Part shown: in pieces, positions 1 through 64,000 of the stretch | How the letters are laid out: every line of letters starts with the position of its first letter | How positions within the stretch are numbered: position 1 is the first letter of the stretch | DNA from: Mobula birostris | Taxonomy: Eukaryota | Assembly: GCF_030028105.1 (NCBI RefSeq) | Contig: NC_092372.1 | Coordinates: 158,168,058-158,232,057 of the forward strand | Direction: 5' to 3' | Length of the DNA stretch: 64,000 bases | Notes under the pieces: generated by a model | Databases searched by the model: none | Told to the model about the DNA's origin: nothing | The model's input: the letters and a program-made list of their open reading frames with translations, nothing else | Program-made: the position numbers and the translations under genes

Positions 1-692
1 TTGATGCCGTTTTGAAGGAGGTGGAAAACTCCTGACTGCAGCAGTGAGAGATTGAAGAAATCCTTGAAGACTCCGACTGGTTGGTTGACACAAGTTTTCA
101 GTTCTCTACCAGGTACACCATTGGGGCCTGATCTTTGTGAGGTTTCACCCTATTGAAAAATGTTGTTACGCCGGCCCCTGAGACAGGGATCACAGGTCAC
201 CAGATGCTGCTGGGATTTGTAGAGCTGTAGTTTTATTCTCCCTTTCAAAGCATGCATAAATGTCATTAAGCTCATTTGGGAGTAAATCATCACAGCCGTT
301 TATGATGTTAGGTCCTGTAATTGTCTACAAATCCTAACAGAGCTGATGTGCATCCAATTTCATCTACAACTTCAATTGGAATTGCTTTTTCCTCTCTTAA
401 AATAGCCTTCTATAGGTCATATCTAGACTTCTTGTACAATTCCGGATGGTATTGAATGCCACGGATCTAGCCCTCAACAGATAGTGCAACTCTGGTTCAT
501 CCACGGTTTTTGGTTTGGCTATGTCCAATTTGTTCTTCAAGGCAAACAGTCATCCATGCAGAAATTTATGAAGTCTGTGACAACTCTGACATATTCTTTC
601 AGATTTAAAGATGAATTCCTAAATATTTCCCAGTCCACTGATTTAAAGCAGATGTCCCTTGACTATACCTTTGTGGTCCTCACCACTGGTGC
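1..692 (-). mobile_element. Rex/Babar-type LINE fragment (decayed)
   Basis: Its reverse complement resembles the + strand Rex-like copy at about 22100-22800. Confidence 0.7.
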
Positions 693-1494
693 TATAGATG
701 AACAGCCTAAGGCACTGTACATGCTAATCAAAGCCATCCAAGTATACATGTGAATAAAGACCTAACATTCTTATATCACTTCATTTGAGATGTTAGAGAA
801 TAAGTGTAAGAATATGGATAGGATTAGGTGGGAGAAGATGATTAGTTGGTGAGAAATGAATTGTTGGAGCCTAAAACTGTGGGTTTTGTGAAAAAGGGTT
901 CGGATCAAAAGGATAGAAGATGATTGAAATCCTATATCAGGTCAAAGAATTAGCCTGTATAAAAATAGCTAGTATATGTTTCTCCTCTGCCCTTCTCCAC
1001 TCTTAGCCTGAACACAGGGTTTTCGCAAATCCTTTCCCCCAACAGATGCCACTAGGTGCATTGGGTTCCTCCAGTAGACTGATGCTTCAGATTCCAGTCT
1101 CTTGTGTCTCAGTGATTTTCTGATTCCTTTTTCTGTTCATCGTGTCAGGAAGATGATGACAAGGACTGCAGGGGTAGATAGGTGAATCGAAGAAAGAGTC
1201 CAAGGAGGATATGAGCTGAGGATTTGGGGATTCCCCTGGGGAGAGTAGACAGCTGGGGAGCTGACTGAGTGTGGTGTTAAAACTACAGCATGGAGTAGGA
1301 TGGTGACTGGTCATTGATCATAGTTATTTCGAGAAGGCTCCTACGTGGAGTAAATGGACTCATTGGCTTGTCAGTTGCAATCAGGGCAATGCAAGCCCTT
1401 CAACCACTTTATACAATCTTTGGAGAATACCTGTAGGACTGACGCCTCCTGGGATTACTGTGCTAACTGATGCACAAAACTGGGTGAGATAGTA

Positions 1495-2400
1495 TAGAAC
1501 ATAAAATGTAGTACAGTACAGCACAGGAACAAGCCCTTCAGCGCACAAAGTCAGAAATAGAATCAGAATCGGGTTTATTATCACGGGCATTTCATGAAAT
1601 TTGTTGTGTTCTGGCAGCAGTACAGTGCAAGCCAAACAAAATTACTGTAAATTACAATCCAATAAATTGTGCAGAAGAGGAATATCAAGCCAGTGTTCAC
1701 TGACAGTTCAGAAATCTGATGGCACAGGGATGAAGTTGTTTCTAAAACGCTCAGTATCAGCCTTCAGGCTCCTGTACGTCTTGCCTGATGGTAGCAATGA
1801 GAAGAGAGCACGTCCCAGATGGTGAGGGTCCTTTAATGATGGATGCTGCCTCCTTGGGGTGCCACCTCTTGAAGCTGTTCCAGATGGTGGGAGAGGTTGT
1901 GTCTGCGATGGAGCTGGCTAAATCTACAACCTCCTGCAGCCTCTTTCGGTCCTGTGCACTGTAGCAGGCGGTGACGCAATCAGTCAGAATGTACATCTGT
2001 CAAAATTCGCTGGAGCGTTTGATGACATGCCAGATCTTCTCAAAATCCTAATGAAGTGTAGTATATCTATGCTGACCATGATGCCAATTTAAACTGCACA
2101 TCTGCCCGCATGTGATCTATTTCGCTCAATTTGATGTCTGTCCAAATGCCTCTTAAATGTTGTTATTGCATCTGCTTCTGCCATTTCCCCCAGAAATGCA
2201 TTCAAAGCACCTACTACCCTCTGTGTAAAATGTTTGCATGTAAATCTCCTTAAACTTTCCCCCTTTCACCTTAAAGCTATGCCCTCTCGTACTTGACATT
2301 GCCTCTCTGGTGAAAAACGACTCTATCTACCCAGTGTATGCCTCATAATTTTAGAGATCAAATCCCTCCCCAGTCCATGTTTATCTAATCTCTCCTTTTC
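1495..2400 (-). mobile_element. CR1 3' fragment interrupted by a Rex/Babar 3' fragment (about 1555-2062)
   Basis: CR1 tail (atagaac...) resumes after an insert with an (AATCAG)n tail; the insert encodes ILTDCVTACYSAQDRKRLQ. Confidence 0.7.
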
Positions 2401-3286
2401 TTTGGTATTTGCATGCTCTAGAATATCAGCATACCCCTTCCTGAATTAGCTGTCATCAATACCGTTTGCTATGAAGAATACCAATGCAGATTAGTCATTT
2501 AAGTACCTTTCCCGTTTCTGCTGGCTCCAGGCATTAATTCCCTACTTTATCATTCAGTCTCCTCATGTTTCTTTTTACCACTTCACTAAATTTGCAACAT
2601 CTCTCATCATCCAATGTTCCTGCACCTGTCTTCATCTCCTGATGGTCACCCATCTATCTGAACCTGCACTGTGACCACCTCCTTGAAACTCATGTCTATA
2701 GCATGCTCTACTGGATCTACTGCATGCTCCTCATTGAGTCAAACTGCTAATTCCTATGATCTTTAAGGAACAGCAGTTGGACACACTTTCTGTGGACTAC
2801 AGGGACACTGGACTCCTTCTGCATCTCCTCCATCTCACAGGTTGTGATCCTCTGCACTCATTAGGAACTATCAAGTTCCATTTTGGGTGTAAGCCACTCC
2901 AAAATGGCTTTAAAGTGAATATTGGCTAATCTTGTACATTCTCTTTGTGGGGGACAGCTGTTAGAGCTAAAGATAGACATGGTTTGGCACATCAAAAAAA
3001 TGGGAACAAACTAATTTCTGCCCATGTTTTTCAAAGTATTCCTTCAAAGTCCCAATGCCATAGTCTTAAAGTTGAAAATGCCCAAGTTGTATTCTATATT
3101 TCAGAATATGCCTGATACACTTTTCAATATGCATGATTGATACTGAAAATATCAATTTGAAAAAGCTTCACTCCTTTTATCCACTGACTATCAATAGAGT
3201 AAGTTAAATCCCATCCTGATTGTTCCAAGGGAACTTAATTTGCTCCTTGGATGTGCAAATGATTATGAATTTTCATTTTGTTTCAG

Positions 3287-3457
3287 ATGTCAATGAATCT
3301 CTGAATGCAACTAAGAGCGAGAATGTCTCTGCTGTGAATGAGCAATTGCAGACCTCATCAAAACCTGTGACTGCTTCTCCCAGTATGAATGGTTCTCGCC
3401 TGGAGGGCGGCGAATCACAACCTGAGATATCAGGGAGTCGAGTCATTGAAAGCAGAG
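3287..3457 (+). CDS. PKD1L1: PKD1L1 exon, Ser/Asn-rich extracellular linker (DVNESLNATKSENVS...IESR); 3' boundary uncertain
   Basis: Acceptor ttttgtttcag and an open frame. Donor AG|GTGAAG gives phase 1-1, matching the next exon. Alternative donors exist at 3482 and 3499. Confidence 0.6.
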
Positions 3458-3605
3458 GTGAAGATAAAGTCTTTCTTGTTAGTGAAAACACTGGACAAGT
3501 AAAAGCTTTCAGCTTAGCTGTTCAATTAATTCTAAATTCCTAAAACAAAACTAGAATTCCGTAATTTTAATGCAACACTTTGGTGTGCAAGGCCCTTCTT
3601 TGTTT

Positions 3606-3990
3606 TAGAACATAGAACATAGAAAATCTACAGCACATTACAGGCCCTTCGGCCCACAATGTTGTGCTGACCACGTAACCTACACTAGAAGCTGCCTGGA
3701 ATTTCTCCATTGCATAGCCCTCTATTCTTCTAAGCTACATGTACCTATCTAAGAGACTCTTAAAAGACCCTGTCATATCCGCCTCTACAACCCTTGCTGG
3801 CAGTGCATTCCATGCACCCACCACTCTCTGTGGAAAAACTTGCCTCTGACATCCCCCTTCTACCTACTTCCAAGCACCTTAAAACTGTGCCCCCTCATAT
3901 TAGCCACTTCAGCTCCGGGAAAAAGCTTCCGGCTATCCAGACGATCAATGCCTCTCATCATCTTGTACATTTCACCTCTCATCCTCTGTC
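3606..3990 (-). mobile_element. CR1 LINE 3' end
   Basis: (AGAACAT)n tail, ggcccttcggccc stem, CR1 C-terminal coding remnant. Confidence 0.8.
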
Positions 3991-6799
3991 ACTCTGGAGG
4001 ATGAAAATTTTGGAAATATTTATTGTCACTTAGTTAAAAATAAGTTTTCCTTGGTATAAATTCAATTAAACATTGGGGCAACTGATCATTCCTTCAATTC
4101 AGTGACTGGTAATTCTTTCCTTCCTGGTCATTGGCTCAAGTTGCAGCAGACTATTTCACCTCCTTATATAAAGCTGAGTTTCTGACCCCATATCCTCTCC
4201 TAATCCACTCCTCTGTCAGTTAACCTGCTGAGTAAACCACATTTATCTGATAACTGCTGTCAGACACAACTCTTCAAATGCTCTTCCAGCCTGTCTCCCA
4301 CCATCCACCATCCATAAATTTGTCCCATAATAATGCATTAGCAAGGAATAGTGAAATGCCTGTGTTGTGCAGTAGCAGAATAAGGATGATAGTTTAGCAA
4401 GCATATTAAAGGGGGCACTGAAGGGTTGATACTGGGCAGAAAAAGTCTGGAACAAATTCAAACCAACCTAAACTACAAACTCCAGATTAATCTGAACCCA
4501 TAGTAAACTTGTGTCTGGTTACCAGCCTAACTACAATCCCATAATCTCCAGGATGGACATTTACCATTGTCCATATAAGGTAAAGGGGGAATTGCACATG
4601 GGACATTGTGATTGATGGTTCACGTGGCAAATGGGTGCTGAAGTATGTCACTGCAAAAGGCTTGCCTCACCCGATACACAGCACATGCGGGATAGAGATA
4701 GTGGGGGTGGGGAGGGGGGAGAAATAGTAGAGATTGTAATAAAAGAAACAGAAGTAGAATAAAGTCAACTCTGGATCAGGGAACGTTCGTTCCAGGATGA
4801 GTGACTCCCATGTTGGTGTCAGCTCAGAATAAAGATCAAGCTTGTTCTGAAGGTAAACCCCAAACTCCATGTGAATTCTTTTTGTCTTCACTGAAGGAGC
4901 AGACTGCATCAGGTGGTGCCCAGAACAGGCCTTACCTGTATGTCTCCCATTGGAAATACTTCGACTGAGAGCCCAGCAATGTTATCTGTCAAAGCTGTAG
5001 AATTTTTCATTAAAATACTTCTTAAAAGTTTTTTTTATCCAAGTAGTAATTTATAAGGATGAAACAAACTACCTAAAATAATTATTGTAGTCATTGTTGC
5101 AAAGACAAATAATTTTAAAAAATCATTACTTAGTTTATTCTCCTATTTGTTTCTTGCAGCAGTAACATCACTATTAGAATGCTGGATTATAATATGTCTC
5201 AGCACCAAGAGAAGATTTGTTAGGAATTACAACAAACTTTGGTAAATTGCCAATGCAGCTCAGCCAGAAGTTCCAGAACTTTAGAGTTCATTGTGGAAAT
5301 CCCAAACTTATCTGAGGAGTGAGTGGAACGGCCTCTATGGGGATTTTCTGTGCTACTACGCATACCACCTTAAGATGCTTTGTGCAACTCAGATTTAGAT
5401 TAATTTATGTCAGTTACATAATTAAATTCCTTTCTTGAGTGAAGCTCATGATGTAAACAGTATTCATTATGTTGTTTTGCACTCATCACTTTATTTATAA
5501 TAAATGCAACAATAAATACAGCAATTGGTGCAAAACAGAATGGCGCTAAGTATGGTTGTGCAAAAAGAAATGTTAAAGTGACTCAAAGAAAGAGGTCGAA
5601 TTAAGGGCTCAAGAATGTGGTAGCATAACTGGGAAAGGAATCAGAAAAAGGCGATTGGTCCAGGACTTAAGTTTTAGAAATGTAGCTATTCAGCGTTGAC
5701 ATCATCATTCTCAAAGAAAATAATTACCTGATTTCAAAACTCCAAATTAAAATAAAGACAAACAATGCAAGTACATACTCCTCTCTTTATATTTTCATTG
5801 ATTTTAATACTTGCCCATCTCACCTTCCCTTTGAAACTTAAAAGTAAAGGGTACCATGATTATCAAAAGCAAAACATTGAAGGTGTTAGAAATCTGCATT
5901 AGAAACAGAAATTACTACAATATTCAGCAGCTGAGGCAAGCATCTCTGGAGAGAGAAGCTGAGTTTATGTCATTGAGCAGAAACATTAACTCTGAGACTT
6001 GTCTCATCACCTTAGAGATTTACTTTGCTGCAAGCAGATTGCAATGTGTCCAATAAAGAGGAAAACACTACTTCAACTCTTATCTTCTTTGGCAATGTGT
6101 TCCACACCTGCTGTGCCTATTCCCTCAAAGGTTCAGGGAAGCTGGCTTCTGGAAAATGCTGTCATGGAAAGTTTCCCTCCCATCACATGTCATCCTAACA
6201 TGGAGGTATATCACCATTCCTTTATTAACTGAATCAAGATTCAGTCAACTTTTGTTTAACAGTGCTGTGATAACTTCACTTCACAGGGAGTTGTGCTTCA
6301 GTAAGGTGGTTCATATCCATCTTTACAAGAGTAATAGTGGATAGTATATAAATTGTTTTCATAATGACATTTCCATCCCTTGAGAAAGTGAATAAGGTGT
6401 TCAATGAATCCTATTTGTTAATAATAAGTTGAAGTTAATTAGTAATCCCCTTAGCTGCATATCAAATTTTATGTTATCAAATCTTGCTTTATAAATATCC
6501 TGAGGTTTTTACAGAATCATTGTTAAACTTCTTATTTGCAAATAGCATCAGCCTAATTTATTTTTAATTGTATCTAAATTCTATTGGTGAGCTCCACTAT
6601 TTATAATTCTGGGAAGAGTGCAGGAAAGATTGCGTCTGAAAGCTATACTTCTGATTTGCCTGGAGTACTCATCTGTACTGTGAACTTTGCCCTTTCACCT
6701 TGGATTCTCCATTGAAAAAAAACTGAGGAAGATTAAGATGTTTTCAAATGATAACTAACATCAGTATACTTGACTTCATTCCTTACTCAACTTTCTCAG

Positions 6800-6892
6800 C
6801 AGCTGTCAACAACAACACCAGTAACAATATTATTGGAACTGTCTTTGGAGAAGGTTCTTCTAATGTAACTGAGAATGCCACTGATTCATCAG
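6800..6892 (+). CDS. PKD1L1: PKD1L1 exon (AAVNNNTSNNIIGTVFGEGSSNVTENATDSS)
   Basis: ctttctcag|CAG (NAGNAG acceptor) ... CAG|GTAACA; 93 nt, phase 1-1. Confidence 0.75.
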
Positions 6893-7239
6893 GTAACAGG
6901 TTCTTGCCATCTTTTTGTTTTGTCTGCAGTTAAATCTGGTTCTCACTGCAAATGTTGCCCGGCTGTTTCCATTTTGGTACTTGTTTAAGAATAGTGTATA
7001 CAAGCTATGTTTTCATAATCTAATCCACCCCTCCTTATAGTCATCCTTCATGGAAAATAGATGAGTGAAGAATATTACATCACGGCCAATCAAGTGCTTC
7101 TAAGATGGTAGCCAGGACTCTGGCAGTTAAGACAGATTGCTGTTCACTTGCCATCATCATTAACCAGAAACTTAAATAAATTCTACAGTAGCACATAAAT
7201 TGTCTGGCTACAAGAATCAGTAGAAAGCTGAATTTCTTA

Positions 7240-7655
7240 CAAGTTTACAAGTTTGTTGCCAGAATTTGAGGGACTGAGTTATCGACCAAAGTTAAGCGGG
7301 TTGGGACTTCGTTCACTGAAGCAGAGGAGAACGAGTATTGATATTATAGAGGTATATAAAACCATAAGTGGTATAGATTTGGTGAATACACAAAACATTT
7401 TTCCCAGGATTGGAGAATGAAGAACTGGAGGATATATACCAGAACATGATCAGTACATGGAATGAGCTGCCAGAGGAAGTGATCGAGTGATTAATAACTT
7501 AAAATGCACTTCGACATGTAGATGAAAAGGAAAGATTTAGAGGGATACAGAACAAGCACGAGCAAGTTGGACTTGCTTCAGTGGAAATCTTGGCCAGCAC
7601 AGACAAGTTGGGGAGGAGGGCCTGTTACCATATTGCATGACTCAATAACTCTAAG
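7240..7655 (+). mobile_element. Old CR1 3' fragment
   Basis: Degenerate CR1 3' coding region and gggcctgtt 3' UTR. Confidence 0.65.
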
Positions 7656-8408
7656 TTACTCAATGCCAAAATACCAAAACCTTTTTAGCATCTAATAAGC
7701 ACATGTTGGGACTGTAATATAACACTCTTCACTCAACTAGATATATGGATCTCCAATAACTCTAAATCCTAACACCATCTGGAACTAAGCAGCTCAACTG
7801 ATTGAGGCATTATCCACAATGCTAAGTATTAATGACCATGAATTGAGTACCATAGCTGTAGTGTACACCATCTGTGATATATACTACAGTTGATCGCCAT
7901 GAATATTGCTCAAAACAACTCTTCCTTTTTGGATAAAACAGCACCTGAAAATGCCGTCACCCGCAGATTCCTTTGCAAGACACACGTAATTCCAACTTGG
8001 AAATATATGGATTTGAGATCTGAATCCACTTGAGATGGACAATAAGTGCTGGCCGTGCTAGTGACGCCACTTTAGGCAAATTAGTGAAAAAAAAGAATCT
8101 CTACCTGATACACTATTTGTTTTAACATTTCCGTATCCTGGTGGGCCCAATGTTTATTAACACCTTGCTTTTATTTCATGGTGTTGATTAGGAGTAATAG
8201 ATACCATTATTACGCACAGCTGCTGTATGTTTGAAAAGTATGCTATCTTAGGATGTACAGATGTATACACTTGTATTTGAGAGAATCAAAAGCCTATGTT
8301 TCCATTTTTATAGGAGAACAGCTTCTAATCTAACCAGAATCTAGACAGTATATTATTATTTATTCTATTTTTACTCTGAATACTTTTATGTGTCATTTTT
8401 TTGTGTAG

Positions 8409-8474
8409 AGTATGACACACATTATAACACGGTAGAAGGAACCTCTGGTTCTGGTGGGAGACCAGGATTTCAAG
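8409..8474 (+). CDS. PKD1L1: PKD1L1 exon (EYDTHYNTVEGTSGSGGRPGFQ)
   Basis: tttttttgtgtag| ... AAG|GTAAGG; 66 nt, phase 1-1; SGGR motif recalled from PKD1L1. Confidence 0.85.
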
Positions 8475-9034
8475 GTAAGGTTGTAATTAATTAGTAGGTC
8501 AGTTTTTGATGAATAGAATTCTTTTTCTATTGCAGTTTCATATTTGTCTCTCATTCTGTACTTCACACCTACATGGTTGAATGATCAAAACTGCTGATGT
8601 TATTTTATTTTCTTCTAATGGGATATTCCAGCCTTATCTGGATACTAATAAATTAGTAACGTTTCCTGAGTTTGATCTGGTACCAGTAAAGTAATTCTTT
8701 GGCGATAGTACTAATGGTCTATGAGAGCAGTTATCACTCACCCATTCCTGAGAATTTCAAAACATAAATCATAGCCTTAAGTAATTTTCTCTATGGTATA
8801 TTGTATGCCATATTATTCTGCTTGGAATGACATCTTCTTGAGAGGGTTTTGCATGTTGCAGGTGTTAGACCCAGAGGAGCGATCTTTTTGTTTCCTAGGA
8901 GGTTATCAGTTACAAGCAATGCTGTGGCATTCCGTATTTGCAATGTGCAATTATAAGCACAAGGAAAACCCTTGCTAAACAGTCTTGCACCTGAGCACTT
9001 ACTTTTGATTTTTTTCTAAATTTCTGAGTCACAG

Positions 9035-9211
9035 GAGGTGGATCCAGTGGAAACAATATCGATTCAGGATCCAATTTTGGATCGGAAAGAGGAGACGGTG
9101 ATGATGTGCTCCCAGATGTTCAGCCTCCATCTCCATCCAGACCCACTCCCATGATTGAATGGACTAAAATACGCATTAATGACGAGAAGTTTGAAACATT
9201 TACAACCACAG
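9035..9211 (+). CDS. PKD1L1: PKD1L1 exon (GGSSGNNIDSGS...GDGDDV...MIEWTK...FETFTTT) with a GC donor
   Basis: cacag| ... CAG|GCAAGT; 177 nt, phase 1-1; GDGD and MIxWxK motifs match PKD1L1. Confidence 0.85.
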
Positions 9212-10555
9212 GCAAGTGGACTGTTTGAAAACAGAAAAGGAAATTGGGCTAATGTGTTACCCAAAAAGTTGTTATTGGAGTCACTCAGTGTATGTGCTGG
9301 TATGTGTCTACAGTCGGCATTGCCACACATCCTGGTGGAAATTCCTCACTCAGGAATTTTACCTGGTTATCCCATTTACATGTTTAAGGTACATAATCAG
9401 TACCTAGAAGAACAGAAGATATAGCCCAGCCAAAATGCTTTGTCAGCCCTTTCCCTTGTCAGATAATGAAAATGATTTCACAGCACCATGCCAAGCTCAC
9501 CAAGAAGTTTTGGATGCCTAGCTTTCAATCTTTACACAGACTCCTATGTGTGGAGTGTTTCTCTTACATACACCACTGCATTCTGCATTCCATACCCCGA
9601 TGAGGCAGTTGACACAGAGTCATTCAATACAGGGAATTCTTTTCCCATTCTTTACCTAATCTGACGCTTGTATTGGGTCAGGACCTGGTGCTGTCCCTAT
9701 CAGACCTACTATGAACCAGTATGCATCGCATCAGTTCTAGCATAGTTCCAGCCGATTTATTGGAATTCTGCTAAGGATGTTTTAATAGCTTCAGCAAAGG
9801 TTTGATTTTTAGCTTTTCACCTCAGATCACTTGCACATCCAGTTTATATTCATCTGGTTTTGTAACTTCTCAAGTCACACACTGAATATACTTGTCACTG
9901 ATCCCTGCAACATAATATTCCCATTGGAGTAAAGAGCTTGTGCATTTTAAAAGTTTCAGTCCATTTTGTGCTGCATTGTTTGGAATATTATTGGAATGAA
10001 ATTCTTATCCAAAGGATAATAAAGTGATTGACAATATCTTCCTCAATACTGGTAGTAATCTTAATCAAAGCCACACAGACGGATTCAAATATGAGGCAGA
10101 TTTGGAAAAATAAGCAGTTGTTTTGTTGTTATGTGTGTTGATGATTTTAAAAAAGACTTTGGCTCGAGCTGAGTCAGAGTTAAATAAATCCAGCAGTATA
10201 CCTTGATGTAATTCTTTGAGGTGGTTAAGCAAATAGGAATTGAGATAAAGTTTGAATTGGAGAAAACATTGCAGCCTTGGGCCAATGTGATGTGAATAGC
10301 AAAGGGACATAACAGAGACTTTTGTCATTCCTCTGGGGAATGTGTTGTGTACCATCGTGGCAATGGAACGAAAATTAGGCACATCAACAATATCAACAAT
10401 AGAATACATCTTATAGAAGGTTTTCATTATGCTTAAAGAATTATTGAATTATAGAATTAGTAGAATGCTTGCAATGAGAAAAGGGAACTGTGATCTATTC
10501 AGCTTTGTCTCCCTTTCCAGTCAATTACATTGTAATGGACATTTGCTTTTTGGTA

Positions 10556-10925
10556 AAACCATAAGATACAGGAGCAGAATTAGCCATTTGGCCCATCATG
10601 TCTGCTCCGCCATTTCATCATGGCTGATCCATTTTCCGTCTCAGCCCCAATCTCCTGGCTTCTCTCCATATCCCTTCATGCCCTGACTAATCAAGAGTCT
10701 GTCAACCTTAGCCTTAAATTTACCAAATGACTTTGCTTCCACAGCTGCCTTTGTCAATGAATTCCACAGATTCACCACGCACTGGCTGAAGAAACCTTCC
10801 TCATCTCCATTCTAAAAGCACATCCTTCTGTGTCCTCTGGTCTTAGACTCTCCCGCCATAGGAAACATCCTCTCCACATCCATTCTGTCAAGGCCTTTTA
10901 ACTATCGATAGATTTCAATGAGGTC
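10556..10925 (-). mobile_element. CR1 3' fragment
   Basis: ccataagatacaggagcagaattagcc tail; gaattccacagattcaccac. Confidence 0.75.
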
Positions 10926-11157
10926 ACAAGGTTAGCTGGAGTGTGGAAATCAAGTTACTGCCACAAGTAATCTCGAAAGTGGAGATCCTTTAAACACCAA
11001 TTACTTGGTTACTTAAGAATATGAATTATTAAAACAAGAAAATGGGAACAGACATTTTCAAATATACTGGAAATATGATATCCCAGGATGGAATGAAAGG
11101 GATAGTTTTGCGCCCCCCTCCTAATTGATTTATTAATTAATTTGCCTTTTTCCACAG

Positions 11158-11232
11158 GTATAAAATCACAAATATTGACATTTAAACCTTTTGGCCTGCA
11201 AAGTAAGAAGGTTTACATGCTAGAAGTTGTTG
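11158..11232 (+). CDS. PKD1L1: PKD1L1 exon, REJ region (GIKSQILTFKPFGLQSKKVYMLEVV)
   Basis: ttttttccacag| ... TTG|GTGAGT; 75 nt, phase 1-1. Confidence 0.9.
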
Positions 11233-11376
11233 GTGAGTAAGATTTTTATAAGCACATTAGATAAAAGCAAGAAATAGTGGAATCTCTGAACATTTTAAAT
11301 GATTTTTTTCTGTTAACAAAAGATATGTTGATTGAGTTTGTTGCTATCTGTTTTCTCATCTCTGTACATCAACCAG

Positions 11377-11519
11377 TCAGAGGCCAGAATGAGAAAGGAA
11401 AGGCACAACTTTTCCTTTTTACCAACGACAATCCTCAGGGTTTGACATGTGAAATACGACCCAGTAAAGGATCAGAGATTCAGACACATTACAGCATGTT
11501 CTGTACATCAGGAAGGAAG
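11377..11519 (+). CDS. PKD1L1: PKD1L1 exon, REJ (VRGQNEKGKAQLFL...YSMFCTSGRK)
   Basis: accag| ... AAG|GTGGGT; 143 nt, phase 1-0. Confidence 0.9.
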
Positions 11520-12282
11520 GTGGGTTGTCATATTATAAGCATAATATTCACTGTTTATGAAAGCATTCCCTTGGTAAGTGAGCTGGGTGTATTAAAAATT
11601 AGATTATTATTCCTCAAGTGTCAAAGAAATGCTCTACCTTATATTCACTTTTAGATTAGTCGAAGAGATTTATGAATTTTTGAGCAATTTAAGCAATCCC
11701 TGATATGATTAATACAGAGATTCTTTATCCCAAGGATAAAGAACTAAAAGTATATTTAATTATTTTCATTGCAAAATGACGTTAATTTAATTGATCTTGA
11801 TTTTTCAACCATTCTTTTAATGGGTTGTGGTTCGAAATACTTATCAATCAACAGCTTGTTATATGTGATGAGGTATTCATAATGCTTAATACATGTATAT
11901 TAACAATTTCCATTCAAAATGCTGTAGTTTATTAGTGTTTGCTTCTGACAGTTACTTTTTCTATTTGCTCCCTATTTCAATCTCTTCAACATAATTTCAG
12001 TTTAGATCCAATACTTAATAATCAGAAATTTCAAACACTGTTAATGTTTTAAAATCAAAGCCATAAAATTAGCAGCTTACAAAACGTTGTTAACAGTGAT
12101 CAGATTGGAAACTTGATTCCAACTCACGCATCCTGTGTGCAGACTTCTACATAATTCATATCTAAACAAACTATATTTGTCAGGCACTGTAGGTGCACTT
12201 TTAAAAGTTACTTTATGAACTCGAATGATCTGGAAAAATGACACTGTGGTGTTTAACTAGATGTTTCCTTTTCTTGTTCAAG

Positions 12283-12403
12283 GATCTGCATTATGAGTAT
12301 AGCTATAGTATCGGCAATTCAACTGAAACTCTCCTGTATGAAGGAAGAGATCATGAATATTACTTTCAGTTACCTGCTGGAGAACCAACAGATGGATACA
12401 AGC
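12283..12403 (+). CDS. PKD1L1: PKD1L1 exon, REJ (DLHYEYSYSIGN...YYFQLPAGEPTDGYK)
   Basis: ttcttgttcaag| ... AGC|GTGAGT; 121 nt, phase 0-1; LPAG REJ motif. Confidence 0.92.
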
Positions 12404-13189
12404 GTGAGTGCCATTTGAAACAATGGCCTGCATTTATGCTGAATACTTCGCACAGATAATGTGTTTAGAAGCATTAGCAAGCAGAAAATGGGTACTAGGT
12501 CTAATAGGAAGGCGACTGGAACCATGATTAAATGGAAGGATTTTAAAGTGCTTCTGACAATGTGAAGAATGAGGGTTTTACTGAGAGTAGGGGCAAAAAA
12601 GCAATGAAATTTTAAAGAAAGATTTGGATTGATGCTTGTTAATGAAATCAGGAATGGAAATATTGTGGAAAGCTGAATCAAGGTTGTAGTGGTTCCTTCT
12701 TTGGTTGGGGTTTCTGTTAATAACAGCAATTTTGAACTCATTATATTGATTAATGTGACCTATCTAAGATGGGTGAGTGGTAGTTTTAGTCTTGAGAGAT
12801 TTAGTGCAGGGGAATGAGGCTTTGAACAAGTTAAAGCTAGTGAGGAGTGGAGTCCAGAAGCTAAGGAAATAGGCTGTAAGGTAAGGAGAAATCTACAGCG
12901 ATGATTGCATGATATAAATTCATTAGGTAACAAACATATTGCAGATGTTTAGAGTTGGAGCCTGACAATGAAAGAGATTTTGTAATATTGAAGTTCAGCC
13001 TTGGGGAAAGGTAGCATACAGTGCTGAACATATGGAGCAGCAGCTACAGACACGGAGTTTGAGGCAGACCAAATTGATTAGTGACGTTATTTTATGAGCT
13101 TTCCCTTTTGAAGAAAAAAATCTGAGCAAACACAAGAGTAAAGTGGAAATACAAGCGAGATTGAAGAAGCAGGAAACCTGGACCTACGC

Positions 13190-13437
13190 ACAAAATGTCA
13201 GAGATCTGCAGGTCAGGTCGCATCTAGGGAGTGAAATGGATAGCTGATGTTTTCAGCTGCGACTCTTCTTCAGGACTGGAAAGTGAGAGAGGAGATAGTC
13301 AGTCTAAAAGAGGGGATAGAACAAGACCAAGTGGGTGATTGGTGAAACCAAGAGATGGGAGAAGGTAGGCAGGAATGGGAATTCCAGCAATTCGCTTGCT
13401 GATTCAGATTCTAGCATCTGCAGTCCCTTGTGTCTCC
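13190..13437. mobile_element. PLE pLTR remnant with an internal inversion (minus piece, then plus piece)
   Basis: The minus piece has a decayed hammerhead (13241-13278); the plus piece ends in gcatctgcagtcccttgtgtctc, like 55720-55750. Confidence 0.6.
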
Positions 13438-13544
13438 TGACACAAATTTAGGTCTTTGGTCCACTGAGGCATAGATCTGAGATCAAGAGAAGAATGTGAG
13501 ACCACCAAAGTAGCATTGCTTAAGTTCCCATGCTACCATCTCCA

Positions 13545-15530
13545 TAAGTCCATAAGAATATAAGAGATAGGAGCAGAAGTAGGCCATTCAACCCATCAAG
13601 TCTACTTCGCTTTGGATTGTTGCTGATTTTATATTCTCTCTCAACCCCATTTTCACATCTTCTCCCTGTAACCTTTGACATTTTTACTAATAAAGAACGT
13701 ATCAACCTCTGCTTTAAATATACTCAGTAACTTGGTCTACACAGTCATCCACAGCAATGACTTACACAGTCACTACCCTCTGGCTAAAGAAATTCCTTCT
13801 CACCTCTGTTCTAAATGGACATCGTTCTGTTCTGAGGCTGTTTGCTCTGGTCCTGGACTCTTCCTCTATTGGAAACATGCTCTCCATCTCCACTCGATCT
13901 AGACTTTCAATATTTCAGTAGATTTCAATAAGTTTACCTCTTATTCTTCTAAACTCCAGTGAGTGCAGGCTCGTAGCCATTAAAACTTTTCATTAACCTT
14001 TTCATTCCCAGGATCACTTTTGTAAGCATCAATTGCAAGCACACCCTTTCTTAAATATGGATCCTCAACTTCTCACAATACTCTTTGTGTGATCTAACCA
14101 ATGCCATATAAAGCATCAAAAAGAACATCCTTGTGTTTATATTTTAGTCCGCTTGAAGTGGGTGCTAACATTGCATTTGCCTTCCTTACTACCAACTGAA
14201 TGGTGGTCTTCAGGGAATCCAGCACTAAAACTCCCAAGTCCACTTGCACCTCTGAATTTGCTCCCTGTTTAGAAAATCGTCTGTGATCATCTAGATCATT
14301 AACATATAACATGAAAAGTAACCTCCAAGTATCCCAGAACCTCATCCTTTATAATAGATTGTCAGAAGCTTTCCACTGTCTCGTGAAATGGTCTTATTGC
14401 CATTCACACTGTCTTCTCCTATTGCCATTCACGCTGTCTTCTCCATTCAAGGCTGTATGTGACAAACAGTGCAAAAGAATCTGTAGCTCTGCATAAAAAA
14501 GTCTAATATCTGGGAGCAGGAGTAGCTTGCAAGGCTACTATGTAGAGCAAGATATAGAGTTCGAAAAGACCAGATCAGCCATGTTGTTTATCTTATTATG
14601 AGCCCAACTCCACTTTCTTGTTTTTGATTCATTTGTAGTCCAGTAATAAACAGTACTGGTCATGAATATATGCAATAATTCAGCCTCCAGACCTTCAAGG
14701 ATAGAAACATAGAAACATAGAAAATAGGTGCAGGAGTAGGCCATTCGGCCCTGAGAGCCTGCACTGCCATTCAGTATGATCATGGCTGATCATCCAACTC
14801 AGAACCCTGTACCAGCCTTCTCTCCATACCCCCTGATCCCTTTAGCCACAAGGGCCATATCTAACTCCCTCTTAAATATAGCCAATGAACTGGCCTCAAC
14901 TGTTTCCTGTGTCAAATTTTCAGAGAACTTCAAGGATTAACAACCCCCAATAGAAAAAACCAACCTCCTCATCTTTTTAAAAGGCTGAACCATCATCCTG
15001 ATGCCTTACTCCTCGTGCAGAGTTTCACATCTTTACTGTGTTTACCCTGTCGAACCCCCTCATAATTCTACAGGCCCAATCTATACTATCTGTCCTCAGA
15101 AGACAATCCTTTCATCCAGGATCAATCTAGTGAACTTGATCTGCACAACTTTCAAGGCTAGTATATACATACTTAAATAAGGAGATCAAAACTCTGCACA
15201 GTATTGCCTTTGTCCTGAAAAATTCTAGAAAGATTTCCCCACCTTTTGATTCCAATCCTTTTGCAATCTAGGACAATGTTCTATTTGCTAGGTATCTGTG
15301 TTCCTTGTGCAAGAATACCCAGATTTATTTGAATATCAGCTTTCTTTAGTCTTATACCACTTCAATAATATTCTGATTTTCTGTTTTTCCAAACAAAGTG
15401 GATAACTTCACATTTCTTAATACTCCATCTTTTTTTTGCCCACTTATTTAATCTACTTTTGTGGCCTTCTCACAAATTATTATCCCATTTTCTTTATAAT
15501 GTGACGCAATGCACACAGTTCCTTCATCTA
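13545..15530 (-). mobile_element. Stacked CR1 fragments, including a young CR1 3' end at about 14701-14910
   Basis: RT remnants (LFMLYVNDLD, KANAML); the young tail is near-identical to the copies at 38266 and 62554. Confidence 0.75.
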
Positions 15531-15661
15531 TTTAAATTGCAATGTTCGGATCTTGGGTCCAGTTTCCTCTATTTTTCACAGTGCACTTTCATCTTGGCTG
15601 TTTAAGAAGTAGATATTTGTGTAGAATGTGGTACATAAAAGCAGCTGATCGATCATTAGTT

Positions 15662-17478
15662 TATATAACCATATAACAATTACAGCATGGAAACAGGCCA
15701 TCTCGGCCCTTCTAGTCCATGCTGAACTCTTACTCTCACCGAGTCCCACCGACATGCACTCAGCCCATAACCCTCCATTCCTTTCTTGTCCATATACCTA
15801 TCCAATTTAACTTTAAATGACAACATCAAACCTGCCTCAACCACTTCTGCTGGATGCTCGTTCCACACAGCTACCACTCTCTGAGTAAAGAAGTTCCCCC
15901 TCATGTTACACATAAACTTTTGTCCTTTAACTCTCAACTCGTGTCCTCTTGTTTGAATCTCCTCCACTCTCAATGGAAAAAGCCTATTCACGTCAACTCT
16001 ATCTATCCCCCTCATAATTTTAAATACCTCTATCAAGTCCCCCCTCATCCTTCAATGCTCCAAAGAATAAAGACCCAACTTGTTCAACCTTTCTCTGTAA
16101 CTTAGGAGATGAAACCCAGGCAACATTTTAGTAAATCTCCTCTGTACTCTCTCAATTTTATTGACGTCTTTCCTATAATTCGGTGACCAGAACTGCACAC
16201 AAAACTCCAAATTTGGCTTTACCAATGCCTGAAACAATTTCACATTACATCCCAACTCCTATACTCAATGCTCTGATTTATAAAGGCCAGCATACCAAAA
16301 GCTTTCTTCACCACCCTATCCACACGAGATTCCACCTTCAGGGAACTATGCACCATTATTCCTAGATCCCTCTGTTCTACTGCATTCTTCAATGCCCTAC
16401 CATTTACCATGTATGTCCTATTTTGATTAGTCCTACCAAAATGTAGCATCTCACATTTATCGGCATTAAACTCCATCTGCCATCTTTCAGCCCACTCTTC
16501 TAAGTGCTCTAAATCTCTCTGCAAGCTTTGAGAACCTACTTCATTATCCACAACTCCACCTATCTTCATATCATCTGCATACTTACTAATCCAATTTACC
16601 ACCCCATCATCCAGATCATTAATGTATATGACAAACAACATTGGACCCAGTACAGATCCCTGAGGCACACCACTAGACACCGTCCTCCAATCTGACACGC
16701 AGTAATCCACCACTGCTCTCTGGTGTCTCCTATCCAGCCACGGCTGAATCCATTTTACTACTTCGATATTAATGCCTAACGATTGAACCTTCCTAACTAA
16801 CCTTCCGTGTGGAACCTTGTCAAAGGCCTTACTGAAGTCCATATAGACAACATCCACCGCTTTACCCTCATCAACTTTCCTGGTAACCTCATCAAAAAAT
16901 TCAATAAGATATGTCAAACGTGACCTTCCACTCACAAATCCACGTTGACGGTTCCTAATCAGACCCTGTCTGTCCAGATAATTATATATACCATCTCTAA
17001 GAATACCTTCCATCAACTTACCCATCACTGACGTCAAACTAACAGGCCGATAATTGCTAGGTTTACTCTTAGAACCATTTTTAAACAATGGAACCACGTG
17101 AGCAATACACCAATCCTCCAGCACCATCCCTGTTTCTCATGACATTTGAAATATTTCTGTCAGAGCCCCTGCTATTTCCACACTAACTTCCCTCAAGGTC
17201 CTAGGGAATATCCTGTCCGGACCTGGAGACTTAATCCACTTTTATATTCCTTAAAAGCACCAGTACTTCCTCTTCTTTAATCGACATACTTTCCATAACT
17301 ACCCTTCTTTTTTCCTTTACCTTACACAATTCAATATCCTTCCCCTTAGTGAAAACCGAAAAAAGGAAATTGTTCAAAACTTCCCCCATCTCTTTTGGCT
17401 CCGCACATAGCCGTCCACTCTGATTCTCTAAAGGACCAATTTTATCCCTCACTATCCTTTTGCTATTAATAAAACTAT
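15662..17478 (-). mobile_element. 5'-truncated CR1 LINE with an RT domain (frameshifted)
   Basis: ORF 16240-17127 has NYRPVSLTS, DFSKAFDKV, GVPQGSVLGP and YADD; C-terminal ORFs 16052-16255 and 15680-16048. Confidence 0.95.
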
Positions 17479-17582
17479 TATTTATAAGGTTATTTATATG
17501 CTTATAGTTTATTTATATGCTTTACTAATGTTCTGTGCCATAGTACCTTTTTATGACATTTCTTCACTTTTTATGCTTGTAG

Positions 17583-17682
17583 TGAAAATCAACACTGTGA
17601 TCACAGATCTACTTGGATCCAAAACAAAGCCTTGTTCAGTTACTCCAATTGTTTTGCCAACTATTAAAACAAACGAAGAACT
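17583..17682 (+). CDS. PKD1L1: PKD1L1 exon (LKINTVITDLLGSKTKPCSVTPIVLP...EEL)
   Basis: gcttgtag| ... ACT|GTAAGT; 100 nt, phase 1-2. Confidence 0.9.
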
Positions 17683-18002
17683 GTAAGTAAATGATTCTTT
17701 CAGGAGGTCTGAATCATGCGCCTAATTTCTGAAATATATTTGATTTCTCAACCCCTACTTATTGCAAATAAATTGATAGAAGTTTAAGAATCTACAATTT
17801 GCTGAAATGTAATTTTGGAATATTGCATATTATGCAAAAACTCCTTATATCCCAAAATAATTATCATGAAATAACCATCAATTTTTTTAACTAACTGTGG
17901 ATTTTATCAAGTATTTTTGTTAATTTCAGAAATTAAATAGGTTTTCCGTTTCACCATGCGAAAAGCTTTCAGTAATTCTGATCCTTTTTTCCTTCTGTTC
18001 AG

Positions 18003-18195
18003 ATACATCCAGGGTCTTCAGAATCTGTCAACTCTGATTTTGTTAGGTAATCAAAAGGAAACAAAAAATTACATTCTGCTGTTGAACAGAGTCCTCCATC
18101 GACTCCATAAAGAAGGAAGTACCAGGCTAGATTTACAGAAACAAACCAGAAATACATTAATAGCAGCTCTTTGCAGCCTAACTATATTGAATCAG
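18003..18195 (+). CDS. PKD1L1: PKD1L1 exon (YIQGLQNLSTLILLG...LCSLTILNQ)
   Basis: ttctgttcag| ... CAG|GTATGT; 193 nt, phase 2-0. Confidence 0.92.
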
Positions 18196-18351
18196 GTATG
18201 TTTTACATAAGCCATGTTACCCAGCATGATATTGATCCTTAAGAGTATCTATTATTCTAAGATTTTGTTACTTTCTTGAAATATTTTTCACATGTACTGG
18301 TAATTTAGCAACATTGAGCACTGAAAACAATGAACTAAAATAATTGAAATG

Positions 18352-18720
18352 GTTCACTTTAACATCAGAGAATGTATACAGTATACTACCTGAAATTCTT
18401 ACTCTTCACGGAGGCATCCATCAAACAAGAACCCCAAAAAATGAATGACAGTAAAATCAGACCCCCAAAGCCCCCTCTCCCTCCCACGAACAAGCAGCAG
18501 CAGAAGCAGGGATCCTTGCCCTCCCCCTCACTTGTAAGCAATAGCAGAAACCCCCAACGAGACCTTGATCTGGAGTCCATCAAAAACTACCGTCCATAAA
18601 CAAGCACCCCAGTATCTCAGAAAGGCTCACTCTCTCTCCATTGAGGGAGAGAGAGGTTTTTCCTGCAACAACGAGAGCGGGAGACAAGCAGCTGCCTATT
18701 CCGATGTTACAATCTTCTGC
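18352..18720 (-). mobile_element. Non-autonomous retroelement/SINE, same family as 22940-23349
   Basis: Reverse complement matches the 3' end of 23040-23349 (aatttcagg...tgtatacattctctga..ttaaa..gaac). Confidence 0.65.
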
Positions 18721-19168
18721 ATCACATCTTTGAGTAATTATTTTGACTTTAACATTTGAAGTGTTTGAGCTTGAATTCCGTATTGGATGTTTGTTGAGTA
18801 ATTTTTAAGTGTGTCTCATGACCCATTATAGAATGTCATTCATATTTCCTGTTTTATCACACTTACCCATCAATAGTTCACTTCAATGGTATGTATTAGG
18901 TATTGTTTCCAGAGTCATTTTCCAGTTCAGTGCAGTGTTTTGCTTTTATTTTAGCAGAGACCTAAAAATTAAAAGTTCATTTCTTCTGAAAAATAAACAT
19001 TGTCAATGTTTAGAGTGTACTGTCAGTATTGTTATTATTAATAAACAATGCTTGTGCTTCCAGCCAGGTACAGGTATAGATTATAACTGGCATTTCACTG
19101 ACAGACTCTGTCATCATCTTCAAGGATGATGCCTGGGCATACCTCGCATTTTTTGAGGAATAGGGAAC

Positions 19169-19745
19169 ATGTCTGTAGTGTTAGTACTTTGCTCTGAGTG
19201 TCAGATGTGGGAATCCTGGGAATCTTCCAGTCTCCCAGATGGCCACATCTGTGCCAAGTACACCGAGATGCAGCTCCTGAGAGACTGTGTTAGGGGTCTG
19301 GAGCTGTGGCTTGATGACCTACAGCTTATTAGGGAAAGTGAGCAGGAAATAGATAGGAGCTACAGGGAGTTAGTCACCCCAAGGCTGCAAGAGTTAGACA
19401 AGTGGGTGACTGTCAGGGAAGGGATGGGAAGAGCTCAGATAGTAGAGAGCACCGCTGTGGCCATCCACCTCAGTAATCATTATCTCATTTTGGATACTGT
19501 TGAGGGGAGTAACCTGACAGAGGACAACCATGGCGATCGGGTCTCTGGCACTGAGCCTGGATCCGTGGTGCAAAAGGGAGAGAAAAAGATGAGGAATGCG
19601 GTTGTCATAGGGGATTCCATAGTGAGGGGAATAGACATGATAGTCAGTCAGCCTGATAGAGATACCTGCATGGTGTGTTGCTTCCCAGCTGCCAGGGTAT
19701 GGAATGTCTTGGATCGGGTGCAGAGTATTCTGAAGGGAGAATTGG
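19169..19745 (+). mobile_element. CR1 ORF1 fragment (Cys motif, leucine zipper, SGNH esterase), truncated by a Rex insertion
   Basis: CSECQMW, a heptad LRDCVRGLELWLDDL, and the esterase block VVIGDSIVRG. Confidence 0.85.
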
Positions 19746-20570
19746 ATTGAATTGAATTGACTTTATTTCTTACATCCTTCACATACATGAGGAGTAAAAA
19801 TCTGTACATTATGTCTCCATCTCAATGTACAATATGTAATCACAGTAATTTATAATAATTTATAATAAATAGAACAGTCAATGTAATATAGAGTACACTC
19901 AAATCAGCCTGAATTCATCAGTCTGATGGCCTGGTGGAGGAAGCTGTCCTGGAGCCTGTTGGTCCTGGCTTTTATGCTGCAGTACCACTTCCTGGATGGT
20001 AGCAGCTGGAATAGACTGTGCTTGGGATGACTTGGGTTCCCAATGACCCTACGGGCCCTTTTTACATACCTGTCCTTGTAGATGTCCTGAATCATGGGAA
20101 GTTCACACTGGGCTGTCCGCACCACTCTCTGCAGAGTCCTGCGAATAAGGGAGGTACGGTTCCCATACCAGCCAGTGATGCAGCCAGTCAGGATGCTCTC
20201 AATTGTGCCCCTGTAGAAAGTTCTTAGGATTTGGGGGCCCATACCAAACTTCCTCAACCGTCTGAGGTGAAAGAGGTGCTGTTGTGCCTTTTTCACCACG
20301 TAGCTGGTGTGTACAGACCACGTGAGGTCTTTGGTGATGTGGATACCGAGGATTTTGAAGCTGTTTACCCTCTCAACCCCAGAACCATTGACGTCTCCAT
20401 TCCTCCTGTAATCCACAACCAGCTCCTTTGTTTTTGCGACACTGAGGGAGAGGTTGTTTTCTTCACACCACTGTGTCAGAGGGATGACTTCTTCCCTGTC
20501 GGCCACCTCGTTATTGTTTGAGATAAGGCCAATCAATGTAGTGTCATTGGCAAATTTAATTAGCAGATCT
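19746..20570 (-). mobile_element. Rex/Babar LINE 3' part
   Basis: (ATTGA)n tail with AATAAA; ORF 19904-20536 has KTKELVVDYRR, FYRGTIESILTGCITGWYG and TNRLQDSF. Confidence 0.9.
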
Positions 20571-21459
20571 GAAAGCTTTCTGGAAGAACCAGAGTGAAGA
20601 TGTTTGTGTTCAGCAAATTCTCCCTATTGTACATTCCCTCTATTAAACAAAACACCATATTATCCATAGATTTAACCTAAAAATTAAATACAGTTTTGCC
20701 TTTTGTTGTCAGTTTTAGTTTATTAAAGTGATTTGTTTGTTTTGGTTGATTTACCAAATGCTATTCTTGAAAATTTTATCTATTCATGCAGAAAGAGATA
20801 ATGAACCCAATATTGGTAAATATTTAGAATTTGAGAAGAGGCCTTCATTGACCATGTAATACTTGAAGCTGCATTGCTTTCAGGATGCTGTCTAACTAGT
20901 GAAGTAATAGAACATATAGAACATAGAAAACCTAAGCACAATACAGGCCCTTCGGCCCACAAAGCTGTGCCGAACATGTCTTCTCAAAGTTCAAAAACTC
21001 ATTGAAGTACATTTATTATCAAAAATGTACACATTATACAACTTTGAGATTCGTCTCCTAACAGGCAGCCACGAAACAAAGAAACCCAAAAGAACCCAGT
21101 AAAAAATAAGAATGTTGAACACCCCATGTGCAGAGAAAAAAAACAAATCATGCAAACAATAAACGCAAGCAAGTAGTGTTCTGAACTGATGTCTACAAAG
21201 AGGGTCTATCCACAGACCCTGAGTTCAGCACAGAGGGGAGCAGTGCTGAACTGATAATCCCATTTCAGTCTGCTACAGCTGAGAACCACAACTACATCCA
21301 AGGTCTGTACAGTTAGTATAATTTTAATACCATTAAAAAAAAACCTGTTTCTACTTAAAATCAATGGAACTTAAACAGGCTCTGGTTGTGGTACTGTAAA
21401 AGACTCAGGAAGAGAAGTTGCCAGTCTGGTTGAAAAGTTCATCTCAGGAAGTGTAGATC

Positions 21460-22935
21460 TCGACTCTTGCTGGCAAACATACAGTCTCTGGGAAATAAAA
21501 TTGAAGATCTCAGAGATAGAGTGCTGCTCCAGAGGGACATTAGGATCAGTTGTGCTTTTTGTTCCATGGAATCTTGGTTAACTGCTTCAATCCCAGATGC
21601 AGCAATTCAGATTGATAGTTTCACAATACACTGCCAAGATAGGACTGCTGAGTCTTTTAAAGACAGAGGAGGTCGCGTATGCATCATAATCAACTCTTTG
21701 TGGTGCATAAATATGGCAGTTCTGTCCCAGTCCTGTTCACTTGACTTGGAACATCTCAAGATTAGATGTTGTCCATTTTATCTGCCGCAAGAGACTTCAG
21801 CGATTATTTTGGTAGCAGTGTACATTCCACCTTAGACCAGTGTCAAACAGGCTCTAGATAAACTAACCGACATAATAAGCAGGCAGGAAACAGCACCTCC
21901 TGATGTCTTTCCCATCATTTTGGGGGATTTTAGCCAGGCCAGCTTGAAAAAGTCTCTAAATAATTATTATCAACAGATCACTTGTAGTACCAGAAGAACC
22001 AACACACTAGATCACTGTTTCACCAGCATCAAGAGTGCTTACCGTGCTATCCTTCTCCCACACTTTGTAAAGTCTAATCTGACTGTACTTCTACTCCCTG
22101 AGTACAGGCAGAGACTGAAGACTGCAGCACCAGTAGTGAGGACCAAGAAGGTATGGACCAGGGAAGCACAGGAATGCTTACAGGACTGCTTTGAATTGGT
22201 GGACTAGTCTGTATTCAGGGATTCATCTTCAAGTATGAATGAGGACGCCACTGTTGTCACTGACTTAATTAAAACCTGTGTGGATGAGTGTGTATCTATG
22301 AAAACATGCTCTATGTACTCATATCAAAAGCCGTGGATGTGCCAGAAGGTTCATAGTCTTCTGAGGGCTAGATTGTGGCATTCAAGTCTGGAAACCCAGG
22401 TGTAAAAAAGGAAAACAGGGATGACTCATGGAGGGCTATTTCAAGAGCTAACAAACGATTTTGAATGAGGCAATATCCGAGGCAAAATCAGATGTACGTC
22501 AATTCTGGAAGAGTTTGCAGGCCATTATTTTCTACAAAGTGAAATCTAACACCCCCAGACAAGCTCAATGCCTTTAATGCTTGCTTTGAAAGGGAGAATA
22601 AAACTACAGCTATGCAGATCCCTGCAACACCCAGTGACCTTGTGATCTCTGTCTCAGAGGCCGACGTCAGGCTGTCTTTCAAGAGGGTGAACCCTTGCAA
22701 GGCAACAGGCCCCAATGGGCTCTGAAAACCTGTGCCAACCAACTGTTTGGTTCAATTTCTCATTGCTACAGTGGAAGTTCCCACCTGCTTCAAAAGGGTA
22801 ACAACTATATCAGAGCCCAAGAAGAGCAGGGTGGGCTGCCTTAATGTGTATTGTCCAGTAGCGCTTGCAACTACAGTGATCAGGTGCTTTGAGAAGTTGG
22901 TTATGGCTAGAATTAACTCCTGTTTCAGCAAGGAA
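21460..22935 (+). mobile_element. Rex/Babar LINE ORF2 5' part (APE endonuclease and RT N-terminus), decayed
   Basis: LANIQSLGNK, ESWL, VAVYIPP, GDFSQ, TLDHC, RCFEKLV. Confidence 0.9.
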
Positions 22936-22939
22936 CTTG

Positions 22940-23349
22940 GGGGAAGAAAGCCAGACTTTTATCACCCTAAATCAGTGAGTTGTTTTATTATATCTTCCCT
23001 CTGGCTGTGAAAGGGGACACCTCTTTTTCCCTTTATTAAGGGAAGAGAGAGCCTTTGGTGGGTGATCGATTAGTTTTTGCTGTATCGCAGATCATGGTCT
23101 TTCTTGGGGTCTTGCTATTGTACGCTTGGTGGGTGGAGGGTGCTGATGCTCTTTTGTGAAAGTTGGTGCAGGTGGGGGAGGGCTGTTGCTTTGTTGCTGC
23201 TTGTGTGTGGGCAGGCTTTGCAGTTCTAATGTTTTTACTGTCATTCATTCTTTGGGGCGTTCCTCTGTTTTTGTGGATGTTCGCGAAGAAAAAGAAATTC
23301 AGGATGCGTATTGTATACATTTCTCTGGTATTAAATGGAACAATTGAAC
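22940..23349 (+). mobile_element. Non-autonomous retroelement/SINE
   Basis: Shares sequence with the minus copy at 18352-18720; ATTAAA plus a short repeat tail. Confidence 0.65.
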
Positions 23350-23494
23350 GAGAGAGAGAGATTGCCAAGTACACAGCCTTCGACAGCTGATCTGCTGTTC
23401 CCGATATTCCGTTCATTCGGCGGCACCGGGTCAGAATCAGTCAGTCTCCAGTGTCATGAAACAGAGCTCCGTTTGTCTTCTAGGGGATAGTGAT

Positions 23495-23591
23495 AAGTGG
23501 CTGGTCATGGAGTGGGTCATGGAGTGGGTCCCACTACCACAAAGTGGCTGGTCATGGAGTGGGTCATGGAGTGGGTCCCACTACCACAAAG
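23495..23591. repeat. Perfect tandem duplication of a 47-bp unit that itself contains 12-bp repeats
   Basis: aagtggctggtcatggagtgggtcatggagtgggtcccactaccaca x2. Confidence 0.95.
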
Positions 23592-24479
23592 AACTAAAGT
23601 CTGAGTGTAACTTCAGGTCAGGGTATTCAACAGAACCCCATCCACCTGAAAGGGAAAAGGAGAGACATCAAAAGTAGAAATTAAGCAGTTTTCAAAGATG
23701 AATGTGAAGGAGTCGCAATTTAGCACCATCATGACTTCACCTCCACCTATACTTGCTGTAATTCAGTTTTTTCCCTGTATTATTATGTATTGCATTGAAC
23801 TGCTGCTGCAAAGTCAACAAATTTCACAACATATTCTGGTGATATTAAACCTGATTCTGAACCGGCCCGACCCTTGCCTCGGGCCCCGACGCCCTGACAT
23901 TTTCAATCTGGCCTGTCAGTTTCGCTTAAATCAGGTACAGTCATCGGGTTCTGTCACCTTGATATGCTCTGGGGCCTGGACCCTGCCGCCTCCATTACGT
24001 CCATATCCAACCATTCTGATTCCACACAGCACTTCAGTTGATTGAACCTTGGGTCTTCCTCGCTTTCAGTGACGGGCCCGCTGCCTCGCTTCACTTCGTT
24101 TCGAATTGTCTCCAAGTCCAAAGGGAAGTTACAGACTTTTACTTGCGATGGTTGTTTGCCAGAAAAAGAGTGATCAACAAAGTATTTAGTTGTTTCCCCT
24201 GTTTCATTGGCCACCAGCCAGAAGTCACTGAGATTCAGCAGTACCATCTTTGCTGGAATGCCATTCTCTTCTCTTCCCATTGCTGCACTCTTTCCTCTGG
24301 TGTTGCTCAGAGTCTACCTTTGAGCACTTTTTTTCCAATTGCAACCATTTGTTAATGCTCTCCAGAAACAAAAGATTTCACATGTATTTTGATGATATCA
24401 CTTCCATCTAATTACCATTCTTTTGTCTAAGTGGTCAAACTGCTTGCCTGACATATGTTACCAGAAATGCAAATGTGTT

Positions 24480-25085
24480 TTATTCTGGACAACTTTGTCT
24501 CCAATCACTTAACATCATCAAGACCAAGGAATTGGGTGTGGACATCAGGAAAGAGAAGTTGGGAAAACACACAGCAGTCCCCATTGAGGGGGTAGAGATG
24601 AAAACGGTGGCATCTTCAATTTCCTGGTCAAAATCCTCAGAGGATCTACCATTACGTTGATGCAATCATGAAGGAGGCATGCCAGCAGCTATACTTCATT
24701 TAGGAGTTTGAGGAGAATTGGACACCAAAGATGATCAAATTTCTATTGATGCACAGTGTAGAATATTCTGACTGGTTACATCACAGCCTGATATGGAGGT
24801 TCCAATGCACAGGATGGAATGAAGCTGCAGAGGGTTGTACACTCAGTCCGTTCTATCACGAGCCCAGCCCTCCCCACCATCAGGAACATTTTCAAAAGGA
24901 ATTGTCTCATGAAGGCGACATCCATCTTTAAAGACCCTCACTATCTGGGATATGTAGTTTTCCCATTGCTACTAGGAGCCTTAAGACCCACATTTAACAT
25001 TTTAGGAGCAGTTTCTTCCCCTCTGCAATCAGATTTCTGAACAGTCTATGAATCCATGAACACTACCTTGCAATTCCTCTTTCAC
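24480..25085 (+). mobile_element. Rex/Babar 3' fragment
   Basis: LNIIKTKELGVDIRK; KLQRVV...IFKDPHYLGY. Confidence 0.8.
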
Positions 25086-25097
25086 ACAATTTATTTA

Positions 25098-25916
25098 CAT
25101 TGGGTTCCGGTTAATACAGCGAGATCAGTGCGTTTTGGCCCAATTAGGCAGCTGCCCCAATTTAGTGAAGTTTCATAGAAATAGTGAAATTGATATAAAA
25201 AAGACAAACTACAATTTAACTAAGGAACAAATTGAACAAAATGTATTTAAACGAGATACTAAAAAAATTGGAGCACTTCCAAAACAAGTATGGGACTATA
25301 AAACTGTATTAGTTCCCAATAGTTATCGACAGAGGAATTAACTTGGTGTTTGCTGATGTGTTCTTTTGATTGACTGTAAAAGAACAAAATCAGCACAAAC
25401 ACCCTGGTGCACTGTCTTCAAACAATGCTTTCACCAATTGCATCCTCCAAATTTTCACTTTAATTGGAACATTCAAGATGATCGTCGATACCCTCCAATT
25501 CTCTCTAATTCCTGCTTTAGTGAAGTAGTGAAATTGTTTCATTTTCACTCCTGGCCATTTCTAGCATCTCCAAGCCTAAATGCTTGAAACTGCAGTGAGC
25601 AGAACAGTTCTGAATTGCCTTACTGTTTATTACTTGCTAACTATCAGTGACAAAAGTCATTGTTTTTTAACACAAACACATACAACTGATGCCATTTTAA
25701 AAACTGCTCCCTCTGAGCGAGGTGTAGTGTCTAATGGCCACACAAGTACAGATGACTGATGCTAGTTAGGAACTGTTCAGCAACAGTCTCATGTCCCAAC
25801 TTATGGGCATAGTGTCCCAAATAAATGAAGGGAATCATGGCTATTTTCTTGATTTGATTTTGTTCATGCAGAGTTGTCCTAAATAAGTGGCTGCCTTGAT
25901 TAACCAGAATCCACTG
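25098..25916. mobile_element. Tigger/pogo-like non-autonomous DNA transposon
   Basis: Imperfect TIRs TA-CATTGGGTTCCGGTTAAT ... ATTAACCAGAATCCACTG-TA with TA flanks. Confidence 0.75.
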
Positions 25917-25934
25917 TAAACTACCTACCCCCAT

Positions 25935-26218
25935 CAACCTGCACCAGGACCATAGCGTAGCCCTCCATACCTATTCAAACTTCACTTAAATGTTGAAATT
26001 GAGCTTACATGTACCACTTCTGCTGGCAGATCATTCCACACTCTCATGGCCCTCTGAGTGAAGAAGTTTCCCCTCATGTATCCCTGAAACTTTTCACCTT
26101 TCACCCTTAATCCATGACCTCTAGTTGTAGTCCCATCCAACCTCAGTGGAAAAAGCCTGCTTCCATTTATCCTGTCTATACTTCTCATAATTTTTGTATA
26201 CCTCTATCAAATCTCCTC
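25935..26218 (-). mobile_element. CR1 3' fragment
   Basis: TTTRGHGLRVKG...NFFTQRAMRVWNDLP. Confidence 0.85.
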
Positions 26219-26611
26219 CCTGTTATCTCCACCGACATATATCAGTGATAATAATTTTGATTCTGAGGAATATTTAGATTAGATTATTAGATTTCATACT
26301 TACACATCCATAATGTTGCCCAACCCCATCCCAGTTGATTCAATACCATATCCCTTTCTCTTCCTTGATCTCTCTAAATTTTATCATTGTACAGATGATC
26401 TGTATTCTCCATTTGTAAGTTAAAACTCTGCCGAATGTCTAAAAGAATTTTACCCTTCGTCTCTTCGCTTGCTGATTTACAATAACTTCTGAAAGAGGAA
26501 CATTTTGGATTCTATAATTTTTATCTTTATTTTCTCAGTTCTGCGGTAAACTCATATTTCTCCATTTCTGTCATCTCTTCTAGGCTTAGATTCTGGCACA
26601 ACACTGATTTT

Positions 26612-27307
26612 GATTAGATTAGATTCAGATTATGAGAACACTCAGTCCTCTTTTATTGTCATTTAGAAATGCATACATGCATTAAGAAATGATACAATGT
26701 TTCTCCGGAGTGATATCACAGAAAACAGGACAAACCAAAGGCTAACACTGACAGAACCACATAATTATAACATATAGTTACAGCAGTGCAAAACAATACC
26801 ATAATTTGATGAAGAACAAACCATGGGCACGGTAATTAAAGTCTCAAAAGTCCCCGAGTTGATCGACTCCCGAGTCCCCGATAGCGGCGGCAAAAGGGAG
26901 AAACTCCCTGGCCTAAACCTCCAGGCACCGTCAACTTGCCGATGCCTTGGAAGCAGCTGACCACAGCCAATACTGAGTCCACCTGTCCGAAAACTTCGAG
27001 CCTCCGACCAGCCCCTCCGATACAGCCTCCCAAGCACCATCCTCTGTTGAACGCCTTCGACCTCGCCCTGGCTGCTGAAACAAGCAAAGCCAAGGATTTC
27101 GGGGCCTACTGCTCGAGAGATTCTGGTTACCACACAGTAGCAGCGGCAGCAAAGCGGGCATTTCAGAAGTTTTCCAGATGTTCCTCCGTACTCTCACGTC
27201 TGTCTCCATCAAATCAGGATTGTGCATGGTCCCCTACTTGACAGATAACAGATATTCATCACCAGAAAGGCCGCGTGTGCTCCCGTCGTGCCGCCATCTT
27301 CTCCTCC
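26612..27307 (-). mobile_element. About 700-bp non-coding retroelement, apparently full-length (YY1-type head; AATAAA plus (AATCT)n tail)
   Basis: Homologous to 28345-28924 in the opposite orientation; AAGATGGCGGC at its 5' end (27290-27300). Confidence 0.8.
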
Positions 27308-28344
27308 AGAATATTCTGTATATTTCAATGCAAGTGTCACAGAAAAGGCGGATGTTAGTGCTGAAGATGAGGTAGCTGGTTTACAAACAGAGGCAAAGTA
27401 CAGTCAACAGGATGAGTTGCAACGTAAAAGGTGGACAAAATTGAAAAGGGTGAATACAGGACTGAAGATGTTAGATTTGAATGCGTGCAGTATACGGAAT
27501 AAGATAGATGAACATGTAGCACAGTTACAGATTGGCAGGTATGACGTTGTAGGCATCACTGAATCATGGCTGATAGAAGATTATAGGTGGGAACTTAATG
27601 TCCAAGAATACACATTGTATCAAAAGGACAGGCAGGAAGGCAGAGGGGCAGTTTTGACCTGTTGGTAAAAAAAAATGAAATTAAATCATTAGAAAGGGGA
27701 GACAGAGGGTCAAAAGGTGTTGAATCTTTGTGGATAGAGCTAAGGAACTGAAAGGTTTAAAAAGACCCTGAGGGGAGTTGTATACAGATCATCAAACAGT
27801 AGTAAGGATGTGGTTTACAGTTTACAATGGGAGGTAGAAAATGCATGCCCAAAGGGCAATTTTACAATAGTTATGGGGGAATTTCAATATGTGGGTAGAT
27901 TGGGAAAGCCAGGTTGGTGCCGGATTCCAGGAGGGGATATTTTGTAGTGTCTTTGAGATGGCTTCTTAGAGCAGTTCATGGTTGAGCCCACGAGAGGATC
28001 AGCTTTTCTGAATTGGGCGTTGTGCAATGAACCAGAATTGATCAGAGAGCTAAATGTAAAACAACCCTGAGGGGCAAGTGCTCATAGTATGATTGACTTC
28101 ACCTTGAAATTTGAGAGGGGGAAGCTAAAGTCAGATGTATCAGCATTACAGTGGAGTAAATGGAATTACAGAGGCATGAGAGAGGAGTTGGCCAGAATTG
28201 ATTGGAAAAGAACACTGGCAGGGATGACAGCAGAGCAGCAATGGCTGGAATGTCTGGAAGCAATCTATACATCCCAAAGAGGAAGAAGTATTCTATAGGC
28301 AAAATGACACAGCCGTGGCCAACAAAAGAAGTAAAAGCCAACAT

Positions 28345-28924
28345 GTGTAACTAGGGGCCGTGCACAATCCTGATTTGATGGAGACAGCTGTGAGAAGCAC
28401 AGAGGAACATCTGGAGTAACTTCTGAAATGCCTGCTTCGCTGCTGCTGCTACTGTGCGATCGAGAATCTCCGGAGAGTAAGGCCCCAAATCCTCGGCTTT
28501 GTGTATCGCTTGTTGCCGGGGCTGGGGTCGAAGCGCTCGGCAGAGATGGTGCTCGGTGCTCAGTGTCGAATAGGTGGTCGGAGGCTCGGAGTTTTTCGGA
28601 CAGACTCGGAGTCGGACCGTGGTCGGATGCTTCCAGGATGCTGCACCAGCAAGTTGGCGGCGCTGGAGGTTTACTGTCTGTGTGAGATGATGGGACTTTC
28701 GAGAGACTCTGAGACTTTTACTGTGCCATGGTGTGTTCTTATCAAATTACAGTATTGCTTTGCACTGTTGTAACTATATGTTATGATTATGTGTTTTTTG
28801 TTAGTTTTTAAGTCGGTTTGTCATGTGTTTTTCGTGATATCATTCTGGAAAAAACATTTTAGCATTTCTTAATGCATGCATTACTGAATGACAATAAAAG
28901 GGGACTGCATGTCCTCATAATCAT
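28345..28924 (+). mobile_element. 5'-truncated copy of the 26612-27307 element, inserted in the CR1
   Basis: The host CR1 reads aagccaacat|insert|aaaagc; tail gacaataaaggggactgcatgtcctcataatcat. Confidence 0.85.
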
Positions 28925-29223
28925 AAAAAGCAAACAGAGGACATATAATAGATCAAAAATTAAAGGGAAGTCAGAGGATTGGGAAACTTTTAAAAACCAA
29001 CAGATGGCAACTAAAAGAGTTATTAAGGGGGTAAAAATGGAATGCAAAAGTTAGTTAGCCAATAATATTAAAGAAAATACCAAACAGTTTTTGATACATA
29101 AAATGTAAAAGAGAGGCAAGAGTGGGTATCGGACAGCTGGAAAACAATGTTAGAGAGGTAGTAATGGGGGCAAGGAAATGGCAAACAAACTGATTAAGTA
29201 TTTTGTATCAGTCCTCACTCTGT

Positions 29224-29927
29224 TAGTGTGGAGGAGCAGAGGGATCTGGTGGTACATGTCCACAGATCCCTGAAAGTTGCCTCACAGGTAGATAGGGTAG
29301 TTAAGAAAGCTTATGGGGTGTTAGCTTTCATAAGTCGAGAGATAGAGTTTAAGAGTCGCGATGTAATGATTCAGCTCTATAAAACTCTGGTTAGGCCACA
29401 CTTGGAGTACTGTGTCCAGTTCTGGTCGCCTCACTATAGGAAGGATGTGGAAGCATTGGAAAGGGTACAGAGGAGATTTACCAGAATGCTGCCTGGTTTA
29501 TAGAGTATGCATTATGATCAGAGATTAAGGGAGCTAGGGCTTTACTCTTTGGAGAGAAGGAGGATGAGAGGAGACATGATGGAGGTGTACAAGATAATAA
29601 GAGGAATAGATAGAGTGGATAGCCAGTGCCTCTTCCCCAGGGCACCACTGCTCAATACAAGAGGACATGGCTTTAAGGTAAGGGGTGGGAAGTTCAAGGG
29701 GGATATTAGAGGAAGGTTTTTTACTCAGAGAGTGGTTGGTGCGTGGAATGCACTGCCTGAGTCAGTGGTGGAAGCAGATACACTAATGAGGTTTAAGAGA
29801 CTACTAGACAGGTATATGGAGGAATTTAAGTTGGGGGGTTATATGAGAGGCAGGGTTTGAGGGTCAGCACAACATTGTGGGTTGAACGGCCTTTACTGTG
29901 CTCTACTATTCTATGTTCTATGTTCTA
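29224..29927 (+). mobile_element. Younger CR1 3' fragment nested in the older CR1
   Basis: ORFs 29228-29860 (RPHLEYCVQFWSP, TRGH); (CTATGTT)n tail; the host resumes at agacactagcag. Confidence 0.9.
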
Positions 29928-30294
29928 AGACACTAGCAGTATGGTGGAAGTTCCAGGTGTTGGGTCATGAAGTGTGTGTAGTTATCATTACTAGAGAGAA
30001 GTTTCTTGGGAAACTGAAAGGTATGAAGGTAAGTAAGTCACCTGGATCAGATGGTGTACACCCCAGGGTTATGAAAGAGGTGATTGAAGAGAATGTGGAG
30101 GCATTAGTAATGATCTTTCAAGAATCACTAGATTCTGAAATGGTTCCGGGGGGACGGGAAAATGCAAATATCACTCCACTTTTCAAGAAGGGAGGGAGGC
30201 AGAAGAAAGAAAACTATAGGCCTGTAATTCTGACCTCAGTGGTTGGGAAGATGTTGGAGTTGATTACTAAGGATAAGGACTCAGGGTACTTGCA

Positions 30295-30314
30295 TTAGGG
30301 TTAGGGTTAGGGTT
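30295..30314 (+). repeat. Short interstitial telomeric repeat (TTAGGG)3-TT
   Basis: ttagggttagggttagggtt interrupting CR1 RT-coding sequence. Confidence 0.9.
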
Positions 30315-31282
30315 GAGAAAATAGATAAAATAGGCCCTGGTCAGCATAGTTTCCTCAAGGGAAAATCTTGTCTGACAAATCTGTTGGAGTTCTTTCAGGC
30401 ATTAACAAGCAGGATAGACAAAGGAGAATTGGTTGATATTGTGTACCTGGATTTTCAGAAGGCCTTTGACAAGGTGCCACACTTGAGGCTGCTTACCAAG
30501 CTATGAGCCCCTGGTATTACAGGAAAGATTCTAGCATTGGCTGATTGGCAGGAGGCAGAGAGTGATAATAAAGAGAGCCTTTTCCGGTTGGCTGCCAGTG
30601 ACACATGGCGTTCCACAGGGGTCTGTGTTGGAACTAATTCTTCTTGTGTTATTTATCAATGATTTGGATGATGGAATTGATGGCTTTGTTGCAAAGTTTG
30701 CAGACAATAAGGAGATGGGTGGAGGGGAGCAGGTAGTTTTGAGGAAGGAGAGAGGCTACTGAAGGACATTGACTGATTAGGAAAATAGGCAAAGAAATGG
30801 CAGATGGAATACAGTATCAGGAAATGTATGATCATGCAATTTGGTAGAAGAAATGAAAGGGTTGACTATTTTCTAAATGGAAAGAAAATATAAAAAACTG
30901 AGGCACAAAGGGACTTCGGAGCCCTTGTGCAGGATTCCCTAAAGGTTAATTTGTAGTTGAGTCTTTGGTGAGGAAGGCAAATGTGATGTTAGCATTCATT
31001 TCAAGAGGACTGGCTTATAATATCAAGAATATAAAGCTGAAACTTTATAAAGCACTGGTGAGGCCTCACTTGGAGTAATATGAGCAGTTTTGGGTCCCTT
31101 ATCTTAGAAAAGATGTGCTGAACCTGGAGAGGGTTCAAAGGAGTTTCAAGAAAATGATTCCAGGATTGAATGGCTTGTCATATGAAGAGTGTTTGATGGC
31201 TCTGGGCCTGCATTGAGTAGAATTCAGAAGAATGAGGGGTAACCTCATTGAAACCTATGGTATAGTGTAAGGTTTTGATAGA

Positions 31283-32568
31283 GAATCAGAATCAGGTTTA
31301 TTATCACCGGCATGTGACATGAAATTTGTTAACTTAGCAGCAGCAGTTCAATGCAACACATAATATAGAAGAGGAAAAAAAAAGGTAATAAATAAAATAA
31401 AAAAATAATAATAAATAAACAAGTAAATCAATTACAGTGTACATATATTGAATAGATTTTAAAAAAAACATGCAAAAATACCCCAGAAATACTGTATATT
31501 TAAAAAAGTGAGGTCATGTCAAAAGATTCAATGTCCATTTAGGAATCGGATGGCAGAAGGGAAGAAGCTGTTCCTGAATCGCTGAATGCGTGCCTTCAGG
31601 CTTTTGTACCTCCAACCTGATGGTAACAGTGAGAAAAGGGCATGCCCTGATTGCTGGAGGTCCTTAAATGCTGCCTTTCTGAGTCACCGCTCCCTGAAGA
31701 AGTCCTGGGTACTTTTAGGCTAGTGCACAAGATGGAACTGACTAGATTTACAACCCTCTGCAGCTTCTTTCGGTCCTGCGCAGTAGCACCCCGTCCCCCA
31801 TACCAGAGAGTGGTGCAGCCTGTCAGAATGCTCTCCATGGTACAACTATAGAAGTTTTTGAGTGTATTTGTTGACTTGCTAAACCTCTTCAAACTCCTAA
31901 TAAAGTGTAAAGGGTTTCTTCTTTTATCTTACTGAGTATGTTAATTAAAATGGCTTCTCTGTTATGTTAAATGCTGAGCAAGTCTCTAGCTAGCACTTTG
32001 CTTGGGTTATAACAGATAGCAGAGTACTATGAACCAATGGGTGTCCATGTTATTCTTTCTCGGGGTGATATGCTGTCTCATATGGCTGGGAACCAGGGGC
32101 TTTTGGCGGGGGGTTGGAGGAGAGACCGTGAGGACGACAGACGTGTGGGAAGACTCAGGTTGATCACTCCGGGTGGTCCTGAGCTGCGAGTCGACGGGGT
32201 CAGGGTGGTCCCGAAGAGGTCCCCGAGCTCCAACGTGTGCACGAAGAAATTGAACTTTGATATGTCTGGCGCCTTCTCCATTCCTTTTTTGTATTGAACT
32301 TCATAGATTTAGTAATATCTATACAGTGTAACTGGTAAAACATACATTGTGTGCTGGCTGATGATTGATGTTTGAAGCTGAATCCGGTGGCAGTTGTACA
32401 GCAACCAACATCACCAGGAGACAAGGTGAGCGGAGGATGGGGTTTCCCCCAGATAAATACGAGCCAATATAGCTAAGCGTTACAAAAGTATAGCCGCTGT
32501 CTTGCCACCTTTATAACCACATTGACATGTTGGGATCAGGTTAGATCCTCAGAGATCTTGACACCCAG
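31283..32568 (-). mobile_element. Rex/Babar 3' fragment nested in the CR1 and split by a solo LTR
   Basis: (AATCAG)n tail; NFYSCTMESILTGCTTLWYG; the host CR1 resumes at tgtggagatg. Confidence 0.85.
31906..32484. mobile_element. Solo LTR (579 bp), Gypsy- or ERV-type
   Basis: TGTAA...TTACA termini; 4-bp TSD AAAG (31902-31905 and 32485-32488); the Rex sequence rejoins as ctaataaag|tatagccg. Confidence 0.85.
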
Positions 32569-33391
32569 GATGTGGAGATGATGCTTCCTGTGGTGGGAGC
32601 GTGTAAGACCAGAGGACACATCTGCAGAATAGAGGCATCCTTTTAGAACGGAGAAGAGGAGGAATTTCTTTAGCCAGAGATAGATGAATTGATGAATCGG
32701 TGGAATTCTTTGCCACAGGCAGCTGTGGAGGCCATTTCTTTATGTATATTTAACACAAATGTTGATAGATTCTTAATTGGTCAGGGCATGAAGGGATACC
32801 AGGAAAAGGTAGGAGATTGGGGCTGAGTGGAAAATTGAATCAGCCATGATGAAATGGTGGAACAGACTTGATGGGCCAAATGGCCTAATTCTGCTCCTAT
32901 ACCTTATGGCATTATGGTGTTATATATTGGCAACTATGGCCCCAGGTGTATACTTCGGATTTGCTGCTCCGACTCTCTGCCCTTTTTTAGTTTTAAGATC
33001 AAATTAAACCTCCCGTATTTGATCACCATTCAGTCATTACTTGAATGTTATCTTTTGTAACTGAAGTTGATTATGCTTTCCGAAGTGTCTTGAGACAATT
33101 TTGAGCAACATAAATATAACTTATAAGGTACTGTGTAAAGTCAGGTTCTTTTCTTTCCATTGATATATAAACTTTTATTAACTACTAACCAATTGTACAA
33201 AATTGTTCTTTTCCTGGCCTGGAATATTTGGTAATGATAGTAATTTATTTATAGATGCAAACAGGAGATATTTCTTTACACAGTGAGTAGGGAATCTGGA
33301 ATTCTCAGCCCAAAAGGCTGTGAAAGGTCTTCCAATGAATATATTCAAAACAGAAATTGATTGATTTTAAAAAAACAGTAAGGCACTCAAG

Positions 33392-34490
33392 AGATTCACA
33401 AGAGACTGCAGGTGTTGAAATCTGAAGTTGAAAACAAACTGCTGGAGAAACTCACAGGTCTGGTAGCATCTGTGAAGGGAAATGGACAGTCAACATTTCA
33501 GGTCAAGACCCTTTTTCTGGACAGAAAGATAGGGAGAGACAGCAAATATAATGAACATCGTGCATCGGACATGACAGCATAGTACAATCTCCTCAGCTTA
33601 CAATCACCTTAAAATTTTGCCCCCTTTTGTTAGCTTATTGTCACCCTGGAATAAAACCTATGGCTGTCCATGCAATCTATGCCTTTTATCATCATGCACA
33701 CCTCTATCAAGACATCTCATCCTCCTTTACTGCAAAGAGAAAAGCCCTACTCTCTCAACTCTTCCTCATCAGTCATGCTCTCTAATCAGGCAGCATCCTA
33801 GTAAATCTCCTCTGAACCCTCTTCAAAGCTTCCACGTCATTGCTATAATGAGGCAACCAGAACTGAGCATAATATTCCAAGTGTGGTAAATCAGGCTTTT
33901 ATAGAGTTGCAACATTACCTCCTAGCGCTTGAACTGGAGGTGAAGTTAAAATGTAGAGAAAAAGATGGGAAATGATGATAGAACCAGTGAGGTTGGGTGT
34001 TAGGCAAATGGATGTACAAGTGTGGGTGTAGCAACAGAGGCCAGGAGGTGATAGGTGGAGGCACAAATTGCTGCAGATGATGGAAACTGATAGGAAAGGG
34101 AGGTGGAGCATGAAAAGGTGGAGTGTGCAGATAGGAACAGTAAAGGGAAGGGATTCAGTGGGAGGATAGCTTCAATAATGAGCAGCCAGAGTGAGTGGAG
34201 GAGAGGAAAGAAGCATGATGTTTAGGACGCTGAGGGTGAGTGTAGAATAGACTGGAAGGGATGTGCAATCCAGAGAAGTCGTGGATTGAATGGTCCTTGC
34301 AGGAATTGCAAAGTGTGGGGAGGGGAAGATGCGGCTGTGATGGGATCACACAGTAGCTGGTGGAGGTATTAAAGAATGCCAGATGCTGATGGAGTGAAGA
34401 ACGTGCGGTCTAGGTAACAGGGAACTGCGGGCGATATTGTTCAGTGCAGGTGAAAGGTGCTGGGGTAAGTATCAGCCAACATCTTGATGA
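33392..34490 (-). mobile_element. Decayed PLE 3' region interrupted by a CR1 fragment (about 33600-33925)
   Basis: Reverse complement of the PLE pLTR end; decayed hammerhead at 33487-33524; purine-rich linker. Confidence 0.6.
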
Positions 34491-34520
34491 ACAACAAAGC
34501 AAGCACAAGGAACCACATGC

Positions 34521-34677
34521 AACACACACGAAGTGGTGGAGGAACTCAGCAGGCCAGCCAGCATCTAGGGAAATGAATAAACAGTCACCATTACCTCTCC
34601 ATAGATTGTTGCCCAAACTGCTGTGTTTCTCCAACATTTTGGATGTGTTTCTGGCATCTGCAGAGTCTCTTGTGTTT
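34521..34677. mobile_element. Mini-PLE insertion with inverted halves and a 16-bp TSD
   Basis: acaaggaaccacatgc at 34505-34520 and 34678-34693. Confidence 0.85.
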
Positions 34678-34926
34678 ACAAGGAACCACATGCCTACTTC
34701 TGATAACTTTTCTTATGTTTTTATAATGAGTGAAAACAAGTCTGGAAGATAAATAAAATTAAGGATTTTCTTCAAAAAAACATTAAGCAAATCCGTTGTG
34801 TCCTGCTAATTATTTGATTCTGTAAAAACAGAGTGATTAGCTGTTAGATGTTGCAATGGATAACAATTGAGCTTTGGTTTTCTGTAAAAACCTTCCTACA
34901 AGCTTGATTATTATTGTTTGTTACAG

Positions 34927-34983
34927 AGGGAGCTGATGGGAACAGTATCTGCATTGCAAGACCTTATTAACATAACCAGTGAG
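34927..34983 (+). CDS. PKD1L1: PKD1L1 exon (RELMGTVSALQDLINITSE)
   Basis: ttgtttgttacag| ... GAG|GTAAAG; 57 nt, phase 0-0; follows a 16.7-kb intron. Confidence 0.85.
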
Positions 34984-35872
34984 GTAAAGAAACTCTGTAA
35001 ACAAGCTGAATTTATTTTTTTTAATCAAGAGAAATGCTTGTCTCCTGATTTTTCTGAGGTGGTGCTTTGAGAGCATTGTATTACAGTAGCAATTGGCTTT
35101 CCTTATAGTGATTAATTTGTAGAATATGTTATCAGTCGATTCTTCTAATATTGTTTTCAAAAGCATTTAATGAAGACTCTTCCTTTTCCTGATGCTTGCT
35201 AGTGCTGCTCATTTAGTGATTATTGATGAGCAATGGAATCGACCATTGTCAACTGAGCCAAGTGTAGACTGCAGCTGGAGAATCCAGGTTGGAACCAGCA
35301 TCACTCCTCTTCTAATATGCCAATATCCTTTGTTTTTGTGAGCTGAAATTAGCTTATCATGCTGCAGGGTCTAAACCTATAATTTGGTTCAATCATAGAC
35401 CAGATCCAATGATAGCATTTATCATCTGAGAAAGCTGTCTTCTAATTCTGCCGTTAATGCTTACTGTGCCCTATGGTAACTATTAATGATAGATACTTTA
35501 TCGATCCTAAAGGAAATTACAGTGTCACAGTAGTATTACAAGTGCACAGACATAAATATTAGAAAAGAAGTAAAAAGAGTAAAAAATATAAAATAAGTTA
35601 CGGTACCACGAACCGTCTAACAGGAATCTAATAGGTAAATCAGAGTAAACTGCTATGCATCACATGGTTCTGCTGCACAGTTTGTCTATTAAATATTATT
35701 CCTTTCTGTCATCAATTATTTATAAAAGTAGTCAAAAGTTATTTATCACAAAATAAAAGCATTGAACCCCATGTGTAATACAGGTGAGATTATCTTAAAG
35801 TGCTGTCAAATATGATGTGGGATTTATTTGCTCTTTAGTTAAATGTGTTTTTGTTTGATTTACTCACGATAG

Positions 35873-36082
35873 GTAACTTCAGAAAGTGCTCTGACTATAA
35901 CAAAAAAAGTTAAAGAGATGATTAGACTTTTAAAAAAATCTGGGACATTCAGCCTGCGTGGAGAATTAGTGAAGAAAATAGTCTATCTGGTTGCTGATGT
36001 AATGGGAGTGTCTGACAACAGCACAGTAAATTCAAGGAACCTATTATTTAATGGTCTGGAAGTGACAACTGAGCTTTTATTG
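35873..36082 (+). CDS. PKD1L1: PKD1L1 exon, helical GAIN region (VTSESALTITKKV...EVTTELLL)
   Basis: cacgatag| ... TTG|GTAAGA; 210 nt, open, phase 0-0. Confidence 0.88.
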
Positions 36083-36191
36083 GTAAGAAATGACTAATGG
36101 CATTTTTCTGTGAGATAATCTTCTATAATTCTATATATTCTACAAATTTTATTTTTTAAGCTGGAATATTAAAAGTTGCTACAAAAGTATT

Positions 36192-37440
36192 CCTTGAGGA
36201 TGTAACTACGAAAATGGACATGGGAAAACCAGTTGATGTAGTGTACCTGAACTTTCAGAAAGCCTTTGATAAAGTCCCACATAGGAGATTAGTGGGCAAC
36301 ATTAGAGCACATGGTATTGGGGGTAGGGTACTAACATGGATAGAAAATTGGTTGGCAGACAGGAAACAAAGAGTAGGGATTAATGGGTCCTTTTCAGAAT
36401 GGCAGGCAGTGACTAGTGGGGTACCGGAAGGCTCGGTGCTGGGACCGCAGCTGTTTACAAAATACATTAATCATTTAGATGAGGGAATTAAAAGTAACAA
36501 TAGCAAATGTACAGATGACACAAAGCTGGGTGACAGTGTGAAATGTGAAGAGGATGTTATGAGAATGCAGGGTGACTTCAACAGGTTGGGTGAGTGGGCA
36601 GATGCATGGCAGATGCAGTTTAATGTGGATAAATGTGAGGTTATCCACTTTGGTGGCAAGAACAGGAAGGCAGATTACTATCTGAATGGTGTCAAGTTAG
36701 GAAAAGGGGAAGTACCACGAGATCTGAGTGTCCTTGTTCATCGGTCACTGAAAGTAAGCATACAGGTAGAGCAGGCAGTGAAGAAAGCTAATGGTATGTT
36801 GGCCTTCATAACAAGGGGAGTTGAGTATAGGAGCAAAGAGGTCCTTCTGCAGTTGTACAAGGCCCTGGTGAGACCCCAGCTGGAGTATTGTGTGCAGTTG
36901 TGGTCTCCAAATTTGAGGAAGGACATTCTTGCTTTGGAGGGGGTGCAGCGTAGGTTCACTGGGTTAATTCCAGGGATGACGGGAATGTCATATGTTGAAA
37001 GATTGGAGTGTCTGGGCTTGTATACACTGGAATTTAGAAGGATGAGAGGGGATCTGATTGAAACATATAGGGTTATTAAGGGATTGGACACGCTAGAGGC
37101 GGGAAACATGTTCCCAATGTTGGGGGAGTCCAGAACCAGAGGCCACAGTTTAAGAATAAGGGGTAGACCATTTAGAACAGAGTTGAGGAAAAATTTTTTC
37201 ACATAGAGGGTTGTGGATCTGTGGAATGCTCTGCCTAAGAAGGCAGTGGAGGCCAATTCTCTGGATTCTTTCAAGAAAGAGATAGATACATCTCTTAAAG
37301 ATAGTGGAGTCAAAGGATATGGGGAGAAGGCAGGAACAGGGTACTAATTATGGATGATCAGCCATGATCACAGTGAATGGTGGTGCTGGCTCGAAGGGCC
37401 AAATGGCCTACTCCTGCACCTATTGTCTATTGTCTATTGA
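36192..37440 (+). mobile_element. 5'-truncated CR1 LINE (RT C-terminal half and 3' UTR)
   Basis: 330-aa ORF with FQKAFDKVPH, GVPEGSVLGP and a degenerate CTDD active site; (TATTGTC)n tail. Confidence 0.95.
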
Positions 37441-37576
37441 ATATGTTTCCCTACACTCCGACTAATTATCTGATCTCACAAAATTTGTGAAATAATTCAC
37501 ATTCTATAAGGTATTTTCATGATAACACATGTTCTGTTATTTCTTATAGTGACAGGTGAATCGATGGTTTTCTAGT

Positions 37577-37611
37577 CCCACCCCACACCCCCACACCCCC
37601 ACACCCCCACA
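37577..37611. repeat. (CCCCACAC)n microsatellite
   Basis: cccaccccacacccccacacccccacacccccaca. Confidence 0.9.
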
Positions 37612-38265
37612 AAGGCCTTTATGAAATATTGTAGCTATATCTGTTGAAGGAACATAGAACATGGAATTCAACAGCACTCTAAGTGGCAATAAACAAGGAC
37701 TGAGTGTCCTCATAATCTAATCTAATCTCTGGCAATGACCACTCCCACAATAGTCACTCCACTTGAACCTAGCTTCTTTATATTGGCCCTTGACAAATGC
37801 CGATTAACCCAAGCAATCTAAATCTCCTCAGAAAGTCCTGACAGGCCCTACTCACTTTTTAAAACTAGCACTAAGTATTTATTATTGCTCAGTTCATAAA
37901 CTACTTATGAAACTATTCTATTCTGTTGTGTTTTGCTATATTATTCTTCTGTTTAATATTGGCTTGTTTGTTATATTCAATTATTTTGAATTAAATTAAA
38001 TGAATCCAGAAAATATAAATAATGGAATAAAGCCAAAATGGGCAGCAAAGGGGTATACCAAAGAACATTTTGATCAGGGCTGATCTACAGAAAATTGGAG
38101 GAGAGGATGGGTGAAGAGCAAAGAACTGCTGTGTTGGGCATTGAACTGGGATAAGAGGTGGAATCTGGATTGGGCAACAGCATTTTGGATCTGTGATCAG
38201 GGTTGAAGTCCGGAATCAGCAGACTCAGTTGAGTGGAGGGAATGAAAAGACCACTAAGGGGAAAT

Positions 38266-38802
38266 ATAGAAACATAGAAAATAGGTGCAGGAGTAGGCCA
38301 TTCTGCCCTTCGAGCCTGCACCGCCATTCAGTATGATCATGGCTGATCATCCAACTCAGAACCCTGTACCTGCCTTTTCTCCATACCCCCTGATCCCTTT
38401 AGCCACAAGGGCCATATCTAACTCCCTCTTAAATATAGCCAATGAACTGGCCTCAACTGTTTCCTGTGGCAGAGAATTCCACAGATTCACCACTCTCTGT
38501 GTGAAGAAGTTTTTCCTCGTCTCGGTCTTAAAAGGCTTCCCCTTTACCCTCAAACTGTGACCCCTCGTTCTGAACTTCCCCAACATTGGGAACAATCTTC
38601 CTACATCTAGCCTGTCCAATCCCTTTAGGATTTTATACGTTTCAATCAGATTCCCCCTCAATCTTCTAAATTCCAACGAGTATAAGCCTAGTCGATCCAG
38701 TCTTCCATCATATGAAAGTCCTGCCATCCCAGGAATCAATCTGGTGAACCTTCTTTGTACTCCCTCTATGGCAAGAATGTCTTTCCTCAGATTAGGGGAC
38801 CA
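38266..38802 (-). mobile_element. Young CR1 3' fragment
   Basis: ORF 38356-38871 CR1 C-terminus; (CTATGTTT)n tail; near-identical to 62554-63087. Confidence 0.95.
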
Positions 38803-39417
38803 ATTGTCCATCACCTGACTTAGAAATACTTCTGTTAAGGCATGTGCCTTGCAAACTGTGTTGATTTCCACATCAATGTTATTTTTGTCTCATTTTGTGC
38901 CCAGTGGCTCCATGTCTTGTACACATGGAGAGTCTAGATCAAACATCTGGAAGCATGGCACCAGTGGACAAAGTAGAGATGGAGCTACCTCTTTAAAAAT
39001 ATATTGGTTAAAAACTGTAATGCTGTGCATATTTTAGATTAACCTCTGAAACCAGCTTCCAACATCACTGACATGTTCAAACTGTTGCTCCTTAATAGCT
39101 GGATAGCTGTCAAAAGGCCAAGATCGATTGTCCTTTGCCTTTCTATTGCTCCAGGTTTAGGCTACACTTACAAACAAATAAATGGTATTCCCCATTATCC
39201 TAATATATCTTGTTGAGGTGGAGATTCCCAGCATCACTGAAACTGGGTTGTTGGCTGGGATCTTGGCGCATAAGTTTTCTAGGCAATTGAACTAATTATA
39301 AAGCAGCAGTCTTTATTTTTGCAAAGTTTCTAGCAAAGGTATATACTGTATTTTAAACTGAACAAAATAATTCAACTCTAGAATGAAAGAATGTCTCTTA
39401 AAATTCATCTCTTTCAG

Positions 39418-39660
39418 CAATATGTGCAAATCAGCAATCAATCACAGTTTTATGTGAACACCAATTTAATGGAGTTCCAAACTTATCAAAATCATGGTTT
39501 TCTGAACACAGTGCAAAGCACACATTCTGCCAAATTTTTCCTTCCTGACTTTTTGGATAAAACGATTACTGCAGGAACTGGTGAAAATAATAGTTGTATC
39601 ATCAGCCACTTGATCAGCTTCAAAAAAAATCCATACATCTGGGGAAAGTCTCCAGTGGAG
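39418..39660 (+). CDS. PKD1L1: PKD1L1 exon, GAIN (QYVQISNQ...CIISHLISFKKNPYIWGKSPVE)
   Basis: ctctttcag| ... GAG|GTTAGT; 243 nt, phase 0-0; FKKNPY motif. Confidence 0.92.
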
Positions 39661-40428
39661 GTTAGTTAGCAACAGAGGTACTTTGGTGTGTGTGTGTCTG
39701 TGTGTTGTGTACTTTTATAAAGGTTAAGTTTTGAATATTGATAATATTCATGAGAAGTTGTTTCAGACAATGCAACTATACAAAATCTTGGATGAACCAG
39801 TCATGATGAACTCTCAAATGTTCTGTGTTCCCACTGAGGAAGGATAAAGTGATCACTTTGACTTAACAGAAACTTAATTAGAAACTTAATTTGACTTCAT
39901 TAGAAAGCTGTTACGGGTGTGAGGGCTAAATTAAGATAAAAGATGTTACAAATTGCATTTTAATAACTTGGATATAGTTTCCAAGGTATTAAGAATAGTT
40001 AATGGAATGCTTTGCAATAAATAAAGTACTTTGTTATACATCACTAACATTTCATACTTTTTCAGAAGAAAATTGCTGTGATGTAATGAAAGATTGTATT
40101 TACCATTATAGCAAGTTCAGTAAGGATAGTGTGCTTGTTCTCCCTGAATATAGCCACAACTTCTTTTTTTCTATATCAGTAAAATCTTTTGCTCTATTCA
40201 CAGAATTTGTGGACTATATCTATAAAGCATTGTCCACTGGGTCAACTAAATTATATATGGAGTTGTAGCAAGAAGAAGGCATTCACTCCCCTGTTTATCA
40301 TAGAATTCAATTATAAATAGCTCTGATTCCATATAACATACTTCATTAATGAAAATGTAAATGAATGATATTAATTAAAGCTGTTTATCCATTTTGGTGA
40401 GTAGGTGTTGTTATTCTTTTTCTTGTAG

Positions 40429-40542
40429 ATTAGTGGAGATGTTGCTGACCTCACGCTGTATAATTGCACTAACAGAAGAAAAGTTGAAGTTAAAGGGCTC
40501 AGAACACCTGTTCTAATTGAGTTTGAAAGGAAGGACTCAAAT
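40429..40542 (+). CDS. PKD1L1: PKD1L1 exon, GAIN (ISGDVADLTLYNC...PVLIEFERKDSN)
   Basis: ttttcttgtag| ... AAT|GTAAGT; 114 nt, phase 0-0. Confidence 0.92.
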
Positions 40543-41639
40543 GTAAGTTTTATCACATTGAGGTCAAGTAATGTTAGAAATATAAGACTCTTAACTGGTC
40601 CCCTTGTATGATAAAGTTGAACTCTTGACCGCTCAGCTTACTTCATCCAAGGCCTTTCCCTTTATTTGTCTACCTCAACTGTGCTTTCTCGGTAACACTA
40701 TATTCTGAATTGCTATTGTTTTTGTTTCCTTTGTATTACCTGTATGTACTTATGTATGGAGTGATCTGAATGGATAGCATGCAAAACAGACTTTTTCTCT
40801 GCATCTCAATACGTGACAATAATTACAAAATTCATATTTTGAGATTCTGTGTTTTGAAATTCCAGAGCTTTCCAAGTGGTAAACCCTGGAAGAACTTGCT
40901 TCCTTCAATCTTTTTTTAATAATCACTTTTAGGATCTGAGAACTGCCAGCATGTCCATTTCCCAGATACACAATTACCCTTGAGAAGGTTGTGGTCAATT
41001 TCCCACTTGCCTGCATTAATTCCATATCCTTCGGTATATTGTTCACTCAGATTAGTATCCTGATAACTCTTAAATATTGTTAATGTTCTGCCTCCATCGC
41101 CTTCTCTGATGCATAGTCCAGTTACCAGATACCTTGAGAGCATATACTGTGGGAGCCTGTTTGACAATGTAAGCCATTATCTGTAATGACTTTCTTTTCA
41201 CTCAGTAAATTAATTAACCCTCAATAATTTCAGTGTTACTGTTTTGTCAAAGAATGCTGAGCTTCTTACTGGATCAATGCCTTGTAATTTTAGACTTTCC
41301 AATCTGTTGGCCACAGTGAAATGCTGTGAGCTCTTCAGTCAATAGACCAGAGAAATTAACTGAGGACAGTTTTTATTTCTTACCAATGTTAACACTTGTT
41401 TAGGTGTTTGCGTGTTTGAACGTACAAGTTCACAGATAGCCTGAAGCATGAATGGGGTTGAATAACCATGAATCAACCCTCATGGGGTTGGAAATCCTGT
41501 TTTTTTAATCACCTGATATCATATGGGATTGCTGATATCACAAATGAAATTGGAGCTGAATGGGATATCAACAATCACATGAAATCTTAACCCAAAAACA
41601 TTAAACCAATTCTTTATTTGTTTGACTATATTTTGAGAT

Positions 41640-41860
41640 ACAACACAGTAACAAGTCCTTTTGACCCAATGAGAGCACACTATCCAATTACACCCAATTA
41701 ACCTGTCTTTGGGATGTGGGAGGAAAATGGAGCACCTGGAGGAAGCACACATGGTCACAGGGAGAACATACAAACTCCTCGAGGGCAGTGGCAGAACTGA
41801 ATCCGGGTCCCTGGCACTGAAATAGTGTTATATTAACCACCATACCACCGCACTGCTCCA
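41640..41860 (-). mobile_element. V-SINE (HE1-like, tRNA-derived)
   Basis: The reverse complement has the V-domain gagtttgtatgttctccc...ttcctccaggtgctcc..ttcctcccacatcccaaagac; a decayed relative lies at about 49060-49215. Confidence 0.8.
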
Positions 41861-42297
41861 TTGGATATATATCATGATACATCCAAGATCAGCTAACTAG
41901 CATGGGTGCTGGATTGAACTACCTTTGCACTAAAATAGTCTTTTTTTTTGTTCTAATTGTGTTTGTTCTTGTAAATATTATGTACAAGTTGTTTTTCTTG
42001 TAAATGCCGCTTATGTAATGCCATGTACCTGTGATGCTGCTGCAGTTAAGTTTTTCGTTGCGCCTGTGCTAACATGTACTTGTAAACGTGACAATAAACT
42101 TGACTTTGATTTTGAAAGTGATATCTTCTGTTTGTTCCTTACACATAGTAAAGGAAGATTAATTGAAGCTGAGGCAATAGTGATTCAGCTTTGTTGAATA
42201 TATGTGCAATTGGCTATCAGTATGCCAGCTGGAGCATTTTTCAAAGCAATCTGCTGTTTCAGATAAAACTTCTGACTATTTTCCTGTCTTATACCAG

Positions 42298-42446
42298 GAA
42301 CAGTTCAATGTGCATGTCCTCCATCGAACCCAAATGAACATTCATATCTTGCCAGTGACACCAGCCAACCTACAGCAGGCTTTGCAGATTAGAGTGAATT
42401 TCATCAGGCCTGACCAGGAGGTGTTTCCTGTCATGCTCTTAGTGAG
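42298..42446 (+). CDS. PKD1L1: PKD1L1 exon (EQFNVHVLHR...FPVMLLVR)
   Basis: cttataccag| ... GAG|GTATGA; 149 nt, phase 0-2. Confidence 0.9.
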
Positions 42447-42761
42447 GTATGAAACAATTTACACCTTTGGATATGGGCATCCCCATACTCTTGGGAGTTG
42501 AATTGCTGCTGAAGATGTTCAGTGTTTCTAGTTGTAAGCTTCCAGAATGGTCGCCAAGGGACATTAAGAAACAGTGGTTTACTAGTAAATCAGCTTGGCT
42601 TATGGCTTGAAAAGAAGCTTGGAGGTGAAGCCATTTTCATGTGGCTGCTGTCATTTTCTCTTAATGCAGGGTAGATTATAGTGACAGCAGTTATTTTTCA
42701 CACAAGTTACTATTTTACTTTCATTTTTGAAGCTAATACTTTAATTTATATGTTTCTCTAG

Positions 42762-42862
42762 GTCGAATAAAGAGCCAACTCCAAATAAATATAACTTAAA
42801 ACAAGTCCACCACTGGAATGGAGATGTGATCCATTTGTTTATTTCTGCAACATCACTCTTGG
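42762..42862 (+). CDS. PKD1L1: PKD1L1 exon (SNKEPTPNKYNLKQVHHWNGDVIHLFISATSLL)
   Basis: tttctctag| ... TGG|GTTTGT; 101 nt, phase 2-1. Confidence 0.88.
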
Positions 42863-43729
42863 GTTTGTCACTCCTTCTTACATTTTTATACTTTAATGTT
42901 TGATGTTTTAAGAATTTAAATCAAGCTAAAAGGATGTAGGTAGTCAAGAATTTAAAATGGAATGTACGAGATCTGTATAATAACTTTCGTGTCATCTTAA
43001 CTCCTTTTCTCCTACTCAACAAAATAATAAAGTATGCTTAATTTAGACATGAATTATCTTGACAATCCAGAAGGAGAGATTTTATCTTGTTCACTGTTTG
43101 GTGTGAGATTTATAAAGTTCACTTTTGTGGTATTGCTACATAAGAGCTGCTGGATAACTTGTAAGTTACAAACATATTATCGTATATGTTTTGGCACTGA
43201 ATGCTTGCAAACATACACAATACTTGTTCTGTTTGAACTTGGCTGTGCCTTTTAATAGATGTCAAAGACATGGATGTCCTTTCCAGCACTAATTTCATAG
43301 TTGACTAGTACCCTATAACTTTCAGGGAAAGGGACTCAAATCACTAGAAGGATGCCAGCAGCACTGTTTGCATGAAATCCTCCAAATTAATCATCAGGAT
43401 AAAGAAGCCATCTGTACCCTCCACTCAGCCAACACCTCCACTGTCAGTGTTCTAATTATACTCAGCCAGCTATGCAGGCATACTACATAATTTGGAGACC
43501 TGACAGCAGACTTATGAAACAGACACGTTATTCCGTAGTGTATTTCTAAAAGGGATAAGCTTCAGGGATGTTATCAATGCCACCTCATGCTGCGATCAAC
43601 CCAAGTCAATCAATGGGGCATCTGAGAAAGTACTGAGAAACTGGAGTTCTTTTCTACAGTCCTACAGAAGCCTGGAAACCAGGGGACCTTGCACTTACCA
43701 TAGCAAACCAGTGGAGGACTTGTACAATG

Positions 43730-45142
43730 AATGTTAGGACACTGGGGAGGGTAATGGAACAGAGGAACTTAGGAGAACAAAGGCATTTTTGTTGAAAGTG
43801 GCATCACAGGTAGTGAGGACGGTGAAGAAAAGATGTTTAGCATGTTGATCTTTATCAATCAGAGCACTGACATTATGTTGCGGTTGTATAAGTCATTAGC
43901 GAGGTTCACTTGGAGTTCTGTGTACAGTTTTCTGTACCGTGCCCTGTTAGGGGAAAAATGTGGTTAAAACGGAAAAAATGCAGAAATGATTTTGAGGATG
44001 GTGCTTGGACTAGAGGGCAAGTTATAGGGAAAGGTTATCCGGGCTAGGTCTTCATTTCATGGAACATAGGGGAATGAAGAACAACCTTAGAGAAATGTTT
44101 AAAATTATGAGAGGCAGAGATATGGTGGATGATAATGGGAGAGAAGAGACCAAAATTAGGGGGAATAGAGTTAGGGTGAGAGGGTAAAAATTTAAAAGGG
44201 ATCTGAGGGCTGATATTTTCATGCGGACAGTGGTGAGTATATGAAATGAGCAGTCAGAGGCAGGTAGAATAGTATAATTAGAGATAATTAAAGAAGCACT
44301 TGGATAGGTACCTGGGGGTGGGGCAGGGGTGTTGGGGCATTGCTTGGAGGGGTACACTCTGGAAATTGAGACTTTCTGAGTGGATACCATGGACTATATG
44401 GACTCATTGGGCTAAGGGCTGTGTCCATGCTTTATTGCTCTATGAGTCTGACTCCATCAAGCACCTCCTACCTCATCTGTGGTAGAGTTTGTGGGGACCA
44501 CATTAGTTCATTAGTCACCTAGGAACACACAGAACTGGACTGGAAGGGAGTCATTCCCATCCTGAGCAAGCACTTAAAAAGAGGAACTTTATAGCTTCTA
44601 AAAGAGAACAGAAATAAATAAGAAAGAAAGAAAGGAAGGAAGGTATTTTTGCATTATTGAAAATTTTGGCAGAGAAGATTTATGAGGATGATTCCTGGAA
44701 TGCAGGGGCTAACATATGAGGAGCATTTGTCAGCTCTTGGACTGTATTCATTAGGGCATAGAAGTATGAGAGGGGATCTCATGGAAACATTTCAAATGTT
44801 GAAAGGGTTGGACAGAGCAGATGTGGAAAGGCTGCTTTCCTTAGTGGGTGAGTCCAGGACAAGAGGCCACAGTCTTAGAATTAGAGGGTTAGAATTTAAA
44901 ACAGAGATGAGGAGAAATTTTTTTAGCTGGAGGGTCATGGATTTATGGAATTCGTTGCCACTACGGCTGTGGAGGCTCGATCATTTTGGGTGTTTAAGGA
45001 GGAGTTTGATAGGTATCCGATTAGCCAGGGTATCAAGGGATATGGGGAAAAAGCTGGAAATTGGAACTAGATGGGCAAATAGTTTAGCTCATGGTGGAGT
45101 GGCAGAGTGGGCCGAATGACCTATTTCTGTTCCTTTGTCTCA
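43730..45142 (+). mobile_element. Two tandem CR1 3' fragments (older about 43730-44455; younger about 44665-45142) separated by a (GAAA/GAAG)n tract
   Basis: MIPGMQGLTYEE...SRTRGHSLRIRG...NFFSWRV. Confidence 0.8.
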
Positions 45143-45574
45143 TGAATGTTTGTTTAATAAATAATATTTAATGTTTTTATTTTGTTAGACTCTTGCCCAA
45201 AGGTTTGTAACATTTTGAAATACACAGTAACATTGAAATCAGTGGTCTAACTAAGCTGCAGGTCAGTGCAGCATACCAGTAAAGAGGTGGTTGATACAGT
45301 AAGTATACATGGGTACCAATAGCAGTGAGATATTTAAGTTACTTTAAATACACATGTATCACAAAGAGATTCTGGTTCTGCTGAGTAGAATCTCTGGTAC
45401 GTGTATCTTAGCTCACTTTGCTACATTCTATGCAAGACAGAACATTTTTTTCAGAAGTTAGCTAAAGTATAAGTATAGTGAAATTGAATAAAATAACATA
45501 GTCACAAAACTGAGAAGTAAAGGCCTCTATTATGTTAAATTTGGTAATCTGTTTTTCATTACTATTCACACCAG

Positions 45575-45770
45575 GTACTGGGACATATTATCTTGGCCTC
45601 TTAGATGCAAATTACAATAGAAAGCCCAAAAATAACTATCTTGCCAACAATGTAAGTTACACGCTAAGTGTCCGATGGATTCAGTGTTTGTACTGGGATG
45701 ATATCAAGGAGTGGAAATCTGATGGCTGTTCACCCCGGCAGGAATCAGATTCACAGAAAATAAACTGCAG
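45575..45770 (+). CDS. PKD1L1: PKD1L1 exon, N-terminal part of the GPS (GTGTYYLGLLDANYNRKP...QCLYWDDIKEWKSDGC...INC)
   Basis: caccag| ... CAG|GTATGA; 196 nt, phase 1-2; C-x2-W...W-x4-C GPS pattern. Confidence 0.95.
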
Positions 45771-46852
45771 GTATGATTATTCTCAGTGATGATGTTTCTT
45801 TGGTATGCATTTGATATTACCTTATGCAAAAAGAACTCCAATAAAATACAGCAATCTAAAATTACGGGAACTTCTGACAGTAACTGTTGGCCCTTTCCTA
45901 TAAGAGCTTGAGGTGATATGGCTTTCTTGCACATTCAAAACACATATACGCCAAACTTGTTCAGCCCCACATCAGATGCCTCAAGGAATCCAGAATGAGA
46001 CAATGTGACTTGATGGACATTCCCTGACACCTACACTGGAGTATCTGGTCGAGTGACCCATCTGTTCTACTTAACTAGCAAGCTGTCCTTTGCCATTGAT
46101 TCTAATTGAGGAGATTAGCTTGAGAGACTAAGGTACAGAGGAATAATGTGTATTGTAGTGTTTATAAACTATTTTCAGTAGTTTTAATTAGTACAATTGT
46201 TTTTAAGTACTTTGTTTAACTGCTTTAATTATATTAATCATTTATTATTTTTTGTTGTATATGATTTTAATAACTTGGATATTTTCAAAACATTCATAGG
46301 TTTGCAAACTTAATAGTTGTTTATGTCAAGAATAAGGTTAAATGGACAAGAAACTGTATTTTCAGTTATTTTGAGAATCAGGTTTGTTTTATCTCCTCGT
46401 TCCACAGTGCGATTTACAAACTGAAAGTCACTGCTTCTGCATTGAGCTTTGGCACCAGGGATGGAGGCAGATTTTCTCAGGGAGATGTCCCAGGAATTGT
46501 GTAAATAAGGCAGGAAAGGCGAGAGGCTCACCATTGGTTACAGATTCTGACCCAAAGACCTTTGCTGTTTTATTTGTAATTTGTGCTAATTAATGCTCAT
46601 TAATTTTCATTCTGAGTGGAACAAATAATTATAATGAGGAAAGCAAAATGCAACTTTACTTAGATGAGTTCGACAAAAGCTTTCACTGTTTTGTTTTACT
46701 CACAGCTTGTACTGTAAAATGCAAAATTAATCCACATCGGTCAGATTAAATGAATTAAAGTTCATGTTTGATGCTTTTGCTCTTTTCCAAATAGTTACTT
46801 CTGTCATCTTTTAGATAAATATATAATACTTAATTTTTTAATTTTTAATTAG

Positions 46853-46939
46853 TTGCAACCACATGACAACATTCACAGTTGCACATCAGTCGGTTAAGAT
46901 GAAAGATGTCAAATTCACAGATATATTGATATTTATCAG
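46853..46939 (+). CDS. PKD1L1: PKD1L1 exon, GPS cleavage site and stalk (SCNHMTTFTVAHQSVKMKDVKFTDILIFI)
   Basis: tttttaattag| ... CAG|GTGGGT; 87 nt, phase 2-2; not in the ORF track. Confidence 0.9.
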
Positions 46940-47702
46940 GTGGGTATCACAACAATTAAGGATATACTGTCTTAATACATGCCCTCTGGAACTGATTATT
47001 TGCATAATTAATTATATACACAGTGAATAGAATTTGTCTAATATCAGCACTGGATTATTACAAGCAAATGTGTCAGTAGAGAAAAGGCAAAATTAAATAA
47101 AAATTCCTTTCATTGATAAATTAGGAATATTCTGAAATTGGTATAATAGATATATTGGAGATCAAATTTTCAATTTGATATAGAGGTTTCATACTATTGG
47201 ACTGTCCACTTGAGATTATATAAACTTTACACTCGTGGCTACATTTGCAAAAACAAAATAAACTGAATACACTTTGAGGTTCCAAGTACTGAATCACTAT
47301 GCTGATTGCTGATTGTACTTTATTAGCAAAATCCATGTTATCTCCTTTGCTCTGCTGTATCTTTTCCAATTTTAGGAAGCAAGTGCTCTTCTTATTTATT
47401 TTCAGTTATTTTTACCTCTTGACTTTTACTTGGCAACTTTTCTAAACTTTAGGCTATGGTACTGATTATCCAAAATTTGAGATTACAAACAAGTATGCAT
47501 CCCAGTTTAGTTTTTATTAAAATATTCTAATACTTAATACTTGTGTAATGAATAAATATTACTTTAATAGAACCCAGTCAGCTGATGAATATTAAAAATG
47601 TTATTAATTCAGGCCAGATGGCAAAATAACCCTATTGTCTATATTTCTGATAGTCATCTATGTTTTTGGAGATTCATCATTATTTATTTCTTGCTTTGGC
47701 AG

Positions 47703-47910
47703 TGCTGTTGAAAACTACGTCACTTGTATCACTGTTCTGTTCGCACTGACCTTCTACCTTCTGCTGGTTATCTTGTGTAAGCATAAGGATCTTGTCCTTG
47801 AGACAAAACCTAAACTCATTGTATTGCAAGACAATGCTCCCGCTGACCAGTATCTTTATGCAATCATTGTGGAGACCGGCTTCAGGACAAAGGCTGGAAC
47901 CACTGCCAAG
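47703..47910 (+). CDS. PKD1L1: PKD1L1 exon, TM1 and start of PLAT (SAVENYVTCITVLF...YAIIVETGFRTKAGTTAK)
   Basis: ctttggcag| ... AAG|GTATTT; 208 nt, phase 2-0; hydrophobic helix plus TG...AGTTA PLAT motif. Confidence 0.95.
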
Positions 47911-48172
47911 GTATTTCATGTCCTTCTTAAAATCATGTTGTTTTTCTGTAATTTAGCACTGGCAGTATCAAGTTATCAAAGAGATATAAGAAAGTAGAAA
48001 GTATTGTTCTACAAAACAAATGATTAATTCCATGTGTTCTTCTGGATGGACAATAGAACACAAATGTATTTAAAGGAATAAAATGGCGTGAACTTAAGTA
48101 TATATTTTATAGGAATATCATGCGCATTAGACCAAATGACCCTGCTCAACAATATCTGTCTTATGATCCTCT

Positions 48173-48431
48173 CTTTGGGTCTGGCTGGTGGTGCAGTGAC
48201 ATCAGCGCCGGACTCCGGAACAAAGGTTCCCAAGTTCGAACCCAGTCGGGCCGCTCCTGGGCACGCTTTCCATCCGTGCCGGGTTGAGTATCGAGCTCGC
48301 AACTCGGCCTTGTAAAAAAAAACTGCGCCCTGAGAAGGACTAGGGGAACCACTCACAGAATCTTTCCTCCAAGACAACCACTTGAAAACTGGTCACTGGG
48401 GCTCTGGCAGAGTATGGCACACACAAAAAAA
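48173..48431 (+). mobile_element. tRNA-derived SINE with a 10-bp TSD
   Basis: A box TGGTGCAGTGA (48189), B box GTTCGAACCC (48234), tail ggcacacac(A)n; TSD atgatcctct at 48163-48172 and 48432-48441. Confidence 0.85.
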
Positions 48432-49559
48432 ATGATCCTCTTATAGGGCTTATTATCAGATTTTTTCACTTTTTTTTAGCCATTCATGTACAAGCACATG
48501 CATATTGCTGTCTGACTACAGCAACTAGGCATACGTCAAATCTGTTATTTCCCCATGTATTATACTGCAGCACAGAAGGAAGCTATTTGGCCCATTGTAG
48601 CAAAACCAGCTCTTAGAAGTCCCAACATTCCTCACCCCCAACATCCTCCCAACATTTCTCCCCCCCCCCACCGGACTCAAAAACTGTTTTTCCCCAAGCA
48701 GTAAGACTAATCAACACCTCCACTCACTAACTCCAGTATTACTTAATTATTTCCTGTCACAGTCACCTTCTGTGTCCAGCCTAGCTTCATTTTATGGACA
48801 TACAATCAACCTATGTATATACGCTATCTTACATATTTATGTTTATTGTGTTATTTTATTATTGTTGTGTTCTTTATCTTCTGTGCTGCATCAGATCCGG
48901 AGGAAGGACAATTCCATTCTTCTTTATATTTGTGTACGAGAAATTACATTAAACAATCTTGAATCTCCTTGTCTCAGTATGGCCTATTTCCCCTTCAATA
49001 CGCCTCTGATTCTTTTGTCACAAGTACCCTGAGGAGTACCATACAGTAACAGAAAACCTACCAGCCCATCTTTGTAAGTTTCAAGGAAATTGGAGCACCT
49101 AGCAGAAATTTACATAGTTACAGGCAGAATGTGCAAATTCCACATAGACAGCAAGTGAGACCAGAGTTAAATCTGCTGGGAGATAACAGTACTGACTGCT
49201 ATACCACAGTGATGCTTTTGAACTTCTGTAATTCTCAAACTAAACTGCTGGTAAATCTGTACAAGCAGATGGACGGTGTAATGATATACAGTAAGTGAAG
49301 TGTTGGTTTAGTGACTTTCTCCTTCTAGACATAATCCAGTAAATCGACCGAAGTTAGATGCCACAGTCCATTTTTGGAACATCAAATGCAGCAAGTGTTT
49401 AACCGGTTAACGCTACAAAATTCATATCATGCAGAACTTATAAGCATTTGTGAGCAGAATACAGCATAATTAACACCTTAATTAACTCTTCAATACAAGA
49501 GTGGAGTGCTAGTTTTGTGTGTCTTGTTAACATAAAGACAATGCACATGATATACATCC

Positions 49560-50610
49560 TCAGTTTTCTCACTTGCAGACCACAGCCAGTTCAGATTGGC
49601 AGCAATGTCTCCTCCACAATCTCCATCAGCATAGGTGCACCATAGGGCTGTGTGTTTAGCCCCCTGCTCGACTTGTTTTGCACTTATGAGTGCGTGGCTA
49701 GCAGATAGGAGGGAGATTGAAAATATGGCTAAGCGGTGCCACAACTACAATCTCTCACTCGATGTCAGCAAGACCGAGGAGCTGATTATTGACCAGGAGG
49801 AGAAAACTGGAGGTCCATGAGCCAGTCCTCATCGAGGGATCGGAGTGGAGAGTGCAGCAACTTCAAATTCCTCACTGTTATCATTTCAGAGGACCTGTCC
49901 TGGGCCTGGCACGTAGGTGCAATTACAAAGAAAACACAGCAGCGCCTCTACTCCTTAGAAGTTTGTGAAGATTTGGCATGACATCTAAAACTTTGGCAAA
50001 CTCCTATAGATAGGCAGTGGAGAGTATATTGACTGGCTACATCACAGCCTGGTATGGAAACACCAATGCCCTTGAATAGAAAATCCTACAAAAAGTAGTG
50101 GATACAGCCCAGTCCATCTCGAATAAAGCACTCTCCACCATTGAGCACATTTACAAGGAATGTTGTTACAGGAAAGTGGCAACCCTCATCAGGGACCTCC
50201 ACCACTCTTCTTGATGCTGACATCAAAAAGCTGGTACAGGAACCTGAGGATGCATACCATGAGGTTCAGGAACAGTTATTATGCCCTCAACATCAGGGTC
50301 TTGAAACAGAGGGGATAAATTCACTCAATCTCACTTGCCCCATCACTGAACTGTTCCCACAACTTTCAAGGACTCATCATCTCATGATTTCAATATTTAT
50401 TACTTGTTTATTATTAATGTTTCTTTTTCTTCTTTTGTATTTGCAGTTTGTTGTCTTTTGCACATTGGTTGTCCACCCTGATGGGTGTGACCTTTCATTG
50501 ATTCTATTATGGTTATTAGATTTATTGAGTATGCCCACAAGGAAATGAATCACGGGGTTGTATATGGTGATATATATGTACTTTTATTATAAAATTACTT
50601 TGACCTTTTA
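49560..50610 (+). mobile_element. Rex/Babar RT and 3' UTR fragment
   Basis: GAP-GCVFSP remnant, LDVSKTEELIID, ESILTGYITAWYGN. Confidence 0.85.
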
Positions 50611-50681
50611 ATTTTAGCTTTTCACAATGGTTATTCTAACAGTTACAGTCATGTTTGATAACAAATCTGAACTATTTTTAG

Positions 50682-50788
50682 GTATATATCAAACTTTATG
50701 GAGAAGATGGTGTTTCTGAAACTAGAGAGTTATACCACTCTGAGAAGCAATTATTTGAGAGGAATTCGAGATACACATTTATAATGAG
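50682..50788 (+). CDS. PKD1L1: PKD1L1 exon, PLAT (VYIKLYGEDGVSETREL...LFERNSRYTFIM)
   Basis: tatttttag| ... GAG|GTACTA; 107 nt, phase 0-2. Confidence 0.93.
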
Positions 50789-52949
50789 GTACTACATAGT
50801 AAGAGGTGAACTGGACCAAAATACTTTGTATTCAGCTCATTAGGTGATTTAAAGTAAATGAGTTTAAATCCTTTGCTTATTTGGTGCCTGTGTGTTAAGT
50901 GATGCCTTGCATTTTTATAACGTTTTCAGCACATTCACAACCCTTCCCAATCTATCGGCCAATGGGAACATCAATTAAGCATAACAACAGACCAAATAAG
51001 TACATTCTATCTCATATGATGGTGTGATGCTTTCAATCGCCTGAAGGAATACTGTCTATCATAATGGTCATGATAAAAATGAGCCTTTCTACTGATGCTA
51101 AAAGAATTCTATGTTATGGATGATAAATTTGCTAATATTTACTTATCCCTCCATAAATCCTGTTTGACCTGCTTACATCCCTGTTATTAATCCTCCCCAT
51201 GGCCTACTTTCTTTGAATTACTTTGATTGTAGATTTATTCACTTCCTTCATGATATACTTTTAAACTCTTGTGAACGGTTTGTGATATAAAAGATATAAA
51301 TCAATAAAGGCAATCACTTCCAGATAATTAATTAACCTTTAGACACCACAGTTTTTGAGATCCAAGTATCTTATGACCTTGTTTGTCTGTCCCGGGAAAT
51401 TTGGATGGAAATTACCTTGACAGTCCTTTTAGTTTCTTCTAGTTTTTGCAGAATAGCTTTCTATATAGCCCCCTTGCTCTCTTTTCATACAGTAGCTTGG
51501 AAAGGTATTATTTACCTTATCTATTTTATGCTTATCTGCTTAACTCATACAGTGCCTATAAAAAGTATTCACCCCCCTTGGAAGTTTTCATATTTTATTG
51601 TTTTACAACATTGAATCACAATGAATTTAATTTGACTTTTTTGACACTGATTAACAGAAAAAGACTCTTCCGTGTCAAAGGCAGCAATTACAGCCTCTTG
51701 TCTGTGTGGATAGGTCTCTATCAGCTTTGCACATCTGGACACTGCAATTTTTCCCATTCTTCTCTACGAAGCTGCTCAAGCTCTGTCAGATTGCATGGGG
51801 AGCATGAGTGAACAGCCCTTTTCAAGTCCAGCCACAAATTCTCAATTGGATTGAGGTCTGGACTCTGACTTGGCCACTCCAGGACATTAGCATTGTTGTT
51901 CTTAAGCCAATACTGTGTAGTTTTCGTTTTAAGCTTGGGGTCATTGTCTTGCTGGAAAACAAATCTTCTCCCAAAATGCAGTTCTCTTGCAGACTGCATC
52001 AGGTTTTCCTCCAGGATTTTCCCTGTATTTTGCTGCATTTATTTTACCCTCCACCTTCACAAACCTTCCAGGGCCTGCTGCAGTGAAGCATCCCCACAGC
52101 ATGATGCAGCCACCACCTTGCTTCACAGAAAGGATGGTGTGTTTTTGATGATGTGTGGTGCTTGGCTTACGCCAAACATAGTGTTTAGTCTGATGGTCAA
52201 AAATCTCAATTTAGGTTTCATCAGACCATAGAACCTTCTTCCAGCTGACTTCAGAGTCTCCCACATGCCTTCTGGCAAACCCTAGCTGAGATTTCATGTG
52301 AGTTTTTTTTTCAACAATGACTTTCTCTTTGCTACTCTCCCAAAAAGCTGCAACTGGTGAAGCACCGGGACAAGAGTTGCTATATGTGCAGTCTCTCCCA
52401 TCTCAGCCACTGAGGCTTGTAACTCCTCCAGAGTTGTCATAGATCTCTTGATGGCCTTCCTCACTAGTCTCCTTCTTGCACGGTCTCTCAGTTTTTGAGG
52501 ACAGACTGCTCTAGGCAGATTTACAGCTGTGCCACATCTTTTCCATTTCTTGATGATTGACTTAACTCTACTCCAAGGGATATTCAGTGACTTGGAAATT
52601 TTCTTGTATTCATTTCCTGGCTTGTGCTTTCCAATAACCTTCTCTCAGAGTTGCATGGAGTGTTCTTTTATTTTCATAGTGTAGTTTTTTGCTAGGATAC
52701 TGACCCACCAGCAGTTGGACCTTCCAGATACAGTTGTATTTTTACTACAGTCAGTTGAAACACCTTGACTACACAGGACTCCAAAACAAGATCTCCATTT
52801 AACCAATTATGTGACTTCTAAAACCAATTGGCTACACCAGTGATGATTTGGTGTGTCATATTAAAGGGGAGGGAGGAATGAATACTTATGCAATCAATTA
52901 TTTTGTGTTTTACATTTGTGATTAATTTCAATCACTTTGTAGAGAACTA

Positions 52950-55750
52950 CAAAGCTGCTATTGTGCCTCCCGTCTCCCCTTCCCCCACTACCACTCTGCA
53001 ACCCCGTCTCCCTCAGATCCCACGGTCAGCTCCTGGGCCCTCAGAGGCTCCATCTTCCTCTTACCCCAACCCTCCCCTCTCCACTGACACCACCAGCCTC
53101 CCCCCTCCCCCCTCTGATCCCACTTTTCATCCACGCCGGGTCTTTACCATCCCCTCTGACCTTCAACTGCCTGAGGCAGAACGCTCTGTCCTCAGTAAGG
53201 GCCTCACCTTTGTTCCCCTTCGCTCACACCTCAGCGAGTTCCGCGCTCGCCATGATGCGGAACTCTTCTTCCGCCGTCTCCGTCTCCAAGCCTACTTCTT
53301 CGGTAAGGACTCTTCCACCCCCACCGATGACCCCTTCTCCTGTCTTCAACCCTCCTCCTCTTCATGGACACCCCGCTCTGGTCTTCTGCCTGCTCTGGAT
53401 CTCTTTATCGCTAACTGCCGACGGGACCTCAACCGTCTCGACTTCACCGCACCTTGTCCCCATTCCAACCTTACTCCTTCCGAATGCTCTGCTCTCCACT
53501 CATTCCACACTAATCCTAACCTTACTATTAAACCTGCCGATAAGTGGGTGCTGTAGTAGTCTGGCATACTGACCTCTACCTTGCCGAGGCACAGCGACAA
53601 CTCGCGGATACCTCCTCTTATTTACCCCTCAATCGTGACCCCACTAAGGAGCACCAGGCCATTGTCTCCCACAACATCACCGACTTTATCCGCTCAGTGG
53701 ATCTCCCATCCACTGCTGTCAACCTTATAGTTCCCACACCCCGCACTTCCCGTTTCTACCTCCTACCCAAAATCCACAAACCTGCCTGTCCTGGCAGACC
53801 TTTTATCTCAGCTTGCTCCTGCCCCACCGAACTCGTTTCTGCATACCTCGACACAGTTTTATCCCCCTTTGTTCAATCCCTTCCTACCTATGTTCGTGAC
53901 ACTTCTCATGCTCTTAAACTTGTCGATGATTTTAAGTTCCCTGGCCCCCACCGCTTTATTTTCACCATGGATGTCCAGTCCCTGTATACTTCCATGCCCC
54001 ATCAGGAAGGTCTCAAAGCTCTCTGCTTCTTTTTGGATTCCAGACCCAATCAGTTCCCCTCTACCACCACTCTGCTCCGTCTAGCAGAATTAGTCCTTAC
54101 TCTTAATAATTTCTCCTCTGGCTCCTCCTACTTCCTCCAAACTAAAGGTGTAGCTATGGGCACCCGTATGGGTCCTAGCTCTGCCTGTCTTTTTGTTGGC
54201 TTGTGGAACGATCTATGTTCCAAACCTATTATGGTATCTGTCCCTCACTTTTCCTTCGCTACATCCACGACTGCATTGGCACTGCTTCCTGCACGCATGC
54301 AGAACTCGTTGACTTCATTAACTTTGCCTCCAACTTTCACCTTGCCCTCAAGTTTACCTGGACCATTTCCGACACCTCCCTCCCCTTTCTAGATCTTTCT
54401 GTCTCTATCTCTGTAGACAGCTTATCTACTGATGTCTACTATAAGCCTACTGACTCTCACAGCTATCTGGACTATTCCTCTTCTCACCCTGTCTCTTGCA
54501 AAAATGCCCTTCTCGCAATTCCTCCGTCTCTGCTGCATCTGCTCTCAGGATGAGGCTTTTCATTCCGGGACGAGGGAGATGTCCTCCTTTTTTAAAGAAC
54601 GGGGCTTCCCTTCCTCCACCATCAACTCTGCTCTCAAACACACCTCCCCCATTTCACGTACATCTGCTCTCACTCCATCCTCCCGTCACCCCACTAGGAA
54701 TAGGGTTCCCCTGGTCCTCACCTATCACCCCACCAGCCTCCAGGTCCAACATATTATTCTCCGTAACTGCCGCCACCTCCAACGGGATCCCACCACTATG
54801 CACATCTTTCCCTCCCCCCGTCTCTCTGCTTTCCACAGGGATCGCTCCCTATGCAACTCTCTTGTCCATTCATCCCCTCCATCCCTCCCCACTGATCTCC
54901 CTCCTGGTACTTATCCGTGTAAGCGGAACAAGTGCTACACATGCCCTTACACTTCCTCCCTTACCACCACTCAGGGCCCCAGACAGTCCTTCCAGGTGAG
55001 GCGACACTTCACCTGTGAGTTGGCTGGGGTGATATACTGCGTCCGGTGCTCCGGATGTGGCCTTTTATATATTGGCGAGACCCAACGCAGACTGGGAGAT
55101 CGTTTTGCTGAACACCTACGCTCTGTCCGCCAGAGAAAGCAGTATCTCCCAGTGGCCACACATTTTAATTCCCGTCCCATTCCCATTCTGATATGTCTAT
55201 CCACGGCCTCCTCTACTGTAAAGATGAAGCCACACTCAAGTTGGAGGAACAACACTTATATTCCGTCTGGGTAGCCTCCAACCTGATGGTATGAACATTG
55301 ACTTCTCTAACTTCCGCTAATGCCCCACCTCCCCCTCGTACCCCATCCGTTATTTATTTATATAAACACATTCTTTCTCTCTCTCTCCTTTTTCTCCCTC
55401 TGTCCCTCTGACTATACCCCTTGCCCATCCTCTGGGTTCCCCCCCCCCTTTTCCTTCTCCCTGGGCCTCCTGTCTCATGATTCTTTCATATCCCTTTTCC
55501 TATCACCTGTCCAGCTCTTGGCTCCATCCCTCCCCCTCCTGTCTTCTCCTATCATCTTGGATCTCCCCCTCCCCCTCCCACTTTCAAATCTCTTACTAGC
55601 TCTTCCTTCAGTTAGTCCTGACGAAAGGCCTCAGCTCGAAATGTCGACTGTACCTCTTCCTAGAGATGCTGCCTGGCCTGCTGCATTCACCAGCAACTTT
55701 GATGAGTGTTGCTTGAATTTCCAGCATCTGCAGAATTCCTCATGTTTACA
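52950..55750 (+). mobile_element. Penelope-like (Neptune-type) retroelement with RT and GIY-YIG endonuclease, frameshifted; 12-bp TSD
   Basis: LSKGLTFVP, IKPADK, FYLLPKIHK, MDVQSLYT, GVAMGTRMGP, RYIHD (decayed YIDD), Cys linker CKRNKCYTC, VIY...LYIGET; TSD tgtagagaacta at 52938-52949 and 55751-55762. Confidence 0.95.
55613..55650 (+). ncRNA. Minimal type I hammerhead ribozyme motif in the PLE pLTR (partly decayed)
   Basis: TAGTC-CTGACGA-AAGGCCTCAGCTC-GAAA-TGTC/GACTG: helix I, CUGANGA core, GAAA and a GUC cleavage triplet. Confidence 0.75.
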
Positions 55751-56882
55751 TGTAGAGAACTATTTTCACTTTGAGACAAAAGAACCTTTTACTGTTGATC
55801 AGTGTCAAACTAAATTCATTGTGATTCAATGTTGTAAAACAATAAAGCATGAAAACTTCCGGGGGGGGGGGAGGTGAATACTTTTTAGAGTCACTGAATA
55901 GTTTGTGACAGATGTCATTATAGCTTAAGAAATAGTAGATGGAGTTGACCAGATCAAAGCCAATCTGAACTTGGCATTTTCTGCCTCACACTCATTAAAC
56001 AGTATTACATAGAGTCTGTCACGGCCTTGAATAAATTCAATGATTTGCCCTCCGCAGCTCTGTGGGTAGAGAATCCTATAAATTCATAATCTATAATCTA
56101 AAGATTCATAACTTCATTTCTGTCTTACATTTGCAACACCCTGTTATTACACTTTGTTCCTTTCCCTGAGTTTTCTCCCCATGATTGGAAACATCCTTTC
56201 AGCATCAGTATCGTCAGAGTGTCTCAGAAACATGCACCTTTCATTGAGGTCTTCCTGGTACAGGGTTTCTCAACTGTTTTCAAGCCATGGACTGATCTAG
56301 CAGATTGTCTTCAGCATCAGCAATACCATTCACTGTTCTTCATTTCTCAATATGTTTTCCTTGGGGCTACCTGGCCTACCTGTGGAAGACTAGGCATATG
56401 GACATAATTTGGTGCCTTGACAGTTCCTGCTCCAAAACAGAAGTATAATTGCATTTCATGATTGTTTACTGATTCTCACATGCAGCATTGTTAATATTTA
56501 TGCTATAACTAATATGTTCCTTAAAAATTTGATTTGTTTCACCATATTTTTAACACTCCTTTCCTTATAAATTCCTGCATGATGGAAGTGGTCTACTGAT
56601 TGCACTTTCTCCTCTGGAGACAGCACAGAGGTCAAGGGTACCTCGCTTTGTTTTATCCTGGCCCCTTACTGTAAATCACTTTGCTTCACAAATTACCAGA
56701 GGTTTTGGGATTAAACTGTTAAGTGTAAATTAAGATAAAATTGTTGCATTTACTTAAGAAAGATATATTTTTTTTTAAATAGCAACCAACTTTTGTCCTA
56801 CATTCTCTAAGCCTTGTTTAAATGAAAATTGTGCCTGACTAGAGTTTTACGTTCCATGAAAGTAGTTAAAAATCTTTCTTAG

Positions 56883-57099
56883 TGTTCCAGATAACCTTGG
56901 TCCAATTTGGAAGGTTCATCTTTGGCACAATAACGGTGGTTATTCTCCTAGCTGGTATGTTACCTCTGTGATTGTTAAGGACGTGCTAATTGGTACGTGC
57001 TGGTTCTTTCCTGCTGAATGCTGGCTTGCGGCAGATGAAGGAGATGGAAAAGTAGAACGAGAACTGGTCTCACTCATCCATGCACCTGGCTTTAAGAAA
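56883..57099 (+). CDS. PKD1L1: PKD1L1 exon, PLAT (VPDNLGPIWKVHLWHNNGGYSPSW...CWLAADEGDGKVEREL...GFKK)
   Basis: ctttcttag| ... AAA|GTAATA; 217 nt, phase 2-0. Confidence 0.95.
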
Positions 57100-57438
57100 G
57101 TAATATATTATTTTTCTAAGATAACTATCAATGTTAACATGTATTGACCTTGCAAATTAAGAATGAAACTTTTGGCTGAATGCATGTTTTGTGACATGAG
57201 TGAATTTAATTAAGACGTAGGAACCTTTGGATTTTAACAAATTGTGACATTTCTGATGGTGTGGCAACTCCGAAATTTGAGTGCTGACTGATCCTAATCA
57301 TAATGCAGTAAAGTCTTAAGCTAGGGTATGCGCTTAATATTCTGGCAACAAATTTCATACACAGCTGAAACTGCTACGATTTTGCTATAAACCATCTTTC
57401 AGCTGATGGTTCAAGGACCAGTGGCGATTAATTTAAAG

Positions 57439-57503
57439 CAGGGGTTCCCAACCTTTTTTATGCCATGGACCAATTTTACTCGGCAAGGGGTTGGTAACCC
57501 CTG
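57439..57503. mobile_element. 65-bp hAT MITE
   Basis: TIRs CAGGGGTTCCCAACC / GGTTGGTAACCCCTG; perfect 8-bp TSD atttaaag; inside an old CR1 fragment (about 57405-57760). Confidence 0.92.
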
Positions 57504-58116
57504 ATTTAAAGTGAGAACAAGCAGATACAGAGGAGATGTGAGGAAAAACTTTTTTTATATTAAGAGTGATGGTGATCTAGAGCTAATGGGTTGAAGGAAA
57601 TTGAGCCATTCAGAGTTTTAAAAGGGGAATCAAAAAAGCACTAGAGAAATAATTAACTTTGTGGCTGTGGGTAACAGCAGGAGGAATGGACTGCATAGAT
57701 TCTTCTCATGGGAGTTGTCATGGATGTATCTGGCCAAGTGTGTTCCTTTGTGCTGTGACAACTTCTTAATTCAACCCACAGTCGCTCTTCTATATGTCAA
57801 AATCATTGACAATCTAATGACAAGTTTCATATTTTGTAACTGTTTAAAATGATGCATTTTTGTTCTCTGCACTAATTTTGTATTTCATAAGCTTTGTACA
57901 GTCAATGAGTTTTCGAGATAATTATACTATGAAAGGTCATAGCTTTAAAAATGTTGAGACATTTAAAAGAGAAAAGGTCATGCATAAATATTGTATTCTG
58001 TGCTTTGTATGTGCAAAATGCCACATGCTGCAAAACCTGATTTATGTTCTCTGTGAAACAGATTTTATTAAAACATTTAATGGTTTCAATTAATGAGATA
58101 TTCTTGTTTTTTACAG

Positions 58117-58290
58117 CTTCTCTATAGTAAACTAACTGAGTATCTGGAAGACTATCACATGTGGGGATCGGTATACAGTCGCCCATCCTATAGCTCTTTT
58201 ACACATACTCAGCGCCTCAGCATCTGCCTTTGCCTTCTGTTGGGTTATATGTGTCTCAGTGCTGTGCTGACCAGCATCAAGAATGAGGAG
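58117..58290 (+). CDS. PKD1L1: PKD1L1 exon, TM2 (LLYSKLTEYLEDYHMWGSVYSRP...KNEE)
   Basis: ttttttacag| ... GAG|GTGAAA; 174 nt, phase 0-0. Confidence 0.94.
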
Positions 58291-58734
58291 GTGAAATATC
58301 TTAGCTAACTTCAATATTCATCTTGCTTTCAAAATTATGATTATGCTGTGCGTTACTATCAGGTGATGTAGTTATATTTTGAAAATGGTGATGAAGCTCT
58401 ACTTTTGGGTTGATCAAAGTCTTTGGAGTCCAATTCAGACCTTTACTAGTCTGATGAATATTTTGATCAAATTGTAAGCTAAGGTAAAAGTTCATCTTCT
58501 GGTGCCTTTATCGCTCGGGGTATTGAGTAAAAATACTGGAATGTCATGGGAAGTATAGAAGTTTGATAAGTCCAACTTGGAGTATTTTGTGCATTTCTCA
58601 TTTACAGGAAAGATGTGGAGGCTTGGAAAGAACCAGGATGTTGCATAGTTTGGAGAGTATTGGTTACGCGGAGAGATGGGACAATCTTAGATTGTTTTGT
58701 CTGGACAATCTGAGAGGCAATACTGAGAGAAGTA

Positions 58735-59633
58735 CAGTCAGCCCTCCTTATCTGCGAGTTCCGCATGCGCGAATTCAAAGCCGCGAATCGAGAAAACCCG
58801 GAAGTGCTCTTCCAGCACTTGTTGTTTGAGCATGTACAAACTTTTTTTTCTTGTCAATGCAGTGTAACAATTATTTACATAGCATTTACATTGTATTAGG
58901 TATTATAAGTAATCTAGGGATGATTTAAAGTATACAGGAGGATGTGTGTGGGTTATCCTGGTTCAGGATCGAAAAAAACCCAGAAGTTCTCTTACTAAGT
59001 AAGTCGGAATAGGTACATCCGGTATTATTTAGCGTCAGTTAGTCAAACCTTTGTCTTAGTATATAGAATATATTTTACCTTTCTATGCATATAAAACCCT
59101 TAAGAAACACATGTTTCAGCGCCGGGCTTGGGAACGGAAGTTCCCAAGTTCAATCCAGTGACAGACCGCTCCCGAGTGCACTCTCCATCCATGCCGGGTT
59201 GATGTGAAGGATCAAAAACCCAAAACCCAATAATTAAACCAATGCATTGCTTAGTAATAATTGTAGCTTTCATCGGGGCAGGGCCTTTCTCACTTTATCC
59301 TTTAAAATTGTTCAGATCGTTGACCGAATGTAGCCTAATGTTTTTCCAATGACTGATGGCGTTTCACCTCTTTCCGAGCGCTTTATTATTTCCACTTTAT
59401 TTTAAATCCCGATCGTGATTATTTTCGTGAACAGAGACACTGCGGATTCAGAGCTCCGCCGCCGGGTCCTAATGTCCACTGCACTGAGACAGGTTAAATA
59501 AGGTCCCGGGTTCCACTGGGTTCTAAGGTCCACTGCCTTGTGACAGGTTGAATCAAGAACTTGAGCATCCGTGTTTTTTGATATACACGAGGGGTCCCAG
59601 AACCAATCAGTCGCGGATAAGGAGGGCCGACTG
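58735..59633. mobile_element. Tigger/pogo-like non-autonomous DNA transposon inserted in a CR1 fragment (about 58460-59975)
   Basis: TA-CAGTCAGCCCTCCTTATCTGCG ... CGCGGATAAGGAGGGCCGACTG-TA; the CR1 reads gagaagTA|TAtaaaattatgaga. Confidence 0.9.
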
Positions 59634-60764
59634 TATATAAAATTATGAGAAGCATAAATAGGGTAGAAAGTCAGAATCTTTTCCTGGGGTGGAAATGTCA
59701 AACACTAGAGGGCATTAGTTTAAAGTGAGAAGGGAAATTTTTGAAAGAGGTCTATAAGGTAGGGTTTTTACACCAGAGTGCCTGGAATGCACTGACGGGA
59801 AGTGGTGGAACCAGGTACGATAGCAAGGTTCAAGAGGCATTAGACAGGCACATGAGCAGGCAAGGAGTAGAGGAATACAGATATGTGCAGACAGATGAGA
59901 TTAGTTTAATTTGGTGTCATTGTTGCTGCTGTAGGGACTGTTCTTATGCTGTATTGAACAATGTAGTGTTCTAATACTAAATGTAAAATGAAGCAGAAAC
60001 TTGATTCCACTGAAATCAATGGAGCTGAATCTTGGAAGTGAACTAAGTCAGTTGCATTTATCCTGCAATACAGCTGCTGCCACTATATTGCAGGTTTAAT
60101 GGAAGTGATTGATGCTGAATTCCAGTAAGTTTTTTTTATTCTTTAGTTTTTATTTCAATGTTTTCTATATTTTTCTTTAAGATATACTATTTTTGTGTCT
60201 TTTCCATTTATCTGCATGTTCTTTGTGATCGTTTTTTTTCCCTCTTTTCCTTTCCCTACACCGAATGATTACTGCTGTATTCCATTAGAGCCTGTAATGA
60301 ATTAGGATGTATAAAACATAGAACAGAACAATACCATGTGGGAACAAACCCTTTAACTCACCACGTCTGCACTGGCCATGAAGCCAATCTAAGCCAATTC
60401 CATCTGGCTGCACATGGTCCAGATTCCCCAATGAACAGTGATAGTACAACATCAACACTATCCTGTGGTCTTGTGCTGCTCCTGAATAAAGGCAGATTGA
60501 ATGGTTATGACCAACGTCTATGTTGCTTTACCTTTATCTTTTCTCCATAACTTAACCATTTTATCTTCACATCTTGTCCTTCCTTTCTGTAAACAAATGC
60601 AAAGTAATAGCACAATTATTAATCTAATATAACTGTTCAGTCAGGTTATCTGCATTTACCTGACAATTTCTCTTTGGCTCCATAATAGGTTTATTTTTGT
60701 CCTCCATCCTATAATTGTCTCATGAATGATTCTTATATTGTTAAATATTTCTTTTCATTTCCAG

Positions 60765-60884
60765 TACACTGCTGAATTGGGTCTCATTGATGTCTCAGCT
60801 GCCTCCTTAGTTACTGGCTTGATTACCACTATAGTAGTTCTGCCAATTGTATTGTTACTATCGTTGCTATTCAGATTTAGCAAG
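60765..60884 (+). CDS. PKD1L1: PKD1L1 exon, TM3 (YTAELGLIDVS...LLSLLFRFSK)
   Basis: ttcatttccag| ... AAG|GTGAGA; 120 nt, phase 0-0. Confidence 0.92.
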
Positions 60885-61699
60885 GTGAGATTATGCATTG
60901 TTTTAAACCTGTATCTTTCATTGTTTAAGGGTATAATAATGGTTTCACCATTTTGATTTAGAGGCAAACTGCACTGCAATTTGTATCAGATTCCAGATTT
61001 TCGTAGAATCTCCAAAATTTGCCTCGTGATGAGACGAAGGGCAAGGTTTAGAATGTTTTCTTAATCTGCTGCATTAATATATGGGCCATATCTTCTGATT
61101 TATACCGGTGCTAATGACAGATGTACCCTCAATTCATGGGGAAGTCTTGATGTCCAATGCAGATGTTGTCCTAACCAACACCTGCCCTGTTACCAGTGCA
61201 ACTGGTTCCCCTACTCAGCGCTAGTCGGCTCCTCAGCAAGTCCAACCAGGCAGTGTGAATGTTCACAGGCTTTCTCCTTCTCAGCCTGGGAAATCTGTAT
61301 GTGGAAGAGTCCCATTAAAACAGACAGAAAAATATCACCTTCCTTTTGGAAGGAGGGCAAATTGAGCAATTTTTGTTCAGTTAATTATGTTAATTTTAAA
61401 TCAGTGATTCCCAAACTTTTTTGGGTTCTTGCCCCCTTGGTTACTAGACTACATCCCCAGTGCCCCTTCTCTCTTTCCGGCCATTACATTAAAACTATAA
61501 AGAATTTTGATTAATGATACACAGTGAAAGAAAACAAGAACTGCAGATTCAAAGCAGTGAGAAATAATTATAAAATTATTCAAATCTATTTACAGCAACA
61601 GCTAAAATTATTTTAAAATTTAATTATAGTAAAAATTTTCATCAACAAGTTTAGAGCAATTTATACAGTACATTAGTAATCCAACTATTTACTACTTTA

Positions 61700-61775
61700 A
61701 AAATGCAAACAACAGGAATTCTGCAGATGCTGGAAATTCAAGCAACACACATAAACTTTTATGTGTGTTGCTTGT
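61700..61775. mobile_element. 76-bp fold-back mini-PLE insertion with a 14-bp TSD
   Basis: TSD tatttactacttta at 61686-61699 and 61776-61789; matches the reverse complement of 55690-55750. Confidence 0.9.
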
Positions 61776-62553
61776 TATTTACTACTTTATTGTTTTTTCA
61801 CCTTTCAATGAGATGGATGGGCTTGGTGCAGTCATATCAGCTTCTCAACATCAGGCTGAATGTCAATCAGAGGGAGGCCTAGATCTCCACGTTCAGTAAC
61901 TTGAAGTCGGTTTTGTTGCTTTGAAAGAAGTTAGGTGACTGCACTGAAACCATGCTCCACTAAGTATGATGTTGGAAATGAAATTAAGAACATCTTGACC
62001 TTTTTCCACAGTGCAAGATAGCATTCCGAGTTTTCTTTCTGCAACCAAATGACTCGATATGATTTCTTTTTGAACCTTAACATCAGGTCAAAGTCAATTT
62101 GTAGCGAGGTCAGTTCTTCCTCCATTCTTCCTGTTAATTCCTCATTACAGGTGCTCAGCAATGGGTTTATTACCCAATCTTGAATTTGGATCAAGGGAAA
62201 TCTCTCTTCCATGTCTTTGTGCAGCTCTCCTAGTAGGCACAGTATTCTTGAAGATCATCATATGGTATTTTTTCAATCTCTTCCAACTCAGAGAGGCTCA
62301 GAAATTGGAAAAGGTTGCAATGGCTAATGGTGCACTTTAGGGTTAACTTGAACAGAAATATGGTGAGGACTGATTTGACTTTAATAAGATCCACATTATG
62401 TCCTTGCATTTGAAGATTAAATTCATTAAACTTTATGAGTAATTCTGACAAATAAGCAATGTCGTACTTAATATTCTTGAGTTGATTACTGAATGAAGCA
62501 TTTGAGTCTTCAGAGAATTTTATCACAGTTTCAAAAAGCACATAAAAGCATCT

Positions 62554-63377
62554 CATAGAAACATAGAAAATAGGTGCAGGGGTAGGCCATTTGGCCCTTC
62601 GAGCCTGCACCGCCATTCAGTACGATCATGGCTGATCATCCAACTCAGAACCCTGTGCCCGCCTTCTCTCTATACCCCCTGATCCCTTTAGCCACAAGGG
62701 CCATATCTAACTCCCTCTTAAATATAGCCAATGAACTGGCCTCAACTGTTTCCTGTGGCAGAGAATTCCACAGATTCACCACCCTTTGAAGAAAATTTTC
62801 CTCATCTCGGTCCTAAAAGGCTTCCCCTTTATCCTCAAACTGTGACCCCTCGTTCTGGACTTCCCCAACATTGGGAACAATCTTCCTGCATCTAGCCTGT
62901 CCAATCCCTTTAGAATTTTATACATTTCAATAAGATCCCCCCTCAATCTTCTAAATTCCAGAGAGTGTAAGCCTAGTCGATCCAGTCTTTCATCATATGA
63001 AAGTCCTGCCATCCCAGGAATCAATCTGGTGAACCTTCTTTGTACTCCCTCTATGGCAAGAATGTCTTTCCTCAGATTAGGGGGACCAAAACTGCACGCA
63101 ATACTCCAGGTGTGGTCTCACCGAGGCTTTGTACAACTGCAGTAGTACCTCCCTGCTCCTGTACTCGAATCCTCTTGCTATGAATACCAGCATACCATTC
63201 GCCTTTTTCACCGCCTGCTGTACCTGCATGCCCACTTTCAATGACTGGTGTACAATGACACCCAGGTCTCGTTGCACCTCCCCTTTTCCTAATTGGCCAC
63301 CATTCAGATAATAATCTGTTTTCCTGTTCTTGCCACCAAAGTGGATAACCTTACATTTATCCACATTAAATTGCATG
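62554..63377 (-). mobile_element. Young CR1 3' fragment nested in the hAT transposase
   Basis: FNVDKCKVIHFG...RPHLEYCVQFWSP...TRGH; (CTATGTTT)n tail. Confidence 0.95.
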
Positions 63378-63842
63378 ATCCACATTAATCTGCAGGCTGT
63401 TTCCTTTGAGAGCCACGTGACTTCTGTGTGCAACAGCAAGTGTTCAAACTATTCGTCATTCTCAATACATACTTGTCAAAATAGTTGGGAATTGAGGACA
63501 TTGGACTTGATTTTATTTACCACTGTGATAACGGTATTTAATGATTAGTGCAGCTGATCACTTAGGTGTTTTTGTGACAAGATTTCTGTGAATTACACAA
63601 TGTATAGTGGTACATTGCAGCAAAATCAATCATGATCAAGGATTTTATTTGGGAACAATGCCAAATTTGTGGGCAGGGTCGGCTTTTAAAAATGGCAATA
63701 AAAATTGCAGAAACTCTACACTGAACTAACTTGCATTTTTATTCCTACTAGTTATCAAATTGTGCTGGTGAAACATTTTAGAACAGTTAGAAACTTAATA
63801 CAAATGTGTGATTCACCTTTTGATATGTTTTCTTTAACTTAG

Positions 63843-63918
63843 GTCAAATTACTGCAGGAAACTTCTACTGAAGAGCAATACGGGACCACAAGAGAATCCA
63901 ATATATATTCCATTGAAG
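63843..63918 (+). CDS. PKD1L1: PKD1L1 exon, loop after TM3 (VKLLQETSTEEQYGTTRESNIYSIE)
   Basis: tctttaacttag| ... AAG|GTAACA; 76 nt, phase 0-1, matching the phase of the previous exon. Confidence 0.8.
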
Positions 63919-64000
63919 GTAACAAGAAATTAGTATTATATTCGAGTGATCAACAAAGATATTAATTGCCCTAAGGCAAAAAGAGTGAGAAGTGTCCTAG

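Follow-up and report, generated by a model that had tools for sequence, protein, structure and literature searches.

Mice and people require PKD1L1 for the left-right asymmetry of the body. Its paralogs PKD1, PKD1L2 and PKD1L3, as well as sea-urchin REJ3, carry a GPS just ahead of the first transmembrane segment (TM1) and are reported to be cleaved there. In the accessible part of one paper, cleavage is assumed for all members of the family and the REJ region is described as necessary for the cleavage of PKD1 (PMC1934368). According to the accessible text of a review, PKD1L1 is devoid of the HL/T,S tripeptide and, like one other paralog of polycystin-1, is not cleaved (PMC9672506). Zebrafish and medaka Pkd1l1 are reported to contain a Pfam GPS that mammals lack, the accessible text of that report containing no discussion of the catalytic triad (PMC5318412), and the one supplement of it that was searched yielded nothing on the zebrafish motif. 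The accessible parts of PMC11727252 and PMC11718168 likewise hold nothing on the PKD1L1 triad, and a map of the triad across vertebrates was not found in the open literature in so far as it was accessible, subscription papers on Pkd1l1 apart.

For GAIN domains, HL/T or HM/T is given as the typical cleavage sequence (PMC10592476). The triad is reported to be insufficient for cleavage by itself, and two accessory marks of a cleavable GAIN domain are described, namely an aromatic residue at the position of latrophilin F803 (two residues after the first GPS cysteine, C1+2), where F803Y keeps full activity, and a glycine before the second cysteine, C2; BAI2 bears H-L-S but is hardly cleaved, and flap regions matter as well (PMC13062082). 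In the CELSR and BAI proteins, cleavage is reported to have been lost paralog by paralog, whereas in PKD1L1 the loss described below lies among orthologs of one gene.

The window analysed here is a stretch of 64 kb from Mobula birostris. The middle part of PKD1L1, from the REJ region to beyond TM3, occupies 3271..63917 on the forward strand, as indicated by 22 collinear tblastn pieces matching residues 666-1744 of Pristis PKD1L1; the start and the end of the gene, together with the PKD repeats and the channel part, are located outside the window. The order REJ region, GAIN, TM1, PLAT and TM3 is seen within it, and the collinear REJ-GAIN-TM1-PLAT-TM exons are shared with the PKD1L1 of mouse, ape, ricefish and Xenopus. 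The upstream GAIN-domain exons (18004..42849, forward strand) were placed by tblastn against Pristis PKD1L1 and by the predicted GAIN fold of a chimaera ortholog, with limits, inexact at the splice sites, of about 18004-18195, 34924-34986, 35873-36082, 39391-39666, 40429-40536, 42298-42447 and 42760-42849. Further PLAT exons lie at 50682..57126 on the same strand (about 50682-50786 and 56878-57126 by tblastn; Pfam PLAT E-value 1e-7). Over 93 aa, the spliced GPS segment shares 90% of its residues with Pristis PKD1L1; its identity to elasmobranch PKD1L1 orthologs in general is 80-90%, versus about 31% to Pkd1b. All three protein matches of the GPS exon are PKD1L1 or PKD1L1-like, and in the tree the Mobula gene is nested among elasmobranch PKD1L1 orthologs, with that of the sawfish Pristis as the closest named protein. 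It is an ordinary PKD1L1 ortholog, in agreement with the earlier note on this DNA.

The first part of the GPS is encoded by an exon at 45575..45770 (forward strand), which scores 22.9 bits against a cut-off of 22.5 with Pfam GPS PF01825 and contains, by codon starts, C1 (45685), Tyr at C1+2 (45691), Trp (45694), Trp (45712), Gly (45724), C2 (45727) and C3 (45766). A GT..AG intron of 1082 nt (45771..46852, forward strand) parts the GPS between C3 and C4. It is followed by an 87-nt exon (46853..46939, forward strand) that provides C4 (46854), His (46860), Met (46863), Thr (46866), Phe (46872) and most of the stalk, and then by an exon at 47703..47910 (forward strand) with the end of the stalk, TM1 and the start of PLAT. 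The donor AG|GT at 45770 and the acceptor TAG|T at 46853 give an in-frame join without stops, in which a serine codon is split. Out of 1000 AG sites tried as acceptors beyond 45770, the one at 46853 alone yields the pattern C-x-C-x-H-[LMIF]-[TS]-x-F. Contigs from all three runs examined (of six listed), which come from two studies, connect 45770 with 46853 and 46939 with 47703; none of the runs is recorded as RNA, yet the contigs omit both flanking GT..AG introns exactly. Two contigs have C instead of T at 46853, with which the residue is still Ser. The splice coordinates proposed in the earlier note are therefore right, and the four cysteines, both tryptophans, His at 46860-62, Thr at 46866-68 and the T-T-F sequence that it had listed are all present in the spliced translation. 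Its description of the motif as hidden across an intron goes too far: the intron does split the GPS, but the public models of sharks, rays and a chimaera already display the motif and the Pfam GPS.

Skipping of the 87-nt exon would preserve the frame. No form lacking 46853-46939 was found among the listed contigs, in which rare forms are dropped. The exon, which carries both the site and the stalk, may serve as a splice switch for cleavage. A splice variant of PKD1L3 is reportedly uncleaved at its GPS. Several public gene models bear on the same exon: in those of Megalops (P0010), Diceros (P0192) and two bichir-like sequences (P0230 and P0235), C3 is joined straight to the next exon, which could reflect either annotation error or real uncleavable isoforms. 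The models P0003, P0011, P0194 and P0219 misread the exon beyond C3, so that the GPS motif is hidden, and the Latimeria UniRef model lacks the GPS exon that the near-identical P0241 contains.

Compared with mouse, ape, Oryzias javanicus and Xenopus PKD1L1, the Mobula protein retains His, Thr, the four Cys, the aromatic residue and Gly. All GPS elements are found in it, namely four Cys, two Trp, the two accessory marks (Tyr 45691 and Gly 45724, matched by sequence register) and His-Met-Thr (46860..46868, forward strand); the cysteines presumably pair as C1-C3 and C2-C4, as in latrophilin-1. The chimaera ortholog P0002, which is 75% identical to the Mobula segment, was modelled with AlphaFold2 from 32 sequences at a mean pLDDT of 79. 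Foldseek matches the model to the BAI3 GAIN domain (E 3e-8), and superposition with the GAIN domains of BAI3, GPR126, BAI2 and latrophilin-1 gives Z scores of 17.9-19.4 and an rmsd of 3.2-4.4 over 238-267 aligned residues. The alignment to cleaved latrophilin-1 stops at Leu437 of the model, which corresponds to Leu837, the residue preceding the cut. Mobula PKD1L1 is thus predicted to carry a GAIN domain, made up of a helical subdomain A and a beta subdomain B that closes with the GPS ahead of TM1, with its scissile bond in the L837/T838 register of latrophilin-1, the cut falling between 46865 and 46866. The predicted fold and register are alike in the GAIN domains of latrophilin-1, GPR126 and CELSR2 and in those of the cleavage-poor BAI2, BAI3 and CELSR1/3. 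A PDB sequence search with the GPS exon gave no useful match, and the whole Pristis protein retrieved polycystins and one weak match to GPR126. Taken together, the ortholog of PKD1L1 in Mobula has a real, spliced and probably cleavable GPS, and from its residues and the modelled fold we expect with good confidence that the protein cleaves itself.

The site might instead be a structural relic, whose residues are kept for the folding of the last GAIN strands while the cut is absent or slight, as in BAI2. Such a relic would agree with the reported insufficiency of H-x-S/T (PMC13062082) and with a folding role of the threonine, since latrophilin-1 unfolds upon Thr-to-Ala substitution (PMC3321182). 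It is less easily reconciled with the presence of both accessory residues and four Cys at the Mobula site. In addition, the histidine is reported to be variable among BAI2 orthologs (PMC13062082), but in PKD1L1 it is invariant in all named rows other than those of frogs, percomorphs and placental mammals.

The distribution of the triad was followed through 134 listed rows, from which 17 were dropped (2 unnamed, 12 duplicates or congeners, 3 short or misread models). Megalops and Latimeria were then removed, since the exon is absent from their models. The resulting named set of 115 species does not include zebrafish, Oryzias latipes, human or lungfish. H-x-T/S is present in 33 of the 115. It is kept in all eight chondrichthyans, bichir, both chondrosteans (sturgeon and paddlefish), gar, two of three osteoglossomorphs (the arowanas) and axolotl, and among mammals in both monotremes, all ten marsupials and six of seven afrotherians. 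It is missing from bowfin, eel, one mormyrid, the named otocephalans (3/3), percomorphs (11/11) and frogs (16/16), and from manatee, both xenarthrans and all 46 boreoeutherians. The site reads H-L-A in mouse, R-L-A in chimpanzee and gorilla, Q-L-K in Oryzias javanicus and H-L-G in Xenopus. The sequence given in the earlier note for human PKD1L1, in which the site is lacking, agrees with that of the two apes and with the review that calls PKD1L1 uncleaved, in its accessible text (PMC9672506). A single mammalian loss, which the earlier note had inferred, is ruled out: H-x-T stands in 18 of 67 mammals, platypus and echidna even having all four Cys, and frogs and most teleosts lost the site too. 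No PKD1L1 of a bird, reptile or even-toed ungulate was among the matches listed. Loss of the gene is reported for these groups.

Beyond the named set, cluster representatives were placed, and identified, by tree only. The triad is also found in a coelacanth-like model, an elopomorph-like fragment, two otocephalans and P0231, which is sister to the PKD1L1 of all jawed vertebrates, as well as in 10 of 12 deeper relatives. Because the coelacanth-like protein, P0231 and most deeper relatives have it, the intact triad is likely to be the ancestral state, as had been proposed, and the uncleaved state to be derived and to have arisen repeatedly. On hand-set species trees the 115 species call for at least 6-7 changes, or for 7-8 losses without regain; with the tree-placed sequences the clupeocephalan loss splits into four, which gives 10-11 losses without regain by hand count. 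Parsimony on a 40-row subset needs a minimum of 9, of which one falls outside vertebrates. Six losses, those of frogs, boreoeutherians, euteleosts, cypriniforms, xenarthrans and manatees, are each backed by at least two sequences. For Amia, eel, mormyrid and Denticeps, a single gene model underlies each loss. Regain of the triad in arowanas, or a hidden paralogy from the teleost duplication, was considered as well. The arowanas and the mormyrid fall together in the tree (SH-aLRT 99), and the triad is intact in the two otocephalans and in the elopomorph-like fragment P0258, which fills 19% of the columns and has a support of 92, so neither needs to be invoked, although a regain may have happened.

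The accessory residues follow the triad only in part. Both are found in 22 of the 33 species with a triad; among the 50 non-therian species they occur together in 15 of 17 with a triad versus 1 of 33 without, the species being related so that few events underlie these counts. In monotremes the residue at C1+2 is Leu, all seven afrotherians are without the Gly before C2, and C2 and C4 are absent together in all 65 therian rows, where C4 is replaced by Tyr and C1 and C3 stay. Given these three changes, the mammals that retain the triad may cut poorly, and the functional loss may be older than the loss of the triad. Therian PKD1L1 resembles fish Pkd1b in this respect, for the Pkd1b rows also lack C2 and C4; the cysteine pair is accordingly not universal in the family. 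The two tree-placed otocephalan proteins have the triad without the aromatic residue. In teleosts, C1+2 is Ser, the same residue as in BAI2, in tarpon, eel, mormyrid and most clupeocephalans and Phe in arowanas and P0258, a pattern that would fit repeated change or regain.

A coupling between the triad residues was looked for along the tree. After loss of Thr, His is lost at an approximately 3-fold faster rate (p 0.04-0.14), with control sites equally extreme in 10/80 to 17/63 cases; for the aromatic residue p is 0.04-0.27, and Gly goes in the opposite direction. A per-site excess (p 0.005 for His) was discarded as circular, the groups being defined by His, and was replaced by this non-circular test. 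A coupled loss of His and Thr is therefore suggested, if weakly. The weakness of this signal, as well as the many losses of the triad in a gene that is retained, fits a structural relic, but the loss lineages tolerate four other residues at +1 (Ala, Gly, Arg and Val), which speaks against it; on balance we regard the relic as unlikely.

What the cut would be for is a separate matter. Mouse Pkd1l1 is reported to be required for laterality and to mediate flow-induced calcium signals (PMC4894641), and its site, H-L-A, has no Thr. Since mouse needs the gene without having the triad, the sensing of left-right flow can probably do without cleavage, and the map of the triad argues likewise that flow sensing itself requires no cleavage. 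Tagged mouse Pkd1l1 is described as a full-length protein and an N-terminal form of ~60 kDa (preprint 10.1101/2023.01.12.523739, accessible part), the latter of which would be too small for a GPS product. In cartilaginous fishes the left-right role of PKD1L1 is taken as an assumption.

The earlier note had further proposed that ancestral PKD1L1 may have been activated by its stalk. Flow would then pull the ectodomain off the cut protein and the stalk would act as a tethered agonist on PKD1L1-PKD2 or on G proteins wherever the site is kept. The mechanism by which PKD1L1-PKD2 is activated is called open in the accessible part of PMC12799467, and stalk-dependent signalling through the TOP domain is reported for polycystin-1 (PMC9672506, accessible text). 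Among the 33 intact species, 32 have Phe at +3, compared with 42 of the 82 others; for Thr at +4 the counts are 31 of 33 and 31 of 82. However, Phe+3 is not lost significantly faster after Thr loss (p 0.12-0.18), and packing of the strand explains its retention. The Mobula stalk reads T-T-F-T-V-A-H from the Thr onwards, extends for about 28 residues before TM1 (the best hydrophobic 19-mer begins 31 residues from Thr) and differs in sequence from those of PKD1, PKD1L2, PKD1L3 and REJ3, which are other paralogs. Unlike adhesion GPCRs, PKD1L1 has no T/S-x-F-x-x-L-M pattern, L at +6 with M at +7 being found in 0 of the 115 species, and an 11-TM polycystin offers no 7TM pocket. Mouse, in which the left-right function is known, senses flow without the site (PMC4894641). 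Stalk agonism in PKD1L1 is thus unsupported, and we consider this explanation very unlikely.

Alternatively, the cut might serve a second role apart from laterality, for example through a released ectodomain acting as a ligand in adult tissue, and its losses would track the loss of that role. Long retention of the triad would fit, as would the good coverage of the spliced contigs in two studies, although their tissue is unspecified and depth is a poor measure of expression; the N-terminal fragment of polycystin-1 has also been proposed as a soluble activator (PMC9672506, accessible text). Against it, no trait common to the loss lineages was found, and we hold it to be highly improbable.

We favour, with some reserve, a spliced PKD1L1 that would cut itself during maturation, a probably ancestral trait which, being in all likelihood dispensable for left-right flow sensing, would have been lost repeatedly. 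By analogy with GAIN chemistry, Thr would be deprotonated by His, which Tyr at C1+2 and the Gly-Cys backbone hold in place, and an N-O acyl shift followed by hydrolysis would break the Met-Thr bond. The last strand would keep the ectodomain attached to the membrane part as two associated chains, the cut occurring in maturation as in polycystin-1. Its role may lie in maturation or in regulated release of the ectodomain; it would have been kept in slower-changing lineages and eroded in boreoeutherians, xenarthrans, manatees, frogs, euteleosts, cypriniforms and some single fishes. A bolder version, quite unlikely in our estimate, would make ancestral vertebrate PKD1L1 a self-cleaving flow sensor with a removable ectodomain, a mode kept in sharks, sturgeon, gar, coelacanth, axolotl, monotremes and marsupials and dropped about ten times, including in the lineages of mouse, ape, frog and ricefish; if true, the statement that PKD1L1 is uncleaved would be a product of which animals get studied. 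The gene and its motif are ordinary features of the family, and the value of the comparison is a corrected history, in which the site is ancestral, kept in some mammals and lost repeatedly. It also offers natural pairs in which self-cleavage of polycystin GAIN domains and the permissive residues can be probed, namely gar and bowfin, arowana and mormyrid, axolotl and frog, and elephant and manatee.

Two further observations concern the gene at large. P0231, P0250, P0253 and P0257 are 3900-4400 aa long with 6-8 PKD-domain stretches, and one has a WSC domain; their length and their PKD-domain stretches suggest that the ectodomain was shortened in later PKD1L1. In Mobula, the intron at 18196-34923 spans about 16.7 kb by tblastn limits. 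Remnants of transposons lie in introns at 16243-17136 (reverse strand), 36160-37203 (forward strand) and 51724-52644 (reverse strand); they comprise two reverse-transcriptase frames together with a broken-up Tc1-like transposase.
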